From: a virus
Taxonomy: Duplodnaviria; Heunggongvirae; Uroviricota; Caudoviricetes
Strand: one strand, 5' to 3'
Length of the DNA: 64,000 bases
IMG/VR virus record: IMGVR_UViG_3300044715_000866
Shown: positions 1 to 64,000 of the stretch, piece after piece
How positions within the stretch are numbered: the first letter of the stretch is position 1
How the letters are laid out: each line of letters starts with the position of its first letter
The notes under the pieces: generated by a model
Databases searched by the model: none
Seen by the model: the letters and a program-made list of their open reading frames with translations, nothing else
Told to the model about the DNA's origin: nothing
Program-made: the position numbers and the translations under genes

Positions 1-1955
1 AGTTGCAAGAGGAATAGTTATTCCAGTTACTACCGTTGGATCATCTGGTAAAGTTTGTACAGGGCTGCTATAGTCTGATGCAACTGACAGCCCGCCATCA
101 TTTACTGCAATTAATGCATACTTGTAAATATCATAAGAAGTTAACCCTGTACTACTATAGGTTAATGTAGTAGTTCCAGAAGTAGTTACTCCGGTTAATG
201 TTTCCGACGTACTAGTTGTATTATTGTACTTAATTAAATTATAACTCGTTGCACCTGTAATCGCACTCCATGAAACATTAAGTTTAGTTCTACCATCTGG
301 CGGAGAAAGTGTAGTAACTGACGGACTTGATGGTTTCTCTAACTTAGTTCTAAATGTTACATCTGATGTAGTTATAGAATTATTTTCATTAGTTGTTGTT
401 ACTGACACTGAATATAATCCATTTGCAGTTAACGTAGTAGTAAAAGGAGTTTGACCCATTGTTGCAGAAACTGACGTTCCGACATCTTTTGATTCTAATA
501 CTGTTCCACTTTGTTTAAGATTAACAGTATACTTTGTAACTTGACCAATTGCAGCTGTCCACGTTGCAGTTGCAGTAGACGATGTAATATTTGGCAATGT
601 AACTGCTAAGTTAGTTACTACTGCTGCAGGTCCTGGCAATGTTCTTACAATATTACTAACCGGAGATGCAACTGACGACCCGCCTGCATTAACTGAAACT
701 AATGTATATTTGTATTGATTATAACTTAGTAAATCAGTATCGAGATACGGTGATGTAACATTAGTTAGTGTTACTGATGCATTCCCTGGAGTAGTAACAT
801 CGTACCTAATTAAATTATAACTTGTATGTCCGGTAACATTTTCAGTCCATGTAACAGTAAGTTGGTGTTGACCTAACGATGTATCAACTACACCTGTTAC
901 TACCGGAGCATTAACTGGAGCAGCTGTAGTTGTCCAAATATCTTCACTTGTTGATACAGGTAAATTATAGAATATAGATGATTCGTTTACTGTATACAAT
1001 GTTGCTGTATATTTTGAAGTAGCAGCTAACCCTGTTGAAATTGTAATCGTATTAGTTGTATTTGTTACATCATTTTTTCTATATACTTCAGTAGTTGTTC
1101 CAAAATTTACTACTACAAGTTGATAATAGTTAACTACTGGACTAGTTGACAATGTCCAATTAATAGTAAGGGTTGATACAGTTGAAGATGGTGTTGTAAA
1201 CACTGCAGATATTGGAGCATCTGGTAATGATCTTACAGAGTCACTTGTTGCCGACATCAGACTGTCTCCGCCTGTACTATGTCCTTTAACTGTATAGGTA
1301 TGTGAGGTATACACACCAACAGTATCAACATATGGCATTGTAGAAACTGTAGCAGTCGGAGTACTTGCACCGTCTCTGTATATGTAATAAGTAGTTGCAT
1401 AAGTTGATGCAGAATTTACACTTATTTGTGTAGAACTTTGTACTGTACCAACCGGTTTTGATGGAGTTAATGGTACATTTTCTAATGTTAATAAATCAAC
1501 TGATGTAGTTTTAGTTGCTGACACATTCTTAGCACTAACATCAACTCTATAGTTCTTAGTGTCTGAATGTACTGCTGATGCAATTAATCCTGTTATATTA
1601 GCCGATGATGCAGATTGCGCTAAGTTACCAGAATCGTATACAACTGAACTATCAGATAACTTAGTTACTATTACCTGATAATTATCTACTTGACCGTCAA
1701 TTACTAAACTTTGATAAGCCTTCCACGTCACAGTTGCAGTAGTTTGCGTTATAGCTGATAGCACTACATTACTTGGCGGCATGATGTTAGATTTACCATG
1801 ACCATTATGAAGTGATATAATAGTACCACTTGTTCGAGAAACTTGAAATAAAATTCGAACATCGTCGTCATTTAACGAAATTGGTCCGGATGCTTTATTT
1901 AACTCTGTGCGAACTTGCCCCATTGAAATTGCATTGTATTCTAATGGCAATGTCA
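1..1955 (-). CDS. Virion structural protein with fibronectin-III/Ig-like repeats, partial. The N-terminus starts at 1955 and the C-terminus runs off the window start.
   Basis: The minus-strand frame is open from the ATG at 1953-1955 (RBS aaagga 8 nt upstream) to position 1 with no stop. The translation is MTLPLEYNAISMGQ.... It contains repeated ~90-aa units with TWTA/NWT and YNLI(K/R)Y...VNxGG signatures typical of FN3-like domains. The ORF track omits it because it has no in-window stop. Confidence 0.7.
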
Positions 1956-2585
1956 TTATTTAATTCCTTTTAACTCGTCTATTTGAACTTGTTGTGCTTT
2001 AATACATTCAATTAACAATGGAATTAATTTCTGATAATCAACAGCTAAAATGCCATTATCTCTTTCATGTACTGCTTCTGGTAGTACTTCAATTACTTCT
2101 TGAGCAATTACACCTACGTCATATTCTTTAAATAAAGATTGATTTTGAGTTGCATAATAATCTGCAGTCCATTTAAATGTATTGCCTGAAAGTGTTAGTA
2201 ATTTCTCAAGTGGGTTAGCAATAGGAGTAATATTTTCTTTTAATCTTTTATCCGAACTATTGTAAGCAGTAATATTCTGCAACGCAGTAAGATCATGTTT
2301 ACAATTTACTACACTACCAGCAGCTGTCGACCCAATGTTAACTATAGTTGCAGCTCCACCAATATTAAGAGTAGTTGCAGTAGTATTAATTAGATCAAAG
2401 CTTCCAACAACTGATGCAGATATAGAATCTGTAAAAAGAGGAGCAGTTGCAAAAACTAACTTCCCAGTACCAGTAGTATCAACTGCACCGACATCAGCTA
2501 AATTAATGTAATCTAAATATGCTAATCGACCTAAATCAGCATTAGTTGGTACTTGATGTGGTCTATTTCCTATAAAACTACTCAT
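1956..2585 (-). CDS. Small tail-fibre-like protein with a C-terminal peptidase-S74 intramolecular chaperone (auto-cleaving) domain.
   Basis: The 209-aa protein has the conserved S74 block SDKRLKENITPI...LEKLLTLSGNTFKW...GVIAQEV...YQKLIPLLIECIK, matching endosialidase and T5-L-fibre chaperone domains. Its N-terminus is Gly/Thr-rich and fibre-like. Confidence 0.75.
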   Translation of the reverse strand: MSSFIGNRPHQVPTNADLGRLAYLDYINLADVGAVDTTGTGKLVFATAPLFTDSISASVVGSFDLINTTATTLNIGGAATIVNIGSTAAGSVVNCKHDLTALQNITAYNSSDKRLKENITPIANPLEKLLTLSGNTFKWTADYYATQNQSLFKEYDVGVIAQEVIEVLPEAVHERDNGILAVDYQKLIPLLIECIKAQQVQIDELKGIK

Positions 2586-2640
2586 TGTTGCAACCCTTTT
2601 AACGTTTTAGTTTTGTATGTTTGTTTCATTATTTATTCCC

Positions 2641-5600
2641 TTATTGCATTGTAAGTACTAACAATTCATTACCGCTTAATTGTTTTGCGTAATATGTAAA
2701 TTTTGTAATGTATTGTGTACCGACTCCATTACCAAATTTTAACATATTAACATCAATTGGAGCTGCAAAATTGCTATCATCAACAGCCGCTGGCTGATTA
2801 TTAAACGTATATGTTGCAGGAGATGTTGCAGGATTTAAACCATAACTAACTGCATGAGTTACAATTGTGTTTAACGTTGACGTTGTATAACCAGCAAAAT
2901 CAAACTGAACAGTTGAGGTGTTAGTTTTACAAACCGAATTATATACAATGCTTCCGCTAGCCGAATTACATCCAACTTCAATGTACGATGTTACTGCAGG
3001 TGAAGTTTGAATTCTAGCACCGCCGTAATCAGCAAATCCGTCATTAATACCTAACGCAGTATGTGATAACACCATAGTACCTTGTGTCTTGCTATACCAA
3101 CTAGAAAAATTAGTTCCAGTTACATTAACATCTTCTACAGTTCGAAGCACTGGTGCTTCGAGCGTAGGAATATAACTTGTCATATATTTACCATCTTCAA
3201 GTTGCGCTCCCCATAATACAACAGTAGTATCAGTAGATGCAAACTGTAAACTTATTTTATTTGTAGGTGGAGATTCAGTAAAGCTAAGTCGAACTAGCGA
3301 TGAAATATCATATGTTGATTCATCTATTACTGTCCAATTCATACTAGTTGAGAATTTATAACTTATTGCGCCAACTCCTGTAACTCGTTTAATCCATATT
3401 GAGAATGTTTTAAACCCACTACCCGTTGTCGAATCGTTAAACACTAATTCTGCATTAGCAGCATTGGCAGTAAATTGATATGCAAACCCTATACCATACG
3501 GAGTTAAAGTATTTGATGTTGCGCGTGTCATTAACGGATATGTCCATGACGAGAACGATTCAGATCTTGTTAAATAATTTGTTCTTGCTTCTTCAAGTAA
3601 CAACCCTTTTGACTCTCTAGTAATTGGATCGTGATCAAACCTTGCGCAATTTGGATCAGCAACAACTAATAAACCGGTTGAATTATAATATGTTGCAATA
3701 CTTGTTCTGCTAAACGTAATACGAGGATCAAGTGTTTTACTATTAGCAAAATCAAACATAACTGATGGACGTATTGTTGGTCTTGTTGCAGTTGCAGTAA
3801 TCCCTGTTGCAGACATTATTGAACTACCTAATGTTAAGTCAATTCGGCTGTTTGTTGATAGTGCCCATTTTCCAGTTATAGTACCTTCAATAGTTGCATC
3901 ACCAGTTGATAATGTTTTAGATTTTAATACACTAGTAGCTGCAGTAACATCTAACGTACCTGTAATTGCTACATTAGTAGATGATGCCGCGCCACCCGAT
4001 GCAACTATAAAATCAACGTTGCCAGGTGTAGTAAATTTAACTTGTCTGTTTGGATTAGTATCGTCAACATTATATGTATCAATGATAGTATAACCATCAA
4101 CTTTTAAACCTTTAACATTAATAACACCGTTAGTATCTGTCTGAACAATACTAGATGCTCCGCCAACTTGTGTATACGGAACTACTTCATATGCAGTTGC
4201 CTTACTGCTAACTACTGTTTTAACTGTCATTACACCAACTGATGTAAATGTTGCATTTTTAATACCGTCGCCATCAAGTACAATGTCACCTGTTGAAACT
4301 TCAGTAACTGCACCGGTTGCATTAGTATAGTTACCTAACATTTTCTTAGCAGCAACATGTTTTATTTTAGAAATATCAATACCGTTAGCAGATGTTCCGG
4401 TTTCTAAATCAATCCACCCATTAGTAGATTTAAACACTGCACTATTATACGTTGATACACCTAAATCAGATTGCAGATTAGTTGATGCAGCTCTTGCCAC
4501 TGCTTTAACTAAGTTTAACTTGCTTTGATCTATTTCAGCAGTTAAACTAACCATACTGTTAACAATTTTAGCAGCCCCAATAGTTGAAGTTAATGTAGCA
4601 GTAGAACCAACTACTACATACGCAATAGTTACATCGCCAGTTAATGTTGAGTTAATCCATTTATTTGGTCCAAGTAACCCAGTGTTTCTTTGTACTAGTA
4701 ATTGAGCATCAACTAATGTAGCAGATGTTATTGATACATCTCCTAATTCTGATATTGCATTGTTACTAGCAATTAATCTATCAACATACCCTTTAGTTGC
4801 AGCATCTTTTGATTCAATATCAGGTTCTAAACTTGGTGTTTTAAGATTAGTAATTGCATTGTTACCCATTGATAAATCGCCAGACATAACAAGCGATCCG
4901 TTTAATGGTAAAAACCCTGGTCCAATCCATGTAGAGAATGGAACTGCAGAACCACCGTGGTCTAAACCTAATCGTTTGTCAATATATCCACGTACTGCAC
5001 TTTGTACTGGTACCGTGTCAGCAGCGTTGTTAGTTAATGAAGAGTCTGATGAAAATTCATTTACTACAACACCTCGACTAAATCCAAAACCTTCAATATT
5101 TGATAATGAAATCTTAGCACTAAATGTTACTGTTCCTGTACCTTGATCTACTGAGAAAAACCGCCCTACTCTAAATATACCGTCTTGGTTGGTTGAAACA
5201 TAGAAACAACGACCTACGCCTTCGTCCAACGTCTCGCGTGATGCATTACGAGGTAAAGCAGGATCACCGTAAATTGAATATGGAATATTTGTTGTACTAT
5301 ATCCGCCTGTTCCAATATCGCAGAAATCATGCCCAGTTGCACGACATGTACTAATACGTGTTGTTACTTGTGCAAGTGAATTAGATTGGTGTCCAATTTT
5401 TAATGTATACGACGAACTACGACTAAAAGGTTTACTAATACCTAAATTAGAACTAGTTCCAGATGCTAATGTATCTGTTATTAGCGTAGGATCTACTATA
5501 TCAAAAACACCCGGATTATATGGATAAAATACAGTAGCACTTGTAGCTGTTGCAGATATTACACGAACAAATCCATTATATAATGCGTTAATGTTTCCTT

Positions 5601-8600
5601 CAACTTTAAGCCATGAATTGTCTGCTAGTGTTGTAGCTCTTGCATTAAATTGGAAAGTTACTGAATATCCGGTTGCGTTAGTTGACGAAGTTGGTAACGG
5701 AGATGTAAGTACTGTAGATGTAGTACCTAAAATTTCAGCTCCCGGATTAACAGATTCTACAGGATCAGTTGGGTATAACACAGTTATTCTATTAACAGAT
5801 ACTCCTTCAGATGCAGTTGTATCTACATACACCGGAGTAGATAATTCAACTGATAAATCAGCAGGTGTTATAGGTTGAAGTTCATCTGGAAGATGTAAAT
5901 TTAAATCCGGAATATTAATATATCCAGAACCACGATAAACAATTTTAATTTCAACAATTTTAGTATCAACAATCTTACATACTGCTTTTGCTTGTTTTGT
6001 ATATCCTCCGCCATCGATTGTAATTGTCGTACCATCAGGATATCCAAGACCGCCATTTACAACAGTTATTGTTTTAACATTTGCCGCAGTTGATGCTCTA
6101 ATTTGAGATCCTGCAGGAACCCAACATGACGGACTAACTGTAATAGTATGATTTGGAATATCAACTTCTTGAATAATTGCACCAACGCCACTAATTGATT
6201 CTACTGCCGAGGTCACAACCATGCCAACCTTAAATCCATTAGTTGAACTAATTGTTAACGTAGTTTGATCTAATACACCAACAACTTGATAAGAACCGTT
6301 ATAGTCACTTAATGCGTTATCGTTAACTGCAATATTAAGATAACCGTCAACTTTTGGTAACACATTATCTTTATTATACGGAACATCAAACGTTACGACT
6401 GTAGCAACTACGCTGCCGTCTTGCAATGCCTTACTATGATACGACATTGCAGGTAATGTATAGTCGTCGGCACTATTATTTGTTATTGGAACACTTGAAA
6501 TTTCAATATATCCGTTACGTGTAGATCCAAATGTAACTGAGTAATTATTAATTGCAGTACCGACTGTATCTCTAACTGTTACAACTGCAATAGCCGGGTC
6601 TTCGCTATTAATTACTACATTATCAACATACCCAGTAAGTGTGATAGTAGTTCCATTTTTTACTACAAAATAATCAGAAATATTAATTGTGCCTACAGTA
6701 CCACTAACTGTTAGTATATTACCAACATAGCTAGTACATGTTCTACTAACTGCAGCAGTTGGTTGTACATATTGCAAAATTTGATGTATTCTACCATTCC
6801 ATGCTGTAATATAGGTTTGTTTGTTAAGTTGATCTATTACTGCAATTTGTGTAATTGGAATTACTGCAAGTTTAGTATCACTTACTTTATACCCTTGGGT
6901 TGCATTTGTAAACGAAACTTCGCCTGATGGTGTTACCGACGGTGCTGCCTCTAATGATGGTTCAACTGTTGTTAACACAATCTCAAATTTACCAGCATCT
7001 ACACCTGTTTTTGCAACTACAGATTGGACTATTTGTCCAGCAAACCCAATACCAACAATTGTTTGACCTACTGCAATGGTAGTACCAGCTGCAACGTTAT
7101 TAACGACAATCGTCGTACTTGATGTACTACCTGATACAACAGTTGCAGTAATAGTGTTAGACGGATCGCCGTTGATGATATTAGTAGGATCGATCATAAT
7201 ATTGTAATATGCAAATGAATTATCACTTTGTAAAATTGCAATATTTGGATCTAATAGCTCACCGGTTGATTCTGCTAAATTATAAGCAACGATACGATAT
7301 ACATCATTTAAGTTATCGTTATATTGCAATGCAGTAGACGGTCTAGTTGGTTTAACGTTATCAATGTTATTAAACTTAACATTTTTTAATACACGAATTG
7401 ATACTACTTGTCCATCATACAACGCTTTTGCTAATCCTGAACTTGCAGTGTTATTATCGCCTGATGTACTTAAATTAAGTTTAATTACAATTATGTTGTT
7501 TACCCGAACAGTAGTATACTCAACTGATGTAATAATATAGTTAGTAATAATACCACCGTTTGCACTATGGTCAATTTCTAATCCCGACCCGGTAGTTGGA
7601 ATATACTCATACGCATGTACCCATACTGCAACTGCAGGAGTAGTAGCAGTAGGCACCATCTCGTTAATAGTTTCACCTTGTTTATAAACTTTTGCAGTTT
7701 GCAACATATGATTTGCTAAGTTTGCACTATCTGGTAATTCAGTAACATCAAACCCTGAAGCACGCATACCATAGTTACCAAATGTGTTTGAACACCCGAC
7801 ACCACGTAAATTACTACCGTTATTTGCCCAGAACCCGGTATGTGCATAATATGTAAATGTACACACTTGTTCAGTAAATGCACCGTTAGATGCTACTATA
7901 CCATAACCTAAATCGTTAAACATTGCAAAGTCATTTGCTAACATTGAACGATTACCACCGGTTTCTAAATTAATTGTTAAATCTGCACCGTTGTTTAAAA
8001 AATCAGTTACTTGTTTAGCAATCCCAGTAGGACCTGTAATATCTAACCCAGTGTATGCAGTTGTATTAACATTACTTGGCAACGTAGGCCATTCTACTGT
8101 AGGTAAGGTTGATGCTACATTTGGATTTGAATTTACATAATCAATTACTATATTAACTAGCGTAGTAAGGGTTAAATCAAATGTACTATCAGCAGCTAAT
8201 GTTTGAATTTGATTTTCTTTATTGCCACGGGTTGGAGTTACTTCAACACCTTTAACAATTGATGTTAAAATATTACGTAATCTTATGTATGCTGTTTGAC
8301 ATACTGATTGCACATCTCCATCTAACAATACTGATTCATATAAATTTGAATTGTTTTTAGAAAATAACGACGTAGCATAATCAACTGTTTGGCTGTTACC
8401 GCCATAGAAAATATCATATGTAATTGCATCAACTAAATAGCCAACATCACGTTCACTCTTTTGTCTATTATAGTTAGGCAACGTGCTTAACACATAATTA
8501 TCTGAAATATACGCAGTTATTTCAGCTTTAATAAACGGTTTATTAATTTGAAGAATATCACGAGCTTTATTTTCATTTAGTGTTTTAGATGCCCAAACAA

Positions 8601-11600
8601 AGTCTAATGTAGCACTTACACCGTTAACTAACATACTTGTTATAAGTGTACTTGATAAAGTTAACCCGGGAATTTCAGCATTTGCTAATTCGATCGATTT
8701 CTCAATTCCTGCTTTAGTTAACCCTTGAAGCTCTCCAATTAACAAACTAGAAGATAGTCTTAAGAATGCTCTACCTGCATGTATTGCACGATAATTAGTA
8801 CCTAATATCGCATCAGTAACTACTGCATCAATTACATACCCTGCATCGCGTCGTGCCTTTACTTCATCGTACACTAAATTGTTTGATATTGGATTATACA
8901 TATACGGCGTTGTAGTATCTAACGTTAACGTTACTGTTTGAGTAGCAGCATTAAATTCAACAATGTCGTCAATTTGATAACGCTTTCCTCTAACATAAAA
9001 CGAACATGGCGGTTGTGGAGGTCTAACATCAAGTCCGCTGCTTTGACCAAACACAATTTTACCAGACGGCGTACTATCTGCAACTGCACTTAATACCACT
9101 GTAGCATTAGTCGATGGCGCAACTGGTAACGTTACACTTACAACATATTGTCTACTTTCAAATCCAGTACCTGTAATTTTAACACCTGGTTTTAATCCAA
9201 CAATGTTAACGATATTATTAACAACCATAGTAGTTGATAATCGTCCGCCACTTACATATGTACCAACTGCACTAGTTGTACCTTGTACTTTAATTGTAAG
9301 ACCTAAGTCAGTAATCTCTTTAATAGTGCCGTATACGCGACCTGCAAATCCGTCAATATATTGTCCACCTGCAAATCGTTTATAGTTGTTACTTTGTGAA
9401 AAACTAGAACATTCTTGAATGTACGGTGATTTAGTTTTAATGTTACCTTCTGGATCTAGAACCATTGCAAAGCCGCCTTGACCTTGGAACGTTACACCAA
9501 TAATACGATTACCTTCATTACATAAGAATACGTCAATTTCTTTATTATTTTTAGCAGGACTTGTTACATCTAATGGATTAGTTAAATAATGACGTCCGTA
9601 GTTAATAGTGTCAAACAAGAACCAGTTGCCGGCTAGTTTAGTAAATGCAGTTTCAAACGGATAAATTACCGTACAGTTCATTGTGTTACCACTAACTGAA
9701 TCAATAACTGCTTTTCCTCTTTTCTTATTGCCACCAGCAGGTATAACATTATCAGTAAACACTTTACCTACCCAACTTAATAATGCTTGGTAATTATTAC
9801 TTAACGTGATAATAATTTTACCACTAACACCGTCAAGCGTAGCAGTAATACCTAAAGAGACTAACGGTGCCGAATTTGAAGCATAATCAATAAGACCTAC
9901 TTCTAACGCATCAATAATTGCATCGCGATAGAAAAATACTCTACGCCACGGGCTTTGACTTTCTCTATCGATTGGACGAATAAGTGTTCTACGCATCTCG
10001 TCACCGCGAACTGAAACGTTTGCTGGAATTTTTAACGGAAAGTCTTCGTAATATATTCCGCTTTCTATAAATACTGAAAGATTTAAATCTCGTACTGTTT
10101 CACCAAATTCCAATTCTTCGCCTACTTTAAAGAAACCGGGTTTAGTTAATCGAACTTGTATTCTGTCTTTACCTGTTGATATTTCAGGTGTGTATTTTAC
10201 AATGCTAGCATACGCCCCTGATGCAGTTAAATTAGTTGACACCCGGCCAACTCCGACAATTATCTTAGCAGGAAAAATATCATTGCTTTTTGGAGCACCT
10301 TGGTCAACATAACCCTTACCGCCGTTGTCAATATCAATATTCCAAATTGCAGTACCGTGCGACGGCGTGGCTGCAAAACTAACACCGTAACGGATTATGT
10401 CTAATACACTATCTAAACTATCAGTAAATATTGCAGTAGCTTCATCTGAAATTTCAGACAGATAGCTGCCAACTACTCCAATGCTACTTGATGGTAGTAT
10501 TGCAGTTGATGAAAACGCAGTAAGCTGAGTTTCAGCTTGTTGGTATCGAACTGCTGTGTAACCTGTTAATACCTCTATACCTAAGTTTTTTGCAAATGCA
10601 ATACCGTCAAAAGATTGAACATAATGTGTGCCAATTGCAACTGATTTCGCGCTTGAGTTTTTGTAAAAACTTTTACCTGCAGTTATTGATTGCCAGTTTC
10701 CACCGGTAATAATATCTATTGCGGCTGCATCAACTATTAGTCCAATATCGCGATAACATAACGATTCATCATAATTAAATCCACCGCCAAACGCAGTATT
10801 AACATAATCAATAGAGGTATTTTCAATTACTTCGGCATTATTATTAATAATAACCTTTAAACTAATTGCATCAATGTATGTTCCACCAGTAAATATAGTG
10901 TCATCAACTGGGATACCCATATATAAGTCATTATCAATTGCAGTAGCTGCAGCTGTAAATTTTGTACCAATAAGGGTTGACGTTGCATTAGTATCATCGT
11001 CGTCGCTATGTCCGTTAACGATAGTTCTAGCGTATAACGAAGTTTTACTAATAACAGTTTTTGTAATAGCCGGCGTGCTAACTATTGTCATTTGATGTGC
11101 AGCTGCAACCGATGCTGCTGTCCCGCCGTACGTAATATCATAACATACTGAAATAATTAGTTTCCTTAAATCAACTGCTAATATAGCTAAAACATCTACG
11201 TCAGTGATACTTTCATCAATATCTAAATATGAGTTAACATCATTAATAATACTAGTAATAGCAGCATTATCTAAACGATTACGTGCGTTACGAATCCAGC
11301 CATTTGGTAGCGGTTGTGTAGTGCCGCCAGTTACATATGAATTTACTTCAACATTAATATCTGGATATCTTGGTAACTCTGTCGGAAGTTCACCTGACTT
11401 AATTATTGTGTCAATTTCAACAAACAACGCGTTAATTCTTTCTAAATAATTAGGATCGTTAATTACTGGGTAGAAGTGATCCATATACCATGATGCTGTA
11501 GTAGTAACATCTGAATTTGTGCCAACAGTGTATATAGATTTATCTAATTCTAATGCTGTAAAAAATGTTATTAAATCAGGTGTCCCAGCAGCAGAATTTG

Positions 11601-14148
11601 GCAACTGGATAGCCGGAGTAGTATTACGTTCTAATATATCTTTAATTGTTAATATGTTAGTATGTATTGAATTGACTGCGTTAATACCATTTATTAACGT
11701 ATCGTTTCTATATTGTCTAACTGATTGTTGGTATTGTTTAGTAATTGAATCATTTTCAACAATTTTTTCTGCTAACTCACCTACCTGTGCAATTGCAGCC
11801 GCACATGCAGCACGATTAACATTTGAAACATTATTGCTAATATTAATATCCCAAAATCTTCTACCTACATATACTGATTGACTATTACCAGAATACATTA
11901 AGTCATATGCTAAACTCCAAATAATATACTTAACATCTCGCATGCATAACTCTCTGTCATAAGTAACATCTGAATATTCTGCACTTAAAAATGCAATAAT
12001 TTCAGCTTGTACAAATGGAATATTTGCTAACAACAAATCCTTTGCACTCGATCTTCCAACAGTATCATAACTGCTTATTGCTGCCGGAGCATATACTTTT
12101 GGCATAACTACTGCAGGTAATACACTATCAGTTACAATTTTACTAATAATTGCTGCATTAGATCTAAATGATGCTTTTGCAGTATTATTAAGATCAGGTC
12201 TTAATAATAACATATTAATTAAATTTTTACGATCAAACGACCCATTAGACACGATATAAGTATCAGAAGCTAATGCTGAACTATTAAATATTTTAATTTC
12301 GTAATTAGAAGAAACTTGCACTTCATATGATATTATTACATCATCTTCAACAGATGTTAACGAAAACGGATCTCCACCAGTTGTTTCAGGAGTAAATGTG
12401 CCGTTAATTAAAATATGACTATATGGAGGAAATACATTAGAAATTTGAGTTGCAAATTTTAAAGTAATGTATTCAGCAGTAACTGCTACCGATTTAATGC
12501 TAATTGGATTAATTGTTAACATTGATTCTAACTGAGTAGCATTTAAATTAGTTCCTGCGTTAGAAAATGCAATACCGGCCTGAATACTTTGGTAATTTGA
12601 TTTATATATTAAGTCGTATCCTAACGAATTGATAACCTGGATTATATATGCTGATAACTCTGTAGTTGCATACGATAATTCAAGTAACTGTTTTTTAATA
12701 AATTCGATAGTTGACAACCATTGAATCAACCCTTCATTAGTATTATTGCGATGTAAATACGAAATTGCAGCCCACTGTGAATTAAAATTTGTACCAGGAA
12801 TACCTGTGATATCAAAATGTTCAGTGTTTACATTTTCAGTTCCGTTAGCGCCTAACCACAAGTCAGTTGCAATTGCAGTTAGCAATGATGAGTCGTGGTC
12901 AGTAGCAGTAAGCTTTAACGACGAGATTTGTTTTCTAAAAGTAGTATCATCATATTCAAATTTATTAACATATTTTTTATTAATATATGCAATAGTTTCT
13001 GCTTGAATAAACGCTCGGTTTGCTTGCAATATGTTAAATGCAGCAATCATTCCTGCACTGTTATTATTATTTTCTACATTATTGACAGTATTTCCGCCTG
13101 TTAGTGCAACTGTTTGAATTGTAGAAAACGTTTGATCCGGCCCATCCGTCCATGATATACGTTGTTTATATGGTCCAGGCTCTTGGCTAGCTAACGAGAT
13201 TAAAGACTCAGCGTGTAGCAGTGCTGCACCGATTGATCTAAACGCATAGTTCCAATATCTACCTTCGCGCCCTGCAGGTGTTTTAAGCTGAAGATCGTCG
13301 CCACTTGACGCTACATACAAATTAACATTACTTGAAAATGTTTTATTATCAACATAGAATGCAGTAGCTGCTTGTAAATCTTCTTTACTAGATGCACCAA
13401 TTGTACCAGCTAAATTGTTAGGATGATCATGCAAGTATAATGGGCCACGCATTGTATCTCCGCCGCGATATACTGCATCAACACGCGGCAATACTTCATT
13501 TGACAAATAATTACCAGTTAGGGTTGGATCATAATTAGGATTGCCAATAGGCGGCAAAGTAGGTTCGTCTCTTGCTTTTACTGGTCCTGGTACAATAATA
13601 CCGTTTGCATCAGGTATACCTACGATGCCATCTTCAGTTAACCTAACATAATTTGTATTAGCAAATCCAACAGTTACTGGTAGTTGATCCAATGTCGTTT
13701 GATCATCATGAACTAAGTTAAAATCTCTAACAGCTTGATCACTAGGCGATACTAATCGACCAATAGTAAATAACCCTGCATTTAACGGAGCTCCTAATGT
13801 TGGAAACTCTTCATTAACTAATTGTGCATCACTTCTTAATGAAATAACAATTGCGTCAAGTCCTGGATCAGATGGAGAATCTTGAATAATTCTCTGTTCA
13901 ATTCGTATACCTGCACCTTCAACAAATGATTTTGCAGTTAACCCGCCACTGCTGCTACCTACAATAATTTGCCCAATACCGTAGTCACACCCGTCGGATA
14001 AATCACTAAATCCAATAGTACCCTCACCGCCTTTAAAGATACTATAAATTTCATTAAAATTGTCATTAACTTTACGAAACGAGTCGCGTATACTGTCGCC
14101 AGTACCGTCGTTTCCTTGAGCACCAATGTCGATTATCTGTTTTGTCAT
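2641..14148 (-). CDS. Giant 3,835-aa virion protein, a putative tail fibre/adhesin, with a right-handed beta-helix (pectate-lyase-like) segment and internal repeat modules.
   Basis: Single uninterrupted 11.5-kb ORF with RBS aagggg and an ATG at 14146-14148. It contains NLYVASSGDD...GREGRYWNYAFRSIGAAL, a typical beta-helix N-cap. At least five copies of the motif RDxxYxxDxxxYDxxYGGNxQ(S/T)V are present, preceded by NxPF(I/V)xAExIAY. A second beta-helix-like stretch (NWFLFDTINYGRHY...FQGQGGFAMVLDPEGN) is also present. Confidence 0.8.
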   Translation of the reverse strand: MTKQIIDIGAQGNDGTGDSIRDSFRKVNDNFNEIYSIFKGGEGTIGFSDLSDGCDYGIGQIIVGSSSGGLTAKSFVEGAGIRIEQRIIQDSPSDPGLDAIVISLRSDAQLVNEEFPTLGAPLNAGLFTIGRLVSPSDQAVRDFNLVHDDQTTLDQLPVTVGFANTNYVRLTEDGIVGIPDANGIIVPGPVKARDEPTLPPIGNPNYDPTLTGNYLSNEVLPRVDAVYRGGDTMRGPLYLHDHPNNLAGTIGASSKEDLQAATAFYVDNKTFSSNVNLYVASSGDDLQLKTPAGREGRYWNYAFRSIGAALLHAESLISLASQEPGPYKQRISWTDGPDQTFSTIQTVALTGGNTVNNVENNNNSAGMIAAFNILQANRAFIQAETIAYINKKYVNKFEYDDTTFRKQISSLKLTATDHDSSLLTAIATDLWLGANGTENVNTEHFDITGIPGTNFNSQWAAISYLHRNNTNEGLIQWLSTIEFIKKQLLELSYATTELSAYIIQVINSLGYDLIYKSNYQSIQAGIAFSNAGTNLNATQLESMLTINPISIKSVAVTAEYITLKFATQISNVFPPYSHILINGTFTPETTGGDPFSLTSVEDDVIISYEVQVSSNYEIKIFNSSALASDTYIVSNGSFDRKNLINMLLLRPDLNNTAKASFRSNAAIISKIVTDSVLPAVVMPKVYAPAAISSYDTVGRSSAKDLLLANIPFVQAEIIAFLSAEYSDVTYDRELCMRDVKYIIWSLAYDLMYSGNSQSVYVGRRFWDINISNNVSNVNRAACAAAIAQVGELAEKIVENDSITKQYQQSVRQYRNDTLINGINAVNSIHTNILTIKDILERNTTPAIQLPNSAAGTPDLITFFTALELDKSIYTVGTNSDVTTTASWYMDHFYPVINDPNYLERINALFVEIDTIIKSGELPTELPRYPDINVEVNSYVTGGTTQPLPNGWIRNARNRLDNAAITSIINDVNSYLDIDESITDVDVLAILAVDLRKLIISVCYDITYGGTAASVAAAHQMTIVSTPAITKTVISKTSLYARTIVNGHSDDDDTNATSTLIGTKFTAAATAIDNDLYMGIPVDDTIFTGGTYIDAISLKVIINNNAEVIENTSIDYVNTAFGGGFNYDESLCYRDIGLIVDAAAIDIITGGNWQSITAGKSFYKNSSAKSVAIGTHYVQSFDGIAFAKNLGIEVLTGYTAVRYQQAETQLTAFSSTAILPSSSIGVVGSYLSEISDEATAIFTDSLDSVLDIIRYGVSFAATPSHGTAIWNIDIDNGGKGYVDQGAPKSNDIFPAKIIVGVGRVSTNLTASGAYASIVKYTPEISTGKDRIQVRLTKPGFFKVGEELEFGETVRDLNLSVFIESGIYYEDFPLKIPANVSVRGDEMRRTLIRPIDRESQSPWRRVFFYRDAIIDALEVGLIDYASNSAPLVSLGITATLDGVSGKIIITLSNNYQALLSWVGKVFTDNVIPAGGNKKRGKAVIDSVSGNTMNCTVIYPFETAFTKLAGNWFLFDTINYGRHYLTNPLDVTSPAKNNKEIDVFLCNEGNRIIGVTFQGQGGFAMVLDPEGNIKTKSPYIQECSSFSQSNNYKRFAGGQYIDGFAGRVYGTIKEITDLGLTIKVQGTTSAVGTYVSGGRLSTTMVVNNIVNIVGLKPGVKITGTGFESRQYVVSVTLPVAPSTNATVVLSAVADSTPSGKIVFGQSSGLDVRPPQPPCSFYVRGKRYQIDDIVEFNAATQTVTLTLDTTTPYMYNPISNNLVYDEVKARRDAGYVIDAVVTDAILGTNYRAIHAGRAFLRLSSSLLIGELQGLTKAGIEKSIELANAEIPGLTLSSTLITSMLVNGVSATLDFVWASKTLNENKARDILQINKPFIKAEITAYISDNYVLSTLPNYNRQKSERDVGYLVDAITYDIFYGGNSQTVDYATSLFSKNNSNLYESVLLDGDVQSVCQTAYIRLRNILTSIVKGVEVTPTRGNKENQIQTLAADSTFDLTLTTLVNIVIDYVNSNPNVASTLPTVEWPTLPSNVNTTAYTGLDITGPTGIAKQVTDFLNNGADLTINLETGGNRSMLANDFAMFNDLGYGIVASNGAFTEQVCTFTYYAHTGFWANNGSNLRGVGCSNTFGNYGMRASGFDVTELPDSANLANHMLQTAKVYKQGETINEMVPTATTPAVAVWVHAYEYIPTTGSGLEIDHSANGGIITNYIITSVEYTTVRVNNIIVIKLNLSTSGDNNTASSGLAKALYDGQVVSIRVLKNVKFNNIDNVKPTRPSTALQYNDNLNDVYRIVAYNLAESTGELLDPNIAILQSDNSFAYYNIMIDPTNIINGDPSNTITATVVSGSTSSTTIVVNNVAAGTTIAVGQTIVGIGFAGQIVQSVVAKTGVDAGKFEIVLTTVEPSLEAAPSVTPSGEVSFTNATQGYKVSDTKLAVIPITQIAVIDQLNKQTYITAWNGRIHQILQYVQPTAAVSRTCTSYVGNILTVSGTVGTINISDYFVVKNGTTITLTGYVDNVVINSEDPAIAVVTVRDTVGTAINNYSVTFGSTRNGYIEISSVPITNNSADDYTLPAMSYHSKALQDGSVVATVVTFDVPYNKDNVLPKVDGYLNIAVNDNALSDYNGSYQVVGVLDQTTLTISSTNGFKVGMVVTSAVESISGVGAIIQEVDIPNHTITVSPSCWVPAGSQIRASTAANVKTITVVNGGLGYPDGTTITIDGGGYTKQAKAVCKIVDTKIVEIKIVYRGSGYINIPDLNLHLPDELQPITPADLSVELSTPVYVDTTASEGVSVNRITVLYPTDPVESVNPGAEILGTTSTVLTSPLPTSSTNATGYSVTFQFNARATTLADNSWLKVEGNINALYNGFVRVISATATSATVFYPYNPGVFDIVDPTLITDTLASGTSSNLGISKPFSRSSSYTLKIGHQSNSLAQVTTRISTCRATGHDFCDIGTGGYSTTNIPYSIYGDPALPRNASRETLDEGVGRCFYVSTNQDGIFRVGRFFSVDQGTGTVTFSAKISLSNIEGFGFSRGVVVNEFSSDSSLTNNAADTVPVQSAVRGYIDKRLGLDHGGSAVPFSTWIGPGFLPLNGSLVMSGDLSMGNNAITNLKTPSLEPDIESKDAATKGYVDRLIASNNAISELGDVSITSATLVDAQLLVQRNTGLLGPNKWINSTLTGDVTIAYVVVGSTATLTSTIGAAKIVNSMVSLTAEIDQSKLNLVKAVARAASTNLQSDLGVSTYNSAVFKSTNGWIDLETGTSANGIDISKIKHVAAKKMLGNYTNATGAVTEVSTGDIVLDGDGIKNATFTSVGVMTVKTVVSSKATAYEVVPYTQVGGASSIVQTDTNGVINVKGLKVDGYTIIDTYNVDDTNPNRQVKFTTPGNVDFIVASGGAASSTNVAITGTLDVTAATSVLKSKTLSTGDATIEGTITGKWALSTNSRIDLTLGSSIMSATGITATATRPTIRPSVMFDFANSKTLDPRITFSRTSIATYYNSTGLLVVADPNCARFDHDPITRESKGLLLEEARTNYLTRSESFSSWTYPLMTRATSNTLTPYGIGFAYQFTANAANAELVFNDSTTGSGFKTFSIWIKRVTGVGAISYKFSTSMNWTVIDESTYDISSLVRLSFTESPPTNKISLQFASTDTTVVLWGAQLEDGKYMTSYIPTLEAPVLRTVEDVNVTGTNFSSWYSKTQGTMVLSHTALGINDGFADYGGARIQTSPAVTSYIEVGCNSASGSIVYNSVCKTNTSTVQFDFAGYTTSTLNTIVTHAVSYGLNPATSPATYTFNNQPAAVDDSNFAAPIDVNMLKFGNGVGTQYITKFTYYAKQLSGNELLVLTMQ

Positions 14149-14228
14149 ATTAAGTTACACCCCTTATGTGAACATGTTGTTTTACGATATTTATCAAAAA
14201 AATTTTATAATCTTAATGTAAATACAAT

Positions 14229-14516
14229 ATGATTATCTCTACTCAATACATTACTACTGAATATACTCGTACTAGCAAATTAGGAGTTAACCATACATAT
14301 ATTCGAAAGAAAACTATTATTATGTTAAGATGCGACTGTTGCGGTTTGGAATTTAATAGATCTAAAGGATCAATGGCGCCTGCACGATTATCTAATCAAG
14401 TATACCATGTATGTAACATGTGTGATGTAAAAGCGTTTGCACAGTCAAAAGGAGTTGAGACTAGAAATGTTTGGAATATGCCAGTTAGTAGTCTTAAGAA
14501 TCTAACCAAATTATAA
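14229..14516 (+). CDS. Small Cys-rich (zinc-ribbon-like) protein. The start is uncertain; an internal ATG near 14322 is an alternative.
   Basis: 95-aa ORF with CDCCG...CNMCD cysteine pairs. No strong RBS. Confidence 0.4.
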   Translation: MIISTQYITTEYTRTSKLGVNHTYIRKKTIIMLRCDCCGLEFNRSKGSMAPARLSNQVYHVCNMCDVKAFAQSKGVETRNVWNMPVSSLKNLTKL

Positions 14517-14535
14517 ATATGAAAAAGGAGATATT

Positions 14536-14880
14536 ATGTTTGAATTTATTAAATCATTATTTAGAAAAAATCGTCCTGAGGAGACTAACGCCGCATCAAA
14601 ATGCCCGTTCCTTGGACATTCGTCATATACTGATGAAGAGGAAGTTGAGCCAGTTACTGTAATACCGGCTAAACCAAAAACAACTAAACCAAAAAAACTA
14701 AAAATAGTCGAACCTGCTGCTGAAATTATTAATGTTACTCCGGCAATTGCAAAGGGTGTTAAACCGGCTGCTAAAAAAACTAAGAAACCTACAGTTAAAG
14801 CTGAGCCTGCAAATATTGTTCAATTTGTGCAACCTGCACCAGCTAAGAAAAAAGGTCGTCCTAAGAAAGACAAAGTATAA
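14536..14880 (+). CDS. Lys/Pro/Ala-rich basic protein with a C-terminal AT-hook-like GRPKK motif, a putative DNA-binding histone-H1-like protein.
   Basis: Strong RBS aaaaaggag 7 nt before the ATG. The sequence PKTTKPKKLK...AKKTKKPTVKA...KKKGRPKKDKV is low-complexity and basic. Confidence 0.6.
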   Translation: MFEFIKSLFRKNRPEETNAASKCPFLGHSSYTDEEEVEPVTVIPAKPKTTKPKKLKIVEPAAEIINVTPAIAKGVKPAAKKTKKPTVKAEPANIVQFVQPAPAKKKGRPKKDKV

Positions 14881-14882
14881 CA

Positions 14883-14911
14883 TTGCAAACTTTGCACAAC
14901 TATGATATTAT
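14883..14911 (+). promoter_or_regulatory. Possible sigma70-type promoter (TTGCAA-N17-TATTAT).
   Basis: The sequence is ttgcaa actttgcacaactatga tattat, upstream of the 29-aa micro-ORF. Confidence 0.3.
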
Positions 14912-14940
14912 AATGCTTTATATAACTAAGAGGTGCTACT

Positions 14941-15030
14941 GTGAAAAAAATTGGCTTTGCTTGCAAGTATGTTGACAGAACTAAAACCGGGTTTGAACTG
15001 TTTGACCAGTATAAAGAAGAATTTATGTAA
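14941..15030 (+). CDS. Possible 29-aa micro-ORF with a GTG start, VKKIGFACKYVDRTKTGFELFDQYKEEFM.
   Basis: RBS aagaggtg 5 nt upstream. It sits between a candidate promoter (14883-14911) and the terminator at 15036-15066. It is below the track's length threshold. Confidence 0.2.
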   Translation: MKKIGFACKYVDRTKTGFELFDQYKEEFM

Positions 15031-15035
15031 TCAAT

Positions 15036-15066
15036 AAAAAAGGCAGCCTAAGCTGCCTTTTTTATT
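15036..15066. terminator. Bidirectional rho-independent terminator between convergent genes.
   Basis: The sequence is aaaaa aggcagc ctaa gctgcct ttttt. It has a 7-bp GC-rich stem flanked by an A-run and a T-run. Confidence 0.7.
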
Positions 15067-15598
15067 ATCCTGTATATCTACAATGGCTCTTCTTTGTTTC
15101 CCACAGCTCAACTGCAGTAACCTTTGCTACATCACCAATGCGTGATTGTGCATATTCAAACAAATACTTACAGATGTTTTCACTAGTTGGTACAAAATCT
15201 ACTAGTACAAAACTGTTATAATGTAACTGCTCACCTTCAGTTAATCCGACCCAGTTGCAAGTTCCTAAGTTAGTAAAGTTTGCAAATGGGTGTTCTGAAT
15301 TCCTCCATTCGTTACCTGTAATTAACTTAAAGTTTGGATCATTAATATCAATCATAAACTTATGATCTAGCACATCATCTACAAATTGTTTCATAAAGTT
15401 TAAATTCTTAAAGTCTGTAACCATTTCTGAATGATCTAAAGTATCAGAACCTAAAAATACTTTAATTGAATAGCTGTGTCCGTGTAAATGCTTGCAGGCA
15501 CAGTCAGTTGAAATACTTAACTCAACATGATTTAATTTTTGTGCCCATACTCTGTGTCCCATTTCAAAATGAAACTCTTTATCTATTTCCCATTTCAT
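15065..15598 (-). CDS. queD: QueD/PTPS-family 6-carboxy-5,6,7,8-tetrahydropterin synthase (T-fold).
   Basis: EFHFEMGHRVW aligns with the QueD N-terminal FEAAHRL motif. CKHLHGHSY matches the Cys-x3-His-Gly-His zinc/catalytic motif, and VLDHKFMID matches the LDHxxLND block. Its own sigma70-like promoter lies on the minus strand at 15626-15654. Confidence 0.8.
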   Translation of the reverse strand: MKWEIDKEFHFEMGHRVWAQKLNHVELSISTDCACKHLHGHSYSIKVFLGSDTLDHSEMVTDFKNLNFMKQFVDDVLDHKFMIDINDPNFKLITGNEWRNSEHPFANFTNLGTCNWVGLTEGEQLHYNSFVLVDFVPTSENICKYLFEYAQSRIGDVAKVTAVELWETKKSHCRYTG

Positions 15599-15625
15599 AT
15601 AATTGCCTGTCTATTAAAAAGCTAT

Positions 15626-15654
15626 ATTATATAATCATTGCTTCAAGAAGTCAA
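15626..15654 (-). promoter_or_regulatory. Sigma70-type promoter on the minus strand driving queD (TTGACT-N17-TATAAT).
   Basis: The reverse complement reads ttgact tcttgaagcaatgatta tataat. It ends 28 nt upstream of the queD ATG. Confidence 0.6.
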
Positions 15655-15655
15655 C

Positions 15656-16045
15656 CTACTTCTTCATATCAGCACAACTATCTACTGCTGGACAATCGTT
15701 GCATATGTTGCCAGCTGTTTCTTTACAATTCACAATAATCCTTATTTGGTCAAGATCTGATGTAATCTCAGTTAATATTTGATATTCAGAATGCACAGCC
15801 CTGACTATTTTACCAATTGCACTAACTGTCCAATACCACCAATTTATACTAACTATTAAACTAACCGAAATAATTCCCCACCAAATTAAATTATTATCAA
15901 GACTAGAAAGATAAAACCAACTAATAATCATACCAATAACTGCTACTACTACTAACGAACTAGCATATAACCATAATCTACGCTGACGATAGATCACTTC
16001 TAACTCGTCAGTATGGTCTTTAATTTTTCTAGTATTGTCGTCCAT
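15656..16045 (-). CDS. Small membrane protein with two TM helices and a Cys-rich C-terminus.
   Basis: LWLYASSLVVVAVIGMIISWFYL and LIWWGIISVSLIVSINWWYWTV are hydrophobic helices. The C-terminus is CKETAGNICNDCPAVDSCADMKK. Confidence 0.55.
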   Translation of the reverse strand: MDDNTRKIKDHTDELEVIYRQRRLWLYASSLVVVAVIGMIISWFYLSSLDNNLIWWGIISVSLIVSINWWYWTVSAIGKIVRAVHSEYQILTEITSDLDQIRIIVNCKETAGNICNDCPAVDSCADMKK

Positions 16046-16095
16046 TCAATATCCTTAAATTATATACTTCAATTATATTTATGCATCTATCAATG

Positions 16096-16103
16096 TATAA
16101 ATA
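16096..16103 (+). promoter_or_regulatory. T4-type late-promoter box TATAAATA.
   Basis: An exact TATAAATA lies 19 nt upstream of the ATG of the structural Ig-repeat gene at 16122. Confidence 0.5.
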
Positions 16104-16121
16104 CTACACACGAGAACGATT

Positions 16122-18434
16122 ATGTCATTAACTGTCTGGAACAAACAATCTGGCCTGCTTGCAACTATCCAAGAAGGCAACGCTATTAATATTCAATTGC
16201 CGGCTAATCATCATAGCAATATTCATTATGCTATTATTTCTGGTAAGTTACCACCAGGTACTTGGATTGATAAAAATTATATAAAAGGAACACCGTACGA
16301 AGTTTCAAGAGAAACTACTTTCTCATTTTGCATCCGTGCGTCTCAACAAAATTATGGAATTTCAGATCGAACATTTTCACTAATAGTCAACGGGGCAGAT
16401 GCTCCTGTTATTGTAACACCAACTGGATTGCTTGATATTGGACCTAAAAAACAATTATATGTTATAGATAATACATTTGTTAACTATCAAATTCGTGCAA
16501 TAGATTCTGATACTAGTACTGGTCAAAAACTAACCTACTATATAGATCCAGCGTACGGCATACTACCGCCTGGGTTATCTCTTACTAAAGATGGAATAAT
16601 ATACGGTGTAGTTGATGCAGTAACATCGTTAACTCCAAATGACGGCACAGGTGCCTACGACAACGGTTTATTTGACGTTTCACCGTACGACTTTGCAAAT
16701 ATTCAACAACAAAATGGATTTGACGTATATCCATACGACAAACCAGGTTACGATTTTACAATTACATTAAAACCTAAAAAACTAAACCGACATTATCGAT
16801 TTAGAGTATTTGTAACTGATAGTGAGACAGCAACACCTCCAAGTAGAGAATTTGAAATATTTGTAGTAACTGATTCATTTTTTAGAGCAGATGCAGACGC
16901 ACTTATTTCTGATTTAAAACCGTTTACTGCCGATGTAACGTATTTGTCGCAGCCAATCTGGATAACACAATCTAACTTAGGTATATATCGTGCAAATAAT
17001 TATATTACGTTAATGTTAGATGTATATGATACAGGATTAATATACTACACATTAGGAAATACTACTACTAGATGGGCCGCTAATACAGTGTATCTAGTGG
17101 ACGATTTAATTTATGAAACTCCTAAAATATCTTATATTTGTAGAGTTGCTCACACATCTGGAAGTTCATTAAATTTAGCTAACTGGGCAAGATACGGATT
17201 GCCGCCTGGCATGGAATTTGATGACAAAACCGGTGAAGTATTTGGTAAAGTGCCGGCCCAACCTGCAGTAACTACTACCTACACTTTTTCAGTAACTGCT
17301 ACACGGCACGGCGATGAAGATACTACTGAGATTGCAAAAACATTAAAAACATTTACTGTTAGTATTATTGGTGAGATCGAAAGTGCAATATCATGGGTAA
17401 CGCCGTCCGAGTTAGGAACAATTGATGCAGGATACGCATCGTCGTTGTTTGTTCGTGCAAATAGTAGTTACTACAATGCAGTTGTTACTCACACTATTAT
17501 TGACGGTAACTTACCGCCCGGACTGTCGTTAATGAGCGACGGTGAGATTGTTGGAGTTATATCTCAATTCTCAACTTCAATTGCGTTTGATCGAAATACT
17601 ACTACGTTTACATCTACAACATTTGATCAAACTAATAAAACTTATGGGTTAACTACATTTTCAAACAACTATGCTAGTAAAACTAGAACTACGTTTGATA
17701 ACAATACTACGTCATTTAATCGTAAATTTACATTTACAGTTAAGGCATCTGACCAATCATACTATAGTGCAACTGAACGCACCTTTACTATAACTGTTAA
17801 AACTCCTAATTTAATTCCATACAGTAATATTAGAGTACAACCGTTCCTTAGTCCTAATCATGTTACATTATGGAAAACATTTATTACCTCAAACGTTTTT
17901 AACATCGATGACATTTATAGACCGTATGACCCTGCATTTGGAATTCAAGATAACCTATCAATGCTTATCTTTGAAGGTATTGAAACTCGCAGTTATGGAT
18001 CATATATATTAGGGTTTAATCATAAAACTAAACACTTTCGATTTGGTAATATTAAAAAAGCAGCTGCAATCTTACCTGGAACTAAAACTGCATTATACGA
18101 AGTAGTGTATATTGAAATGATTGAAACAACATTATCTAATAGTGTTGAAGAGTGGAGATACGAGTTTAGCAGTATTAGCCAACCTAAGTACGACTTTTTG
18201 CCATTATGGATGCGCTCTGTTCAACCTACTTACAGAAAAGAATTAGGATTTATTTTAGCAGTACCAATCTGTTTCTGTAAAGTCGGCACTGCAGACAACA
18301 TAATGTTAAAAATTAAATATAGCGATTTTGATTTTAAACTCATTGATTACCAAATTGATCGATTCATAATCAATGCCGTAACAGGATCACATACCGATAA
18401 ATATATAATATTCGATAACAAGGAAACACAATGA
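16122..18434 (+). CDS. 770-aa structural protein with four putative-Ig (He_PIG / dystroglycan-cadherin-like) repeats, a likely baseplate or fibre component.
   Basis: The repeats are GKLPPGTWID...IKGTP, GILPPGLSLTKDGIIYGVV, GLPPGMEFDDKTGEVFGKVP and GNLPPGLSLMSDGEIVGVIS. A TATAAATA late-promoter box sits 19 nt upstream. Confidence 0.7.
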   Translation: MSLTVWNKQSGLLATIQEGNAINIQLPANHHSNIHYAIISGKLPPGTWIDKNYIKGTPYEVSRETTFSFCIRASQQNYGISDRTFSLIVNGADAPVIVTPTGLLDIGPKKQLYVIDNTFVNYQIRAIDSDTSTGQKLTYYIDPAYGILPPGLSLTKDGIIYGVVDAVTSLTPNDGTGAYDNGLFDVSPYDFANIQQQNGFDVYPYDKPGYDFTITLKPKKLNRHYRFRVFVTDSETATPPSREFEIFVVTDSFFRADADALISDLKPFTADVTYLSQPIWITQSNLGIYRANNYITLMLDVYDTGLIYYTLGNTTTRWAANTVYLVDDLIYETPKISYICRVAHTSGSSLNLANWARYGLPPGMEFDDKTGEVFGKVPAQPAVTTTYTFSVTATRHGDEDTTEIAKTLKTFTVSIIGEIESAISWVTPSELGTIDAGYASSLFVRANSSYYNAVVTHTIIDGNLPPGLSLMSDGEIVGVISQFSTSIAFDRNTTTFTSTTFDQTNKTYGLTTFSNNYASKTRTTFDNNTTSFNRKFTFTVKASDQSYYSATERTFTITVKTPNLIPYSNIRVQPFLSPNHVTLWKTFITSNVFNIDDIYRPYDPAFGIQDNLSMLIFEGIETRSYGSYILGFNHKTKHFRFGNIKKAAAILPGTKTALYEVVYIEMIETTLSNSVEEWRYEFSSISQPKYDFLPLWMRSVQPTYRKELGFILAVPICFCKVGTADNIMLKIKYSDFDFKLIDYQIDRFIINAVTGSHTDKYIIFDNKETQ

Positions 18435-19057
18435 CCACAAAAATCAATACATCTACAATTGATGAAACTTTTCCAATACCAGGAGAGGACAACGATACTT
18501 CGGGATTTCGAACTAACTTTGAACAAATTAACATTCAACTAAACCAAGCCGGCACTGAAATTACTGAATTGCAAAATTATGCCATGCTATCCGGCACAAT
18601 TGATAATAACACTACCCCGGTTACTAACAACTTACGCAGTAGTACTATAACTAACGGAACATACGCAAATTTTCACGGAGCAGTAGTTAGTCAAAATAAC
18701 GAATCTGGATCAATTGAAATTAACGTCGCTAATGGTAATTTTCAAGCATTGCGATTATCAGTTGACGCTACCCTGTCTTTTACAAATTGGCCAAATCCAA
18801 CGTATTATTCATCACGGTATGCAACTGTTAGAATACACTTAACTACTAGCCCAACGGCTCCTTCGACTGGTGTAACCATTCTTGGTTACACAAGTGCAGG
18901 CGTAATTAACGCAACTGGTAGATTTAAGTCTACTAATTTTCCAACTGTGCATATTAACCCCGGTTCAACTGTAGTTATTGACGCATGGAGCCACAACGGC
19001 GGCAATACCTTTTTTCTAAACTACATAGGTGAATTTAATGCATCCCCTGGTTCTTAA
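18431..19057 (+). CDS. Hypothetical protein (208 aa), Thr/Asn/Ser-rich and fibre-like, translationally coupled to the upstream gene.
   Basis: ATGA overlap at 18431-18434. Composition is typical of tail-fibre distal domains. Confidence 0.6.
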   Translation: MTTKINTSTIDETFPIPGEDNDTSGFRTNFEQINIQLNQAGTEITELQNYAMLSGTIDNNTTPVTNNLRSSTITNGTYANFHGAVVSQNNESGSIEINVANGNFQALRLSVDATLSFTNWPNPTYYSSRYATVRIHLTTSPTAPSTGVTILGYTSAGVINATGRFKSTNFPTVHINPGSTVVIDAWSHNGGNTFFLNYIGEFNASPGS

Positions 19058-19268
19058 TTTAGAGTCTCTTAAAAACGCTGAAATTGAATCTAAAATAAAT
19101 GATTTAACTAAAAAATATTTTATGACGTCAAACTACGATGTGCAAAGTCAAATTGCAGCAGTGTTAGATGTTTACAAAGAAGAGCTGTCTACTCGACAAC
19201 GTGCAGAATGGCAAAAAACTATGGAATCTCGCGATAAAGGACTTGACAAACTCATAAATGTAAGTTAA
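19029..19268 (+). CDS. Hypothetical small protein (79 aa).
   Basis: ORF with a coiled-coil-like sequence. The start overlaps the upstream gene by 29 nt. Confidence 0.4.
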   Translation: MNLMHPLVLNLESLKNAEIESKINDLTKKYFMTSNYDVQSQIAAVLDVYKEELSTRQRAEWQKTMESRDKGLDKLINVS

Positions 19269-19279
19269 AATATACACAT

Positions 19280-19789
19280 ATGAGACTAGACCAATTTAAC
19301 AATCCTATTTTTAATGAAACTGATATCTTTGATGCCTTATACTTAGGGCATCAGTCAGTACTACCAAATATACTAGCCGAACAAACAATAGAGATTGCAA
19401 ATTTAGAAAAATTTGCAGAATTTAAATTTGCCACGTTAGATCCATTAATCTGTAATCTATCAATTGAAGAATACGACAAACAACTACAAGCTGATTGGTT
19501 TATGCCTCCTGAATACTACACGATTGATATAGAGATGTATTGTATATCTAGATGTAAGTTGGACATAGAGAAATCTCGTGTGTTAGAAGAACTTGCTGAA
19601 TATAAAACACGAGGAATGCAACCGTTATTACAATGGTTAATATACTTTGTAGATACATGTAAAAAAGATAAGATTGTATGGGGAGTTGGTAGAGGATCAA
19701 GTGTGTCAAGTTTTGTATTGTATCTTTTAGAAGTTCATAAGATTCATAGCATTAAATATAATTTAGATTGGCGCGATTTTTTAAGATAA
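19280..19789 (+). CDS. Hypothetical 169-aa protein whose last ~35 residues resemble the DnaE (Pol III alpha) GxGRGSxxxSxVxYxLxIT / KYDLxFERFL block.
   Basis: C-terminus is GVGRGSSVSSFVLYLLEVHKIHSIKYNLDWRDFLR*. The N-terminal 130 aa have no PHP-domain motifs. Confidence 0.5.
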   Translation: MRLDQFNNPIFNETDIFDALYLGHQSVLPNILAEQTIEIANLEKFAEFKFATLDPLICNLSIEEYDKQLQADWFMPPEYYTIDIEMYCISRCKLDIEKSRVLEELAEYKTRGMQPLLQWLIYFVDTCKKDKIVWGVGRGSSVSSFVLYLLEVHKIHSIKYNLDWRDFLR

Positions 19790-19810
19790 GTACACACAAC
19801 GGAGAATAAA

Positions 19811-20155
19811 ATGAGTATTATACACAAAACAGCTAAAGGAAAACCAGTAGACATGAATAAACTGGTTACACAAAATGAACTTACTGTTGCAGTAAGTAAT
19901 GTTAGAATTAATGCAAGAGGTGATGAGTTAGGACCAGGTGGTCAAATTATTCACAAAAACGTTGAACCTGTTCATACCGGAGTGCCTGTTCAGCAGCAAT
20001 CAATCCGTGAAGTTGCTACCCCCGTTAAACCTGCAGCTCCTAAACCTGCAGCTCCTAAACCTACGTTTTCACCAGTAACTGATTCACCAAATGCACTGTT
20101 ACAACCTGCACCTGAATCAAAAGACGCTGATAAACAACCTAAAGGTAAACAATGA
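19811..20155 (+). CDS. Hypothetical Pro/Ala/Lys-rich protein (114 aa).
   Basis: RBS acggag. PAAPKPAAPKP is encoded by a 2x15-nt tandem repeat (cctgcagctcctaaa). Confidence 0.5.
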   Translation: MSIIHKTAKGKPVDMNKLVTQNELTVAVSNVRINARGDELGPGGQIIHKNVEPVHTGVPVQQQSIREVATPVKPAAPKPAAPKPTFSPVTDSPNALLQPAPESKDADKQPKGKQ

Positions 20156-20535
20156 TAGTTGACGGTACTTTAGATACTATTCATGATAACGTATTAATTA
20201 CTGACATGAATTTTGATGAGCAAGTAACTGCTGGCGGTATTATAGTCGGCAGCGATAATGGGAAAACAGAAGGTATTAAACCCCGATGGGGTAAAGTATA
20301 CAAAGTAGGTCCTGATCAACACGATATTACAATTGGTGATTGGATTTTAATAGAACACGGTCGATGGACTCGTGGTATTCAAATTAAAGACGATAACGGC
20401 AACGTTGTTACTGTTAGACGAGTAGAAACTAAGGCAATATTAGCAGTCTCAGATCATCAACCTACTGATATTAATCTAGGTAGATCAAACGCATCAACTG
20501 TACAAGAGTTTGACTTTAGTCAACCTATGTACTAA
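20152..20535 (+). CDS. GroES-like co-chaperonin (T4 gp31 / CocO analogue).
   Basis: 127 aa. TAGGIIVGSD...WGKVYKVGPD...IGDWILIEHG...ETKAILAV matches the GroES mobile-loop/AGGIVL/GxVxAVG/GDxV pattern. Confidence 0.6.
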   Translation: MIVDGTLDTIHDNVLITDMNFDEQVTAGGIIVGSDNGKTEGIKPRWGKVYKVGPDQHDITIGDWILIEHGRWTRGIQIKDDNGNVVTVRRVETKAILAVSDHQPTDINLGRSNASTVQEFDFSQPMY

Positions 20536-20556
20536 TCAACATGAGTAATGGAGAAC

Positions 20557-20585
20557 TTGACATTCTCCATTACTTACTATATAAT
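20557..20585 (+). promoter_or_regulatory. Consensus sigma70-type promoter (TTGACA-N17-TATAAT) upstream of the clamp-loader gene. The -35 hexamer sits in the loop of a 10-bp hairpin (20546-20572).
   Basis: The sequence is taatggagaa cttgaca ttctccatta cttacta tataat. Confidence 0.6.
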
Positions 20586-20617
20586 ATACTTTTTAAACAC
20601 AACAAAAAGGCATTTAA

Positions 20618-21538
20618 ATGGCAACAACATCGTTATGGGTTGAAAAATATCGTCCAAATACAATAGATAGCTACGTATTTAGAGATCAGCAGCAAAAAAA
20701 TCAAATAGACGGATGGATTAAACAGCAAAGCATTCCACATTTACTGTTTAGTGGTAGTGCTGGTATTGGTAAAACTACACTTGCAAAAATATTGTTTAAT
20801 GAACTAGATATTGAACCATTAGACATTTTAGAAATTAACGGATCACGAACTAACTCAGTCGACGACGTTCGTAACTTAATCACTAACTTTGTACAAATGA
20901 TTCCGTTTGGTGACTTTAAAGTTGTATTGTTAGACGAAGCAGATTACTTATCAGTGAATGCACAAGCAGCATTACGTGGGGTTATGGAAGAATATCATAA
21001 CACTGCAAGATTTTTACTTACATGTAACTATCCGCATAAAATTATTCCTGCTATACATTCAAGATGTCAAGGATTTCATATTGAAAAAGTTGATGTTGTA
21101 GAATTTACTGCAAGAGTAGCTACTATTTTAGTAGAAGAAAACGTAGAATTTGAGTTAGATACGCTTGACACGTTTGTTAAAGCAACTTATCCAGATTTAA
21201 GAAAATGCATCAACACTGTACAGATGAATAGTTTAAGTGGTACACTTTCAACTCCGTCACAAAGTGATACAGGAAGTAGTGACTATAAAGTAGAAATGGT
21301 TGAGCTATTTAAAGCAGGCAAGATATCCGATGCTCGTAAGCTATTATGTTCGCAAGCACGACCAGAAGAGATGGAAGAAATCTACAGATGGTTATATGAC
21401 AATATTAGTATATTTGGTGACGAAGCTACTCAAAATAAAGCTATTCTAATTATTAAACAAGGACTAGTTGATCATACTATTATTGCAGATGCAGAGATTA
21501 ACTTATCTGCTACATTAATACGATTAGGTAATCTATAA
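20618..21538 (+). CDS. 44: Clamp-loader AAA+ subunit (RFC small-subunit / T4 gp44 homologue).
   Basis: Walker A GSAGIGKTT, Walker B VVLLDEADYL and the RFC SRC motif IHSRCQ are present. KYRPNTIDSYVF matches the N-terminal RFC box II. The length (306 aa) is close to gp44. Confidence 0.85.
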   Translation: MATTSLWVEKYRPNTIDSYVFRDQQQKNQIDGWIKQQSIPHLLFSGSAGIGKTTLAKILFNELDIEPLDILEINGSRTNSVDDVRNLITNFVQMIPFGDFKVVLLDEADYLSVNAQAALRGVMEEYHNTARFLLTCNYPHKIIPAIHSRCQGFHIEKVDVVEFTARVATILVEENVEFELDTLDTFVKATYPDLRKCINTVQMNSLSGTLSTPSQSDTGSSDYKVEMVELFKAGKISDARKLLCSQARPEEMEEIYRWLYDNISIFGDEATQNKAILIIKQGLVDHTIIADAEINLSATLIRLGNL

Positions 21539-21540
21539 AC

Positions 21541-21569
21541 TTGCATTGATACAGTTAATATAGTATAAT
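21541..21569 (+). promoter_or_regulatory. Sigma70-type promoter (TTGCAT-N17-TATAAT) upstream of the small membrane protein / band-7 operon.
   Basis: The sequence is ttgcat tgatacagttaatatag tataat. Confidence 0.5.
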
Positions 21570-21599
21570 ATGTTTTTATTTAATTATTAAGGAGCAACT

Positions 21600-21809
21600 A
21601 TGTTGTTAATTTATTTTAAGGTGCTAGCTGTATTATTATTTTTTCTACTACAGTTTATTTTTGTACTACCGTACTACATGTCATCAGCTGAATGGTGGGA
21701 ATTTACATTAGGTTGGTTTATTTTATTAATCATTGATCCAATTGTAATTTACAAATTATGGAAGGATGCAGTTAAACCCGTTGACGAACTTTTTAAGGAT
21801 GTGAAATAA
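21600..21809 (+). CDS. Small two-TM membrane protein (69 aa).
   Basis: RBS aaggag. Two hydrophobic helices. A sigma70-like promoter lies at 21541-21569. Confidence 0.4.
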   Translation: MLLIYFKVLAVLLFFLLQFIFVLPYYMSSAEWWEFTLGWFILLIIDPIVIYKLWKDAVKPVDELFKDVK

Positions 21810-22660
21810 TGAATAAATTACTATTAGTTGCAGCAATGGCTACTGTACTTTCTGGCTGTTCAAATGTTAATGTAGGCGAAGTAGGCATTAAAGTACATTT
21901 ACTAGGCGGTGATAAAGGTGTTGACACTGAGCAATTAACTCCAGGACGTTATTGGATTGGTATAAATGAACAACTGTATACGTTCCCAACATTTATGCAA
22001 AACTATACATGGACTAGATCTCGTGCTGAAGGTCGTAACGAAGATGAGTCAATTACATTCCAAACTAAAGAAGGCCTTTCTGTAAACGCTGATATTGGTA
22101 TTACTTACACATTACAACCAGATAAAATTCCAGTTTTATTCCAAAAATATCGCAAAGGTATTGATGAAATTACACACGTTTATTTGCGTAATTTAGTGCG
22201 TGATGCAATTAACACCGAGTCATCTACTAAGTCAATTGACTCTGTTTACGGTGAAGGTAAATCGGATTTAATTAAAGCTGCTGAACATCGTGTTCGTGCT
22301 GAAGTTGAATCATACGGTATTGTGTTAGATCACTTATCTTGGGTTGGTGATATTAGATTGCCAGAGACTGTAACTGCTGCAATTAATGAAAAGATTGGTG
22401 CATCGCAACAAGCAATTACACGTCAGAACCAAGTTGAAACTGCTAAAGCACAAGCTGCAATTGCTATTGCACAAGCAGATGGTGAAGCTCAATCACGCCT
22501 ACTCGTAGCTGAAGCTGAAGCCAAAGCTATTCATTTAAAGGGCGAAGCTGTTAAAAACAACCCAGGAGTTGCTGAATTAAATGCAATTGAAAAATGGAAC
22601 GGTGTCTTACCAGTTACAATGTTACCAAACAGTTCAGTGCCGATGATTAATATAAAATAA
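21809..22660 (+). CDS. SPFH/band-7 (HflC/prohibitin-like) lipoprotein.
   Basis: Signal peptide plus lipobox MNKLLLVAAMATVLSGC. The SPFH core is GLSVNADIGITY...PVLFQKYR, followed by a C-terminal Ala/Glu-rich coiled coil (AKAQAAIAIAQADGEAQSRLLVAEAEAKAI). Confidence 0.8.
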   Translation: MNKLLLVAAMATVLSGCSNVNVGEVGIKVHLLGGDKGVDTEQLTPGRYWIGINEQLYTFPTFMQNYTWTRSRAEGRNEDESITFQTKEGLSVNADIGITYTLQPDKIPVLFQKYRKGIDEITHVYLRNLVRDAINTESSTKSIDSVYGEGKSDLIKAAEHRVRAEVESYGIVLDHLSWVGDIRLPETVTAAINEKIGASQQAITRQNQVETAKAQAAIAIAQADGEAQSRLLVAEAEAKAIHLKGEAVKNNPGVAELNAIEKWNGVLPVTMLPNSSVPMINIK

Positions 22661-22669
22661 AGGAATTAC

Positions 22670-24310
22670 ATGACTAACACTGATTGGGCAACTAATGTTG
22701 CCCTATCATCTTATACAGATGATGAATTTAATTTAGGTATTTGTGGATCGCATGACGCCTCAATTGCAATATCAAAAGGGAATAAAATCTTAGAAGTAGT
22801 TGAGATTGAAAAATTCACTGGAGAAAAACATGCTAATTTAATATTTAATACTGAAACACAAAAAGATATTAATAGCCACATTATTACCGAAGTATTAACT
22901 TACTTTAGACGCAAGTATCAAGCTAACACATATAACACTGTTTTTTGGAACTTGGTCTGTTACCACAACCAATGGTTAATGGATGACTTACCTACAGAAA
23001 TTAAAAACTTGTTCCCTTCGCGGAATTTTAAAAGATTTAGCCATCACTTATCACACGCATCAAGTGCATTTTATCAATCGCCGTATAATCGAGCATTAAT
23101 TATAACATTTGACGGCGGAAGCGATGAAGGATTATTAAATGTATATATCGGTAATGGAACTGACGATTTAATTCATTTATATAGTAATACTCGTAATTAC
23201 TGTGTTCCTTATGCAGTAATAGGCCATTTCATTTACGAGATTAAAAATGAACCAATCTATCAAATGGGGCAATTTACGTATCCGGGTAAAATGATGGGAT
23301 TAGCCGGGGACGGAGAAGTAGCTGACGATATTGAGCAAAATTTTACAAACTATTTCGAAGAAGTTGCAACTGCTAACTTACAAATACCTGAATTAATAGA
23401 TTGCTTTGCAAAACATATGAATATTTCAAATTCAGTACAGGCGAGTAAAAATACTGCAAAAACATTTGCCGCCACTGCTCAAGTAGTATTTGAAAAATTG
23501 CTACATGAAGAAATTGGTGGGTTCTTAAAGGCATCACACGGGTTGCCGATTGTGTTGTCAGGCGGTGGTGCATTGAACATTATAAACAATTCAAGAATAG
23601 CAAAATCTCATAAAGTATTTGTTCCGCCTAATCCGAATGATTCAGGGATTGCAATAGGATTGTTATGCAATGGTATTCGACCAAAAGAAAAGATAGATTG
23701 TGCATACCTTGGTCCAGACGCATTAGATAGCAGTACGTTAGAAGATGTTGTAGCGTTACGTAACGGCACTACTGTTGATCTAAATAAGCTTGCTGATAAT
23801 ATCATTGCAGGTAAAATTTATGGCGTAGTCCGAGGCCGATCTGAATGTGGGCCAAGAGCATTAGGTAATCGAAGTTTGATATGTAGTGCAATTATTCCTG
23901 AAATGAAAGATATCTTAAATTCTAAAATTAAAAATAGAGAAAGTTTTAGACCGTTTGCACCAGTTGTAAGATTAGAAGATGTTCACACATATTTTAAAAG
24001 TAAAGATGAATTAAGATTTATGTCATTTAATGTTGAAATTCATAAACAGTATGAATCACTATTATATGCAGTATCAAGTTCAGACAATACTGCTAGGGTA
24101 CAAACAATTACTCGAGAACAAAATGAATTCTTATACGATTTATTAACACTATTAGATAAAAAAGTCGGACATGGTATTTTGCTAAACACATCGTTTAATC
24201 TTGATGGAAAACCGATTTTAAACAAATATGCCGATGCATTAGACGTATTAGACACTAAAGATATAGACGGTGTAATCTTTGAAAATTATCTTATTGAAAA
24301 ATCAAAATGA
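22670..24310 (+). CDS. NodU/CmcH-family carbamoyltransferase.
   Basis: The N-terminal Kae1/YgjD-like block is LGICGSHDASIAI. The C-terminal hallmark GRSECGPRALGNRSLI matches GRxEFGPRALGNRS. The 546-aa length fits the family. Confidence 0.85.
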   Translation: MTNTDWATNVALSSYTDDEFNLGICGSHDASIAISKGNKILEVVEIEKFTGEKHANLIFNTETQKDINSHIITEVLTYFRRKYQANTYNTVFWNLVCYHNQWLMDDLPTEIKNLFPSRNFKRFSHHLSHASSAFYQSPYNRALIITFDGGSDEGLLNVYIGNGTDDLIHLYSNTRNYCVPYAVIGHFIYEIKNEPIYQMGQFTYPGKMMGLAGDGEVADDIEQNFTNYFEEVATANLQIPELIDCFAKHMNISNSVQASKNTAKTFAATAQVVFEKLLHEEIGGFLKASHGLPIVLSGGGALNIINNSRIAKSHKVFVPPNPNDSGIAIGLLCNGIRPKEKIDCAYLGPDALDSSTLEDVVALRNGTTVDLNKLADNIIAGKIYGVVRGRSECGPRALGNRSLICSAIIPEMKDILNSKIKNRESFRPFAPVVRLEDVHTYFKSKDELRFMSFNVEIHKQYESLLYAVSSSDNTARVQTITREQNEFLYDLLTLLDKKVGHGILLNTSFNLDGKPILNKYADALDVLDTKDIDGVIFENYLIEKSK

Positions 24311-24738
24311 AACAAAAGTTTAAACATGCTTTTATGAAAACGGCTTATACATTTGCGGAATTAAGTTCCGCAGTTAAGCTCAAAGTTGGTGCTGTTGTAG
24401 TTAAAGACGATAGAATTATTAGTCTTGGCTACAACGGTACACCTACCGGATGGGATAATACATGTGAACTTGAAATTATTAACTTTCAGGATGGATCTGT
24501 TCAACTTAAAACTAAATCAGAAGTTATTCATGCAGAAATGAATGCACTTATGAAATTAGCAAGTTCATCTGAATCTGGTAAAGGTGCAGCTATTTTTATT
24601 ACACATTCGCCTTGCATGGAATGTGCTAAAGGAATATACCAAACTGGTATAACTGAAGTATACTACACTGAAGCATATCGTAATGTAGATGGTATTGAAT
24701 TTTTACAAAAATGTGGTATAACTGTCGAAAAATTATAA
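24307..24738 (+). CDS. cd: dCMP deaminase (CDA-fold zinc deaminase).
   Basis: HAEMNAL...HSPCMECAKGI is the H(A/C)E...PCxxC zinc-binding signature. It is ATGA-coupled to the carbamoyltransferase. Confidence 0.8.
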   Translation: MKQKFKHAFMKTAYTFAELSSAVKLKVGAVVVKDDRIISLGYNGTPTGWDNTCELEIINFQDGSVQLKTKSEVIHAEMNALMKLASSSESGKGAAIFITHSPCMECAKGIYQTGITEVYYTEAYRNVDGIEFLQKCGITVEKL

Positions 24739-24740
24739 AA

Positions 24741-24770
24741 ATAGCAGCTGATTCCTCAGCTGCTATATTC
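24741..24770. terminator. Bidirectional terminator hairpin between cd(+) and phoH(-).
   Basis: The sequence is agcagctga ttcc tcagctgct, a 9-bp stem. The flanking sequences are A-rich and T-rich, but the runs are short. Confidence 0.55.
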
Positions 24771-24781
24771 AGTTGTAACTT

Positions 24782-25513
24782 CTAACTTTCCCCGTAGAGT
24801 GCCAAAACCTCTTTTACTGCGTTATGGCGTTCAATATCTTTATGCGTAAAATACGCAACATCAATATGGCTTAATGCCGTTTTATTGTTATCTAATCTAT
24901 CGATAAATTCTAATAAACCGTTATCATGCAAGCGATCAGCTTGTGCTAAATCCCCTGTTACAACCATACGTGAATTTTCCCCTAATCTAGTAAGAGCCAT
25001 CTTCATTTGATTAGGAGTTGTATTTTGAGCTTCATCAAAAATGATATACGCATTTTTGAAAGTTCTCCCTCTCATATAACTTAGTGGACTAATTTCAATA
25101 TCACCCTCAGCTAGAAATTTTGCAATGTCTGTCTGATGGTAATACTCGCCGAATACATCAAAAATAGGTCTTGTCCATGGCGCCATCTTTTCATTTAATG
25201 TGCCTGGTAAGAACCCTAATTCTTCATCTACCGATACTGCTGGTCTAGTTACAATAATCTTATCTATTAACCCTTCCTGAAATAATTTAATCCCATTTTG
25301 AACTGCTAACATCGTTTTCCCTGTACCTGCTGGTCCAACTGCAAACACAATGCTAGTATCTTCATCTTGTAGCATTGCGACATATTCTTTCTGACTTTGG
25401 TTGCGTGGGTTTAATGTTACGCTGTATCTTTTTGGTTTAATCAATTTTGGTTGTTGAAACTCAACTATGTTAACTTGCGATGTGAAACGTTTTTGTACTC
25501 GTTTTTGGGCCAT
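24782..25513 (-). CDS. phoH: PhoH-like ATPase.
   Basis: Walker A GPAGTGKTMLAV and the PhoH core ...IVTRPAVSVDEELGFLPG...VVTGDLAQ. RBS aggag. Confidence 0.85.
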   Translation of the reverse strand: MAQKRVQKRFTSQVNIVEFQQPKLIKPKRYSVTLNPRNQSQKEYVAMLQDEDTSIVFAVGPAGTGKTMLAVQNGIKLFQEGLIDKIIVTRPAVSVDEELGFLPGTLNEKMAPWTRPIFDVFGEYYHQTDIAKFLAEGDIEISPLSYMRGRTFKNAYIIFDEAQNTTPNQMKMALTRLGENSRMVVTGDLAQADRLHDNGLLEFIDRLDNNKTALSHIDVAYFTHKDIERHNAVKEVLALYGES

Positions 25514-25663
25514 ATAGTGTAACTCCTAGTTTTTTGTTAGAATGGTAGTAACCACAGCGACATGGATACTACACAGTTATTTAATGAAAGGGAGTCAAAT
25601 ACAAAGAAATACCGGTTGATTTTAAACCAGGATAAATAAGTGTAAACGTTTTAGGATATTATT

Positions 25664-26275
25664 ATGGCTACAGATGTATTAGATATTATTAAAAACATTC
25701 AAAATCTATATGAGAACAATTCAAGTCTAGCAGTGTTAAAAGATTTTGAAAGAGTACTCGACGAACTAGATTTGTATGTTTACAAAAACTGGGAAGATGG
25801 CGAATTAGCGTATGGACCAAAAGTTGACCGTCATTGGATTACTGTTGGGTTTATGTGGCCAAGAGATAACATGCCAGATCCAGCAGGCGGCAAACGATTA
25901 GCAGATTTAGGATGCAAAGTTAAGTATCAAAAATCACATATGGTTGAACCGCGACCAATTAAAACACCTGAAGATATTCGCCCAGGCACTAAAAAAGGTA
26001 AATTAGACCGACATCCAATTTGGATTGTAGAAATACAAATGCCAAAAAAATTAGCCTTTGATATGTATAAAGGTTATATGGATAAGCTAAAAAATGAAAA
26101 CATAGAACCGCCAAAAGAACCAGCACAACCTGCGGCTGCCCCGGCAGCAGGCGGAATGCCTCCAGCACCGGGCGGAATGGGCGGCGGAATGCCTCCGGCA
26201 CCGGGCGGAATGGGCGGCGGAATGCCTCCAGCACCGGGCGGAATGGGCGGCGGAATGCCTCCGGCACCGATGTAA
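25664..26275 (+). CDS. Hypothetical protein with a C-terminal Gly/Met/Pro-rich tandem repeat (PPAPGGMGGGM x3.5).
   Basis: 203-aa ORF whose 3' end is a GC-rich 33-bp tandem repeat. Confidence 0.6.
   Translation: MATDVLDIIKNIQNLYENNSSLAVLKDFERVLDELDLYVYKNWEDGELAYGPKVDRHWITVGFMWPRDNMPDPAGGKRLADLGCKVKYQKSHMVEPRPIKTPEDIRPGTKKGKLDRHPIWIVEIQMPKKLAFDMYKGYMDKLKNENIEPPKEPAQPAAAPAAGGMPPAPGGMGGGMPPAPGGMGGGMPPAPGGMGGGMPPAPM
26158..26272 (+). repeat. About 3.5 copies of a GC-rich 33-bp tandem repeat (gcctccRgcaccgggcggaatgggcggcggaat), in-frame inside the 25664-26275 CDS.
   Basis: Direct reading. The local GC is about 70 % against a ~37 % background. Confidence 0.85.
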
Positions 26276-26277
26276 GG

Positions 26278-27012
26278 ATGACTATGATTACAGAAAGTTT
26301 ACACGCACACGATCTTAAACACTTAATAAAGAAAGTTTTTGAAATTGATTCATATAGAAGTAAAATAGGCGACGATCAAGATGTAGTTGTTGTGTCGTTT
26401 ACTGTGGATCAAGAAGATCCTGCAAAAGATTTAGAAAATTTTGTAGAAATGGGTTATGATTTTGTTTTAGATGCAGATGTTAGCCCAGGTGAAACAGATG
26501 ACGGGAATTATAAAGTTTTTATTGAACTAGAAAGAAGCAGACATGCGGCTGAACAAATTCTTGAACTAATGGATGGCATTGAACAACTAACCGGAATGTC
26601 TGATATGAGATTTCGGTATTTTAAAAGTTTTAAAAGCCAAGATGCAAATTTAGAAAATTTAACTGCAGCAATACCTGTCGATAAAGATGCATACGACATT
26701 GCAACCAAACGAGACAAATTAGACAACTTTAGTAATTTCTTTTCAAATAGTTTTTCAGACGATGTTAGTGTTACTAACGAATCAATTACATTTAAAAGAA
26801 TTTGGACTGATCCGTTATCATTTGAGATAATTACTAGTGGTCCTAAACAAACAGTTTATAACACAATACAAGGTCCAATTATGTTGGAAGGTAGTGATAT
26901 TGCAGAAGTAATGTACTTTACAAAATGCATAGGTAACTACAATATTACCAAGGTTGGTAATACATTTATATTTGAAAACAGCGGATGGGCTGTTGCATTG
27001 GAGAAAAAATAA
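26278..27012 (+). CDS. Hypothetical protein (244 aa).
   Basis: ORF with RBS aaggatg. No recognisable motif. Confidence 0.55.
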   Translation: MTMITESLHAHDLKHLIKKVFEIDSYRSKIGDDQDVVVVSFTVDQEDPAKDLENFVEMGYDFVLDADVSPGETDDGNYKVFIELERSRHAAEQILELMDGIEQLTGMSDMRFRYFKSFKSQDANLENLTAAIPVDKDAYDIATKRDKLDNFSNFFSNSFSDDVSVTNESITFKRIWTDPLSFEIITSGPKQTVYNTIQGPIMLEGSDIAEVMYFTKCIGNYNITKVGNTFIFENSGWAVALEKK

Positions 27013-27632
27013 TGGCATTCACATTTACAGAAGCACACTTAGCAAAAATTATTCCAGGTAATTCATACATTTCAGAATGGTATGACGCATTATCATCTAT
27101 CTTACCAGAATACGATATTAACACACCAGAACGCGTTGCAGCATTCCTTGCTCAAACCGCTCACGAAAGCGGCAACTATACTGCATTAAAAGAAAACTTA
27201 AATTACAAAGCTGTAACATTGCAAAAAGTGTTTCCTAAATACTTTCCAACTGCAGCGTTAGCAGAATCATATGCCGGTAAACCAGAAAAAATTGCTAGCA
27301 AAGTATACGGCGGACGTATGGGCAACGGTGACGAATCTACAGGCGAAGGATACAAATTCTGCGGTCGTGGACTTATCCAATTAACAGGTAAAGACAACTA
27401 TACACGTTTTGCTGAAAGTTTAGAAATGGAAATTGATGAAGCTATTGAATACTTAGAAACATTTGAAGGTGCTGTACAAAGTGCTTGCTGGTTTTGGGAA
27501 ACTAATAACTTAAACCAATGGGCAGATAAAGGTGACATCATTACACTTACAAAAAGAATTAATGGCGGAACTATTGGAATTGAAGACCGTAAACATCACT
27601 ATGCTAACGCAATCAAAGTATTGAGTGCATAA
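27013..27632 (+). CDS. GH19 chitinase-like endolysin.
   Basis: AAFLAQTAHESGNY matches the GH19 catalytic box FxAQTSHET. KENLNY carries the second Glu. GRGLIQLTGKDNY is a conserved GH19 block. The start is moved to the ATG at 27013, immediately after the upstream stop; the track's 26985 start is an overlapping N-extension. Confidence 0.8.
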
Positions 27633-28132
27633 TGTTTATCTTACATTTCCTCCCTGATTCATATTTACTTTGGGCGGTTAACACAATCCTGCTATTAGGT
27701 GCTATTGGTACTATAGCAGGATTTTTTATTAAGTTTATTCCATTTTTAAATCATTACAAACTATTGTTAAATATACTGTCAACATTTTTACTAGTTGTAG
27801 GAGTTTACTTTAAAGGTGGTTATGGTGTTGAGATGGAGTGGCGTAACCGTGTAGCAGAACTTGAACAAAAAATAGCGATAGCAGAAGCCCAATCAAAAGA
27901 GGTTAATATCCAAATTGAAACTCGTGTGGTGGAAAAAGTAAAAGTTATTAAGGAAAAAGTATATGCAACCAAAAAAATTATTCAAGAACACAAAGAGATT
28001 ATTAACGCTGATTGTACTGTTCCTGATGTTGCAAGGGTGCTCTACAACAGTGCCGTTAACAATGAGCTTCCCGCAGGTACCTCCGTCCTTGATGGAGCCA
28101 GCACCAACGTTAAAGACATTATCTCAAACTAA
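27632..28132 (+). CDS. i-spanin-like (Rz-like) protein with N-terminal TM helices followed by a periplasmic coiled coil. It may be a holin-spanin hybrid.
   Basis: The TM segments are LLWAVNTILLLGAIGTIAGFFI and LLLNILSTFLLVVGVYF. They are followed by EMEWRNRVAELEQKIAIAEAQSKEVNIQIE. TAATG overlap with the endolysin. Confidence 0.55.
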   Translation: MFILHFLPDSYLLWAVNTILLLGAIGTIAGFFIKFIPFLNHYKLLLNILSTFLLVVGVYFKGGYGVEMEWRNRVAELEQKIAIAEAQSKEVNIQIETRVVEKVKVIKEKVYATKKIIQEHKEIINADCTVPDVARVLYNSAVNNELPAGTSVLDGASTNVKDIISN

Positions 28133-28262
28133 ACCAGAACTAAGTGATATATTAGAAAATGCTAGTGAGAATTACGGTTCTTACTATGAACTACGAGAAC
28201 GATATCTTGCATGGCAAGATTGGTACAAACAACAAACGAAAATATATGAGGACGTAAAATGA
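27963..28262 (+). CDS. o-spanin (Rz1-like outer-membrane lipoprotein), encoded in the +1 frame and overlapping the 3' end of the i-spanin gene.
   Basis: Signal peptide plus lipobox LMLQGCSTT, then a Pro-rich mature part (PLTMSFPQVPPSLMEPAPTL). Embedded/overlapped genetic architecture. Confidence 0.6.
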   Translation: MQPKKLFKNTKRLLTLIVLFLMLQGCSTTVPLTMSFPQVPPSLMEPAPTLKTLSQTKPELSDILENASENYGSYYELRERYLAWQDWYKQQTKIYEDVK

Positions 28263-28663
28263 AAAGAGTATTAGCAGTTATTTTACTTAGTATGCTATCT
28301 GGTTGCGCAGCAATGGATGCGTATTTTATGGCAAAATTTGATCAAAACGAATATCAATTAATCAATGACGTTCGGAGTCTTTCGCAAATAGGATCAGAGT
28401 TTTGTAGTAATCAACAACAAATGGTTCCTATTGTAGATCGTATATATTTAAAAAGTATTGAATTTAAAAACTATGCTGAATTTATACCAGAAAACAAAGT
28501 AACTATGAAACTATCAGAATCATTAATGGATTTAACAGAACCATTACATGTACGATATCATAAAACAGAAAAAATAAGTGAAGCATATTGTAAACAAAAA
28601 ATGGATATTTTAACAAAAGCGGCAACTACAATTGCCCAAACTATAGGGAGTAAACCACGATGA
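28259..28663 (+). CDS. Lipoprotein (134 aa).
   Basis: Lipobox MKRVLAVILLSMLSGCAAM. ATGA-coupled. Confidence 0.6.
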   Translation: MKRVLAVILLSMLSGCAAMDAYFMAKFDQNEYQLINDVRSLSQIGSEFCSNQQQMVPIVDRIYLKSIEFKNYAEFIPENKVTMKLSESLMDLTEPLHVRYHKTEKISEAYCKQKMDILTKAATTIAQTIGSKPR

Positions 28664-28929
28664 GTACACAAGATATTTTAAATAGTTTAAGCGGATACGA
28701 TACTGTTAAAAGTCACGCTCTTGCAGATGCAGCAGCAGAACTTAAAGGATTAACTGAAGACTTTCAAAACGGTGTAATTAGCGCGTCTGAATATGAAGAA
28801 CTATTACAAGATATTTCTACAACTGGAATTATCATCGAAGATGCGGCAGCACTTAACGCACAAACTGAATTAAACAAAATTATAAACACTGCAATCACAA
28901 TTGCATCAACCGCTGCAAAAGCAATTTAA
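28660..28929 (+). CDS. Hypothetical small acidic protein (89 aa).
   Basis: ATGA-coupled ORF. Confidence 0.5.
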   Translation: MSTQDILNSLSGYDTVKSHALADAAAELKGLTEDFQNGVISASEYEELLQDISTTGIIIEDAAALNAQTELNKIINTAITIASTAAKAI

Positions 28930-28944
28930 ATACAAGGAACGTAA

Positions 28945-29394
28945 ATGGAAGAAAACAAAGAGGATTTTATGACAAAATATTGGCGCCCAATGATGGCAAT
29001 GACATACATGGCAACATGTTTGTTTGACTTTATTGTAGGACCGATTCTATACAACGTATTACAATACTATAACCCCGGTCAAAACTTAGACATGTGGCAA
29101 CCATTAACATTACAAGGTGGTGGACTTTATCACATTGCAATGGGTGTTGTATTAGGTATTTCGGCACACGGTCGTACACAAGAAAAAATTAACACACCGT
29201 CTTTACCTGGAATGGGTAGTTTCATGCCAGCACCGCAAGAATCACCAGCTCCGACTCCAGTTTATGCACCTGCGCCTGCACCGGTATATGTACCGCCAGC
29301 ACCTGCGCCTGCACCGGTAGTTGAAGAAGCTCCTGCACCTGTTAGAAAAAGACCGATGGCAAAACCAATTCCAAAATCAGATGAACCAATTTAA
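28945..29394 (+). CDS. Membrane protein with two TM helices and a Pro/Ala-rich C-terminal tail, a holin candidate.
   Basis: RBS caaggaacg. TM helices are YMATCLFDFIVGPILYNVL and LYHIAMGVVLGISAH. The C-terminus is PAPTPVYAPAPAPVYVPPAPAPAPV. Confidence 0.5.
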   Translation: MEENKEDFMTKYWRPMMAMTYMATCLFDFIVGPILYNVLQYYNPGQNLDMWQPLTLQGGGLYHIAMGVVLGISAHGRTQEKINTPSLPGMGSFMPAPQESPAPTPVYAPAPAPVYVPPAPAPAPVVEEAPAPVRKRPMAKPIPKSDEPI

Positions 29395-29403
29395 GGAAAC
29401 ATT

Positions 29404-29640
29404 ATGAAAAAACTATTATCATTAATTATAATTGGCATGTTGGCAGCTTCACCAGTTGCATATGCTAACCATGAAGAAGGGCATGTTGGCCCAACTACTA
29501 AAGAAGTTTGCAAAACTGTAAAAGGTAAGAAACAATGCAAAACTATCAAAGTTCATAAGAAATTTGAAGGTAAAAAAGTTCCACCTAAAAAGGCAGTTGT
29601 AAAACCAGCTCCAAAAAAAGTAGTTAAAAAACGTAAGTAA
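29404..29640 (+). CDS. Small secreted lysine-rich protein (78 aa) with an N-terminal signal peptide.
   Basis: MKKLLSLIIIGMLAASPVAYA signal with an AxA cleavage site. The mature part is about 30 % Lys. Confidence 0.5.
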   Translation: MKKLLSLIIIGMLAASPVAYANHEEGHVGPTTKEVCKTVKGKKQCKTIKVHKKFEGKKVPPKKAVVKPAPKKVVKKRK

Positions 29641-29648
29641 TCAAAATA

Positions 29649-29677
29649 TTGACAGGTCAGGCATTGTATAGTATAAT
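29649..29677 (+). promoter_or_regulatory. Consensus sigma70-type promoter (TTGACA-N17-TATAAT) upstream of the dnaJ-like gene.
   Basis: The sequence is ttgaca ggtcaggcattgtatag tataat. Confidence 0.65.
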
Positions 29678-29714
29678 TACTATACAAACTGACCTTTTTT
29701 ATGAGAAATTAACC

Positions 29715-30539
29715 ATGACAGACTTTTATTCAAAATTAGGTGTGTCCCAAGACGCATCACAAGACGATATTAAAAAAGCATATCGTTCATTAGCAAACCG
29801 CCATCATCCCGATAAAGGAGGTGACCAAGCTGCATTTAAAGATATTTCTGTAGCATACGATACTCTAAGTGATCCGCAAAAACGTGCAGAGTATGATAAT
29901 CAACAACACGGACATCAGTTTGGGGGTGGACAACATTTCCATTTTGATATGAATGACATATTTGGACAACACGCACATTTTACTAATATGTTTGGAAATG
30001 GATTTAGACAACAACAACGCAACAAAGATTTAAACTTACAAGTACAAGTAACCCTTGTTGAATCTTTTAAAGGTAAACAAGTAGATGCATCATTTACATT
30101 GCCTAGTGGAAAACCGCAAACTGTTTCTATTAATGTACCAGCTGGCATTGATCACGGTGACACTATACGATACCAAGGATTAGGTGACGATTCTATTCCA
30201 AATATTGCTCGTGGAAATCTTAATGTAACAATTCACGTTATTCCGGATTATATATTTAGACGTGAAGGAAATGACGTGTTTGCTACATTAGAAATTAATC
30301 CAATTGAGGCAATGCTTGGCTGTATTAAATCGGTTAAAACTATTACTGGTGAAATAAAAAATGTAAGTATTAGAGCCGGAGTTGAAACTGGCACACACTA
30401 TGCTTCTGGACCGGGATTTACTAATTTACATAGTAAACAAACTGGACAATTTATTTCAGTTATTAAAATTAAAGTTCCTACAATTACTGATCCTGCACTA
30501 ATTGCACAATTACAAGCAATAAACAGTCAATTAAATTGA
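29715..30539 (+). CDS. DnaJ-family co-chaperone with a J-domain and a DnaJ C-terminal substrate-binding domain, but no zinc-finger region.
   Basis: DFYSKLGVSQDASQDDIKKAYRSLANRHHPDKGGD contains the HPD motif. The C-terminal domain is VQVTLVESFKGKQVDASF...VPAGIDHGDTIRYQGLGD. The start is moved to the ATG at 29715; the track's 29649 start is a TTG lying inside the promoter -35 box. Confidence 0.8.
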   Translation: MTDFYSKLGVSQDASQDDIKKAYRSLANRHHPDKGGDQAAFKDISVAYDTLSDPQKRAEYDNQQHGHQFGGGQHFHFDMNDIFGQHAHFTNMFGNGFRQQQRNKDLNLQVQVTLVESFKGKQVDASFTLPSGKPQTVSINVPAGIDHGDTIRYQGLGDDSIPNIARGNLNVTIHVIPDYIFRREGNDVFATLEINPIEAMLGCIKSVKTITGEIKNVSIRAGVETGTHYASGPGFTNLHSKQTGQFISVIKIKVPTITDPALIAQLQAINSQLN

Positions 30540-30563
30540 CTTTTATGTAAAATAGTGTATAAT
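30536..30563 (+). promoter_or_regulatory. Sigma70-type promoter (TTGACT-N16-TATAAT) upstream of the clpA-like gene.
   Basis: The sequence is ttgact tttatgtaaaatagtg tataat. Confidence 0.6.
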
Positions 30564-30595
30564 ATAACTTTACTTAACAACTACAAGGAACTACT

Positions 30596-32896
30596 ATGGT
30601 CGAACCAAGCGAAAAACTACAAGCAATTTTTGACAAAGCTATTGCCGCAGCAAAAAACATGCATCATGAGTATGTAACACTTGAGCACGTATTGTTTTCA
30701 ATGCTCATGGAAGATGAAGGATTTACAAGTTCTTTACAGCATTTTGGTGCCGACACTACATTTTTAAAGAATACTGTACTAGATCATTTACAAACAAAAT
30801 GTCAAGAAATTACTACAGTTGACGTAGTAGTTAAACCTAAAAAAACTCAAGCTGTAGAACGCTCTTTAAATAGAGCGTTTACACAAGTGTTGTTTAACGG
30901 TGGCAATCGTATCGAACCAGCTGATTTTTTCTTAGCAATGCTAGGCGAGAAACGGTCATGGGCGTTTTATTATGTTGCACAGGTAAACATCACTAAAGAA
31001 AAGTATGCCGAGTATATACAAAATGTTACATCTGACGATGATGATGCAACAACAAGTTCAGTTAAACCTGGCTCACAAACACACAAAGCATTACAGGCGT
31101 ACACTACTAATTTAAACGAAGAAGTTAAAAATAACAAGATTGACCCAGTTATTGGTCGTGTAGACGAATTAGAACATATTGCGCTTGCGTTAGGACGTCG
31201 TAGTAAAAACAACGTTATTATGGTAGGTGATCCGGGTGTAGGTAAAACTGCAATTGCCGAAGGTCTTGCATATAACATTGTTAACGGTTCGGTTCCTGAA
31301 TTTTTAATAGATTACACTGTTTACAATTTAGATATTGCTGCTATGTTGGCAGGTTCTAAATACAGAGGCGACTTTGAAGAACGATTTAAACAAGTAATTA
31401 AGTCGTTACAGAAACTTGGTAAATGTGTACTATTCATTGACGAGGCCCATATGATTAGTGGTGCAGGTGCATCTGGTAATTCTTCTAATGATTTAGCTAA
31501 TATGATGAAGCCTGCACTTAGTAAAGGTAACATTAAAGTTATTGCAAGTACTACATGGGACGAATACCGTAAACACTTTGAAAAAGATCGTGCGTTAATG
31601 CGTAGATTCCAACGTATTACAGTTGACGAACCTACACAAGAAATGACTTTACAAATTCTTAAAGGTATTAAGAAGTACTACGAAGGTCATCACAAACTTA
31701 AAATTAAGGACGAAGCATTACAAGCGTCAATTAAATTATCTGTAAAATATCAAGCAGATAAAAAATTACCCGATAAAGCTATTGACTTAATTGATTGTGC
31801 TTGCTCACGGTTTAACTTAAAACTTGCAGATCAACGTGTAGTTACAGAAGCTGATATTCAGTTTGAATTAGCTAAAATGGTTAACATGCCAGTTGAACAG
31901 ATCATGCAAACTGAAACTAGTTCGCTAATTACATTGCAAGAAAAACTTGAAGCTGAAGTATTTGGTCAAGATACTGCATTAACTGAAATTGTTGACAAAA
32001 TTATGGTTGCACAAGCAGGATTAAAACCAGAAAACAAACCAATTGGTAGCTTTGTGTTTATGGGACCAACAGGGTGTGGTAAAACTGAAACAGCTAAAGC
32101 ACTTGCTAAACATTTAAATACTAAATTGTTACGTTTTGATATGTCAGAATATCAAGAGAAACACAGTATTAGCAAACTAATTGGCAGTCCTCCAGGTTAT
32201 GTAGGTTTTGAAGACAATGCAGGTTTGTTGATTACACAAATTCAAGAAAATCCAAATGCGGTATTGTTATTTGATGAGATTGAAAAATCACATCCTGATG
32301 TATCTACAGTGTTGTTACAAATGATGGACAACGGCTTTATTACAGGCTCAAATGGTAAACAAGCTGATTGCCGCCATATTGTATTAATTCTAACTACTAA
32401 TGCCGGTGCGCAATCTGCAGAAAAAAATCAAATTGGGTTTGGCTCTCAAGAAAAAGACTATTCAGATACTGATCTTAAGAAGTTTTTATCGCCTGAGTTC
32501 CGCAACAGACTAGATGGTGTTATTACGTTTAATAAGTTAGGAAAAGACACTATGGTTAAAGTTGTAAACAAGTTTATTGACGAAGTGCGTGAACAAGTTA
32601 AAGAAAAAGGCATTAAGATCAAAATTGATAAAGCTGCAACTAATTGGTTGTTAGACAACGGATTTGATGCTAAAATGGGTGCTAGACCATTACATCGCAT
32701 TATTGATAAAGAGATCAAACGTGATCTTGCTAAAATGATGTTGTTTGGTGATCTTAAATTAGGAGGATGGTTAACAGTAACAGTTGCAGATGATAAAATT
32801 GTACTTGTTTCTAAACCTAAAGCACTTAAAGTACCGTTACTTACTACAAAAGAAGTGTTAACATCAGACAACTTGTTTATTGAAGATGCTGATTAA
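30596..32896 (+). CDS. ClpA-like double-AAA+ chaperone/unfoldase (766 aa).
   Basis: Clp_N-like N-terminus. D1 Walker A GDPGVGKTA and D1 Walker B VLFIDEAH. D2 Walker A GPTGCGKTE, D2 Walker B LLFDEIEKSHPD and the sensor GARPLHR. There is no long M-domain, so it is ClpA-type rather than ClpB-type. Confidence 0.9.
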   Translation: MVEPSEKLQAIFDKAIAAAKNMHHEYVTLEHVLFSMLMEDEGFTSSLQHFGADTTFLKNTVLDHLQTKCQEITTVDVVVKPKKTQAVERSLNRAFTQVLFNGGNRIEPADFFLAMLGEKRSWAFYYVAQVNITKEKYAEYIQNVTSDDDDATTSSVKPGSQTHKALQAYTTNLNEEVKNNKIDPVIGRVDELEHIALALGRRSKNNVIMVGDPGVGKTAIAEGLAYNIVNGSVPEFLIDYTVYNLDIAAMLAGSKYRGDFEERFKQVIKSLQKLGKCVLFIDEAHMISGAGASGNSSNDLANMMKPALSKGNIKVIASTTWDEYRKHFEKDRALMRRFQRITVDEPTQEMTLQILKGIKKYYEGHHKLKIKDEALQASIKLSVKYQADKKLPDKAIDLIDCACSRFNLKLADQRVVTEADIQFELAKMVNMPVEQIMQTETSSLITLQEKLEAEVFGQDTALTEIVDKIMVAQAGLKPENKPIGSFVFMGPTGCGKTETAKALAKHLNTKLLRFDMSEYQEKHSISKLIGSPPGYVGFEDNAGLLITQIQENPNAVLLFDEIEKSHPDVSTVLLQMMDNGFITGSNGKQADCRHIVLILTTNAGAQSAEKNQIGFGSQEKDYSDTDLKKFLSPEFRNRLDGVITFNKLGKDTMVKVVNKFIDEVREQVKEKGIKIKIDKAATNWLLDNGFDAKMGARPLHRIIDKEIKRDLAKMMLFGDLKLGGWLTVTVADDKIVLVSKPKALKVPLLTTKEVLTSDNLFIEDAD

Positions 32897-33491
32897 GACT
32901 ACTAAAAAGTTATATAAAGGCAAATACCAGTACAATATTGTGCTGGTATGCGCATTTTCTGTTGTGTTTAGAGGAAATGATCTTAATGTTACTGCTCGTA
33001 AAATTGACAATGAAGAAAAATTAGTAGACACAAAATGGGCGTGGAAAAATCCATTAGAGTTTGCGTATGCTAAAGAACTTTACAATATGCTAATTACCAT
33101 GGACGATTTTTCCATTAGAGTTGAATCTCCAACTATTACATGTTATACTAACAACTACAGTGATATTATTGCATTAAGAGAAATAGACATTTCAAAAGTT
33201 CGTAGAATTAGTGTTCCAATGGTTACATTAACTGAAGACTCTGTATACATGCCAGAGATAGATTACGAGTTTCGTGTTACTATCGGAGGCACTAAACACC
33301 AATATTTAGATTTTTTAGAATGGGCAGATGCTATTGACAAATTACGAATTACTAATAGCTGTAGAGAAATGTTATCACAACGCAGTAGTTATGGCGGGGG
33401 TCACTTTTATGTAAATGGTGAAAACATGTTATTAATGTGTAGGATGCAATTAGCTGGTATAAATCTTACAGTCCACCGTATAGTACATTAA
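32886..33491 (+). CDS. Hypothetical protein (about 201 aa).
   Basis: ORF overlapping the clpA-like 3' end. First ATG at 32886; the track start at 32880 is a TTG. Confidence 0.5.
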   Translation: MLIKTTKKLYKGKYQYNIVLVCAFSVVFRGNDLNVTARKIDNEEKLVDTKWAWKNPLEFAYAKELYNMLITMDDFSIRVESPTITCYTNNYSDIIALREIDISKVRRISVPMVTLTEDSVYMPEIDYEFRVTIGGTKHQYLDFLEWADAIDKLRITNSCREMLSQRSSYGGGHFYVNGENMLLMCRMQLAGINLTVHRIVH

Positions 33492-33492
33492 G

Positions 33493-33500
33493 TATAAATA
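33493..33500 (+). promoter_or_regulatory. T4-type late-promoter box TATAAATA.
   Basis: An exact TATAAATA lies 24 nt upstream of the ATG at 33524. Confidence 0.4.
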
Positions 33501-33523
33501 TATTAATAACACGGAATTTAACT

Positions 33524-33898
33524 ATGCGTATCACAGATTTATTAGAAAATGCTCACTTTAAAAGTGAAGAATTTGTTAAACAAACTGACGACGGTAACGA
33601 GATTGATTTTGATCTAACCGAGGATTTAGTTTTCTTTTTAAACAACAATGACGATGCATATCGCCGTCACCTGTTGCCCGCAGTACATAAGTTTATTGAT
33701 ACACAAAAAGCAGGCAATGAACCCAAATATACTATTTTTAAAACTGCAGTTGCAGATGGTTATAAACAATACACTCAGCAATATCCAATGCGTGAATTGC
33801 CGGATGAAATAGATAAGAAAACTTGGAAAACAACTTGTAAAAATTTGTTTGATCAAATTTCTAAAGATATGGAAGACGGTCATTACGATCACACTTAA
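33524..33898 (+). CDS. Hypothetical acidic protein (124 aa).
   Basis: ORF preceded by a TATAAATA box at 33493-33500. Confidence 0.55.
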   Translation: MRITDLLENAHFKSEEFVKQTDDGNEIDFDLTEDLVFFLNNNDDAYRRHLLPAVHKFIDTQKAGNEPKYTIFKTAVADGYKQYTQQYPMRELPDEIDKKTWKTTCKNLFDQISKDMEDGHYDHT

Positions 33899-33922
33899 CA
33901 TTTTTATTATATAGGTAACAAT

Positions 33923-35623
33923 ATGGCAGGAATAGCACACCCTGAAGATCTTATCATTACTGAAGGATCTAACGGTGCCCTTCAAGCAGTTAATGAATTA
34001 ACTAATCTTTCAACATTAACTATTAAATGGGACGGCTTTCCTGCAATAGTTTTTGGTCGAGATAAAAATGGAACATTAGTGCTTGTTGATAAGCACATGT
34101 TTAAACAAGTTGCTAACGGCAATCTTGAATTTACTTCAATTAGAGAATACGATTTAACCCGTAATATAAATCGTAACGACTTATGGGATAAAGAAGACAT
34201 TCTCCGTCCTGCATTAGACAAAATAATTCCAAATATAACTGACACTTACTACATGGGCGATTTGCTATGGGTTAATACCCCTGTTAGTGTTGGAGATTCA
34301 TATGTTTTTAAACCAAATACTGTCAAATATCATGTTGATCACAATAGTGAGTTAGGTAAATCAATTGCTAATAGTGTTGGGGGTATTGCAGTACATACGT
34401 TTATTCCAGGGTTAACTGCAGAAGACGAACCAATTAATGGTTTTGATGTGTTTGCAGAGTGTAAAGACATTACGTTTATTGCAACTGAGATGAAACAGCC
34501 AAATATTGTTATAAACACTGCATTATTAAACGCTGTACAAACTACAATTGCTACATATTCCAGCGATGTAGACGCTGTTATTGCTAAATTAACTGAGTTA
34601 AAATGTAAAAGTGTAATTACTGCAATGGGACCGTTTATTACTAGTATGATTAACAGTGAAGATCTATCTACTAACATTGTTCCAAGATTTATTGATTTTT
34701 TTACGCTAAGACTTACAAAACCTGCTCACGCTAAACTGTTTTTACCAAATGGAAAACTACGTAACGACATTTACACTGGTATTAATGGTTTATGGAGTAT
34801 ATGGAGTGCAATTTCTAATCTCAAATTAGACATTAAACGTCAAATTGATGAACAACAACTGCACAGTGCAGTGCAACCTGTAATAAATAGTATTATAAGT
34901 CACGAAGGCTATGTATGCGGCAGCGGTATTAACAAAATAAAAATTATAAATCGGTTAGAATTTAGCCGTGCTAACTTTTCCAAATACAATGTAACTGCAG
35001 AGGAAATTGCCGCAAAAAGTAACATGCCAATGGCAACTTTTTGTTTTGGTAGAATGAATCCTCCAACAGTTGGACATAAAAGAGTTATACAACAAACAGT
35101 AGCACTTGGAAAAGAACATGCATATATTTTTGCAAGTAATAAACATGATCCTAAAAGTGACCCATTAGAGTACGACGTTAAAACTGAATTTATTAAAAAA
35201 ATTCATCCTGATTATTCTAACTTTATGGTAACCGAATATGTTAGAGATCCATGGCAAGCTGCATGTTGGTTATATGATAGAGGTTATAGACACATGACAT
35301 TTGTTGCAGGCAGTGATAGACTAGGTAATAGTACTAGAAGTTTAGAAACTGCACTTAACAATTGGAATAGTGGTCCATCTCGCACTTCTGATTATGCTCG
35401 CGGACCAAATGGTAGAGAACATGTAGTATTAAAATTTGTTAGTAGTGGAGATCGCACAGATGAAACTAATAACGCTAGCAGTACATTAGCACGTGAATAC
35501 GCTAAAATAGGTGACAAGATTAATTTCCAACTAATAACTGGTGTAAGTGAAGATATTACAGTATGTGGTAAAACCTTATATGAAGCTACTAGGGAGGGAA
35601 TGAATGTACAACGGAATGAATAA
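33923..35623 (+). CDS. Rnl1-type RNA ligase (nucleotidyltransferase motifs I, IV, V) fused to a C-terminal HIGH-motif (cytidylyltransferase-like, NMNAT-like) nucleotidyltransferase domain.
   Basis: Motif I is LTIKWDGFPAIV (KxDG). EGYVCGSGINKIKII aligns with T4 Rnl1 EGYVAVMKDGSHFKIKS (motifs IV and V). The C-terminal ~200 aa contain FCFGRMNPPTVGHKRV, the HxGH box of the alpha/beta phosphodiesterase-fold nucleotidyltransferases, and later a YRHMTFVAGSDR block. Confidence 0.75.
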   Translation: MAGIAHPEDLIITEGSNGALQAVNELTNLSTLTIKWDGFPAIVFGRDKNGTLVLVDKHMFKQVANGNLEFTSIREYDLTRNINRNDLWDKEDILRPALDKIIPNITDTYYMGDLLWVNTPVSVGDSYVFKPNTVKYHVDHNSELGKSIANSVGGIAVHTFIPGLTAEDEPINGFDVFAECKDITFIATEMKQPNIVINTALLNAVQTTIATYSSDVDAVIAKLTELKCKSVITAMGPFITSMINSEDLSTNIVPRFIDFFTLRLTKPAHAKLFLPNGKLRNDIYTGINGLWSIWSAISNLKLDIKRQIDEQQLHSAVQPVINSIISHEGYVCGSGINKIKIINRLEFSRANFSKYNVTAEEIAAKSNMPMATFCFGRMNPPTVGHKRVIQQTVALGKEHAYIFASNKHDPKSDPLEYDVKTEFIKKIHPDYSNFMVTEYVRDPWQAACWLYDRGYRHMTFVAGSDRLGNSTRSLETALNNWNSGPSRTSDYARGPNGREHVVLKFVSSGDRTDETNNASSTLAREYAKIGDKINFQLITGVSEDITVCGKTLYEATREGMNVQRNE

Positions 35624-36027
35624 TGAAACGATATACAAATGAAGATATACGGGAATTTGAGATTGCCGTAAATGAGATGCAGCATAGCCTAATCCGTGAA
35701 GGTAAACTTCGTCAAGGTGTCCGAGATGCAGTTCCCGGATTAAATGCATGGCCTGCATTAAACAATAATAACAATCCATACAACGCTTATAGATTTGGCA
35801 TTGCAATGGCAGGTGCCCCTGATTTTAAAACTGATAAAAAAGGGCCAAACGGTGGGGACTTTATGACAATGTCATACACTAGTGGCGACGACGAAATATT
35901 AAACTCTGCTGCAAAACAAATGGGTGTAAAAAGTTCATCAATTGCAGCAAAAAAATCTAAAGAAACTGATGATGTTCATAAAGTTAGTCCAGTTGCTAAT
36001 AAAAAACGTAACAGGTACGGTATATGA
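35623..36027 (+). CDS. Hypothetical 134-aa protein, paralogue A of a tandem pair.
   Basis: Shares YxxYRFG(I/V)xMAG(A/S)PD and the C-terminal SSPVAxxKRN(R/K)YG(I/V) with the next gene. TAATG overlap. Confidence 0.6.
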   Translation: MKRYTNEDIREFEIAVNEMQHSLIREGKLRQGVRDAVPGLNAWPALNNNNNPYNAYRFGIAMAGAPDFKTDKKGPNGGDFMTMSYTSGDDEILNSAAKQMGVKSSSIAAKKSKETDDVHKVSPVANKKRNRYGI

Positions 36028-36428
36028 AAATTTTAGAAATCATTACCGAATCAGAAGCTGGTAATACTGATGCTACACAAAACGCCAGCAACACTAAAAA
36101 GTCCGGAAAAATGCATGACAATTTTAAGTCTTCAATAAAAGGAATGCATACATATCCTGGCAATCATACGTATTACGATATGTATAGATTTGGTGTTGAT
36201 ATGGCAGGTAGCCCAGATGATCATAACGAGTACGACCCGTCAAGTCCAGTTGCAAACCAGTTAGTAACACTGTCATATTCTGATGCTGATCAAAAAATTA
36301 TTGATAAAAGTAAAAAGAAAATGGGGTTTAACAGTAAACAGTTAACTTCGGATAATAGTACAGAACCATCTGAAACACATACCTCAAGTCCTGTAGCTAA
36401 AATAAAAAGAAATAAATATGGGGTGTAA
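36024..36428 (+). CDS. Hypothetical 134-aa protein, paralogue B of a tandem pair.
   Basis: Same length and conserved blocks as 35623-36027. ATGA overlap. Confidence 0.6.
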   Translation: MKILEIITESEAGNTDATQNASNTKKSGKMHDNFKSSIKGMHTYPGNHTYYDMYRFGVDMAGSPDDHNEYDPSSPVANQLVTLSYSDADQKIIDKSKKKMGFNSKQLTSDNSTEPSETHTSSPVAKIKRNKYGV

Positions 36429-36431
36429 ATT

Positions 36432-36689
36432 GTGAAACAATATAGAATAACATCCGAGCATATACTACAAGACAGCCCAGACGACTGTTTTCTTGCGCCC
36501 GACGATCCAATACAAGAATTGAAAATTGCACATCATTTAGGCGGACTGGGTGCAGATGCACGCCTACACGAGTATCGCGCACAACAAATACAACAACCGT
36601 TTAGTGATGAACGCGGAAAATATCAGCGTGAAAATAATATTAGACCCGGTACTCCTGCATGGTTTGAATTATGGGGTAACAAATTATGA
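36432..36689 (+). CDS. Hypothetical 85-aa protein with a GTG start.
   Basis: ORF filling the gap between coupled genes. No ATG is available near the 5' end. Confidence 0.4.
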   Translation: MKQYRITSEHILQDSPDDCFLAPDDPIQELKIAHHLGGLGADARLHEYRAQQIQQPFSDERGKYQRENNIRPGTPAWFELWGNKL

Positions 36690-36982
36690 GAATTAGAGAA
36701 ATTATTTCAGAAATGGCATCAACAGGTGCAACAAGTGCGTCAAGTGTTGGAACTAACATTGCAAATTATGACCTAGGTAATAATAAAGGTAATAAAAAAT
36801 ATACAGGGTCACCAGGTAAAAGTGGTACACATGTAAACCAAGTTAAAACAGTATCAATAAAAAATAAAAACGGTACTGTAAAGAACGCACTAGATATAAA
36901 AGGAAAAAAAGGTAATTTATTTGGCACAGTTGTAGGTGAAGGCGGAGACTTATTTACCGGCGGAACTATCAAAAGAGGCTAA
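36686..36982 (+). CDS. Gly/Lys/Asn-rich small protein (98 aa).
   Basis: ATGA overlap. Low-complexity GNNKGNKKYTGSPGKSGT...KGKKGNLFGTVVGEGGDLFTGG. Confidence 0.5.
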   Translation: MRIREIISEMASTGATSASSVGTNIANYDLGNNKGNKKYTGSPGKSGTHVNQVKTVSIKNKNGTVKNALDIKGKKGNLFGTVVGEGGDLFTGGTIKRG

Positions 36983-37004
36983 ATATACAATAACGGAGTT
37001 TACC

Positions 37005-38831
37005 ATGACACAAAGAAAAAAACTTTCAGAATTTGCAGAACTCGAGCTAGAGTTACCAAAGATTGATTTACCATCACCAGAATTAGATATTTCATCAGGC
37101 GAATTACAACATGACACTCATGATATGAACGCAGACGACGAAGGTGCAATGGTTAAAGCTGATTTATATAAATTAGCAAAATATAGCGTTAAATTATTTA
37201 AGAAAATTGAAGACGAAGATCAGTTCGAATCTTGGGTTCAAGCTAAAATTACCAAAGCTGCAGATTATATTTCTTCAGTTTACCATTATTTAGAATACGA
37301 AATGAAGTTCAGCGAATACGGCGATAAGATAGAGAATAGTGATATGTACTCAGAAAGTCAAAAAAGACAAATGAAAAATGCGTTAATGGAAGCAAAGAAA
37401 ACTCTTGCTGCCCTTAAAATTGATCAAGCTGATAAACTTGACAAAACTAAAACAGTTAAAGAAGGTGTGTCTCACACATGCGGTGAATGCGGCGGAACTG
37501 GTATGGTTGAAAAAGCACTTCCAGAAAAAACTAAAACCTTAGTAAACAAACACAGAATTTTACGTAACTTTGTTCAATCAAAAATTGATTCAGATGGCGA
37601 TAGTATCCCAGATGATGAAGAATTGCCAGGTCACAAATTTACACCAGATGTAGCTCCAGGCAAATCAAAATCTAAAAAATCTTCACCATTTGAAAAAAAA
37701 AATGATGACGAAAAAGACGATGTAACATCTAAAAAACCTGCTAAAAAATCATCACCGTTTGATAAAAAAGATGATTCTAAAAAAGATGATTCTAAAAAAG
37801 ATGATAGCAACGGTAGTAACCCGTTTGCTAAAAAATCAGCTCCTAAAAAAGACAGCGGTGATGATTCTAAATCAAAAAAATCAGCTCCTAAAAAAGAAAA
37901 AGATGATTCTAAAACAGAAGGCATTTTTGGTGGATCAGTTTACGGCGAATCTGTAACTCCTGTTAAAAAACCAAGTAGTGTAGCTGACAAAAAAAGCAAC
38001 AATCCTTTTGCTAAAAAAGATGATAAAAAAGACGGTGGTAAAGAATTTGGCAAAGCATTAGAAAAAGCCAGAGCAGATATTAACGAATCTTCTAAAAAAG
38101 CTAAAAAAGATTATGACAAAGATGGCAAAATTGAAACCGGTGAAGAAGAACACAAAGGTGCAGTTGATAATGCTATTAAAGCATCTAAAGAAAAAGATTG
38201 TAAGAACGAGTCTGCAGAATTTAATGCAATTATGAGAAACAGTGGCTTAAATGAATTCAAAGACGATATGGGTTACGATATTTCACCTGAAGAATATGCA
38301 GCTCAAGAAAAGCAAAACGCAAAATGGGCACCTTCATCGCAAGAGCCGATGCCAAAAGGCGGAAAAGCATTAACACCTGCACAACTAAAAGCTGCTGCAA
38401 TAACTCATCCATTTGTATTTGGTCCTGAAGCTGACAAACGCATGAATGCAATGTTACAAAAGCTTGATGATCAAGCTAACAAACGGGATGACGAAGATCA
38501 TGCTAGATGGTCAAAACAACTTGATCAATCTGCCGATCGGTGGCAACAACAGCTAGACACTAAATATGCAGCAGACCAAGCAGCAGAACAAGATGCAGCT
38601 GCAAAAAGAGCATACTACTCAACACACCCTGATGAATTAGCTAATACCATTTCAGCTCAACAACAAGGTCAAGATATGATGAACAATCCGCAAATTGCAG
38701 TTGATCGTGCGCAAGCTGCTCGTACACAGGCAGATCACCAACGTTATTTAGATCAACAAAATCAAGGATGGTTCCAAGAATCAACTGAATTAGATCGTTT
38801 AAAAATGATTACAGAAAGAGTTATTAAGTAA
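37005..38831 (+). CDS. Highly charged, largely disordered protein with (K)KSSPF(E/D)KK / NPFAKK short repeats and a CGECGG zinc-ribbon-like element. It may be an internal or ejected virion protein.
   Basis: RBS acggag 8 nt before the ATG at 37005; the track's 36936 start is a GTG overlapping the previous gene. The Lys/Asp/Glu-rich repeat region lies about 37670-38030. The C-terminal third is Gln/Ala-rich. Confidence 0.65.
   Translation: MTQRKKLSEFAELELELPKIDLPSPELDISSGELQHDTHDMNADDEGAMVKADLYKLAKYSVKLFKKIEDEDQFESWVQAKITKAADYISSVYHYLEYEMKFSEYGDKIENSDMYSESQKRQMKNALMEAKKTLAALKIDQADKLDKTKTVKEGVSHTCGECGGTGMVEKALPEKTKTLVNKHRILRNFVQSKIDSDGDSIPDDEELPGHKFTPDVAPGKSKSKKSSPFEKKNDDEKDDVTSKKPAKKSSPFDKKDDSKKDDSKKDDSNGSNPFAKKSAPKKDSGDDSKSKKSAPKKEKDDSKTEGIFGGSVYGESVTPVKKPSSVADKKSNNPFAKKDDKKDGGKEFGKALEKARADINESSKKAKKDYDKDGKIETGEEEHKGAVDNAIKASKEKDCKNESAEFNAIMRNSGLNEFKDDMGYDISPEEYAAQEKQNAKWAPSSQEPMPKGGKALTPAQLKAAAITHPFVFGPEADKRMNAMLQKLDDQANKRDDEDHARWSKQLDQSADRWQQQLDTKYAADQAAEQDAAAKRAYYSTHPDELANTISAQQQGQDMMNNPQIAVDRAQAARTQADHQRYLDQQNQGWFQESTELDRLKMITERVIK
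37670..38030 (+). repeat. Low-complexity A/G-rich coding region with degenerate 15-45-nt repeats (gatgattctaaaaaa; KKSSPFxKK / NPFAKK).
   Basis: Direct reading. It generates spurious ORFs on both strands. Confidence 0.7.
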
Positions 38832-39430
38832 TGGATATGAAACAAATTCTACAGGCGATGGATTCAGTTAAAACATCTGCTCCTATAGAAAATGCAGACG
38901 ACATGAAGAAATTCATGTCGATTGTTACAGAAGGGTCAAATCCGCATAAAGTTGCATTGCCTGTACAAATGGCAATGCAGCATTATGCTGTACCTACTGA
39001 AGAAACACCTGTTGAACAAAAACCAGTTAGAACATCGTTACTTAAACAATATATGGCAGAAGCATCTGCAGAAAAAGAAGCAGTACAATACAATAAAGCG
39101 TTAGACCTTAAAATGTATGCTCAAAAAATTGCATATAAAGTAATGGGCGAAAATGCAATCCCTGGACACTCTCCTGGTTTTACAGGCGGAGTTGGTCCCG
39201 GAATGGAAGTGCAACCGTACGAATCTGCAGAAAATCCACAAGATGTTGTTACAATGGACATCCCACTACTTATTCGGTTGCTTGAATATTCTAGAGAAGA
39301 TGCAAAAACAGATATGGATTTACACAATGTCACTGAAATGCTAATTAAGTTAAGTACAACAGGAAACGTACTATCTATGGCCCATTACGATCGTATTGTA
39401 AATAATCAGAGGACTAATAATGAACTTTAG
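38831..39430 (+). CDS. Hypothetical protein (199 aa).
   Basis: Coupled ORF with no motif recognised. Confidence 0.55.
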   Translation: MDMKQILQAMDSVKTSAPIENADDMKKFMSIVTEGSNPHKVALPVQMAMQHYAVPTEETPVEQKPVRTSLLKQYMAEASAEKEAVQYNKALDLKMYAQKIAYKVMGENAIPGHSPGFTGGVGPGMEVQPYESAENPQDVVTMDIPLLIRLLEYSREDAKTDMDLHNVTEMLIKLSTTGNVLSMAHYDRIVNNQRTNNEL

Positions 39431-40892
39431 AGATTTAATGACTACGCTAGAGCAGATTGATAAACCGATCTTATCAGAAGCGTTAACCCTTTCGGCAATT
39501 ATTGCGTTAACATCAGGTTACGAACAAGACGATAAAGTTCGTATTCCTAAGTTAGCAGATCTTGCTAAACAAAACAACCTTGAAGGATTAGTTGATCCGG
39601 TTACTGGAAAATACGTATCTAACGAAGGCGACGAGGATGACGAAGTACCATTTGAGATTGCTGAAAAATTATCAGCAGCAGGGTTACTTCCAACAAATGC
39701 AAAACTTCCACAAGCTGGTTGGTTTGATAACAATCGGGTATTTGATACAGCTAACAAAAATTTGTTAAGTCAAAGTTCAAGCGTTGCAGACCGCCATGAA
39801 CTTATAATGGCAAAGTTACAATTACTTCGAGACCTTGCTAAACAAATAGTAGCGTTTCGTGATAAACGTGCTACTACAAAAATGCAAGATATGATTGGCG
39901 AAAAACCAATATTACCGTCAAATGCACCATCACCTGAATTAGCAAGACTAACTCCTACTTTTCCATCTCAAACAATGGCAGGTATAAATGAGTCAGCTGG
40001 ACTAGCAGATGCACTCATGGAGTCTTTTGAATACTTATATGAAGATTTAAAAGATCAAGAATGGTCATTTCGTCGTCCAGAAGTAGCCCAATCGTCACTA
40101 CCTGCAGATGAATTCTACCGGTCTCGCCGTAATCCAGAATTAAGAAATTCTGCTAATACTGCAATAAGTGATTTACGTCAACCTACTACTAAATCGTTGC
40201 CAGGTGGCGAATATAATGCATCAAATATAGATAAACCAACGTCATCATCAAGTGTTTCAGATACTGCTGCTCCTAAAACAGCACCTAAATCAGGGGTAAT
40301 GGATGTAAATAAATTTGGTAACCAAGCTGATAGAGACTTTGGAAAACTTAAAGGTATTCCACTTGCTAAAGAATTAGGTAGTAGGTTTGTTAAAAAAGAA
40401 GCAAATAGGATTGTACCAATCTTAGGAACTGCATGGGGGCTAGCCGACGGCGCAAGACGATTCTCACAAGGTGATTATACTGGGGTAGGACTTGATGCAG
40501 CATCGGCTATTGCGTCAAATATCCCCCATCCTGCTGCACAAATTGGTGCAGCAGGATTAGATGCATATAACATCTATCGAGATTACGACGCTGCTAAAAC
40601 AGCAGATGAAGAAGATGCAGCTGCTAAAGAAGCACCGGCAGTAGAACCTAATAAAGAAGCACCGGCAGTAGAACCTAATAAAGAAGCACCGGCAGTAGAA
40701 CCAACTAAAGAAACTCCACCAGTTAAATCTACACGCAATGATCCTGTTACTAGTACTAAAAACTTTCAAACATACTTAAAATCGTTAGGTGCTAATTTAG
40801 GAAAAACTGGTCCAAATCGAGACGGAATTGACGGAGTAGTTGGACCACTAACTAAAGCTGCAATTGCAAAATACATTTTAAATGGAAGATGA
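39420..40892 (+). CDS. Protein with a C-terminal peptidoglycan-binding domain (PG_binding_1-like) and a 3x10-aa tandem repeat (KEAPAVEPNK).
   Basis: FQTYLKSLGANLGKTGPNRDGIDGVVGPLTKAAIAKYIL fits the PGBD consensus (G..DG.fG..T..A). The 30-bp tandem repeat lies at 40626-40715. Confidence 0.65.
   Translation: MNFRDLMTTLEQIDKPILSEALTLSAIIALTSGYEQDDKVRIPKLADLAKQNNLEGLVDPVTGKYVSNEGDEDDEVPFEIAEKLSAAGLLPTNAKLPQAGWFDNNRVFDTANKNLLSQSSSVADRHELIMAKLQLLRDLAKQIVAFRDKRATTKMQDMIGEKPILPSNAPSPELARLTPTFPSQTMAGINESAGLADALMESFEYLYEDLKDQEWSFRRPEVAQSSLPADEFYRSRRNPELRNSANTAISDLRQPTTKSLPGGEYNASNIDKPTSSSSVSDTAAPKTAPKSGVMDVNKFGNQADRDFGKLKGIPLAKELGSRFVKKEANRIVPILGTAWGLADGARRFSQGDYTGVGLDAASAIASNIPHPAAQIGAAGLDAYNIYRDYDAAKTADEEDAAAKEAPAVEPNKEAPAVEPNKEAPAVEPTKETPPVKSTRNDPVTSTKNFQTYLKSLGANLGKTGPNRDGIDGVVGPLTKAAIAKYILNGR
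40626..40715 (+). repeat. 3 x 30-bp in-frame tandem repeat encoding KEAPAVEPNK.
   Basis: Direct reading. Confidence 0.85.
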
Positions 40893-41796
40893 TATCATGA
40901 AATCAAAAACAGTAGCGGAATCAATTGCAGAATTAAGAGATCGATTAACATCAATCGACTGTACTCCTGCTAATACAACCTTAAATGAAAGTGCCCAATC
41001 GTTAAATAGTTTGCAAGAACACATGCAACAAGTTGAACAAGACTATCTATTTGAAAAAGGTTCACCCGGCCACAAAGGATCAATTGGCAACTGGATATAT
41101 AATGCTAAACGAGGATTGTATGGGGAGAAAACCGCTAAACCCGGACTTGAGAAAATTCCCGGAACTGACAATTATGGCGCTACTGGCCCGTTAACAAAAG
41201 GCGACAAAGGTGCTTGGGAAGTTGGTAAAGGTATTCGTCGAAGCGTTGGTGGCGGCATTGTAGGAGCCGGGTTAGGCGGTGCTGCAAGCCTAGATCATAA
41301 ACTCACTACTGGCAACTGGCTACCTGGCGGTAACACAAATGATACAACAGATGGTAAAATAAATGGCCAACTAGATGGCGGAGATCCAAAACCGCGCACT
41401 AATCCTAACTATGATGAAAAAACTGCACACTTACAACAATGGTTACTTGATCAAGGTGCTGACTTAGGCACTACTGGTCCTAACGGTGACGGCGTAGACG
41501 GTGTTATGGGAGAGAAAACTAGACAAGCTGCAAAAGATCATCATGTTGCTGGGTACGAAGACTCAACTCCACCAGTAACTCAAAACGCGCCACCAGTAAC
41601 TCAAAACGCGCCACCTGTTACTCAAAACGCGCCACCTGTTACTCAAAACGCGCCACCTGCAGGTAACAGTAATGCCGAGTTTCAATCTATTGTAGATAAA
41701 TTTGAAAAAACTTTTAGAGAACTTGAAGGTTTGACAAAAGGCGACCCAGAAGCACAACGTGAATTAGAACAAATTAGACGTAGTGCAGGATATTAA
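40882..41796 (+). CDS. Gly-rich protein with a peptidoglycan-binding domain and a 4x7-aa tandem repeat (PPVTQNA).
   Basis: LQQWLLDQGADLGTTGPNGDGVDGVMGEKTRQAAK is the PGBD. The 21-bp tandem repeat lies at 41569-41660. An alternative start is at 40897. Confidence 0.65.
   Translation: MEDDIMKSKTVAESIAELRDRLTSIDCTPANTTLNESAQSLNSLQEHMQQVEQDYLFEKGSPGHKGSIGNWIYNAKRGLYGEKTAKPGLEKIPGTDNYGATGPLTKGDKGAWEVGKGIRRSVGGGIVGAGLGGAASLDHKLTTGNWLPGGNTNDTTDGKINGQLDGGDPKPRTNPNYDEKTAHLQQWLLDQGADLGTTGPNGDGVDGVMGEKTRQAAKDHHVAGYEDSTPPVTQNAPPVTQNAPPVTQNAPPVTQNAPPAGNSNAEFQSIVDKFEKTFRELEGLTKGDPEAQRELEQIRRSAGY
41569..41660 (+). repeat. 4.5 x 21-bp in-frame tandem repeat (ccaccWgtWactcaaaacgcg) encoding PPVTQNA.
   Basis: Direct reading. 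Confidence 0.85.
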
Positions 41797-41810
41797 CAAT
41801 ACGCTATTCT

Positions 41811-41838
41811 AAAAAAGGCAGCGTGTCTGCCTTTTTTT
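41811..41838 (+). terminator. Rho-independent terminator.
   Basis: The sequence is aaaaa aggcag cgtgt ctgcct ttttttt. Confidence 0.7.
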
Positions 41839-41859
41839 ACCTTCATTTTACCAAGTCAG

Positions 41860-41888
41860 TTGACACACTGAACAAACGAATATATAAT
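41860..41888 (+). promoter_or_regulatory. Consensus sigma70-type promoter (TTGACA-N17-TATAAT).
   Basis: The sequence is ttgaca cactgaacaaacgaata tataat. It lies immediately downstream of the terminator at 41811-41838. Confidence 0.65.
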
Positions 41889-41919
41889 ATATACATATTA
41901 ACACAAAGGAGAAGCACTA

Positions 41920-42174
41920 ATGAGTAGAGCATATGGTCCAGAAGAAAAAGCTAAACTTGAAAAATTAATTACTGAAGGTTCTTTAGTTTTAAGAGAAGTT
42001 GAAGACTTACAAGCCGGTTTAAAAGATACTGTAAAAGCAGTAGCAGAAGAATTGCAAGTTAAACCTGCAGTTATAAATAAGGCTATCAAGATAGCACATA
42101 AAGGTAATTGGCAAGATCATAATGAAGATTGGGAAGAAGTTGAAGCAATCTTAGACATTACAAAACGCATTTAA
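41920..42174 (+). CDS. Hypothetical small acidic protein (84 aa).
   Basis: RBS aaggag. Preceded by a terminator and a consensus promoter. Confidence 0.55.
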   Translation: MSRAYGPEEKAKLEKLITEGSLVLREVEDLQAGLKDTVKAVAEELQVKPAVINKAIKIAHKGNWQDHNEDWEEVEAILDITKRI

Positions 42175-42217
42175 TAAGTAGTTTATTGAGAACGGCAGGC
42201 AGGCCATAAGCTGCAAA

Positions 42218-42433
42218 ATGGTATTTGTGAGCCACAAGTCACATAAACTGAGATACAATATGGAAGAATTTAAAATCTGTACGGAATGTATTCGTCCGGA
42301 GATATGTTTATCAAGATGTGAATGTAGTATCATTGTTAATAGCGAAGAAGCTGTTGCAAGATTACGTGACGAAGAATCATTCATGTCATGGATTAACGAA
42401 CACGCAACTAATCGCGATAGAGGTGAAGCATGA
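42218..42433 (+). CDS. Small Cys-rich protein. An internal ATG at 42260 is an alternative start.
   Basis: CTECIRPEICLSRCECS. ATGA-coupled to the polymerase gene. Confidence 0.45.
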   Translation: MVFVSHKSHKLRYNMEEFKICTECIRPEICLSRCECSIIVNSEEAVARLRDEESFMSWINEHATNRDRGEA

Positions 42434-45093
42434 GTTATGTAGATGCTTACTTTGATCGTGATAACGATGTTATTAAAATTGTAGAAAGAAATTCAAAAGG
42501 TGAACGGGAATACAAAGATATTGCCGTTAAACACACATTATATTATACAGACCCGAAAGGGAAATATCAATCAATTTACGGAGACCCCGTATCAAAAGTA
42601 ATTTGTAACAATACAAAAGAGTTCCGCAAAGAACTTTCAATACACGGTAATAAAAAGCTGTTTGAAGCAGATATTAATCCAATTTTTAAATGCTTATCAG
42701 ATAACTATCTTAATCACGACGCGCCTAAATTAAATATTGCGTTTTATGATATTGAGGTTGATTTCGATCCAGAACGCGGGTATGCATCACCCGATGATGC
42801 GTTTATGCCTATTACTGCTATTGCAGTGTATTTACAATGGTTAGATACTCTTATTTGTTTAGCAATACCTCCAAAGACATTAACTATGGATCAAGCTAAA
42901 GAACAAATTAGAGATATTCCAAATACTATTCTTTTTAACACAGAAGCAGAGATGTTAGATACATTTTTAACACTGCTTGAAGATGCTGATATTATTAGCG
43001 GCTGGAATAGTGAAGGATTTGATATACCATACACTGTAAATCGTGTTACAAAAGTTCTATCAAAAGATGATACACGCAGATTTTGCTTGTTTAATCAATT
43101 ACCAAAAAGACGTGAATATGAAAAGTACGGCAAAGCTGCAGTAACATACGACTTTGTAGGACGTGTGCATTTAGATAGTTTACAATTATATCAAAAGTAC
43201 ACATATGAAGAAAGACATAGTTTTAGACTTGATGCTATTGCTGAATATGAGTTAGGTGATCGTAAAACACAGTACGAAGGTACGCTTGATCAGTTATACA
43301 ACAATGACTTTAGAACGTTTATTGAGTACAACCGTCAAGATACTATGCTATTACACAGACTTGATACAAAATTAAAGTTTATTGACCTAGCTAATACACT
43401 TGCACACGAGAACACTGTATTACTACAAACTACTATGGGTGCGGTTGCTGTAACAGAACAAGCAATTATTAACGAATCACATCACAGAGGGTTTGTTGTA
43501 CCTAACAGAAAAGGTAAAGCAGAACCAATTCAAGCTGCAGGCGCGTATGTTGCGTATCCTAAAGAAGGAATTCATGACTGGATTGGCTCGCTAGATATTA
43601 ACTCTCTGTATCCAAGTGCCATTAGAGCATTAAATATGGGTCCGGAGACTATTGTAGGACAACTAAGACCAATCGTAACTGACGAATACATAGGCTTACA
43701 ACTAGCTAAAGGTAAATCGTTTGCTTCTGCATGGGAAGGTTTGTTCGGTACACTTGAATATACGTCTGTTATGAATGAAGAAATAGGTACTGATATTACA
43801 ATTGACTGGGAAAATGGCGATACTGATATATTAAGTGCTGCTGAAGTATACAGATTGATATTTGAAAGTAATCAGCCATGGGTTATGTCAGCTAATGGAA
43901 CTATCTTTTCATATGAAACAGAAGGTATTATTCCTGGATTACTAAAGCGATGGTATGCAGAACGTAAGGATATGCAGAAAAAGCTAAAAGAAGCTATTAA
44001 TGCAGGTAATAAGATTGAAGAAGAATACTGGGATAAACGTCAGCTGGTTAAGAAGATTAACCTAAATAGTTTATATGGTGCTATTCTTAATCCTGGATGT
44101 AGGTTCTTTGATAAACGTATTGGGCAATCAACTACGTTAACTGGTAGACAAATTGCTAAACACATGGCAGCTAAAGTAAATGAGATTATAACCGGCGAAT
44201 ACAATCACACAGGTAAGTCTATTATTTACGGTGACACTGACTCTTGTTACTTTTCAGCGTATCCTACACTTAAACGTGAAATAGATAATGGTAGTTTACC
44301 ATGGTCTAAGGAAACTGTTGTTCAATTATATGATCAAATTAGTGATCAAGTTAATGGTACATTTCAACAGTTCATGCTTGATGCATTTCATTGCCCTAAA
44401 TCGCGTGGTGAAGTAATTAAAGCTGGTCGTGAGATTGTTGGTAGTAAGAGCTTATTCATTACTAAAAAACGTTATGCAGTACTAGTATACGATAAGGAAG
44501 GTAAACGTAAGGATACACTTGGTAAAAACGGTGAAATTAAAGCTATGGGCTTAGACTTAAAGCGTAGTGATACACCTGAATTTATTCAAGACTTCTTATC
44601 ACAAGTATTAGAAATGGTATTAGGTGGTGATACTGAACAGCATGTACTAGATTACATCAGTAAGTTTAGGATATCGTTTAAAGCTAGACCAGGTTGGGAA
44701 AAAGGTTCGCCTAAACGCGCTAATAGCATTACGTCTTATTTAGAAAAAGAAGCTAAACAAGGCAAAGTTAATATGCCCGGACATGTTAGAGCAAGTTTAA
44801 ACTGGAATACACTAAAACGTATGTATGATGACAAGTATTCAATGTCTATTACAGACGGTGCAAAGGTAATTGTATGTAAACTTAAACAAAACCCATTAGG
44901 GTTTACAAGTGTTGCGTACCCAGTAGATGAATTACGCTTACCACAATGGTTTAAAAACCTACCATTTGATCATAATGGAATGGAAGATACTATTATTGAT
45001 AACAAACTTGATAACTTGATTGGCATTTTGAACTGGAAGTTAGCTGATACGTCAGATAGAAACACATTTAACAGTTTATTTGAATTTGAATAA
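42430..45093 (+). CDS. 43: Family-B DNA polymerase (T4 gp43-like) with a 3'-5' exonuclease domain.
   Basis: Exo I is FYDIEVD. Motif A is LDINSLYPSAI, motif B is KINLNSLYGAIL and motif C is YGDTDSCYFS. Length is 887 aa. Confidence 0.95.
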   Translation: MSYVDAYFDRDNDVIKIVERNSKGEREYKDIAVKHTLYYTDPKGKYQSIYGDPVSKVICNNTKEFRKELSIHGNKKLFEADINPIFKCLSDNYLNHDAPKLNIAFYDIEVDFDPERGYASPDDAFMPITAIAVYLQWLDTLICLAIPPKTLTMDQAKEQIRDIPNTILFNTEAEMLDTFLTLLEDADIISGWNSEGFDIPYTVNRVTKVLSKDDTRRFCLFNQLPKRREYEKYGKAAVTYDFVGRVHLDSLQLYQKYTYEERHSFRLDAIAEYELGDRKTQYEGTLDQLYNNDFRTFIEYNRQDTMLLHRLDTKLKFIDLANTLAHENTVLLQTTMGAVAVTEQAIINESHHRGFVVPNRKGKAEPIQAAGAYVAYPKEGIHDWIGSLDINSLYPSAIRALNMGPETIVGQLRPIVTDEYIGLQLAKGKSFASAWEGLFGTLEYTSVMNEEIGTDITIDWENGDTDILSAAEVYRLIFESNQPWVMSANGTIFSYETEGIIPGLLKRWYAERKDMQKKLKEAINAGNKIEEEYWDKRQLVKKINLNSLYGAILNPGCRFFDKRIGQSTTLTGRQIAKHMAAKVNEIITGEYNHTGKSIIYGDTDSCYFSAYPTLKREIDNGSLPWSKETVVQLYDQISDQVNGTFQQFMLDAFHCPKSRGEVIKAGREIVGSKSLFITKKRYAVLVYDKEGKRKDTLGKNGEIKAMGLDLKRSDTPEFIQDFLSQVLEMVLGGDTEQHVLDYISKFRISFKARPGWEKGSPKRANSITSYLEKEAKQGKVNMPGHVRASLNWNTLKRMYDDKYSMSITDGAKVIVCKLKQNPLGFTSVAYPVDELRLPQWFKNLPFDHNGMEDTIIDNKLDNLIGILNWKLADTSDRNTFNSLFEFE

Positions 45094-45101
45094 ACTACTT
45101 A

Positions 45102-45130
45102 TTGACAAATTGATACAAATATAATATAAT
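45102..45130 (+). promoter_or_regulatory. Consensus sigma70-type promoter (TTGACA-N17-TATAAT) downstream of the polymerase gene.
   Basis: The sequence is ttgaca aattgatacaaatataa tataat, followed by RBS aggag and the ATG at 45152. Confidence 0.65.
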
Positions 45131-45151
45131 ATATAAAACTAGGAGATATAC

Positions 45152-45889
45152 ATGAAAGACTTTTTACAAGATTTAGTAGCACATACACATACATTAACCG
45201 TTTTACCATTAGTTAAAGTAACTGCAACTGCAGAAAATGCAGTGATTGAATCAGTAGCAGAAGATAGATCAGTAATGCTGTACGCAACTACACATACGCC
45301 AGTTAATGGTCTCGAACCATGCATCTTTGGTATGCCAAATTTAAACAAATTAGACTTACATCTTAAATGTCCAGAATATAAAACTGATGCAACTATTAAA
45401 GTTGTACAAGAAACTAGAGATGGTGTAAAAATCCCAACAGGGTTACACTTTACTAATGCAACTGGTGATTATGAAAATGATTATAGATTTATGAATGAAG
45501 AAATCGTTAGTGCAAAAGTAAAAAGACCAAAACTTAAAGTAGAAATAGTGTATGATTTAGATTTTATTCCAACAGGTGTAAGTATTCAAAGATTAAAACA
45601 TCAAGCTGCTGCACATACTGAAGAAACTGTATTTCAACTAGTAACAGTTGATAACGACTTAGTATTTAGATTCGGTGATGCTAGTACACACGCAGGCTCA
45701 TTTGTATTCCATCATAACATTAATACTACATTAAAAAATACATGGTCATGGCCAATTACTCCAATTTTAAGTATTTTAAACTTAAATGGTAACTTAACTA
45801 TGAAAGTTTCAGATCAAGGTTCGTTACAAATTATAGTTGACAGTGGTATTGCAGTTTATAACTACACTATTCCAGCATATACAAAATAA
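45152..45889 (+). CDS. Hypothetical 245-aa protein. Its size and position immediately downstream of the polymerase, with its own consensus promoter, are compatible with a sliding-clamp-like accessory protein, but no motif supports this.
   Basis: RBS aggag. Consensus promoter at 45102-45130. Confidence 0.5.
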   Translation: MKDFLQDLVAHTHTLTVLPLVKVTATAENAVIESVAEDRSVMLYATTHTPVNGLEPCIFGMPNLNKLDLHLKCPEYKTDATIKVVQETRDGVKIPTGLHFTNATGDYENDYRFMNEEIVSAKVKRPKLKVEIVYDLDFIPTGVSIQRLKHQAAAHTEETVFQLVTVDNDLVFRFGDASTHAGSFVFHHNINTTLKNTWSWPITPILSILNLNGNLTMKVSDQGSLQIIVDSGIAVYNYTIPAYTK

Positions 45890-46305
45890 TGATAGACATT
45901 AGAAAAGCATTAAAATTATTAGATATCATATATGTAAACGACAACGAGAGCATTAAATCGTCAGTTGATAAACTAACAATGTTAGCGCAATTAGATATGC
46001 CATCTTATGCTATGCCAGGACCGTTTGAACAGTTTTATGTTGATTACGAATACATGAAACAACGTGTGCAAGGACTTGAATCGAGATTAACCACACTTGA
46101 AGATTATAATCGAAACCCATATACAAATTACACTGTTAATTCGCATATAGTTGGCCATGTTACTACAAGTCCGCAGTTTGTAAGTGCATTTAACAGAATT
46201 ACACAATTAGAAACTGAATTACAAGTTACTAAAACGTTACTTAGTAAGTTATTAACCCCAGAACAGGAAGAAGATGAATCGGAACTTAACAGCAACACAG
46301 AATGA
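45889..46305 (+). CDS. Hypothetical coiled-coil protein (138 aa).
   Basis: TAATG-coupled ORF. Confidence 0.5.
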   Translation: MIDIRKALKLLDIIYVNDNESIKSSVDKLTMLAQLDMPSYAMPGPFEQFYVDYEYMKQRVQGLESRLTTLEDYNRNPYTNYTVNSHIVGHVTTSPQFVSAFNRITQLETELQVTKTLLSKLLTPEQEEDESELNSNTE

Positions 46306-48169
46306 TTATGCTGTATTCCTACCAGCAACGTCGGGTTTTTACTCAACGTTTGTCGGAAAACAACGTTACGGCAATTATGTTGAACCTTCACGTATTCCTG
46401 CATCATTTAAAGCAGGCGTAGAAGGTCTTAATTACTTAGAACCAGAAAAAGGTGAATTTTATTACAGATGGTGTTTGTATTCAGCAGGGCATGCAAACTT
46501 AGACTTGACTAAGCCTGACGAAAGCGAAGACATGTTTCGTAATAGAGATAGAAGCACTAGTTGGGTATTAGGTGACTCGGGCGGTTTCCAGATTGGTAAA
46601 GGCGTATGGGAAGGCGAATGGAGAGATCCTAACAGTGCAATAGTACAAACAACCATGGCTGATTGCATTGCTAAAGGTATTGAAACTGTTCCTGTACTTG
46701 ACTCAACAGGAAACCCAGTAGTTAACAAAAAAGGTGTTCCTAAAACTACTAAAATTGATCACGTTAAACTATATCAAGCTCGGTTAGATGCTGCTCAAAA
46801 GAAAAGAGAGCAAGTATTAGCATGGATGGATACGTTAATGGATTACGGAATGGTACTTGATATTCCGGCATGGGTCGAACGAAGTCCTGCAGGTAAACTT
46901 GCAACTGGTATTACAAGTTATGACGAAGCAGTTGATGCTACAATTTATAACAATGAATACTTTATGAAACACCGCAATGGTAACTGTAAATTCTTAAACG
47001 TATTACAAGGTGAAACCCATACACAAGCTGACGATTGGTATAGTAAGATGAAAGACTTTTGTGATCCTGCTATATATCCAGATACACACTTTAACGGGTG
47101 GTCAATGGGTGGTCAAAATATGTGTGATGCCGAACTAGTACTTAAACGTGTAGTAACATTAAAATTTGACAACTTGTTACAAGAAGGCAAACATGATTGG
47201 ATGCATTTCTTAGGAACCAGTAAATTAGAATGGGCATGCTTTTTAACTGATGTACAACGTGCAGTGCGTAAATATGTTAATCCAAAATTTACTATTAGTT
47301 ATGATTGTGCTAGTCCGTTTTTAGCTACTGCAAATGGACAGGTGTATATTACTACTGAATTAGACGATAGATCTAAATGGGTATATCGAATGGTGCCAAG
47401 CGTTGACGATAAAAAATATGCACAGGATTCTAGACTATTTAAAGATGCAGTAATACAAGATGGTATTTTTAGTGTGTTTGATCCAAGTCCATTAATTGAT
47501 CAAGTAGCAATTAAAGACGTGTGTATATACGGTCACGGTGTTCCTAATTGGACAGAAGTTAATAACGATAATGTTGATCATGCTAACCTATTTACAGATC
47601 CAAAATATTTAAATGATCCTAAATACTGGATAACATTAGGCGATGCAAATAAAATTAACAAGATTGGTAAAACTAGTTGGGATAGTTTTAGCTATGCTAT
47701 TTTAATGGGGCATAATGTGTGGAGTCACGTTAATGCTGTACAAAAAGCAAATGAAGCTTACGACAACGGTATAATTCCTCGAATGTTAATAGGCGAAAAA
47801 ACTCAACCGTATGTTGTTAGAGATATTATTGACCGGATTATTGCGTGTGATGATAGAACCGTTGCTATTAAGATGATTGAAGATCTTGAAAAGATATGGA
47901 TGGCTATTCCGGGCACTAGAGGTAACACTGGCAAAAACATAGTTAACAACGAAACTACTACTACTACTAATTATGTAGCCGAATCAATTATTACAGAAAA
48001 AGTTGAAAAAATTAGAAAAGTGTTATTAACAGATCTTACATCACAAGTTAACAACTTATTTGATTTTGATGACAATATTACAGAAGAAGTAGAATCCGAT
48101 GACTATGAGTTTTCTGAAGAAGACGAACTTACCTTATCTAACCTAGAAGATAGCATTAAACATGAATAG
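46274..48169 (+). CDS. dpdA: tRNA-guanine-transglycosylase-like DNA transglycosylase (DpdA-like) with a long acidic C-terminal extension.
   Basis: VLGDSGGFQIGKG matches the TGT catalytic-Asp motif (T/L)DSGGFQ. The length of 631 aa exceeds the ~400 aa typical of DpdA/TGT. The C-terminus is DDYEFSEEDELTLSNLEDS. RBS aggaag. Confidence 0.7.
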   Translation: MNRNLTATQNDYAVFLPATSGFYSTFVGKQRYGNYVEPSRIPASFKAGVEGLNYLEPEKGEFYYRWCLYSAGHANLDLTKPDESEDMFRNRDRSTSWVLGDSGGFQIGKGVWEGEWRDPNSAIVQTTMADCIAKGIETVPVLDSTGNPVVNKKGVPKTTKIDHVKLYQARLDAAQKKREQVLAWMDTLMDYGMVLDIPAWVERSPAGKLATGITSYDEAVDATIYNNEYFMKHRNGNCKFLNVLQGETHTQADDWYSKMKDFCDPAIYPDTHFNGWSMGGQNMCDAELVLKRVVTLKFDNLLQEGKHDWMHFLGTSKLEWACFLTDVQRAVRKYVNPKFTISYDCASPFLATANGQVYITTELDDRSKWVYRMVPSVDDKKYAQDSRLFKDAVIQDGIFSVFDPSPLIDQVAIKDVCIYGHGVPNWTEVNNDNVDHANLFTDPKYLNDPKYWITLGDANKINKIGKTSWDSFSYAILMGHNVWSHVNAVQKANEAYDNGIIPRMLIGEKTQPYVVRDIIDRIIACDDRTVAIKMIEDLEKIWMAIPGTRGNTGKNIVNNETTTTTNYVAESIITEKVEKIRKVLLTDLTSQVNNLFDFDDNITEEVESDDYEFSEEDELTLSNLEDSIKHE

Positions 48170-48686
48170 ACAGTATAATAACATAACTACTAACACTGCT
48201 AAGTTTTTTGTTGGCAACGAAGTAGAACACACACCAGCATATAGTTTAAAAACATTGTTTGTTGTTGGCGCGCAAACTACAGAAGCAATCCATTATCGGT
48301 TAGATGCTGAAGAAGATATTACACATATCTTCTTTGGTGCAAACCATAGTTTTAATCCAAATACACCAGGTGCATGGCTCAATTGGAATAACATTATCGA
48401 GCACTTTTTAAAATTAGGCAAACAGTGTTCATTAGATATTCCATTTACAGTAGTAAACGATTTTAATAATAAAACTAATTTATGTTCATATGCAAATTTT
48501 ATTCCTCAAATTAGAATTCCGGTTGCAAATATTAAAGATTGGAGTTATAATACAATGATAAAATTAGATGACATAGATTTTAACGCAACTAATCCCGGGG
48601 TGTGGACACATAACTTAAAAGCATTGCAAAATGACGATGTGTTTACTAGCTGGACTGACTATAACAACGACAATATAATTAAATGA
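48162..48686 (+). CDS. Hypothetical protein (174 aa).
   Basis: ORF overlapping the dpdA stop. No motif recognised. Confidence 0.5.
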   Translation: MNRQYNNITTNTAKFFVGNEVEHTPAYSLKTLFVVGAQTTEAIHYRLDAEEDITHIFFGANHSFNPNTPGAWLNWNNIIEHFLKLGKQCSLDIPFTVVNDFNNKTNLCSYANFIPQIRIPVANIKDWSYNTMIKLDDIDFNATNPGVWTHNLKALQNDDVFTSWTDYNNDNIIK

Positions 48687-49042
48687 CAGATACACAAATG
48701 ATATGGGTTTCTTTTAAGAAAGAAGGAATTCACCATTACCCTGATGCATTAACTAACCCTAACTTAATAGATGTATCTTTTTTAGGACATCCACATAGAC
48801 ATATATTTCATTTTAAAGTATGGATAGAAGTTACGCATTCTGACAGAGACATTGAGTTTATACAATTTAAACGATGGTTAGAATCATTGTATATTAGTTC
48901 AACATTATCATTAGATAACAAAAGTTGTGAAATGATAAGTAATGATTTATCATTAACAATTAGAAATGAATACCCTAATAGGGCAATTTGGATTGAAGTT
49001 TCTGAAGACGGCGAAAACGGATCATTTATTAAGTATTTGTAA
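48683..49042 (+). CDS. Second, divergent QueD/PTPS-like T-fold protein that lacks the catalytic Cys.
   Basis: VSFKKEGIHHYPD aligns with QueD FTFEAAHRLPH. LGHPHRHIFHFKVWIEV aligns with LHGHNYKVEVTV, but there is no Cys upstream of the H-x-H. Confidence 0.45.
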   Translation: MTDTQMIWVSFKKEGIHHYPDALTNPNLIDVSFLGHPHRHIFHFKVWIEVTHSDRDIEFIQFKRWLESLYISSTLSLDNKSCEMISNDLSLTIRNEYPNRAIWIEVSEDGENGSFIKYL

Positions 49043-49043
49043 T

Positions 49044-49256
49044 ATGAAACATTTTGTCTCAAAAGCTATGCTTGAACAACAGATTAATCGGTTACGCCAA
49101 GAGATATCAGACTTTGAAATCCAACATATGAAATCAGTTAACCCTAAACTTAAAAACGTATTACACATTAAACAATTAAGAAATCAACTGTACGATTTGA
49201 AGGAACAACTGCTAATTCGTACTAAACAAACTATATTAAAAAACGGAAGAAAATAA
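49044..49256 (+). CDS. Hypothetical coiled-coil protein (70 aa).
   Basis: ATG at 49044 directly after the upstream stop. The track's 48966 start is an overlapping extension. Confidence 0.45.
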   Translation: MKHFVSKAMLEQQINRLRQEISDFEIQHMKSVNPKLKNVLHIKQLRNQLYDLKEQLLIRTKQTILKNGRK

Positions 49257-49257
49257 A

Positions 49258-49512
49258 ATGGCTAAAAATTACAAAACATTCTCATACTTAGAATCACGTC
49301 CAGATGTTGTTAAAATCTTTGAAGATTTAGAAGCATTCCATGACTTTTGCAGAATTGAGTTACGTAAATTTGATCCAGCAGATTTATATCGTAAAGATAG
49401 TAAATCATACGGTGCTTACATTGCTAGTAAACGCCCTCGTAAACCATATCAAGGTAATAAACCTTGGCCAAACGGTGTTAGACCCAAAAACACATATCAA
49501 AAAAAATCTTAA
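49258..49512 (+). CDS. Small basic protein (84 aa).
   Basis: ORF followed by the hairpin at 49527-49546. Confidence 0.5.
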   Translation: MAKNYKTFSYLESRPDVVKIFEDLEAFHDFCRIELRKFDPADLYRKDSKSYGAYIASKRPRKPYQGNKPWPNGVRPKNTYQKKS

Positions 49513-49524
49513 TCTTATTTTTAA

Positions 49525-49548
49525 CTGAAAGCCCTACGGGGCTTTCAC
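49525..49548 (+). terminator. Stable hairpin without a U-tract, a possible terminator or RNA processing element.
   Basis: The sequence is gaaagccc tacg gggctttc. Confidence 0.3.
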
Positions 49549-49561
49549 CGCAGGACATATT

Positions 49562-50659
49562 ATGAAATTAAAACCTACTATTTGGATATTTGCTATTGAA
49601 CCATTAGATACTCGATATACTAAACAATGGATCGAGCATATTCCATCACAACTTAAAGAACACGTTGGTGATTACAACATTGTACAAATTACTGGTGATC
49701 AACAAGACTCAGAAGTAACACCGGGTGCATTTTTAAACTTTATAGATACTAACATTTGGAAAGGATCACAGCTTGTTGGTTTTTTAAAAAACTATAATAA
49801 ATCTTCAACTAATGATCATTTCTTATTTACAGATGCATGGAATCCGGCAATTATAAACTTAAAGTACATTAAAGACTTAATGAGATTAAATTGGACATTT
49901 CACGGGTTGTGGCACGCAGGTAGTTATGATAAACACGACTTTCTAGGTGCTATTGATCACGGGTGGGTTAAACTAGCTGAAAAGAGTTATTATGCAGCAT
50001 TTGATCATAATTACTTTGCAACTGAATTCCACGTGCGTATGTTTATGGAACAATTATTAAACAACGGAATGACTAGTGAAAATCCGTGGTTTGAAGAAGA
50101 TTGGGATGAACGTTACGACGATGGTAAAATTGTACGCACTGGTTGGCCAATGGAATACTTAGCAGACGAACTAGCGCCGTATGCTAATAAAGAGAAACGT
50201 GATTTAATTGTATTTCCACATAGAGTTGCTAGCGAAAAACAAGTTGATATTTTTAAAGCATTAGCTCATCAATTACCACAATACGACTTTGTTGTATGTC
50301 AAGAACAAAAGCTAAGTAAAGATGAATATCACAACCTGTTAAGCGAAGCAAAGATCGTGTTTAGTGCTAACTTACAAGAAACATTAGGCATTAGTTGTTA
50401 TGAAGGTGCGTTACTTGGTGCTATTCCAATGGTTCCTGATAGATTAAGTTATAAAGAAATGTATATGTATCATTTTAAATATCCATCAGAATGGACTGCT
50501 AGTTATGCAGACTACGAATCACACAGTTATGATTTGTGTAACAAAATTATCCATTACATAGAAAACTATAATGATATTGTACCATATGTTAAACAACAAG
50601 CCGATTACTTAGCACTGGAATTTTTTAATGCAGGAGATTTATATGACAAGTTTAAATGA
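49562..50659 (+). CDS. Putative GT-B-fold glycosyltransferase (GT4-like C-terminal domain).
   Basis: LIVFPHRVASEKQ...KIVFSANLQETLGISCYEGALLGAIPMV resembles the GT-B C-terminal E-x7-E sugar-donor-binding region (EGFGLxxLEAMAxGxPVV). Confidence 0.5.
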   Translation: MKLKPTIWIFAIEPLDTRYTKQWIEHIPSQLKEHVGDYNIVQITGDQQDSEVTPGAFLNFIDTNIWKGSQLVGFLKNYNKSSTNDHFLFTDAWNPAIINLKYIKDLMRLNWTFHGLWHAGSYDKHDFLGAIDHGWVKLAEKSYYAAFDHNYFATEFHVRMFMEQLLNNGMTSENPWFEEDWDERYDDGKIVRTGWPMEYLADELAPYANKEKRDLIVFPHRVASEKQVDIFKALAHQLPQYDFVVCQEQKLSKDEYHNLLSEAKIVFSANLQETLGISCYEGALLGAIPMVPDRLSYKEMYMYHFKYPSEWTASYADYESHSYDLCNKIIHYIENYNDIVPYVKQQADYLALEFFNAGDLYDKFK

Positions 50660-51062
50660 TACAATAACAACATCATCTGGGTGTGATACAATTACATTTA
50701 ATATGGATGGAGATCCAACACGTTACAGTATACCAGCTTTTGATACTATTACACTTAGTGACTATGTATCTAGTTCAACTGCTAGCGGAATATACAATGG
50801 AACAATGCATGGTACTGCTCCGTACACAATTAGTAATTCTTCTACTATTGGAATTAATGGGGGGTCATCTTATTACACCGGCACTGGTGGTTATTGGAAT
50901 CAATCATATAACGGTAAACCATTTGAAGATAACTTTCCAGAATGGAATGCATTTAGAGAGTTGTGTGATGAATATCCAGGATTAGAAAGAGCATATCAAA
51001 ACTTAAAAACTTTTTATACTATGTGCCATGCAGATAGTTTATTACCAAAGGACGATAAATGA
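50643..51062 (+). CDS. Hypothetical Ser/Thr/Gly-rich protein.
   Basis: RBS aggag before the ATG at 50643. The track's 50628 start is an in-frame extension. Confidence 0.5.
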   Translation: MTSLNDTITTSSGCDTITFNMDGDPTRYSIPAFDTITLSDYVSSSTASGIYNGTMHGTAPYTISNSSTIGINGGSSYYTGTGGYWNQSYNGKPFEDNFPEWNAFRELCDEYPGLERAYQNLKTFYTMCHADSLLPKDDK

Positions 51063-51589
51063 AAGTAGTAAAATACAGTTGGAAACAATTAGAAGGCGCA
51101 GCATTGGAGATTGCACGTCAAATACAAAAAGATAACTGGAAACCAGATTACATTGTTGGAATTACACGCGGTGGACTTATTCCTGCAAACTTACTTAGTC
51201 AGTATCTTGGAGTTAAGATGTTAACATTACACGTTAGTTTACGTGATCATCCGGATGATAACGAACACAATGCATGGATGGCATGTGATGCATTTGGAAT
51301 TACTGATGACGAACTAGCAAGTACCGGACAAGCTAAAAACATCTTAATTGTTGATGACATAAATGACTCAGGTGCAACCCTTGATTGGATTAAAGAAGAT
51401 TGGAAATCATTGTGTTTACCAAATGACATAAGATGGAAACACGATGTATGGCATAAGAATGTAAGATTTGCTACAATATTTGATAATAGTGCTAGTAATG
51501 CACATGTTGATTATTGTGCAGAAGAATTTGATAACCGAGACGATCCAATTTGGATTGACTTTCCATGGGAAAACTACTGGAAGAAATAA
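51059..51589 (+). CDS. Type-I phosphoribosyltransferase that most resembles xanthine-guanine PRTase (Gpt).
   Basis: [22 protein letters not shown] aligns with Gpt [36 protein letters not shown] is the PRPP-binding loop (Gpt VIDDLVDTGGTA). [15 protein letters not shown] aligns with Gpt TWIEQPWD. It is 176 aa against Gpt's 152 aa. Confidence 0.7.
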   Translation: [176 protein letters not shown]

Positions 51590-51921
51590 TGGAACTACAT
51601 TCAATAGCTAAGAAACACGGTATACGAAGCATAGACGTTGAACAATTTTATGCTGCAGGTGATAACTATTCGTTAGATTGGTCAAGATCAAACCTACCAA
51701 GCGAAAGAGCAAACGTTACACGGTCATTAACTGTTAAAATACACGAGAACGATTTTATAAAGTTAATTGACAAAGCTGAAAAGTGTGAAGACTGGAATAA
51801 AAAATATTATGAAGATATGTATGTTAGAGATTCTAATCCAACTGTAAAAGCAGCATACGAAAAATATCAAATGTTTTTAGAAATAGCAAGATCGGAAGTA
51901 CACAATGACAGACTTAACTAA
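51589..51921 (+). CDS. Hypothetical protein (about 110 aa).
   Basis: TAATG overlap at 51587-51591. Confidence 0.5.
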   Translation: MELHSIAKKHGIRSIDVEQFYAAGDNYSLDWSRSNLPSERANVTRSLTVKIHENDFIKLIDKAEKCEDWNKKYYEDMYVRDSNPTVKAAYEKYQMFLEIARSEVHNDRLN

Positions 51922-52066
51922 AGAAGAACTACAAGAAAAGATTTTACAAGTAAAACGTGATATTTCTAAACATAGCGATTCAAGTAATCCACGTATATTA
52001 TTAGGCCTTCAAGAATATGTAAATTATTTAGAAGACGAATTAAAAACATTGACAAATAAACAGTAG
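51905..52066 (+). CDS. Possible 53-aa coiled-coil micro-protein (MTDLTKEELQEKILQVKRDISKH...).
   Basis: ATG-initiated ORF below the track threshold. Its 3' end runs into the folE promoter. Confidence 0.3.
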   Translation: MTDLTKEELQEKILQVKRDISKHSDSSNPRILLGLQEYVNYLEDELKTLTNKQ

Positions 52067-52077
52067 TGTTGTATAAT
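52049..52077 (+). promoter_or_regulatory. Consensus sigma70-type promoter (TTGACA-N17-TATAAT with a TG-extended -10) upstream of folE.
   Basis: The sequence is ttgaca aataaacagtagtgttg tataat. Confidence 0.65.
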
Positions 52078-52103
52078 ACACACTTACAACTAGGAAATTA
52101 TAT

Positions 52104-52775
52104 ATGAGCTTTAATAAAACAAAAACCGATTCAGAATTAGGTTTAGAAATACACAATCATTTAGTAAGTTTAGGAGTAGAAACTCCGGTAACTGAAAAAA
52201 TATTAACATCATCAGAAAAGATTAATATCATTCAGGACAAGTTTTATGATATTATGGTAACTTTAGGTTTAGACTTAACAGATGACAGTTTAGCAGACAC
52301 TCCTAAACGTGTTGCAAAAATGTTTGTCAACGAAATATTTTGGGGTCTTGATTATGATGCGTTTCCCAAATGTACTACTATTCAAAATAAGATGGGATAC
52401 AATGAAATGTTAATTGAACGCAACATTAACGTACAAAGTAACTGCGAACATCACTTTGTAGTAATTGACGGGTTTGCAACAGTAGGTTACATTCCAAAAG
52501 ATGTTGTACTTGGATTAAGCAAAATTAATCGCGTAGTTGAATACTTTGCAAAACGTCCACAAGTACAAGAAAGATTAACAGAACAAGTATTCCATGCACT
52601 GGAATACATTTTAGATACTGATAATATTGCAGTAGTAATTGATGCAAAACACTATTGTGTTGCTGCAAGAGGTGTAGAAGATACAGGTAGCACTACTATT
52701 ACTAGTAAGTTAGGTGGTGCATTTAAAAACGATCCAACTACTCGTGCAGAATTTATGAGTATTGTAAACAAATAA
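52104..52775 (+). CDS. folE: GTP cyclohydrolase I.
   Basis: CEHHFVVIDG and QVQERLTEQV are FolE signature blocks. Length is 223 aa. The gene has its own consensus promoter. Confidence 0.85.
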   Translation: MSFNKTKTDSELGLEIHNHLVSLGVETPVTEKILTSSEKINIIQDKFYDIMVTLGLDLTDDSLADTPKRVAKMFVNEIFWGLDYDAFPKCTTIQNKMGYNEMLIERNINVQSNCEHHFVVIDGFATVGYIPKDVVLGLSKINRVVEYFAKRPQVQERLTEQVFHALEYILDTDNIAVVIDAKHYCVAARGVEDTGSTTITSKLGGAFKNDPTTRAEFMSIVNK

Positions 52776-52783
52776 GGAGAGTT

Positions 52784-53236
52784 ATGAAAGACTTAAAACC
52801 ACAAATTCCAGCAGTAGGCATTATGAAAACAAGTGACTGGGGTAACAGTAAAATGTATAAAATTCAATGCACATGCGGCAACGACGATGACAATATTGAG
52901 TTTATGATTGAGGCAGATGATCTTAATATGATTACTGTAACTACATTTACAACACAAAAAACTGCGTACTGGGATAGACCATTTGATGTTTCGAACACAT
53001 ACAAAATTAAAAATTCGTTTTTAAGCAGTATTGCATACGAAACATTGAGCTTTCTTAACGGGTTTCAGCATCGTATTAAAATGACATGGAATTTGTGGTT
53101 TAATGGTTATCTTAAATATCAGCAATCAACTATAATGACTGAACAACAGACATTAAACTATGCAGAAACATTGAAGGCTGCAGTTAATGATTGCAAAGAT
53201 TTTCGTAAACAAGATAGGGCAACTAATCTTAAATGA
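52784..53236 (+). CDS. Hypothetical protein (150 aa).
   Basis: RBS aaggag. No clear motif. Confidence 0.5.
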   Translation: MKDLKPQIPAVGIMKTSDWGNSKMYKIQCTCGNDDDNIEFMIEADDLNMITVTTFTTQKTAYWDRPFDVSNTYKIKNSFLSSIAYETLSFLNGFQHRIKMTWNLWFNGYLKYQQSTIMTEQQTLNYAETLKAAVNDCKDFRKQDRATNLK

Positions 53237-53257
53237 GGTAGTTTTAAACCCTTAACA

Positions 53258-53265
53258 TATAAATA
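53258..53265 (+). promoter_or_regulatory. T4-type late-promoter box TATAAATA upstream of the GIY-YIG candidate.
   Basis: An exact TATAAATA lies 18 nt upstream of the ATG at 53283. Confidence 0.4.
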
Positions 53266-53282
53266 AGTGTAGAGGAACTATT

Positions 53283-53933
53283 ATGAACTACTTAATGATT
53301 AAAAAATGTATGAATACCGGACTTAAATATCTGTGTAAAACAAGCGGTAACAAAAATCCTTATTTATATACCGGATCCGGAGTTAGATGGTTGCACCATA
53401 TTAAGAAACACAAATCACATATTATAACTTGTATAATAGGTGAATATAATACTAAAGAAGAATTGCAAGAAGCAGGTCTGCATTATTCTAAATTATATAA
53501 TGTAGTAAAAGATTACACCTGGGCAAATTTAACAGAAGAAAAAGGCGACGGTGGATTAATAGGTAACGGACAATTAGGTAAAACTTGGAAAATTAAAGAT
53601 ACATCTAATATGAATAAACCAAAAACTAAAACAGATGCTTGGTATGAAGGTAAAAAAAAGACTGCTGGTAAAAACAACTATCAATTTAAAGGTCAAATAA
53701 AGACCCCATGGGGTCTTTTTGATACAGGTTTAGATGCTATTACAGAAGGCAAACGATTAAGAGAATTAGGAAATACAGAAGTAATTACAGATGGCAATAC
53801 TTTAAGAAAGTATTTACATTCGTTAGATACTGTGTTAAACTTACAAGGCAGGCGAACTCCAAAAACTTGGAGAGGTAAAACGCCAAGAGAAATAGGTTTT
53901 GAAATAATAAAGGATACAGATGTCAAAAATTAA
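53283..53933 (+). CDS. Seg-like GIY-YIG homing-endonuclease candidate.
   Basis: LKYLCKTSGNKNPYLYTGSGVRWLHHIKKH aligns with I-TevI GIYQIKNTLNNKVYVGSAKDFEKRWKRH (GIY...YIG...R..H). It is followed by a Lys-rich, probably DNA-binding tail. A TATAAATA box lies at 53258-53265. Confidence 0.5.
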   Translation: MNYLMIKKCMNTGLKYLCKTSGNKNPYLYTGSGVRWLHHIKKHKSHIITCIIGEYNTKEELQEAGLHYSKLYNVVKDYTWANLTEEKGDGGLIGNGQLGKTWKIKDTSNMNKPKTKTDAWYEGKKKTAGKNNYQFKGQIKTPWGLFDTGLDAITEGKRLRELGNTEVITDGNTLRKYLHSLDTVLNLQGRRTPKTWRGKTPREIGFEIIKDTDVKN

Positions 53934-54762
53934 GATATCAGAAATATTTTACTCTCTACAAGGAGAGGGTAGATTTATGGGAGTGCCAAGTGTGTTCCTT
54001 AGAACGTTTGGGTGCAATTTTTCTTGTAGAGGGTTTGGAATGCCAGCAGGTGAACTAAGTGTACAAGCAGATGCGATTGCTAATAATGGTATACAATATC
54101 ATTCATATGATGAACTACCATTAGTAACTACTGGCTGTGACAGTTATGCAAGTTGGCATCCAAAGTTTAAACATCTAAGTCCAGCGATGTCAATAGACGA
54201 AGTTGCAGCTAAAATGATTGAGCTGTTACCTAACGGTGAATGGGGTGGAGTACACTTAGTAATTACAGGCGGCGAACCATTATTACCAGGTTGGCAACAA
54301 ATATATCCAGAATTACTAAGACATCCATTATTAGCAGACTTAAAAAACATTACATTCGAAACTAATGGTACACAAGAACTGTTACAAGATTTTGAAAACT
54401 ACTTATACATGGAAAGACGGTATCAAACTACGTTTTCAGTTAGTCCTAAACTAAGTGTAAGTGGCGAGCCTAGAGAAAAGGCAATACGTCCTGAAATAGT
54501 AACCGAGTATCAGTTTTCAGGGCATAGTTCATTTTTAAAATTTGTAGTAGCATCTGAAGAAGACGTAGAAGAAGCGCGTGAAGTAATGCAGCTATATAAA
54601 GACAACGGATTTAGAGGTGATATTTACTTAATGCCAGTAGGCGGTGTAACTGATGTATACAACCTTAATAATCGACGAGTAGCAGAACTTGCATTAACGC
54701 ACGGATTGAGATACAGTGATAGACTTCACCTCCCTCTCTTCGGTAACAACTGGGGAACATAA
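53920..54762 (+). CDS. queE: 7-carboxy-7-deazaguanine synthase (radical-SAM QueE) with a long insertion inside the cluster-binding Cys motif.
   Basis: ISEIFYSLQGEGRFMGVPSVFLRTFGCNFSC aligns with QueE EIFxTIQGEGxxxGxPxxFVRxxGC. The third Cys (TGCDSY) lies about 38 residues downstream. Confidence 0.8.
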   Translation: MSKIKISEIFYSLQGEGRFMGVPSVFLRTFGCNFSCRGFGMPAGELSVQADAIANNGIQYHSYDELPLVTTGCDSYASWHPKFKHLSPAMSIDEVAAKMIELLPNGEWGGVHLVITGGEPLLPGWQQIYPELLRHPLLADLKNITFETNGTQELLQDFENYLYMERRYQTTFSVSPKLSVSGEPREKAIRPEIVTEYQFSGHSSFLKFVVASEEDVEEAREVMQLYKDNGFRGDIYLMPVGGVTDVYNLNNRRVAELALTHGLRYSDRLHLPLFGNNWGT

Positions 54763-55196
54763 TGTTTGGAAATTTTATAAAAAAAGTGTTTAGTGGTGAA
54801 AATCCAGAACTAAAACATCAACAAGAAGTACAAGAAGCAATTAAAGCTAAACAAAAAGCTAAACCTAAAGCAAAAGTTAAGCCAAAAGCTAAAGTAATTG
54901 AAAAAGAACCGCTAACTGACAAAGAAAAAGCTACCTTAAAACATGAACCATGGGTTGATGTAATTGGGTTTAAAGTTAATCCAAGTAACATTAGAAATGG
55001 TTTTTTTGAAATTGATTGGAATGATCACTGGATTGAAAAATTAAAACAAGAAGGGTATGGCTTTGACGGCGATCCTGAAGAAGAAATAGTAGGTCGTTGG
55101 TACAGAGATATTTGCACCAACGCTGCAGCAGCCGAAGGCATTGATATATCAGATCAGGACTTTGGATTCCTTAACGTTAACCGATCAGGCAACTAA
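54762..55196 (+). CDS. Hypothetical protein with a Lys-rich N-terminus (KAKQKAKPKAKVKPKAKV).
   Basis: TAATG-coupled ORF. Confidence 0.5.
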   Translation: MFGNFIKKVFSGENPELKHQQEVQEAIKAKQKAKPKAKVKPKAKVIEKEPLTDKEKATLKHEPWVDVIGFKVNPSNIRNGFFEIDWNDHWIEKLKQEGYGFDGDPEEEIVGRWYRDICTNAAAAEGIDISDQDFGFLNVNRSGN

Positions 55197-56182
55197 TGAC
55201 ATTTATTTTAGTAGATACTTCAAACTTATTTTATCGTGCAAGACATTCAGTGCAAGGTAGTGCCGATTTAAAACTTGGAATGGCATTGCACATTACATTT
55301 AATAGTGTTAAAAAAGCATGGCAAGACTTTGGAGGAGAACACGTAGTATTCTGTTTAGAAGGACGCAGCTGGCGTAAAGACTTTTACGAACCATATAAGA
55401 AAAATCGTGCAGTAACACGCGCTGCTATGACAGTAAGAGAACAAGAAGAAGATAAACTTTTTTGGGAGGCATACGGTGATTTTACAACATTCCTAAATGA
55501 AAAAACTAATTGCACAGTATTACAACATTCAAAGTTAGAGGCAGATGATTTAATTGCTGGATTTATTCAGATGCATCCGGAATCTAAACATGTTATTGTT
55601 AGTACAGATACTGACTTTCATCAATTGATTAGTGAAACTGTTAGTCAATATAACGGTGTAGCAGATCAACACGTTACTCACACCGGATATTATGATGCTA
55701 AAGGAAAACCTGTAATTGATAAGAAAACAGGCGAACACAAAGTACCATTTGATCCGGAATGGGTATTATTTGAAAAATGTATCCGCGGTGATACTAGCGA
55801 TAATGTGTTTTCAGCATATCCTGGTGCTAGAACCAAAGGCACTTCAAAGAAAGTCGGGTTAACTGAAGCGTTTGAAGATCGCAACACAAAAGGTTATTCG
55901 TGGAATAACTTTTTATTACAAAAATGGACTGATCATAATGGTCAAGAACATCGGGTATTAGACGATTATGAACGAAATCGCGTGCTAGTTGACTTAACTA
56001 AACAACCAGCAGAAATTCGGTCGTTTATTAACGAAACAATTAGTACTAATTCTAAACCTAAATGTATTACACAAGTTGGTTCACGCATGATTAAATTTTG
56101 TCAATCATATGATATGAAACGGATGATTGACAATATCCAACCATTTGCAGAACCGTTTCAAGCAAACTACCCAATAAAATAA
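55196..56182 (+). CDS. rnh: 5'-3' exonuclease / flap endonuclease (T4 RNase H family).
   Basis: The N-terminal PIN-like block ILVDTSNLFYRARH and the acidic clusters DTDFHQL and GDTSDNV match the FEN / T4 RNase H catalytic carboxylates. Confidence 0.85.
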   Translation: MTFILVDTSNLFYRARHSVQGSADLKLGMALHITFNSVKKAWQDFGGEHVVFCLEGRSWRKDFYEPYKKNRAVTRAAMTVREQEEDKLFWEAYGDFTTFLNEKTNCTVLQHSKLEADDLIAGFIQMHPESKHVIVSTDTDFHQLISETVSQYNGVADQHVTHTGYYDAKGKPVIDKKTGEHKVPFDPEWVLFEKCIRGDTSDNVFSAYPGARTKGTSKKVGLTEAFEDRNTKGYSWNNFLLQKWTDHNGQEHRVLDDYERNRVLVDLTKQPAEIRSFINETISTNSKPKCITQVGSRMIKFCQSYDMKRMIDNIQPFAEPFQANYPIK

Positions 56183-56184
56183 TT

Positions 56185-56385
56185 ATGAAAAAGATTACAA
56201 TACTAAAAGAAGAACTAATTGAAATATTAGCAGTACTAGACAAGTTTCCAGATGTAGAAAAGATTGATGTAGGGTATGATAACAATAGCGGTATTGGTTA
56301 CATATTAAATATTTCATTCCCATACGTAGTAAACGGTGTTGCTACTACTCAAACTGTTGAAATTACAGGTGTAGATCAATGGTAG
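56185..56385 (+). CDS. Hypothetical 66-aa protein.
   Basis: ORF. Confidence 0.45.
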   Translation: MKKITILKEELIEILAVLDKFPDVEKIDVGYDNNSGIGYILNISFPYVVNGVATTQTVEITGVDQW

Positions 56386-56861
56386 AAATTGAATTACACG
56401 CTAAACCTATTATTGATGGCAAATTTTGGATTGTTGAACAAGACGGTTTAAAAGTTGCTACACTGCATAAAAAAGAAAACAAATATGTGTTAAGTAATAT
56501 AGACGGTGAGATACTGTTTAATAAAAAAGAAGAAATAACTAATCAATTTGGATCTGATTTCTTCTTAACTAAACATAATATAAAAGTGTCTGCGGTTGAA
56601 ACAAATGAGTGTTATGGATATCCGACTAGTTGTAAACCGTATAACGCTATATACGACGTTAGACGCAAGTTACCACTGTTTACTAAAAGTGATCAAAGTA
56701 AAAGTCTGTACTGCGCCGGATATTATACTATTAAATTTGAAAAAGGATGGGTTAAAAGCTTCTGTCCTAAAGTAATTACTATAGAACGCAATGATCACAA
56801 AGGTCCGTTTAAAACGGAATTAGAAATGAAAATGGTACTAACTAATGCAAAATCAGATTAA
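56379..56861 (+). CDS. Hypothetical 160-aa protein.
   Basis: Coupled ORF. Confidence 0.5.
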   Translation: MVEIELHAKPIIDGKFWIVEQDGLKVATLHKKENKYVLSNIDGEILFNKKEEITNQFGSDFFLTKHNIKVSAVETNECYGYPTSCKPYNAIYDVRRKLPLFTKSDQSKSLYCAGYYTIKFEKGWVKSFCPKVITIERNDHKGPFKTELEMKMVLTNAKSD

Positions 56862-57093
56862 TTTAACACCAATAACACAATTTGCTCAGTTGTTACGTGC
56901 AACTGAGCTTTCTCAACAAAAAGAAGTTAAAATTCCAGTTCAACAAGCTAGATTACTTAACTTAGCACTAACTGAGATTTTAGATCAGCTTAATCAAGAT
57001 AACATTGCGCTACTTATTGAATTACGTAATCCATCTTCTCCTGAAATAGTAAACATAACTATGGATGGTGGCGGATTTAGCGAAGGCAACTAA
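56845..57093 (+). CDS. Hypothetical 82-aa protein.
   Basis: ORF. Confidence 0.45.
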   Translation: MQNQINLTPITQFAQLLRATELSQQKEVKIPVQQARLLNLALTEILDQLNQDNIALLIELRNPSSPEIVNITMDGGGFSEGN

Positions 57094-57125
57094 CGATAAA
57101 TACACGTAGTTAATAGGAGGACCTC

Positions 57126-57401
57126 ATGTCTCGACCCAAACCACGTGTATTATTAGAAAATCTTGACCCGAACACACTTCAATTAGATCAAATATTAGAA
57201 GCAGATGCTATTTGGGCGGTTGTTTATAAAGACGAACCATTTAATTTAAAGACAACTTCAAAACAACTCGGTTCTAAATATAAAAAATCGTCTTTTTCAA
57301 ATCCAGGTCATGCACACAACTTAGCAGAAAAGCTAAACACTACATTTAAATGCAGCGACTTCGCTGTTGTAAAGCTAACTAAAGGGGTTACAGTGCGATG
57401 A
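57126..57401 (+). CDS. Hypothetical 91-aa protein.
   Basis: Strong RBS aggagg. Confidence 0.55.
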   Translation: MSRPKPRVLLENLDPNTLQLDQILEADAIWAVVYKDEPFNLKTTSKQLGSKYKKSSFSNPGHAHNLAEKLNTTFKCSDFAVVKLTKGVTVR

Positions 57402-57781
57402 TTCTACGCGACACACTAACACGCATATTTTTAGACCAATGGGGAAAGTGTTCTGACGACACTAACGTAAAACTATACTCTCGCAAATGGTGGCAATCCT
57501 CGCGTGTAGGAAAACAAACTGCTTACAGGTTAAGTGAAGATGGGTTTGAGTTTTTAACTAACACATTAGAACTCAAATCATACGAAATCCCATTTACAGA
57601 TACAATTGAGATAAGTCCGCAGACTATTGTGTTCTTAGAACGGTATTTAGATTGTCCTTATTACTTAACATATAAAAGTATAACAGTGTTCTCAGAACGC
57701 AAATGCGTTGAACTATATTTCTTTTCAGATGACATACGACGATTTGGATTAGCGAAAGCAATGAAAGAACGAACTTCTTAA
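57398..57781 (+). CDS. Hypothetical 127-aa protein.
   Basis: ATGA-coupled ORF. Confidence 0.5.
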   Translation: MILRDTLTRIFLDQWGKCSDDTNVKLYSRKWWQSSRVGKQTAYRLSEDGFEFLTNTLELKSYEIPFTDTIEISPQTIVFLERYLDCPYYLTYKSITVFSERKCVELYFFSDDIRRFGLAKAMKERTS

Positions 57782-57794
57782 TTAAAAATAAGTC

Positions 57795-57822
57795 TTGACG
57801 TTTGCTAAAAATACTGTATAAT
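57795..57822 (+). promoter_or_regulatory. Sigma70-type promoter (TTGACG-N16-TATAAT) upstream of the MoxR gene, with a ~95-nt leader.
   Basis: The sequence is ttgacg tttgctaaaaatactg tataat. Confidence 0.6.
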
Positions 57823-57917
57823 ATGCTACATAGTTTGTTAGCAACACAACATATTAACACTGCTACAAGTTATTTAATTTACTTTTTCTTTTTTACTAAC
57901 CTATGAGGTAATAATTT

Positions 57918-59009
57918 ATGAGCAACAACATCGCATCACGTACAGTCGGGCCAAAAGGCGCTAAAAAATCTTTACGCAAAGCATTTAGCAGCAAACGTCC
58001 ATTGTTTATTTGGGGACCTCCAGGAATTGGTAAATCAGATATTATTAAACAACTTGGTACCGAGTTAAATGCTCATGTTACTGACGTGCGTTTAAGTTTA
58101 TGGGAACCAACAGACATCAAAGGTATTCCATACTTTGACTCAGTAGATCAAACAATGGTATGGGCTCCACCATCAGAGTTACCAAGCAAATCATTTGCTG
58201 AAAAACACAAAATGATTATTTTGTTCTTAGATGAGATGAATTCTGCTGCACCGAGTGTACAGGCTGCTGCTTATCAGCTTATTTTAAACCGTCGCGTAGG
58301 TCAGTACGAATTACCAGACAACGTTGTTATTGTTGCTGCTGGTAACAGAGAAACAGACAAAGGTGTTACTTATCGTATGCCAGCTCCATTAGCTAACAGA
58401 TTTATCCACTTAGAAATGGCTGTTGAATGGGATGACTACTTTGAATGGGCCACAGACAACAATGTACATCCAGATGTTGTTGGTTATTTAACTGCTTGCA
58501 AAAGTGATTTATACACTTTTGATTCAAAATCAGCAGATAGAGCGTTTGCTACACCACGTTCATGGAGCTTTGTTAGCGAGTTGTTAACAGACGGCGATAC
58601 TGACTCAGACACACTAGCTGACTTAGTTGCTGGTTCAATTGGTGAAGGGCTTGCTATTAAATTTATGGCACACAGACAGTTTTCAAGTAAACTTCCTGAT
58701 CCACGCGCTGTACTTGAGGGTAAAATTACACATTGTGAAACTAAAGAGATTTCAGCAATGTATTCACTAACTGTTAGTATGTGCTATGAGTTGAAAGAAC
58801 TTTTCAATAAAAAGGCTGCTAACAAAAACACAGCAATGAACAATTACTTTTTGTTTATGATGAACAACTTTGAAACTGAAATTGCAATTATGGGTACTAA
58901 ACTTGCGTTATGCTCATACAAATTGCAAATTGATCCAGACGACATTGCGTGCTTTGATGATTTCCACAGCAAGTACGGCAAATACATTACTGCTGCAAGC
59001 GGTCAGTAA
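57918..59009 (+). CDS. MoxR-family (AAA_5) ATPase.
   Basis: Walker A is FIWGPPGIGKSD. Walker B is IILFLDEMN. The sensor is VVIVAAGN. The 363-aa length is typical of MoxR/CbbQ/NorQ/CobS-like ATPases. Confidence 0.85.
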   Translation: MSNNIASRTVGPKGAKKSLRKAFSSKRPLFIWGPPGIGKSDIIKQLGTELNAHVTDVRLSLWEPTDIKGIPYFDSVDQTMVWAPPSELPSKSFAEKHKMIILFLDEMNSAAPSVQAAAYQLILNRRVGQYELPDNVVIVAAGNRETDKGVTYRMPAPLANRFIHLEMAVEWDDYFEWATDNNVHPDVVGYLTACKSDLYTFDSKSADRAFATPRSWSFVSELLTDGDTDSDTLADLVAGSIGEGLAIKFMAHRQFSSKLPDPRAVLEGKITHCETKEISAMYSLTVSMCYELKELFNKKAANKNTAMNNYFLFMMNNFETEIAIMGTKLALCSYKLQIDPDDIACFDDFHSKYGKYITAASGQ

Positions 59010-59020
59010 TACCAAAACAG

Positions 59021-59049
59021 TTGACACCGCCGCAAGGCGGTGTTATACT
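59021..59049 (+). promoter_or_regulatory. Sigma70-type promoter (TTGACA-N17-TATACT) upstream of the HExxH-vWA gene. Its spacer is a GNRA-capped hairpin.
   Basis: The sequence is ttgaca ccgccgcaaggcggtgt tatact. Confidence 0.55.
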
Positions 59050-59060
59050 TTGTACTTTAT
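59024..59060 (+). terminator. Terminator-like hairpin with a GNRA loop and a U-rich tail, overlapping the promoter at 59021-59049.
   Basis: The sequence is acaccgcc gcaa ggcggtgt tatactttgtactttat. Confidence 0.45.
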
Positions 59061-59079
59061 AATTATGCAGGAGTAATTC

Positions 59080-60258
59080 ATGGCTTTAGATTCAATTGTT
59101 GATAAAATTATCGTAGCTCGCGTAGGCTTACTATTACGCCATCCTTTCTTTGGTACTATGGCAACACGTTTAAAAATTGTAGACGGATCCGACTGGTGTC
59201 CAACTGCAGCAACTGACGGTCGTCATATCTTTTATAATCGTGAGTTCTTTGAACCGTTAACTGTAAAACAAATTGAATTTGTTATTGGTCATGAAATCCT
59301 ACACAACGTTTTTGATCACATGTCACGTCGTGATGGTCGCAATCCTAAAATCTTTAATATTGCATGTGACTATAATGTAAATGGTCAGTTAATTCGTGAT
59401 AAGATTGGCGAAGTTCCGCCTGTTATTAAAATCTTCCACGACACTAACTATTACGGTATGGGTTCTGAAGAGATATATGATAAGTTACTAGAAGATCACG
59501 ATGAAGATTCACTTTCTAAAATTGGTGAGATGCTTGACGAACATATTGACTGGGAAAGTTCAGGGTCAAACGGTCGTCCATCATACAGTAAAGAAGAATT
59601 GAAAAAGATTCGTGATGAAATTCGTGAAGCTACAATGACTGCAGCACAAGCAGCAGGTGCAGGTAATACTCCAGCTAGTATTGCACGTTTAATTAAAGAT
59701 CTTACTGAGTCTAAAATGAACTGGCGTGAGATTTTACGTCAGCAAATACAAAGTACTCTTAAAAATGACTTTTCGTTTATGCGTCCTAACAGAAAAGGTT
59801 GGCACATGAATGCAATTTTGCCAGGTACTAACTATGACGAAACAATTGATATCTGTGTTGCAATTGATATGTCAGGGTCAATTGGCGATGATCAAGCTAG
59901 AGATTTCTTAAGTGAGATTAAAGGCATCATGCAAGAGTATCAGGACTTTAGCATTAAGTTATGGTGCTTTGATACACAAGTTTATAACGAGGCATCATTT
60001 ACTGGTTATACTATAAGCGAGTTTGATGAGTATCAACCAAAAGGTGGCGGTGGTACTGACTTTGATGCTAACTGGGAATATATGAAAGAAAATGACATTA
60101 ATCCTAAAAAGTTCCTATGTTTTACTGATGGGTATCCTTTTGGAAGCTGGGGCGATGAGTCGTATTGCGATACTGTGTTTATTATACACGGTAATGATAC
60201 AATCGTAGCCCCATTTGGTGAAACTTGCTATTACGAGTTTTCAAAAGAAAAGGCATAA
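59080..60258 (+). CDS. Putative zinc-metallopeptidase-like (HExxH) domain fused to a C-terminal von Willebrand factor A domain (DUF2201-type).
   Basis: FVIGHEILHNVFDH is the HExxH motif. CVAIDMSGSIGDD is the MIDAS DxSxS of a vWA domain. It is the classic genomic partner of a MoxR ATPase. Confidence 0.8.
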   Translation: MALDSIVDKIIVARVGLLLRHPFFGTMATRLKIVDGSDWCPTAATDGRHIFYNREFFEPLTVKQIEFVIGHEILHNVFDHMSRRDGRNPKIFNIACDYNVNGQLIRDKIGEVPPVIKIFHDTNYYGMGSEEIYDKLLEDHDEDSLSKIGEMLDEHIDWESSGSNGRPSYSKEELKKIRDEIREATMTAAQAAGAGNTPASIARLIKDLTESKMNWREILRQQIQSTLKNDFSFMRPNRKGWHMNAILPGTNYDETIDICVAIDMSGSIGDDQARDFLSEIKGIMQEYQDFSIKLWCFDTQVYNEASFTGYTISEFDEYQPKGGGGTDFDANWEYMKENDINPKKFLCFTDGYPFGSWGDESYCDTVFIIHGNDTIVAPFGETCYYEFSKEKA

Positions 60259-60546
60259 ATGGCACTAAAAAATGGAAAACCTAATCCATTAGATTATTTT
60301 AAAATGCGGAGAGTAGATTTTGCTTGTCCGCATTTTGAATACTTTACTATTAATAAATCAAGAACGGATTTACTCGAATTTATTAATGAATGGATTACTA
60401 AAAACTTAAATAGCAGATACTACATTGGAAAAGGAATTTCATTAGATAGTAATAACGCTATTGTTTACAACATTACAATTGGGTTTGAATCAGAAAAAGA
60501 ACTTAGCTTTTTCACAATTGCATGCCCATATTTACATTCAAGATAA
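60259..60546 (+). CDS. Hypothetical 95-aa protein.
   Basis: ORF starting right after the upstream stop. Confidence 0.45.
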   Translation: MALKNGKPNPLDYFKMRRVDFACPHFEYFTINKSRTDLLEFINEWITKNLNSRYYIGKGISLDSNNAIVYNITIGFESEKELSFFTIACPYLHSR

Positions 60547-60578
60547 TTAATTATATTACACTAACAGAGGAAAATAAC

Positions 60579-60818
60579 ATGACCGAAACTACACAAGAAG
60601 CAGTACAAGAAACCGCAGCAGAAGCAACTCAAGAACAAGCAGGTGCTGATCTTACTATTAACGATTTAAATGCGTTAAAAACTATTATTGACATTGCAAG
60701 TTCACGTGGTGCATTTAAACCAAATGAAATGGTTGCTGTAGGACAAACATATACAAAATTGGATACATTTTTAACAGCAGTTACTGATCAAGCTAAAGCA
60801 GCGCAAGGTGCTCAATAA
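60579..60818 (+). CDS. Hypothetical acidic 79-aa protein.
   Basis: RBS agagga before the ATG at 60579. The track's 60522 start is an extension. Confidence 0.45.
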   Translation: MTETTQEAVQETAAEATQEQAGADLTINDLNALKTIIDIASSRGAFKPNEMVAVGQTYTKLDTFLTAVTDQAKAAQGAQ

Positions 60819-61483
60819 TGGCAGAACTTAAACATGTTGGAAGAGTTAAAGCTTCTGGCAAAAAATGTATAGTAGCATATCGCACCCTACCAGGCGATGC
60901 GTACAATTGCTTAATTGTACCTACTGAAAATTTGCCAGACAGCTATCACGATGCACTTATTAACTTAGTTGAAAGTTCAAGTGGTCAGGCTTCGTATGAA
61001 TTTGCAGAAGCAATGGCACGCACTAACTTTCCAGATGGCAGTATCATGCTTGCTGCGTTGCACACTCAAGATAGATTAGTTAAAGTTTCAACTGATCAAA
61101 TTGAAATGTTACCAACTAATTCGTACACAATTTTGTTGTCTGAACTAAATCAAGTTATTGCAGAACAACGTGGCACTACAGTTGATGAGCTATCTCTTAA
61201 ATCTACAGTTAAAATAGAACAACCTACTAAACCTGTAGTTAAAGAAACTCCGGCTGAGGCAAAAGCGGCACTTGTTGAACTATTGACTCCCGAGCAAAAA
61301 GCTAAACACTATCGTTCAGAAGCAGATCGTCTTTCAAAAGAAGCTGCATCTTTACGTAGACAGGCTGAAGAATTAGTACCAACTGCTAAAAAAGTTAAAA
61401 CTGAAACTGTAGCAGAAGAAGTAGTAACTACCACTACAGCAAAAAAGGAAAAAGTTGTTAAAACAGACGAAACCGCTTCCTAA
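60818..61483 (+). CDS. Hypothetical 221-aa protein with a C-terminal coiled coil.
   Basis: TAATG-coupled ORF. Confidence 0.55.
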   Translation: MAELKHVGRVKASGKKCIVAYRTLPGDAYNCLIVPTENLPDSYHDALINLVESSSGQASYEFAEAMARTNFPDGSIMLAALHTQDRLVKVSTDQIEMLPTNSYTILLSELNQVIAEQRGTTVDELSLKSTVKIEQPTKPVVKETPAEAKAALVELLTPEQKAKHYRSEADRLSKEAASLRRQAEELVPTAKKVKTETVAEEVVTTTTAKKEKVVKTDETAS

Positions 61484-61775
61484 AGAAGTAGTTGCACACT
61501 GGCCAGAAGTATTTGAAGAGGTAACACTTAATGTGTTACCTCTTCTTTATTTGCATTCAGTAGTTATTAATTTTAAAGATAATAAGTCTTGGGAAATAAA
61601 ATTAACAACTAAAATAAAAAAAGATGGATGGAATAGCTTTCAACAGAGTTTATCAGAATTGTTAAATTCGTATGAAGAACAGATAGACGATGTAGATTTT
61701 AAACTGGATGCAGCAAAAGTAAAAAAAGATGTAGAAAAACTAACCAATAAATTTTTAAAGAAACAAAAATTATGA
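61455..61775 (+). CDS. Hypothetical ~106-aa protein; the TTG start is doubtful.
   Basis: ORF overlapping the upstream gene by 29 nt with no ATG near the 5' end. Confidence 0.35.
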   Translation: MLKQTKPLPKEVVAHWPEVFEEVTLNVLPLLYLHSVVINFKDNKSWEIKLTTKIKKDGWNSFQQSLSELLNSYEEQIDDVDFKLDAAKVKKDVEKLTNKFLKKQKL

Positions 61776-62539
61776 ACATTAAATTAGTATCATATTCTCA
61801 ACCAACTGAAGAATTTGCTGAATTAGGAATTACTGATGCACAAGAACTTATTGCGTTTTGCGCTCGGGTAAGTAATCCGTCAAATCAGTTTAATACAGAA
61901 ACTTCAGAAAAACTTATCAACTACTTAATTAAACATAAACATTGGTCACCGCTTGAAATGGTTAATGTGTGTTTAGAAATTAATACCACCCGCGATATTG
62001 CACGTCAATTACTACGTCACGCTTCATTTAGATTCCAAGAGTTTAGTCAACGCTATGCAGATCCAACAAACGATCTGTCTTTTGAAATACGCGATGCTAG
62101 ATTTCAAGATCCTAAAAATCGTCAAAATTCAATTACAATTAATACTGCAGAAGAAGAGGCAATTAATGATGAATGGCATCTAAGACAAGAAGCTCATATT
62201 AATTCAGCAAAAGCACAATATGAATGGGCAATTAGCAAAGGTATTGCTAAAGAACAAGCTCGTGTCGTTCTTCCAGAAGGCAATACTAAAAGTCGTGTGT
62301 ATGTTAACGGGACGTTGCGCTCATGGATTCACTACATACAAGTGCGCAGTAACGTGGATACACAGCTTGAACACAAACAAGTTGCTGTAGCATGTGCGCA
62401 AGCAATTAGCGCAGTATTTCCAATGGTAAATGACTTTGTTTATAAGGAAGAACCAGTTTTAGAACCTATTAAAGAAGAAATTGTTGAACCTAAAAAACTT
62501 AAATGGCATCAACACTTTTTTAATTTTTACAAACACTAA
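61772..62539 (+). CDS. thyX: ThyX-family flavin-dependent thymidylate-synthase homologue with a degenerate RHR motif.
   Basis: HKHWSPLEM aligns with the ThyX HxSxxEH block. LRHASFRFQEFSQRY fits the RHRx7SxR signature spacing, but the third Arg is Ala. Length is 255 aa. Confidence 0.6.
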   Translation: MNIKLVSYSQPTEEFAELGITDAQELIAFCARVSNPSNQFNTETSEKLINYLIKHKHWSPLEMVNVCLEINTTRDIARQLLRHASFRFQEFSQRYADPTNDLSFEIRDARFQDPKNRQNSITINTAEEEAINDEWHLRQEAHINSAKAQYEWAISKGIAKEQARVVLPEGNTKSRVYVNGTLRSWIHYIQVRSNVDTQLEHKQVAVACAQAISAVFPMVNDFVYKEEPVLEPIKEEIVEPKKLKWHQHFFNFYKH

Positions 62540-62544
62540 TCACA

Positions 62545-62572
62545 ACAAAGCCGGCAATTGCCGGCTTTATCA
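62545..62572. terminator. Bidirectional terminator (perfect palindrome) between convergent thyX-like(+) and the Gly-rich gene(-).
   Basis: The sequence is aaagccggcaattgccggcttt, flanked by A-rich and T-rich sequence. Confidence 0.65.
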
Positions 62573-62595
62573 TTTGTACTACTTTTTACTAACTG

Positions 62596-64000
62596 CTATA
62601 CTGAATGTTTCCATGGATTACGTGTATTCCACACAACTGCACCTGCACTGTTTTTAATATCAGCACCACCATAGCCATAATAGCCAGCATTAAATACAAT
62701 TTTAACAATTATATTAAGTGTTGTTGGAATTGGGATGGCGCTATTCCAATTGCCGCTAGTTGGAATGTGTGTCCATGACACTCCGTTATTATCAGTCAAA
62801 ACAATACTACCAGCTTGATGATCAACAATAACTGCGCGTAATACCATACCAGTTGTTACTAATATGTTCAAATCTTCCCAGTACAATGCCGGAATCCACG
62901 GCTGTGTTGACCAGTCTGCCTTTGGATATACCCAATACGATGTATAACCATCAGTCGCTCTATCTGATATATACGAACCTAAATTATACGCCGCTGGCGG
63001 TATCGACGGTACTGCTGGTGTTGTTGGATATGTTGCTTTTCCAGTTGGTATTACTGCTGTATTAGTTGGTACAGATGGCCCCCACGAAATTCGTACTTTA
63101 GCAGGTTGTCCCGCCGTTCCAGAACCAAGTGTTGGTTTTATATAAGAACCGGGTGATCTAGTTGTCCAAAGATAATTGGCATCTGAAGCTATCTCATCAA
63201 CCCTACGACGTAACGTTACAGCTATACCAACAGTCTTACACACATTTGCTGTATTTTTAAACCATTTATAGGAAAGTGTAATTCTATTATTCCATTCAGC
63301 TGCTAGCGTAATGTTATAAGTTGTTACTTTCTTTGTTCCATCCCACGGTGTTGTAGTATCACCTACTGATACAAAACCGTAACCGTCTGTCCATATGTCT
63401 AAAATATAGTCTCCTTGCGGTATAGGCTGTCCTGCCGTTACCGCAGGACCATTCTGAACTTGCGGTTTTGTTTTGCTACTTACTACATTAGGCCATGATA
63501 CAAAGAATGCGTCAGTACGTGTCGTAGCATCTGGCGGAGCAATTGCATGATCTGTAAAGAATCTTGGTATACCATAAGTCTTACCTTTAATTATAATAGT
63601 CGTAGTATCGCTTGATCCTTCCTGCGGTGTTGCTGCAATTAACTGCACACCGGCGCCGCCTAATCCGCCGCCGTTTGGAATATATACAAAACAACTTTCT
63701 GGCGGAACATACGAGTTACCACCAGTGCCCCCATTTCGAGATACTGCATTAGGAGATTTATTATATGCTTGTTTATCAACTAAACCGCCTCCGCCGCCGC
63801 CGCCACCTGAACCAGGGCTAGCTTTAGCATTAGCAGACACGCCAGCAGAAACATAAGTTGCTGCATATTTACCTATAAGCTGAACACCAGTTGAACCAGG
63901 GGTGCCCGGTAACGTTCCATTCAATCTCCCTGCACCGCCACCACCTGCGCCGCCAACTGTTACCCATGGGGTGTTGGTTAGTGGTTTTTTATTAGTTCCT
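62596..64000 (-). CDS. Gly-rich structural-like protein, partial. The N-terminus lies beyond the window end.
   Basis: The minus-strand frame is open from 64000 down to the stop at 62596-62598. Poly-Gly runs (SGGGGGGGG) and Thr/Pro/Gly-rich segments are present. The track's start at 63924 is a TTG, and the frame continues upstream without a stop. Confidence 0.6.
   Translation of the reverse strand, partial: GTNKKPLTNTPWVTVGGAGGGGAGRLNGTLPGTPGSTGVQLIGKYAATYVSAGVSANAKASPGSGGGGGGGGLVDKQAYNKSPNAVSRNGGTGGNSYVPPESCFVYIPNGGGLGGAGVQLIAATPQEGSSDTTTIIIKGKTYGIPRFFTDHAIAPPDATTRTDAFFVSWPNVVSSKTKPQVQNGPAVTAGQPIPQGDYILDIWTDGYGFVSVGDTTTPWDGTKKVTTYNITLAAEWNNRITLSYKWFKNTANVCKTVGIAVTLRRRVDEIASDANYLWTTRSPGSYIKPTLGSGTAGQPAKVRISWGPSVPTNTAVIPTGKATYPTTPAVPSIPPAAYNLGSYISDRATDGYTSYWVYPKADWSTQPWIPALYWEDLNILVTTGMVLRAVIVDHQAGSIVLTDNNGVSWTHIPTSGNWNSAIPIPTTLNIIVKIVFNAGYYGYGGADIKNSAGAVVWNTRNPWKHSV

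Follow-up and report, generated by a model that had tools for sequence, protein, structure and literature searches.

A purine phosphoribosyltransferase gene recurs as an optional accessory in 7-deazaguanine DNA-modification clusters of phages

The 7-deazaguanine modifications of phage DNA attract much current interest in research on anti-restriction. Their published scheme comprises FolE, QueD, QueE, further enzymes such as QueC or DpdL, and DpdA, and it has no phosphoribosyltransferase (PRT). One described system is the dDG system of Cellulophaga phage phiST (Hutinet 2023), which encodes FolE, QueD, QueE, DpdL and a gene of the TGT superfamily, but no QueC; in this type, 7-carboxy-7-deazaguanine (CDG) is presumed to lose its carboxyl group, giving 7-deazaguanine. 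DpdL bears the signature LxxxHRHxF, and reconstitution with DpdA3 and DpdL of phiST in E. coli failed, yielding no dDG (PMC10516641). According to the literature, G is completely replaced in phiST (dDG), in Flavobacterium phage immuto (fdPreQ1) and in the Campylobacter Firehammervirus phages, for example CP220 (dADG), and the ADG nucleoside was observed in CP220-infected cells. The main study of phiST and immuto, published in 2023, mentions no phosphoribosyltransferase and concludes that insertion is post-replicative. A paper from 2019 raises a modified-dGTP route as a possibility, without going into specifics. In the literature that we searched in full text for deazaguanine together with phosphoribosyltransferase or PRPP, no phage scheme contained a PRT, and the other matches were nicotinamide PRTs. 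This agrees with the original prediction for the gene described below, according to which a PRTase is not part of the canonical phage scheme.

A PRT is found, however, in the Streptomyces clusters for tubercidin (TubE) and toyocamycin (ToyH), where a purine-PRT homologue is encoded together with FolE, QueD and QueE. TubE was shown experimentally to be a CDG-specific PRT; QueC is absent from the tub cluster, and the nucleotide is decarboxylated afterwards. These clusters make free nucleoside antibiotics, and the TubE/ToyH type is described as a cluster without a nucleic-acid transglycosylase (bioRxiv 10.64898/2026.04.15.718813).

We analyzed a 64,000-nucleotide stretch of viral DNA (IMG/VR record IMGVR_UViG_3300044715_000866; hereafter the window). 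It derives from a jumbo phage, and its family-B polymerase (42430 to 45093) is 42 to 49% identical to those of Phosso, Atu_ph07 and RaK2-like phages. Downstream of polB and on the plus strand, genes for the following proteins are arranged in this order: a DpdA-like protein (46274 to 48169), a conserved 174-aa protein (48162 to 48686), DpdL (48683 to 49042), a GT-B-like protein (49562 to 50659), the PRT (51059 to 51589), FolE (52104 to 52775), a conserved 150-aa protein (52784 to 53236) and QueE (53920 to 54762). The gene for QueD (6-carboxytetrahydropterin synthase) is located approximately 35 kb upstream of the cluster, on the minus strand (15065 to 15598; custom HMM E value 6e-15; Pfam PTPS E value 1.5e-28). 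The PRT gene was thus correctly predicted to be embedded in a deazaguanine cluster, between a glycosyltransferase-like gene and folE, although small ORFs also intervene. Upstream there is a 144-aa ORF that is kept in close relatives (50628 to 51062, plus strand), the stop of which overlaps the PRT start codon (ATGA). Downstream there are a poorly conserved 118-aa ORF overlapping the PRT 3' end (51565 to 51921, plus strand) and a 53-aa ORF. A nucleotide search of the phage collection gave no near-identical match to the cluster.

The assignments differ in firmness. FolE (GTP cyclohydrolase I) was detected with a Pfam E value of 2e-60 and, at 316 bits, exceeded the NCBIfam equivalog cutoff of 202. 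The QueE-like radical-SAM enzyme (7-carboxy-7-deazaguanine synthase) matched PHROG 2076 with an E value of 1e-58 and stayed under the NCBIfam QueE cutoffs. The 119-aa DpdL homologue, a QueD paralogue proposed to be the CDG decarboxylase, is 32% identical to phiST DpdL (E value 5e-16), and its LGHPHRHIF fits the DpdL signature; tblastn with this protein matched ACP17, PA5oct and phiST. We rejected this ORF as a candidate QueD, since the phiST similarity and the signature identify it as DpdL and the true QueD is encoded at the distant site. The 174-aa protein between the DpdA-like gene and DpdL matched no family in Pfam, PHROG or NCBIfam and is syntenic in relatives. The glycosyltransferase-like gene carries the EX7E motif of GT-B/GT4 enzymes as ETLGISCYE (profile match to WlaC, E value 0.04), travels with DpdL, and is conserved in PA5oct, ACP17, BUCT-ZZ01 and the IMG/VR loci L098-L107.

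The DpdA-like protein (631 aa, with a GDSGGFQ motif) gave no match in Pfam, NCBIfam, PHROG and PDB sequence searches, and its similarity to known phage DpdA was marginal by hmmsearch and hhalign (hhalign P about 0.01). Its AF2 model was mediocre (pLDDT 66), but the top 50 Foldseek matches in the PDB were all tRNA-guanine transglycosylases (E value 3e-5; TM scores 0.3 to 0.45). Furthermore, homologues of this protein adjoin deazaguanine genes in PA5oct and in Vibrio phage 2.275.O. We therefore treat it as DpdA-like at the level of the predicted fold and the DSGGFQ motif.

Among the ORFs scanned in the window, which covers 64 kb of a jumbo genome, no QueC was detected. By its gene set, the locus matches the phiST type, with FolE, QueD, QueE and DpdL but no QueC. 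The two systems also differ. Phage phiST encodes a homologous PRT (CGPG_00045), which lies 18 kb away beside a gene for a dNMP-kinase-like protein and ribonucleotide reductase (RNR), whereas the PRT of the window is inside the cluster. The phiST DpdA3 has 259 aa, as compared to 631 aa for the DpdA-like protein, to which its similarity is barely detectable, and phiST lacks the GT-B-like gene. The closest cultured phage with the layout of the window is the Pseudomonas jumbo phage PA5oct, the DNA of which was shown experimentally to contain modified G. Its genes for polB, a 245-aa protein, the TGT-like protein, the GT-like protein, DpdL, PRT, QueE and a 5'-3' exonuclease are in the same order, but its PRT is only 26% identical to that of the window and lacks the flexible loop, and no FolE was detected in the region examined. 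Compared by description, the Streptomyces clusters share FolE, QueD, QueE and a purine-PRT homologue with the window, as well as, in the case of tub, the absence of QueC and a subsequent decarboxylation. However, their decarboxylase is of the UbiD type, while that of the window is the T-fold DpdL. Moreover, the TGT-fold gene at 46274 to 48169 sets the window, with its predicted modified-DNA product, apart from the transglycosylase-free TubE/ToyH type, and DpdA-type genes are present in other PRT clusters, too.

The PRT gene runs from ATG to TAA and encodes 176 aa. The protein passed the threshold of Pfam PF00156 (E value 1.1e-16; 61 bits, cutoff 26.3) and matched PHROG 8995, "phosphoribosyl transferase" (E value 4.5e-17). 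Its best PDB sequence matches were the Pyrococcus purine PRT, Sulfolobus GpT-2, and the XGPRTs of E. coli and Yersinia, all of them purine, xanthine-guanine or hypoxanthine PRTs. An AF2 model based on an alignment of 35 homologues reached a pLDDT of 89.3 and a pTM of 0.88, and its top Foldseek matches in the PDB were exclusively HGXPRTs and XGPRTs (E values 1e-11 to 1e-8; probability 1.0; TM scores 0.6 to 0.77), confirming the PRT core fold. We conclude that the ORF is a type-I purine PRT of the XGPRT/archaeal HGXPRT class, as originally predicted, and that it adds a member to an enzyme family that is already known.

The fold is that of E. coli Gpt (PDB 1A95-97), Sulfolobus GpT-2 (4Z1O/4ZFN) and Pyrococcus HGXPRT (1VDM), with which it also shares the RGG, DDxxD[ST]GxT and WI.(F/Q)PW(E/D) motifs. 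Both motif blocks quoted in the original prediction, of 15 and 12 residues, were found. The "clear similarity" to Gpt proposed there applies to class and fold, but does not extend to orthology. The best NCBIfam model was the XPRT equivalog NF006613, with 60.3 bits against a cutoff of 138, and the identity to E. coli Gpt was approximately 25%, which argues that the protein is not an orthologous Gpt. The differences from E. coli Gpt and the archaeal HGXPRTs (22 to 27% identity) include two insertions with invariant Trp, Met and Asp residues and the location in a phage DNA-modification cluster.

The active site is highly conserved in the window clade. A ten-residue block of the PRPP loop and TRGG with the PPi-binding RGG were unchanged throughout the 35 homologues, and the alignment revealed invariant RGG, DDxNDxGxT, D99-D100, D103, G105, T107, W165, P169 and E171. 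The stacking Trp in WI.FPWE and the DD ribose pair are likewise conserved. In our reading, D103 corresponds to the N7-facing Asp of 6-oxopurine PRTs, as in HGPRT and XGPRT structures. Based on these residues, the protein is predicted to be catalytically competent. In E. coli XGPRT, Lys115 contacts O6 and Trp134 is the stacking residue. The Lys115 position is occupied here by Asn143, an Asn that is invariant in the window clade and in its cellular relatives. In the PRTs of phiST, Brevundimonas phage MaInes and immuto, Lys is kept at this position, and the stacking Trp is conserved. The two insertions of the window clade, at about residues 64 to 90 and 117 to 133 (approximately 15 to 25 residues each), are absent from the cellular relatives. 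The first, with conserved N71, W73, M74, D77 and A78, belongs to an extended loop, which is folded as a helix in the AF2 model, and the second has conserved C119, P121, W126 and W131. R62, an Arg in place of the flexible-loop Tyr of XGPRT, was considered as a carboxylate ligand and dropped, since Lys or Arg likewise occupies this position in cellular relatives that are not linked to Que genes.

In the PRTs of other phage lineages the flexible loop is shortened or deleted. The short forms of immuto, L169, L116 and the NP1 N-terminal domain (see below) lack the flexible catalytic loop, which could mean that the PRT fold serves as a sensor, binding guanine, GMP, PRPP or ppGpp and tuning FolE or DpdA without turnover. 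In line with this, the ppGpp-bound PRT-fold protein 5vog was among the Foldseek matches, and the domain occurs fused to FolE. In the window clade, however, all catalytic motifs are invariant and the long loop is strongly conserved, and we regard a purely regulatory role as very improbable.

To place the PRT among phages, sequence collections were searched with it and with related queries. More than 5,000 metagenomic proteins matched the window PRT, the best of them with 54 to 90% identity, and the contigs encoding metagenomic homologues were syntenic with the window. Co-occurrence with dpdA and queE, proposed as a check in the original prediction, was indeed found. Among 80 IMG/VR loci of the window clade, which do not represent independent events, QueE was present in the available flanks of 71 and FolE in those of 57; a second IMG/VR scan found QueE at about 70 of 76 loci. 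All PRT clusters with sufficient flanking sequence also contained a DpdA-type gene; these were those of the window, phiST, immuto, and IMG/VR loci L098-L109, L169 and L170. The second scan also revealed additional layouts, among them FolE-QueD-PRT-QueE with overlapping gene ends in lambda-like siphophages.

Altogether, the deazaguanine clusters that contain a homologous PRT represent at least six phage lineages and five operon layouts. The PRTs of unrelated isolate phages, which are 24 to 31% identical to that of the window, are also located among deazaguanine genes. The order is QueE-PRT-x-QueD-FolE-...-DpdL in Synechococcus phage BUCT-ZZ01, QueC-QueD-QueE ... RNR-dNMP kinase-FolE-PRT in MaInes, TGT-like-GT-DpdL-x-x-PRT-QueE in PA5oct, and QueD-x-QueE-x-x-PRT-FolE-x-MazG-x-DpdA-x-DpdN-kinase-QueF in immuto. 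The Campylobacter Firehammervirus phages including CP220 also encode a homologous PRT. The radical-SAM gene adjoining the CP220 PRT gave no match to the QueE HMM and was not called QueE. Thus, all three phages known for 100% G replacement (phiST, immuto and CP220) encode the enzyme. As a standalone protein it was found in jumbo phages, T4-like cyanophages, and Cellulophaga, Flavobacterium, Brevundimonas and Campylobacter phages. In NP1-like Queuovirinae and their relatives (Xanthomonas, Stenotrophomonas, Vibrio and Variovorax phages), by contrast, FolE itself begins with a short PRT domain. This fusion carries RGG, DDLIDSGST and WIVFPWE, although Pfam detects only its FolE part.

As a control, we analyzed 80 cellular relatives (29 to 38% identity by tblastn) from Sphingomonadales, marine Flavobacteriaceae, Actinomarina and SAR324. 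Within 8 kb of these genes, FolE, QueD, QueE, QueC or DpdL was found in none of the 80 cases, indicating that the linkage is specific to phages. Together with the recurrence in at least six lineages and five layouts, this result shows that the pairing of the PRT with deazaguanine genes is not due to chance. The PRT of the window clade is 34 to 40% identical to an ordinary cellular PRT subfamily and scored higher against it (100 to 119 bits) than against the other phage PRTs (65 to 77 bits) or E. coli Gpt (35 to 50 bits). The enzyme was therefore likely recruited from cellular salvage enzymes, possibly more than once.

The cellular relatives also bear on the explanation that the PRT is a generic purine-salvage gene, which would increase the supply of GMP and GTP from degraded host nucleic acid and would not be coupled to DpdA. 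Salvage is the default activity of the PRT family, the closest relatives are ordinary cellular PRTs, and a few viral loci with a PRT (L037, L070, L151, L158, L162, L173 and L256) had no cluster gene in the available flanks. However, the original prediction had named equal conservation in relatives lacking deazaguanine genes as one sign of a plain salvage gene, and the opposite distribution was found: the phage homologues are almost always near FolE or QueE, at the frequencies given above, and the cellular ones never, which supports a specific link. The fusion to FolE argues for the same, and all annotated phage isolates with a PRT had deazaguanine genes in or near the region examined. We consider uncoupled salvage improbable.

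The PRT is nevertheless not essential to these clusters. In searches with four different tblastn queries, at least nine DpdL-positive isolate groups gave no PRT match, among them ACP17, Phosso, RHph_I1_18, the Xanthomonas phages BUDD and X1, Aeromonas phage Ahp1, Burkholderia phage BCSR5, the Vibrio phages Bakedbeans and D479, and Chryseobacterium phage MA9V-3, and HMMs likewise detected no PRT in the 30 kb surrounding the ACP17 cluster. The partial-replacement phages 9g and CAjan were not among the PRT tblastn matches either. An exclusive association with DpdL was also rejected: the PRT is present with QueC, QueF and DpdN in immuto and with QueC in MaInes, and many DpdL phages do without it. 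We conclude that the PRT recurs in the 7-deazaguanine DNA-modification clusters of phages as an accessory that can be dispensed with. Its systematic membership in these clusters, including the fusion to FolE, appears to be undescribed, making this widespread enzyme an overlooked partner of the published scheme.

What does the PRT contribute? We slightly favor the view, to which we assign a probability of roughly 0.4, that it acts on the guanine displaced by DpdA base exchange and thereby provides GMP that feeds FolE. FolE, QueD, QueE and DpdL would make 7-deazaguanine, and the DpdA-like transglycosylase would exchange G in DNA for this base, releasing one free guanine per swap. The PRT would then join the freed guanine and PRPP to GMP, taking away a competitor for re-insertion, and two kinase steps would convert GMP to the GTP used by FolE, closing a guanine cycle that drives base exchange. 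From several observations we infer that guanine is the substrate, that the PRT is coupled to DpdA and that the steps form a cycle. RGG, DD, D103, G105/T107 and Trp, which belong to the active site of 6-oxopurine PRTs, show no variation, and the nearest relatives belong to an ordinary cellular subfamily, suggesting that a normal salvage enzyme was recruited. Moreover, all PRT clusters open to inspection contain a DpdA-type gene, which suggests that the PRT works with base exchange and not in its place. Further, guanine recycling is consistent with the dispensability of the PRT among DpdL phages, and with its fusion to FolE, the GTP-consuming entry enzyme, in NP1-like Queuovirinae. Phages with 100% replacement are bound to free the largest amounts of guanine, and all three carry the gene. 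Finally, recycling explains why the PRT is seen with chemically different end products (dDG, fdPreQ1, dADG and preQ0-type clusters).

Other observations speak against guanine recycling. Hosts usually have a Gpt or Hpt of their own, and 9g and CAjan, which are well studied, did not turn up among the PRT matches. The two strongly conserved clade insertions appear more elaborate than the mere binding of guanine would require, and the O6-contacting Lys of E. coli XGPRT is replaced by Asn. Furthermore, since GMP is two kinase steps away from the FolE substrate, the fusion is no proof of channeling. The original prediction had offered salvage or detoxification as one option. The salvage part, specified here as the recycling of DpdA-displaced guanine, fits the data at least as well as a nucleotide-level route.

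The failed reconstitution with DpdA3 and DpdL and the ADG nucleoside in CP220-infected cells fit a different explanation better. Like TubE or ToyH, the PRT could couple CDG, or 7-deazaguanine after the DpdL step (in other lineages preQ0 or preQ1), to PRPP. The resulting deaza-ribonucleotide would undergo phosphorylation and reduction to the deoxy level before the phage polymerase builds it into DNA, and this pre-replicative deaza-dGTP route would lead to complete G replacement. We rate it as somewhat less likely than guanine recycling, but as a serious rival. Beyond the CDG specificity of TubE and its genetic context, the TubE authors used in their alignment the Sulfolobus HGXPRT, which is the best structural match of the window PRT. 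In line with a nucleotide route, the PRTs of phiST and MaInes are encoded beside a dNMP kinase or kinase-like gene and RNR, the immuto PRT near MazG and a kinase, and a modified-dGTP route was proposed earlier for Campylobacter phages. The presence of the PRT in all three phages with complete replacement and the conserved, clade-specific insertions also agree with it.

However, a DpdA-like gene is always kept beside the PRT, and the two enzymes would compete for one free base. Moreover, many DpdL phages have no PRT, the substrate would need to vary by lineage (CDG or DG, preQ0, preQ1), the N7-facing Asp is invariant although C7 is not protonatable, and the fusion partner is FolE and not a late enzyme. 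RNR, kinase and dGTPase genes were not found within the 64-kb window of this jumbo genome. Thus, the nucleotide-level route "in parallel to, or instead of, base exchange" put forward in the original prediction gains a precedent in TubE but is not favored by the comparative data, namely the constant presence of the DpdA-like gene, the DpdL phages without PRT and the FolE fusion.

Both guanine recycling and the nucleotide-level route would add a new step to the pathway, and the PRT bears on two questions: how complete G replacement arises and why the DpdA3 and DpdL reconstitution failed. A TubE-like activity, if true, would explain both the 100% replacement in phiST, immuto and CP220 and the negative result in E. 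coli, and would overturn the view that all phage 7-deazaguanine insertion is post-replicative. Under either model, the PRT is a practical marker gene and would be a missing part for heterologous reconstitution.

Some minor observations concern individual loci. Those with a PRT and no cluster gene are uninformative, since their flanks are short or the gene is relocated. At L037, the PRT gene is relocated on a 216-kb contig, 20 kb of which was examined, and L256 is an unverified faecal scaffold. A further candidate, L257, was rejected as a phage PRT, because it is 98% identical to E. coli gpt and represents contamination. In the window itself, pattern matching revealed two perfect sigma-70 consensus sequences (12 of 12 positions, plus strand), one after polB (45102 to 45130) and one before folE (52049 to 52077). 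If used as promoters, these sites would put the PRT in one transcription unit with the DpdA-like gene and DpdL, and FolE and QueE in the next.

The PRT also occurs as a domain fused to FolE. The 'GTP cyclohydrolase' gene of Pseudomonas phage NP1 (L174:6899-7792 among the loci fetched for comparison) encodes a FolE of 297 aa with an extra N-terminal PRT domain. In NP1-like Queuovirinae, this domain comprises approximately 112 aa and carries the motifs RGG, DDLIDSGST, and WIVFPWE, and the FolE part is normal (Pfam match at 118-296). We found the same fusion in PaMx25, JG012/JG054, Quinobequin, Xanthomonas phage DoCa3, Stenotrophomonas phage ytsc, and Vibrio phages VpKK5 and 033B. The PRT domain of the fusion was unannotated in the database records examined, and the iggy paper makes no mention of a PRT-FolE fusion.

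Cellulophaga phage phiST has two kinase-like genes of note: CGPG_00066 (L012:10382-10861), a P-loop kinase-like gene (AAA_18), lies between DpdA3 and DpdL, and CGPG_00044 (L002:9422-10030), a dNMP-kinase-like gene, adjoins the PRT gene. Neither was treated as a pathway component in the 2023 paper (Hutinet 2023). In one clade member (L011:9360-10950), the PRT gene has a 2OG-Fe(II) oxygenase gene on one side and a gene of the HIT family (nucleotide hydrolase/transferase) on the other, and a second oxygenase gene follows QueE.

In the window, a GT-B/GT4-like gene (49562-50659, + strand) encodes an EX7E motif and matches WlaC weakly. The window clade, PA5oct, ACP17, BUCT-ZZ01, and IMG/VR loci L098-L107 keep it beside DpdL and DpdA-type genes; phiST lacks it. 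The final base in phages with the gene may thus be other than plain 7-deazaguanine.

Among cellular proteins, the window PRT is most closely related to a PRT subfamily on genome contigs (L176-L255) of Sphingomonadales, marine Flavobacteriaceae, Actinomarina, and SAR324. The PRPP loop of this subfamily reads DDIND, the position of XGPRT Lys115 is occupied by Asn, and the substrate specificity appears to be uncharacterized. Two short 'Escherichia/Salmonella phage' records matching the PRT, OR845500.1 (L257) and OR850930.1, were rejected: they are 98% identical to E. coli Gpt and represent host gpt contaminating the phage collection.

In the window, a 216-aa ORF with no family match (53283-53933, + strand) separates the conserved 150-aa gene from QueE. 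The otherwise syntenic loci L007 and L008 lack this ORF, which therefore resembles a mobile insertion. Two sigma-70 promoters that match the consensus perfectly (12/12) were predicted on the + strand in the intergenic gaps after polB (45102-45130) and before folE (52049-52077); with these, the cluster would be transcribed as two units.

Elsewhere in the window, a NodU/CmcH-type carbamoyltransferase gene (22670-24310, +) overlaps a dCMP/cytidine deaminase gene (24307-24738, +), a pair that possibly constitutes a second nucleotide or DNA modification module. A single 3835-aa ORF (2641-14148, -) probably encodes a giant fibre or structural protein; the next gene (1956-2585) carries an endosialidase-chaperone (Peptidase_S74) domain. 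Additionally, the window encodes GroES-like (20152-20535, +), DnaJ-like (29649-30539, +), and ClpB-like (30596-32896, +) chaperones, PhoH (24782-25513, -), and ThyX (61772-62539).

Follow-up and report, generated by a model that had tools for sequence, protein, structure and literature searches.

A conserved MoxR ATPase and metallopeptidase-vWA gene pair with a PeSL-type promoter and stem-loop cassette at its junction in an uncultured jumbo phage

The window analysed here is a stretch of 64,000 nucleotides from a jumbo phage, uncultured and about 370 kb in size, whose relatives in IMG/VR are found on contigs of 356-372 kb. Near its right end lie a gene for a MoxR-class AAA+ ATPase and a gene for a metallopeptidase-vWA protein of the DUF2201 type, each preceded by a promoter of the sigma-70 type. 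The second of these promoters shares its DNA with a stem-loop. The features of the locus are as follows.

57795..57822, + strand: sigma-70-type promoter of the ATPase gene (TTGACG 57795-57800, 16-nt spacer, TATAAT 57817-57822)
57823..57917, + strand: 95-nt stretch from the -10 element to the ATG of the ATPase gene, T-rich, with a GAGG Shine-Dalgarno sequence at 57905-57908
57918..59009, + strand: MoxR-class AAA+ ATPase, 363 aa, assigned from Pfam, PHROGs and invariant catalytic motifs
59021..59049, + strand: PeSL-type composite element (-35 TTGACA, spacer stem-loop, extended -10 TGT-TATACT at 59041-59049)
59024..59043, + strand: 3'-terminal hairpin of the ATPase transcript, a putative terminator or attenuator (ACACCGCC 59024-59031, GCAA loop, GGCGGTGT 59036-59043)
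59080..60258, + strand: DUF2201 protein, 392 aa, N-terminal zincin-like metallopeptidase and C-terminal vWA domain
60259..62568, + strand: remainder of the unit predicted to be transcribed from the second promoter, with putative ThyX and four small ORFs, up to a bidirectional terminator at 62547-62568
61772-62539, + strand: putative ThyX, named by eye from its translation

The surroundings of the pair consist of replication and nucleotide-metabolism genes with early-type promoters. The ORFs in 60259..62568 are closely packed, and the intergenic DNA between them has neither promoter nor terminator. The DNA polymerase of the phage belongs to family B and is nearest to those of Phosso, Atu_ph07 and Rak2-like jumbo phages; at 42-49% identity to these, its sequence places the phage outside the T4 subfamily. 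A 3835-aa ORF had prompted the idea of an N4-like phage with vRNAP hairpin promoters. This reading was rejected because the family B DNA polymerase is closest to those of jumbo phages and the relatives lie on contigs of 356-372 kb. A megablast search of the region against the phage collection gave no match, and relatives were recovered at the protein level and in IMG/VR only.

The ATPase matches the Pfam families AAA, AAA_3 and AAA_5, each over its cut-off (AAA_3, 29.3 bits against 27; AAA_5, 27.2 bits against 22), and matches phrog_1297 at 1.2e-94. Walker A (G33-S40, nt 58014-58037), D105 of Walker B (nt 58230-58235), N143, R144 and R161 show no variation among 25 relatives, and E106 shows almost none. 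The best PDB sequence match is to midasin AAA domains (1e-7), and the best compact fold matches are to NorQ (TM 0.50-0.55), obtained with an AlphaFold model of pLDDT 66 that has low-confidence stretches at residues 60-86 and 145-153. The protein is an AAA+ ATPase of the MoxR/midasin/NorQ class, and its homologues include N4 gp24, the PA5oct ATPase (locus tag EST35_0335) and, presumably, ASV44729.1 of Atu_ph07.

The vWA protein matches Pfam DUF2201_N at 3.4e-40, the DUF2201 VWA-like domain at 2.6e-14 and phrog_1314 at 1.8e-108. Its HEILH motif occupies residues 71-75 (nt 59290-59304), and 24 relatives all keep H71, E72 and H75 as well as the MIDAS residues D263-x-S265-x-S267, T326 and D350 (DMSGS at nt 59866-59880). 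The only hit in the PDB sequence and profile searches is a marginal one, in which the profile of the protein weakly matches the minigluzincin MJ1213 (0.017). The C-terminal part weakly resembles vWFA folds in an AlphaFold model of pLDDT 57. The low pLDDT of both models arises because the alignments covered only 74-96% identity, and the fold matches of the two proteins are suggestive, lending weak support. The protein is a homologue of N4 gp25 and of ASV44728.2 of Atu_ph07. The gene beside the ATPase thus encodes a DUF2201 vWA domain with an intact DxSxS...T...D motif, as is characteristic of a MoxR partner. The earlier note had named the pair a MoxR ATPase with an HExxH/vWA partner of the DUF2201 type, and the Pfam, PHROGs and midasin/NorQ matches together with the invariant motifs bear this out.

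Homologues of each protein occur in about 800-850 phage records, including PA5oct, Phosso, Atu_ph07, 121Q and N4-like and rV5-like phages. The two genes stand side by side in Phosso, Atu_ph07 and 121Q; in PA5oct about 3 kb separate them. In PHROGs and in many GenBank records, the DUF2201 peptidase-vWA protein carries the label "HNH endonuclease", a widely propagated misannotation. Group 2.2 jumbo phages are already known to carry a pair of MoxR and metallopeptidase-vWA proteins (Iyer et al. 2021, PMC7824862). The Atu_ph07 match to the present vWA protein is ASV44728.2, with ASV44729.1 encoded beside it, and these are the two examples given in that work; they share domain architecture and gene order with the present pair. 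The likeness was measured for the vWA protein, at 38% identity across 98% of the length. There is no substantive difference between the group 2.2 pair and this one, and the present phage is a new lineage with the same pair. In N4-like phages (Schitoviridae), gp24 and gp25 (vWFA) are core genes of the middle class (PMC4193335). N4 gp25 is homologous to the present vWA protein at about 24-29% identity, and a match from a Roseovarius phage is labelled "N4 gp25-like protein". Both pairs are linked and are expressed, the present one by prediction, before the late genes; however, the N4 pair is transcribed by N4's own RNA polymerase II, whereas the present pair stands behind sigma-70-type promoters. 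Phage-encoded MoxR-vWA pairs with an HExxH motif, pointed out in the earlier note, had been catalogued before, both by Iyer et al. and as N4 gp24/gp25.

The cellular pairs NorQ-NorD, CbbQ-CbbO and RavA-ViaA resemble the present one in that a MoxR-class AAA+ protein is encoded beside a vWA/MIDAS partner, but the sequence similarity is limited to the AAA+ core. To our knowledge, the cellular vWA partners NorD, CbbO and ViaA have no N-terminal HExxH domain. The clients of cellular MoxR-vWA pairs are metalloenzymes such as NOR and Rubisco. By analogy with these pairs, the ATPase would probably form a hexamer, onto which the vWA domain would dock via its MIDAS site. Remodelling driven by ATP may then hand a client protein to the fused peptidase or set it free. 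What is established is the identity of the domains and the integrity of the catalytic motifs; the mechanism is modelled on the cellular systems.

As to the client, the one proposal in print names a virion protein or another protein of phage assembly, with proteolytic processing (Iyer et al. 2021, PMC7824862). The setting among replication genes, the early-type promoters and the middle-gene status of N4 gp24/gp25 fit a virion-assembly role only loosely. The same three points would suit an anti-defence or host-takeover device, in which the ATPase-loaded peptidase cleaves a host protein early in infection rather than virion proteins, and MoxR-vWA modules are known from bacterial conflict systems (PMC7159879). 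Such a device is nevertheless unlikely. The pair belongs to the core genes of N4-like and many jumbo phages and is vertically conserved over very different phage families, whereas counter-defence genes are usually patchy. PADLOC gave weak matches to the generic core of the ATPase (DolB, 2e-4) and none to the vWA protein, and the anti-phage or anti-defence context that had been suggested for the pair thus finds no support. In addition, the GenBank record of the PA5oct ATPase carries the note "ESI-MS/MS", the method used in the PA5oct paper for virion-linked products, a pointer taken from the record note only. There is next to no chance that the pair belongs with the CobS/CobT-type cobaltochelatase auxiliary modules of marine T4-like phages, the known class to which the earlier note allowed that it might belong: CobS is likewise an AAA+ protein of the MoxR/AAA_5 class, CobT has a vWA domain and the ATPase weakly matches the CobS-type phrog_249 (1.9e-5), but phrog_1297 and phrog_1314 match better by about 90 orders of magnitude, CobS_N, CobT and CobT_C are absent among the returned Pfam matches, the NCBIfam chelatase models give no match, and the partner here carries a DUF2201 HExxH domain, which CobT, as far as we know, does not have.

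Both promoters of the pair score 11/12 and are the top two sites in 54000-64000. The second consists of TTGACA (59021-59026), a 17-nt spacer and TATACT (59044-59049), with TG before the -10 element. Five 12/12 sites occur in the window, all of them on the coding strand and upstream of genes, against an expected mean of 0.2 and a maximum of 2 in 200 simulated sequences. The promoter-like sites as a class exceed chance. Nearly all relatives with upstream sequence carry TTGAC(A/G/T)-N16/17-TATAAT in front of the ATPase gene, and the related phage PA5oct depends on host RNA polymerase and has TTGAC/TATAATA promoters.

The 95 nt that the earlier note had given as the leader of the ATPase gene do separate its -10 element from the ATG; the leader proper is predicted to be about 89 nt long, with a start site about 7 nt past the -10 element, and has no predicted structure. 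The 95-nt length is kept in relatives of at least 83% identity and falls to roughly 40-65 nt in the 75% group. An Rfam search of the leader gave no match, its fold is no better than that of shuffled sequences (z = +0.65), and RNAalifold returned -2.3 kcal/mol with no compensatory pairs, the one feature being a weak long-range helix, CATAG.../...CTATG, beside the Shine-Dalgarno sequence. A riboswitch or sRNA was rejected on the Rfam, z and covariation results. A leader peptide was rejected as well, since the predicted start site comes after the ATG at 57823, whose frame is broken in relatives, for example in L005.

The ATPase and vWA genes are joined in the order TAA (59007-59009), TACCAAAACAG, cassette, GGAG (59070-59073) and ATG (59080). 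An 8-bp hairpin capped by GCAA exactly fills the 17-nt spacer of the second promoter, so that the GNRA-capped hairpin previously placed between its -35 and -10 elements is indeed there, and the intergenic fold has z = -2.45. Among the IMG/VR relatives, 39 of 40 distinct versions of the junction have the cassette, with TATAAT or TATACT as the -10 element. The stem arms alternate between CCGCC/GGCGG, CCTCC/GGAGG, CCACC/GGTGG, GGACC/GGTCC and GGGAC/GTCCC. Nevertheless, all 208 of 208 cells of the stem are paired, with double changes at four pairs (29 cells). The covariation score is 0.383 compared with 0.073 for shuffled alignments, none of 500 of which reaches 0.383, and controls slid along the alignment stay at or below 0.105. 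To judge from these comparisons, selection maintains the stem-loop as a structure. In 30 of the 40 distinct versions the loop is UNCG or GNRA, which suggests that selection acts on the RNA; the mean dG of the hairpins is -14 kcal/mol.

The tract that follows the stem is weak, TATACTTT with 5 T in 8; across the versions it has 4-5 T in 8 nt, the remainder being mostly A, and there is no canonical U-run. In relative L021 the hairpin is kept and GTTTTT takes the place of the -10 hexamer, giving a canonical terminator. Canonical hairpin and T-run terminators occupy the same site in Phosso, PA5oct and Atu_ph07, and a terminator hairpin follows the ATPase gene in these three phages and in 121Q. The hairpin, which had been described as doubling as a terminator, does look like one from its stem covariation and the canonical terminators at the site. 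The compensatory stem changes and the RNA-type tetraloops are clean comparative evidence that backs the terminator reading.

Composite elements of this kind are known as promoter-early stem-loops (PeSLs) of T4-type phages (Arbiol et al. 2010, PMC2839356; Comeau et al. 2014, PMC4122927). They have been reported from RB49/phi1, T4/PST and KVP40/nt-1, and a stem-loop between the -35 and -10 elements is among their two commonest layouts. Reporter assays have shown both terminator and promoter activity: the drop in lacZ expression caused by one tested PeSL stem-loop was similar to that given by rrnB T1, and PeSL promoters were very strong (PMC2839356; PMC4122927). The present cassette fits the PeSL kind, having a near-consensus intergenic promoter, a stem-loop in the spacer, an A/T-rich stretch with a stop, and a Shine-Dalgarno sequence with a start codon. 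In the PeSL genomes, as in the present window, other copies place the stem-loop over the -35 element, over the -10 element or upstream. A stem-loop is found on 4 of about 10 strong promoters of the 64-kb window (20542-20585, 29649-29702, 41810-41888 and 59021-59049). The cassette also occurs at further gene junctions: in related phages it lies at the junction of a lipoprotein gene and ahead of a tRNA cluster. The architecture that had been regarded as unusual is therefore one already described, with other PeSL subclasses in the same window.

There are differences in setting. Published PeSLs come from T4-type phages and are mainly reported beside variable orphan genes in hyperplastic regions (PMC2839356; PMC4122927), whereas the present copy, in an uncultured jumbo phage, has a conserved gene on either side. 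Its position is fixed throughout a clade of 74-99% protein identity, with compensatory stem changes, features that PMC2839356 and PMC4122927 do not appear to report. PeSL-type terminator-in-promoter cassettes are thereby extended from cultured T4-type phages to an abundant uncultured clade of jumbo phages of about 370 kb. The locus probably combines two separate and ordinary things, a conserved phage gene pair and a PeSL-type cassette between its members; both parts are already known, neither the gene pair nor the kind of cassette being new.

On the model of the tested PeSLs of RB49 and phi1, termination and initiation at the present copy would proceed as follows. The host sigma-70 RNA polymerase would start at the first promoter and transcribe the ATPase gene. 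Once TTG-ACA-arm-loop-arm-UGU has been transcribed, the nascent RNA would fold into a hairpin of 8-10 bp and about -14 kcal/mol. Three of its pairs come free, since the ACA of the -35 element can pair with the TGT of the extended -10 element. The RNA-DNA hybrid would then lie over the -10 region, which consists of A and U only, and the transcript would be ended or attenuated, with a stable tetraloop hairpin left as its 3' terminus. The near-consensus extended -10 promoter in the same DNA would restart transcription about 7 nt downstream, and the restarted transcript would span the vWA gene and the next five genes, through ThyX. The partner genes would thus become separate, insulated expression units within a gap of 70 nt. 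With so poor a T-tract (4-5 T in 8), termination may be only partial. The vWA gene of L021 lies behind a canonical terminator without a visible promoter of its own; read-through is thus implied, and at least the L021 version would be leaky. No observation at the locus supports the regulated read-through proposed earlier.

The hairpin may instead act mainly as a stabiliser of the mRNA 3' end or a processing barrier, where read-through is followed by trimming back to the tetraloop hairpin, which would shield the ATPase message from 3' exonucleases. The poor U-tract and the need for read-through to express the L021 vWA gene speak for such a role. So do the stable C(UUCG)G hairpins of T4 intergenic regions, one of which lends stability to the mRNA of gene 32 (Tuerk et al. 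1988, as cited in PMC8948821 and PMC4371310). The T4 hairpins share with the present type short G+C stems, C-G closure, a tetraloop cap and a location between phage genes, but the present hairpin sits exactly within a promoter spacer and has a GNRA loop (GCAA), whereas the T4 loops are UUCG. Stabilisation as the main role is improbable, however, because L021, Phosso, PA5oct and Atu_ph07 have canonical terminators in the same place and the tested PeSL stem-loop ended transcription about as well as rrnB T1 (PMC2839356). The stabiliser and terminator roles are not mutually exclusive.

It is far less probable that the palindrome works at the DNA level, as the operator of a dimeric repressor or as a cruciform controlling the second promoter, although this would supply the regulated expression suspected in the earlier note. 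An inverted repeat in a promoter spacer is in a classical operator position, and the position of the element is strictly conserved. However, the arms vary freely and stay complementary, whereas an operator would conserve its sequence; RNA-specific stable tetraloops, UNCG and GNRA closed by a C-G pair, are over-represented among the loops; and the hairpin outlasts the loss of the -10 hexamer in L021. Moreover, a G+C-rich stem of 8 bp closed by a loop of 4 nt is ill suited to extruding as a cruciform.

Returning to the terminator reading, a transcription stop is predicted at the MoxR/vWA junction in the present clade and in Phosso, PA5oct, Atu_ph07 and 121Q. We regard it as a tentative and rather doubtful idea that this stop is an ancient, selected feature of the module. 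If it is, the stop could uncouple dosage or timing, for example by placing the peptidase-vWA protein under control apart from the ATPase hexamer, and the hairpin would have been folded into the promoter in the present clade because the -35 ACA and the extended -10 TGT are complementary. The present PeSL would then be a fixed regulatory device between core genes rather than a mobile shuffling cassette, and PeSL-type elements would reach well beyond the T4 subfamily. The practical value of the locus is modest. The pairing of the -35 ACA with the extended -10 TGT is a compact design rule that could be reused in synthetic constructs.

The two genes of the MoxR–vWA pair are laid out in the window as follows.

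57918-59009, + strand: MoxR-class ATPase gene (363 aa; Pfam AAA, AAA_3 and AAA_5 above cut-offs)
59080-60258, + strand: DUF2201 peptidase-vWA gene (392 aa; Pfam DUF2201_N, 3.4e-40; DUF2201 VWA-like domain, 2.6e-14)

Among aligned relatives, the ATPase retains Walker A (G33-S40), Walker B (D105, E106), N143, R144 and R161, and the vWA protein retains both HEILH (residues 71-75) and the full MIDAS set (D263-x-S265-x-S267, T326 and D350). With the Pfam matches and these motifs present, the identification of a MoxR ATPase and an HExxH/vWA partner in the earlier note is right. Among solved structures, midasin AAA domains come closest to the ATPase in sequence, and NorQ subunits of NorQ-NorD complexes are the best compact fold matches to its model (TM ~0.5; model pLDDT 66). 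For the vWA protein the model is of low quality (pLDDT 57), and only a weak match to vWFA domains is seen in the C-terminal half of this model. A CobS/CobT identity, which would have made the genes cobaltochelatase auxiliaries, is not supported: Pfam CobS/CobT domains are not matched, phrog_249 (CobS-type) scores 1.9e-5 versus 1.2e-94 for phrog_1297, and the NCBIfam chelatase models give no match to the gene pair. A defence or anti-defence context had also been raised, and a PADLOC search gave no match of weight. PHROGs (phrog_1314) and many GenBank phage records tag the DUF2201 protein as 'HNH endonuclease' or 'homing endonuclease'. Pfam detects no HNH domain in it, and the label looks like a propagated misannotation.

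MoxR/peptidase-vWA pairs are a known feature of jumbo and N4-like phages, and the present gene pair is of this kind. Homologues of each protein are found in ~800-850 phage records. The closest are in PA5oct-like phages (50% and 45% identity for the two proteins), followed by Phosso (41% and 43%); more remote ones are in Atu_ph07, where the vWA-protein homologue is ASV44728.2 and directly adjoins ASV44729.1, in Rak2-like phages such as 121Q, in CBB and in Bacillus phage G. N4-like podoviruses and phages of ~137 kb follow at 24-29% identity, one match being annotated "N4 gp25-like protein". N4-like phages share 14 core genes, gp24 and gp25 (vWFA domain) among them; in N4 both are middle genes (PMC4193335). 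In Phosso, Atu_ph07, 121Q and the present clade the ATPase gene directly adjoins the vWA gene; in PA5oct (L082 2764-5525) the two are ~3 kb apart, with three small ORFs and a gene for a putative homing endonuclease between them. A virion-assembly role with proteolytic processing has been proposed for the pair (Iyer et al. 2021, PMC7824862). No experimental work on this phage pair turned up in a literature search. In GenBank the PA5oct ATPase carries the note ESI-MS/MS, the method by which the PA5oct authors detected products linked to virion particles.

The window has a G+C content of 35%, and its DNA polymerase is of family B, with 42-49% identity to those of Phosso, Atu_ph07 and Rak2-like jumbo phages. 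Megablast against the phage collection found no relative of the window. Searching IMG/VR with the ATPase sequence gave 551 relatives, 80 of which were retained as loci (74-99% identity). Several of these 80 are on contigs of 356-372 kb, indicating that the clade is one of uncultured jumbo phages.

Each gene of the pair is preceded by a promoter-like site, and no other site in the final 10 kb of the window scores as high as these two.

57795-57822, + strand: site 1, upstream of the ATPase gene, TTGACG-16-TATAAT
59021-59049, + strand: site 2, upstream of the vWA gene, TTGACA-17-TATACT

This promoter class clearly exceeds chance: five perfect 12/12 sites are observed in the window versus 0.2 expected, all on the coding strand and upstream of genes. 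In most strong promoters ATA(T)ACATA stands right after the -10 hexamer, and the ATPase leaders of all relatives share an ACATAG..GTTAG..CAAC motif in the early transcribed region (window 57823-57860); such shared motifs may be part of a promoter or start-site consensus. The related phage PA5oct depends on host RNA polymerase and has TTGAC/TATAATA promoters, which agree with the TATAAT-ATA(T)ACATA consensus of the present promoters. The -10 hexamer of site 1 and the ATG are 95 nt apart, a greater distance than the 21-32 nt at the other strong promoters in the window. Relatives of at least 83% identity retain this length; in the 75% group it is about 40-65 nt. The leader has no Rfam match, its predicted fold is no more stable than that of shuffled sequence (z = +0.65), and its consensus fold among relatives reaches -2.3 kcal/mol with compensatory changes absent. 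Nothing in these results marks the leader as more than a long, T-rich 5' UTR.

The hairpin reported in the second promoter, ACACCGCC-GCAA-GGCGGTGT (59024-59043), is present; it is GNRA-capped and fills the 17-nt spacer between the -35 and -10 hexamers of site 2 exactly. Among the IMG/VR relatives the ATPase-to-vWA spacer occurs in 40 distinct versions, and 39 of these share one layout, in which TTGACA is followed by a 5-nt arm, a tetraloop, a second 5-nt arm complementary to the first, TGT, and finally TATAAT or TATACT. The arms vary together (CCGCC/GGCGG, CCTCC/GGAGG, CCACC/GGTGG, GGACC/GGTCC and GGGAC/GTCCC), and the three outer pairs of the stem join ACA of the -35 hexamer to a TGT that doubles as the extended -10. 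In a set of 26 representative sequences, every one of the 208 pair cells holds a standard pair, and four of the five variable stem pairs show double changes (29 cells). The stem covariation score is 0.383 versus 0.073 for shuffles, none of 500 reaching 0.383, and slid partners give at most 0.105. UNCG or GNRA loops, mostly C(UUCG)G, cap 30 of the 40 distinct versions, a signature of a stable RNA hairpin that would be unexpected for a protein operator. The sole exception to the layout, L021 (5092-5136; IMGVR_UViG_3300043410_001892, 372 kb), keeps the hairpin, has GTTTTT at the -10 position and ATGACA at the -35 position, and so reads as a textbook terminator without a promoter. Its vWA gene lies behind this canonical terminator with no promoter of its own visible. 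In more distant phages, too, a terminator directly follows the ATPase gene: a hairpin and TTGTTTG in Phosso, with a separate promoter 25 nt later; a hairpin and T-run in both PA5oct and Atu_ph07; and TTGACA, then a hairpin, then TTTTATC in 121Q. On this evidence the stem-loop, at the 3' end of the ATPase transcript, is under selection for its structure, and the present clade has it merged into the next promoter.

An intergenic element of this layout is of a known kind, and we assign it to the PeSLs (promoter-early stem-loops), the combined terminator/promoter cassettes of T4-type phages. The architecture that the earlier note called unusual has thus been described already; the rest of that observation was accurate, the ORFs, both promoter-like sites and the spacer hairpin being found as described. 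Arbiol et al. 2010 (PMC2839356) distinguished five PeSL subclasses by stem-loop position, found that one PeSL stem-loop was roughly as effective as rrnB T1 in lowering lacZ expression, and reported promoters so strong that clones acquired promoter mutations. Comeau et al. 2014 (PMC4122927) extended PeSLs to T4/PST and KVP40/nt-1. Three further composites in the window are, by their predicted folds and hexamers, other PeSL subclasses.

20542-20585: -35 hexamer in the hairpin loop; fold z = -5.8
29649-29702: -10 hexamer inside the hairpin, then T6; fold z = -4.8
41810-41888: 12/12 promoter with a classical terminator 22 nt before it; fold z = -3.0

A scan of related phages for the cassette pattern gave at least 120 matches. 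Among the matches listed, 109 are at the ATPase/vWA junction, ten are at the junction of a membrane-protein gene with a lipoprotein gene, with covarying arms in the form TTGACA-hairpin-TGTTATAMT (loci L083, L088, L124, L130, L142, L145, L155, L168, L173 and L194), and one is directly upstream of a tRNA-Ser/Met/Leu cluster (L151 6315-6343). The occurrence of PeSLs in a clade of uncultured jumbo phages, the fixation of one copy between two conserved genes and the clear covariation in the stem of the ATPase/vWA cassette are new, each of modest interest.

The promoter consensus is conserved, the covarying RNA-type hairpin is conserved and placed for transcription only from upstream, and canonical terminators stand at the same site in other lineages. 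By analogy with tested PeSLs, host sigma-70 polymerase would start at 57795-57822 or further upstream, and formation of the hairpin over the A/U-only -10 region would end or attenuate the upstream transcript. A new transcript would then start from near 59056 and run through the vWA gene, then four small ORFs and a putative ThyX gene, as far as a predicted bidirectional terminator (62547-62568). Of the 8 nt that follow the stem only 4-5 are T, and expression of the L021 vWA gene would require read-through; termination may therefore be partial. The proposal of regulated read-through fared less well, as nothing points to a regulated switch.

Elsewhere in the window, a 442-aa ORF with a run of eight glycines (62596-63924, - strand) has no PHROG match. 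A single 3835-aa ORF (2641-14148, - strand) diverges from + strand genes starting at 14229, and a carbamoyltransferase of 546 aa (22670-24310) and a ClpA/ClpB-like double AAA+ protein of 766 aa (30596-32896) are encoded further on. G+C-rich hairpins with flanking A-runs and T-runs lie between convergent genes at 62547-62568, 24741-24766 and 15035-15064 and look like bidirectional terminators.

Follow-up and report, generated by a model that had tools for sequence, protein, structure and literature searches.

The open reading frame at 61772–62539 (plus strand) encodes a protein of 255 amino acids which is assigned by its sequence to the flavin-dependent thymidylate synthases (ThyX). In its RHR motif, the third arginine is replaced by alanine (A84), and an arginine (R87) stands three residues further on. 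With a probability of about 0.8, the enzyme is active and makes dTMP in the ordinary way, with the signature arginine relocated but the specificity not switched. The window, i.e., the whole stretch of DNA analyzed here, comprises 64 kb of an uncultured phage genome of about 194 kb.

Family assignment and signature motif

The ThyX core (residues 1 to about 220) is followed by a C-terminal extension, and the ATG start codon of thyX overlaps the stop codon of the upstream gene as ATGA. The G + C content of the gene equals that of the window (35.3%). In the profile alignment proposed as a check by the sequence-only reading of this DNA, the product matched the Pfam family PF02511 (Thy1) over residues 21–217 with an E-value of 2.5e-40 and 138.8 bits, above the threshold of 24.8 bits. 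PF02511 was the sole family found in the Pfam search, and the ThyA fold (PF00303) gave no match there at E ≤ 1. The product also matched the thyX equivalog TIGR02170 (154.8 bits, cutoff 87.9) and PHROG 85 (thymidylate synthase, 3e-68). The closest solved relative is the ThyX of the chlorovirus PBCV-1 (Paramecium bursaria Chlorella virus 1; A674R; 2CFA, 4FZB), which was aligned over residues 1–219 with an E-value of 2e-51, end to end and with short indels only. For the AF2 monomer model (pLDDT 79.6), all of the top 50 Foldseek matches were ThyX structures with a probability of 1.0, and the comparison with PBCV-1 ThyX resulted in a probability of 1.0 and a TM of 0.70–0.77, normalised to the target. 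ThyX enzymes form homotetramers, and three subunits contribute to each active site. The initial description of the gene as ThyX-like is borne out by the matches to PF02511, TIGR02170, PHROG 85 and PBCV-1 as well as by the predicted fold.

Direct reading of the signature region gave L80-L81-R82-H83-A84-S85-F86-R87-F88-Q89-E90-F91-S92-Q93-R94-Y95, of which R82 to Y95 are encoded at 62015–62056 (plus strand). In the alignment to PBCV-1 (RHRSFHFQEFSQRY), the matching columns hold L77, R78, H79, R80, S81, F82, H83, F84, Q85, E86, F87, S88, Q89, R90 and Y91. The codon GCT at 62021–62023 (plus strand) places A84 where RHR enzymes have their third Arg (R80 in T. maritima and PBCV-1), and the codon AGA at 62030–62032 (plus strand) encodes R87, where RHR enzymes have Ser, Thr or Ala. 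R87 is regarded as the relocated arginine on the basis of the coupling statistics and an exact R/S exchange (see below). The protein departs from the strict RHR-x7-S pattern by R82-H83-A84-x7-S92, with the spacing and three of the four signature residues retained and Arg at +3, so that the motif reads RHASFR instead of the canonical RHRSFS. The RHA motif with correct x7-S-x-R spacing, as described in the sequence-only reading, was confirmed column for column against PBCV-1 ThyX; the Arg at position +3 after A84 was absent from that description. An assembly or sequencing error as the source of RHA was rejected, because exactly this protein is encoded on 15 or more contigs that stem from independent samples, and A84 and R87 are retained throughout the clade of relatives at ≥83% identity.

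The remaining active site is conserved. The residues H57 (the histidine of the HxHWS block), Q79, R82, H83, E90, S92, R94, Y95, E161, R164, R183 and R192 correspond in the PBCV-1 alignment to H53, Q75, R78, H79, E86, S88, R90, Y91, E152, R155, R173 and R182, respectively. The numbers from H53 to Y91 are those of T. maritima as well. Among these, R183 (R165 in T. maritima and H. pylori) is the FAD-phosphate binder from the neighboring subunit and invariant together with H83, and R192 is the uracil binder. The dUMP phosphate, ribose and uracil contacts named in the literature (R74, R78, Q79, S92, R94, R164 and R192) are all conserved, and most functional residues besides the third Arg are invariant across the homolog alignment (A1). 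In the clade of the window enzyme (17 sequences in the tree), the dN/dS ratio of the core, calculated for 12 coding sequences, ranges from 0.04 to 0.20, i.e., thyX is under purifying selection.

PBCV-1 ThyX shares with the window enzyme the fold, the substrate-recognition segment FQEFSQRY and the listed active-site residues, whereas its motif is RHRSFH and the C-terminal tail of 36 residues is missing. The bacterial enzymes T. maritima TM0449, M. tuberculosis Rv2754c and H. pylori ThyX likewise belong to PF02511/TIGR02170 and have the same extended-motif residues, but are about 22–24% identical to the window enzyme, and their +3 residue behind RHR is small (RHRHFS in M. tuberculosis).

Coupling of positions 84 and 87 across phage lineages

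Among the 120 best database homologs, 112 have RHR with Ser or Ala at +3, six RHA with Arg, one RHV with Arg and one RHK with Gly. For a larger sample, IMG/VR was scanned using back-translated patterns, and the statistics refer to the FQEFSQRY subfamily. With a motif-neutral pattern, none of 118 randomly returned RHR sequences contained Arg at +3 (one had Lys and one His); two RHSSIK sequences were obtained by the same pattern. The complete scan for RHA resulted in 43 contigs, with +3 occupied by Arg in 37, Lys in one, Asp in four and Ser in one. Compensation is not universal, since five of these 43 sequences (four RHASFD and one RHASFS) lack a basic residue at +3. Arg at +3 together with either Arg or an AGY-encoded Ser at the third position was found on ten contigs in the complete scans (six RHRSFR and four RHSSFR).

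The coupling was tested on 143 sequences thinned at 85% identity, 14 of which are without the third Arg. Arg or Lys is present at +3 in 11 of these 14 lineages vs. none of the 129 RHR lineages (Fisher, 4e-14), and columns 84 and 87 show by far the strongest association anywhere in the protein. A weak third partner is residue 77 on the preceding helix (62000–62002), where Gly replaces Ala in 6 of 11 swapped lineages vs. 2 of 131 others. Gly77 (TTRDIGRQIL) is also present in double-Arg RHRSFR forms (L272, L275 and L277), and the window enzyme has Ala77. Gly at residue 77 may be a permissive change.

Some of the uncompensated sequences (L161, L163 and L164, IMG/VR) form a small divergent ThyX group with RHASFD, in which neither site carries a basic residue, +3 is acidic and the HKHWS block begins with Asn instead of His. 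In contrast to the window enzyme, this group could be truly altered or inactive.

The number of origins was estimated from trees calculated after removal of the motif columns 84 and 87 and thinning to 85% identity (neighbour-joining, 100 bootstraps). Fitch parsimony resulted in 10–14 state changes in 100 of 100 bootstrap trees (143 sequences). By sequence identity, the nearest neighbor of most variant groups is an RHR sequence and not a member of another variant group (e.g., 72.8% vs. 55.4% and 80.8% vs. 71.4%); for the clade of the window enzyme, the corresponding values are 77.0% and 71.4%. Later IMG/VR scans added further separate variant lineages. On these tree and distance data, the compensated pair substitution is taken to have arisen at least ten times independently in phage ThyX, and such recurrence of a coupled change in at least ten independent lineages marks the swap as compensated and function-preserving.

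The exchange is clearest in one close pair: L270 (RHSSFR) and L073 (RHRSFS) are 88% identical proteins with an exact Arg/Ser exchange between both positions, and the +3 Ser codon is AGY in many RHR enzymes, one step from the AGR codons of Arg. Double-Arg RHRSFR is rare (six contigs in IMG/VR), and these forms are plausible transient intermediates of the swap. The family thus offers a clean natural case of an active-site arginine hopping repeatedly between two nearby positions, with rare double-Arg intermediates.

The same type of swap, with the third Arg lost and Arg at +3, is present in the Synechococcus phage S-CRM01 (SCRM01_080c, td; IIRHSSFRFQEFSQRY). In contrast to the window enzyme, its motif is RHSSFR with Ser and not Ala at the vacated site, the sequence background is different and the origin independent, and the C-terminal tail is missing. 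S-CRM01 is an isolated freshwater cyanophage with RHSSFR in its single td-locus gene, and therefore a propagating phage lives with the swapped motif. RHASFR could not be found in deposited phage genomes by peptide tblastn, the top matches being 89.5–90.3% identical, and the ThyX proteins of the phages DC31, P26059A, ACF1 and Aristophanes are all RHR. Scanning the genomes of 185,579 cellular species for RHA forms yielded a single match on a 5.6 kb MAG contig, and the swapped form is therefore essentially viral. No paper describing an RH[A/S/V]xx[R/K] form of the motif was found in a literature search. For annotation, RH[A/S/V]-x-x-[R/K]-x4-S constitutes a second recurrent natural signature. It should be accepted by filters based on the textbook RHRX7S signature (Myllykallio 2002, as quoted in PMC2826268), which evolutionary and annotation studies such as PMC2826268 apply.

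Role of the third arginine and competing readings

According to the sequence-only reading, the third Arg contacts the dUMP phosphate. The three secondary accounts consulted on this point partly disagree. One lists Arg-80 among the residues hydrogen-bonding dUMP and backs the premise (PMC3498832). Against it, a structural review has the RHR motif mainly hydrogen-bonded to FAD, namely at its AMP phosphate, ribityl and FMN phosphate, and names as dUMP contacts the first Arg of RHR and residues outside RHR, with the third Arg unlisted (PMC6514825). The third account reports that in PolB, a ThyX-like UMP methylase, the third Arg is not used for substrate binding (PMC5003785). Whether the ligand is dUMP or FAD, the positive charge of the third Arg is directed at one of its phosphates, and an Arg located three residues further along this loop could plausibly take over.

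In the preferred reading of a relocated arginine, the guanidinium lost at A84 would be provided from +3 by R87, reaching into the vacated site, so that a single positive charge would be delivered to one phosphate-binding pocket from either position 84 or position 87. The FAD pyrophosphate/ribityl is the most likely occupant of this pocket, the dUMP phosphate a less likely one. In the AF2 model, residues 82–90 are located in a coil with a pLDDT of about 66–74. The predicted reaction is the flavin-dependent conversion of dUMP, CH2-THF and NADPH to dTMP, and most likely the swap leaves this job unchanged. Together with the dCMP deaminase of the phage (24307–24738, plus strand; PF00383; PHROG 174, 9.6e-51), the presumed upstream partner and the type of enzyme that usually provides dUMP to thymidylate synthases, the enzyme would feed dTMP to the replication of a genome with 65% A + T.

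It was suggested in the sequence-only reading that the altered motif is relevant to the other base-modification genes of the phage. These are the 7-deazaguanine genes for GTP cyclohydrolase I (FolE, 52104–52775), a QueE-like radical SAM enzyme (53920–54762) and a QueD-like PTPS (15065–15598, minus strand), the latter distant from FolE and QueE, and they act on G and not on T. In many IMG/VR relatives, the gene order upstream of thyX matches that of the window (FolE, QueE, MoxR-like and VWA genes), and the ThyX proteins of such syntenic relatives are canonical RHR-Ser with 63–68% identity (e.g., L168, L181, L180 and L202). Since syntenic relatives with FolE and QueE carry an RHR ThyX, the motif form is not tied to the modification genes, and any connection of the variant with 7-deazaguanine synthesis was rejected.

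Against the proposal that loss of the third Arg opened a new substrate (dCMP, UMP) or product (e.g., 5-hydroxymethyl-dUMP) for pyrimidine DNA modification stand these orthologs, which are RHR next to the same modification genes. The proposal draws on the broken RHRX7S signature, on the investment of the phage in DNA modification by 7-deazaguanine genes, on a carbamoyltransferase in operon with the dCMP deaminase, and on the exocyclic methylene of ThyX chemistry, which a nucleophile could in principle trap (PMC8989533); known phage dUMP hydroxymethylases, however, belong to the ThyA family (PMC8989533), and no 5-hmdU kinase or similar gene is present in the window annotations. Specificity can shift within the ThyX family, as exemplified by PolB, the ThyX-fold UMP C5-methylase of polyoxin biosynthesis, but in this one known variant the shift maps to Loop 1, Loop 2 and Tyr99/Tyr126 with the Arg contacts retained, and not to RHR (PMC5003785). 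In PolB, insertions in both loops with Tyr124/Tyr126 gate UMP; nothing like this was noticed in the window enzyme, whose alignment to PBCV-1 ThyX contains short indels only. Furthermore, the charge is restored at +3, the swap recurs across many unrelated phage backgrounds, the third Arg has no substrate contact in two of the three structural accounts, and the uracil, ribose and phosphate contacts are all conserved. This makes a change of substrate or product improbable, and the claim of an altered specificity remained unsupported given the Arg at +3, the recurrent swap, the disputed premise, the conserved dUMP contacts and the G-type modification genes. Just as poorly favored is a more general form in which RH[A/S/V]xx[R/K] is non-neutral, i.e., a reshaped flavin or nucleotide phosphate pocket would lead to another product or substrate (e.g., a C5-modified dUMP and not dTMP) or another flavin usage, with phages switching forms under selection.

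A changed handling of the cofactor in the same reaction is unlikely as well, although the RHR motif is described as hydrogen-bonding FAD at its AMP phosphate, ribityl and FMN phosphate (PMC6514825) and the swap shows a mild association with the A-to-G change at residue 77 (6/11 vs. 2/131). The FAD pyrophosphate/AMP would be held differently, so that, e.g., the flavin would be weaker or exchangeable, or FMN or another reductant would be preferred. Against this, R183, the FAD-phosphate partner from the neighboring subunit, and H83 are invariant, and close relatives frequently go back and forth between the forms, which suggests that these are near-neutral alternatives. A decaying or inactive ThyX remnant, to which the one missing signature residue could point, is extremely improbable: the ORF is full-length, the remaining catalytic residues are invariant, many contigs carry exactly the same protein, and the selection analysis (dN/dS 0.04–0.20) effectively refutes it. 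Overall, the finding amounts to a small variant of a known enzyme and gives no hint of novel chemistry in the DNA of the phage.

Gene neighborhood and C-terminal tail

Downstream, thyX converges with a long minus-strand ORF. Between both genes, a palindromic G + C hairpin (AAAGCCGGCAATTGCCGGCTTT) is located at 62547–62568 with a stem of 9 bp, a dG of −15.9 kcal/mol and a z of −5.05. Being readable on both strands, it is classified from its sequence as a bidirectional intrinsic-terminator-like site, in agreement with the convergent terminator noted after thyX in the sequence-only reading. The convergent ORF is the start of a giant ORF (2619 aa in L001) with a faint Calx-beta match and a Gly run. 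Another ORF of 3835 aa at 2641–14148 (minus strand) has no recorded Pfam match, and the products of the two giant ORFs are probably virion or tail proteins. At 61515–61545, inside the coding ORF 61455–61775 upstream of thyX, an inverted repeat with perfect arms of 13 bp (GAAGAGGTAACAC...GTGTTACCTCTTC) and then TTTATTTG was observed; its score is terminator-like. A second thymidylate synthase may be encoded elsewhere in the genome of about 194 kb, beyond the 64-kb window.

The 7-deazaguanine genes are scattered over the window. No PHROG match was obtained for either ORF lying between the FolE and QueE genes (52784–53236, 150 aa; 53283–53933, 216 aa) or for the ORFs at 49562–50659 and 50628–51062, and neither QueC nor DpdA/TGT was recognized among the ten ORFs screened. 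In the region 22670–24738, a Nol/NodU-like carbamoyltransferase of 546 aa (PHROG 1601, 1.6e-98) overlaps the start of the dCMP deaminase gene by ATGA, which suggests co-translation. The adjacent ORFs 35623–36027 and 36024–36428 encode 134 aa each with near-identical C-termini (...SPVANKKRNRYGI and ...SPVAKIKRNKYGV) and look like a tandem duplication.

According to alignment A1, the C-terminal extension of ThyX comprises residues 220–255 (36 residues; 62429–62536, plus strand). Its linker is variable, acidic and Pro-rich, and its conserved end (KKLKWHQHFFNFYKH, nt 62492–62536) is cationic and amphipathic; PBCV-1 and most ThyX do not have this extension. The tails of relatives end with KKSFLKSLFNFGRK, KKYWLKRLFWFIK or KKSFLKRFFSLFCK, and in this phage group the tail is present irrespective of the motif (RHR or RHA). 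Of 17 long tails, 15 have a net charge of +1 to +5 and a hydrophobic moment of 0.5–0.7; in the AF2 model of the window enzyme, the pLDDT of the tail is below 50. Membrane-targeting helices of the MinD type are short, cationic and amphipathic and sit at the extreme C-terminus behind a flexible linker. The tail resembles such a helix and may act in this way or as a protein-docking peptide.

The family-B DNA polymerase of the phage (ORF 42430–45093) is nearest to Atu_ph07/Rak2-like jumbo members of the T4 superfamily (42–49% identity). Its C-terminus (45061–45090) reads ...RNTFNSLFEFE and resembles the sliding-clamp-binding C-terminal peptides of T4 and RB69 gp43. In some relatives, the hydrophobic pattern of the ThyX tail (SLFNFG) is loosely like ...NSLFEFE of the polymerase, which raises the idea that ThyX might be tethered to the sliding clamp by its tail.
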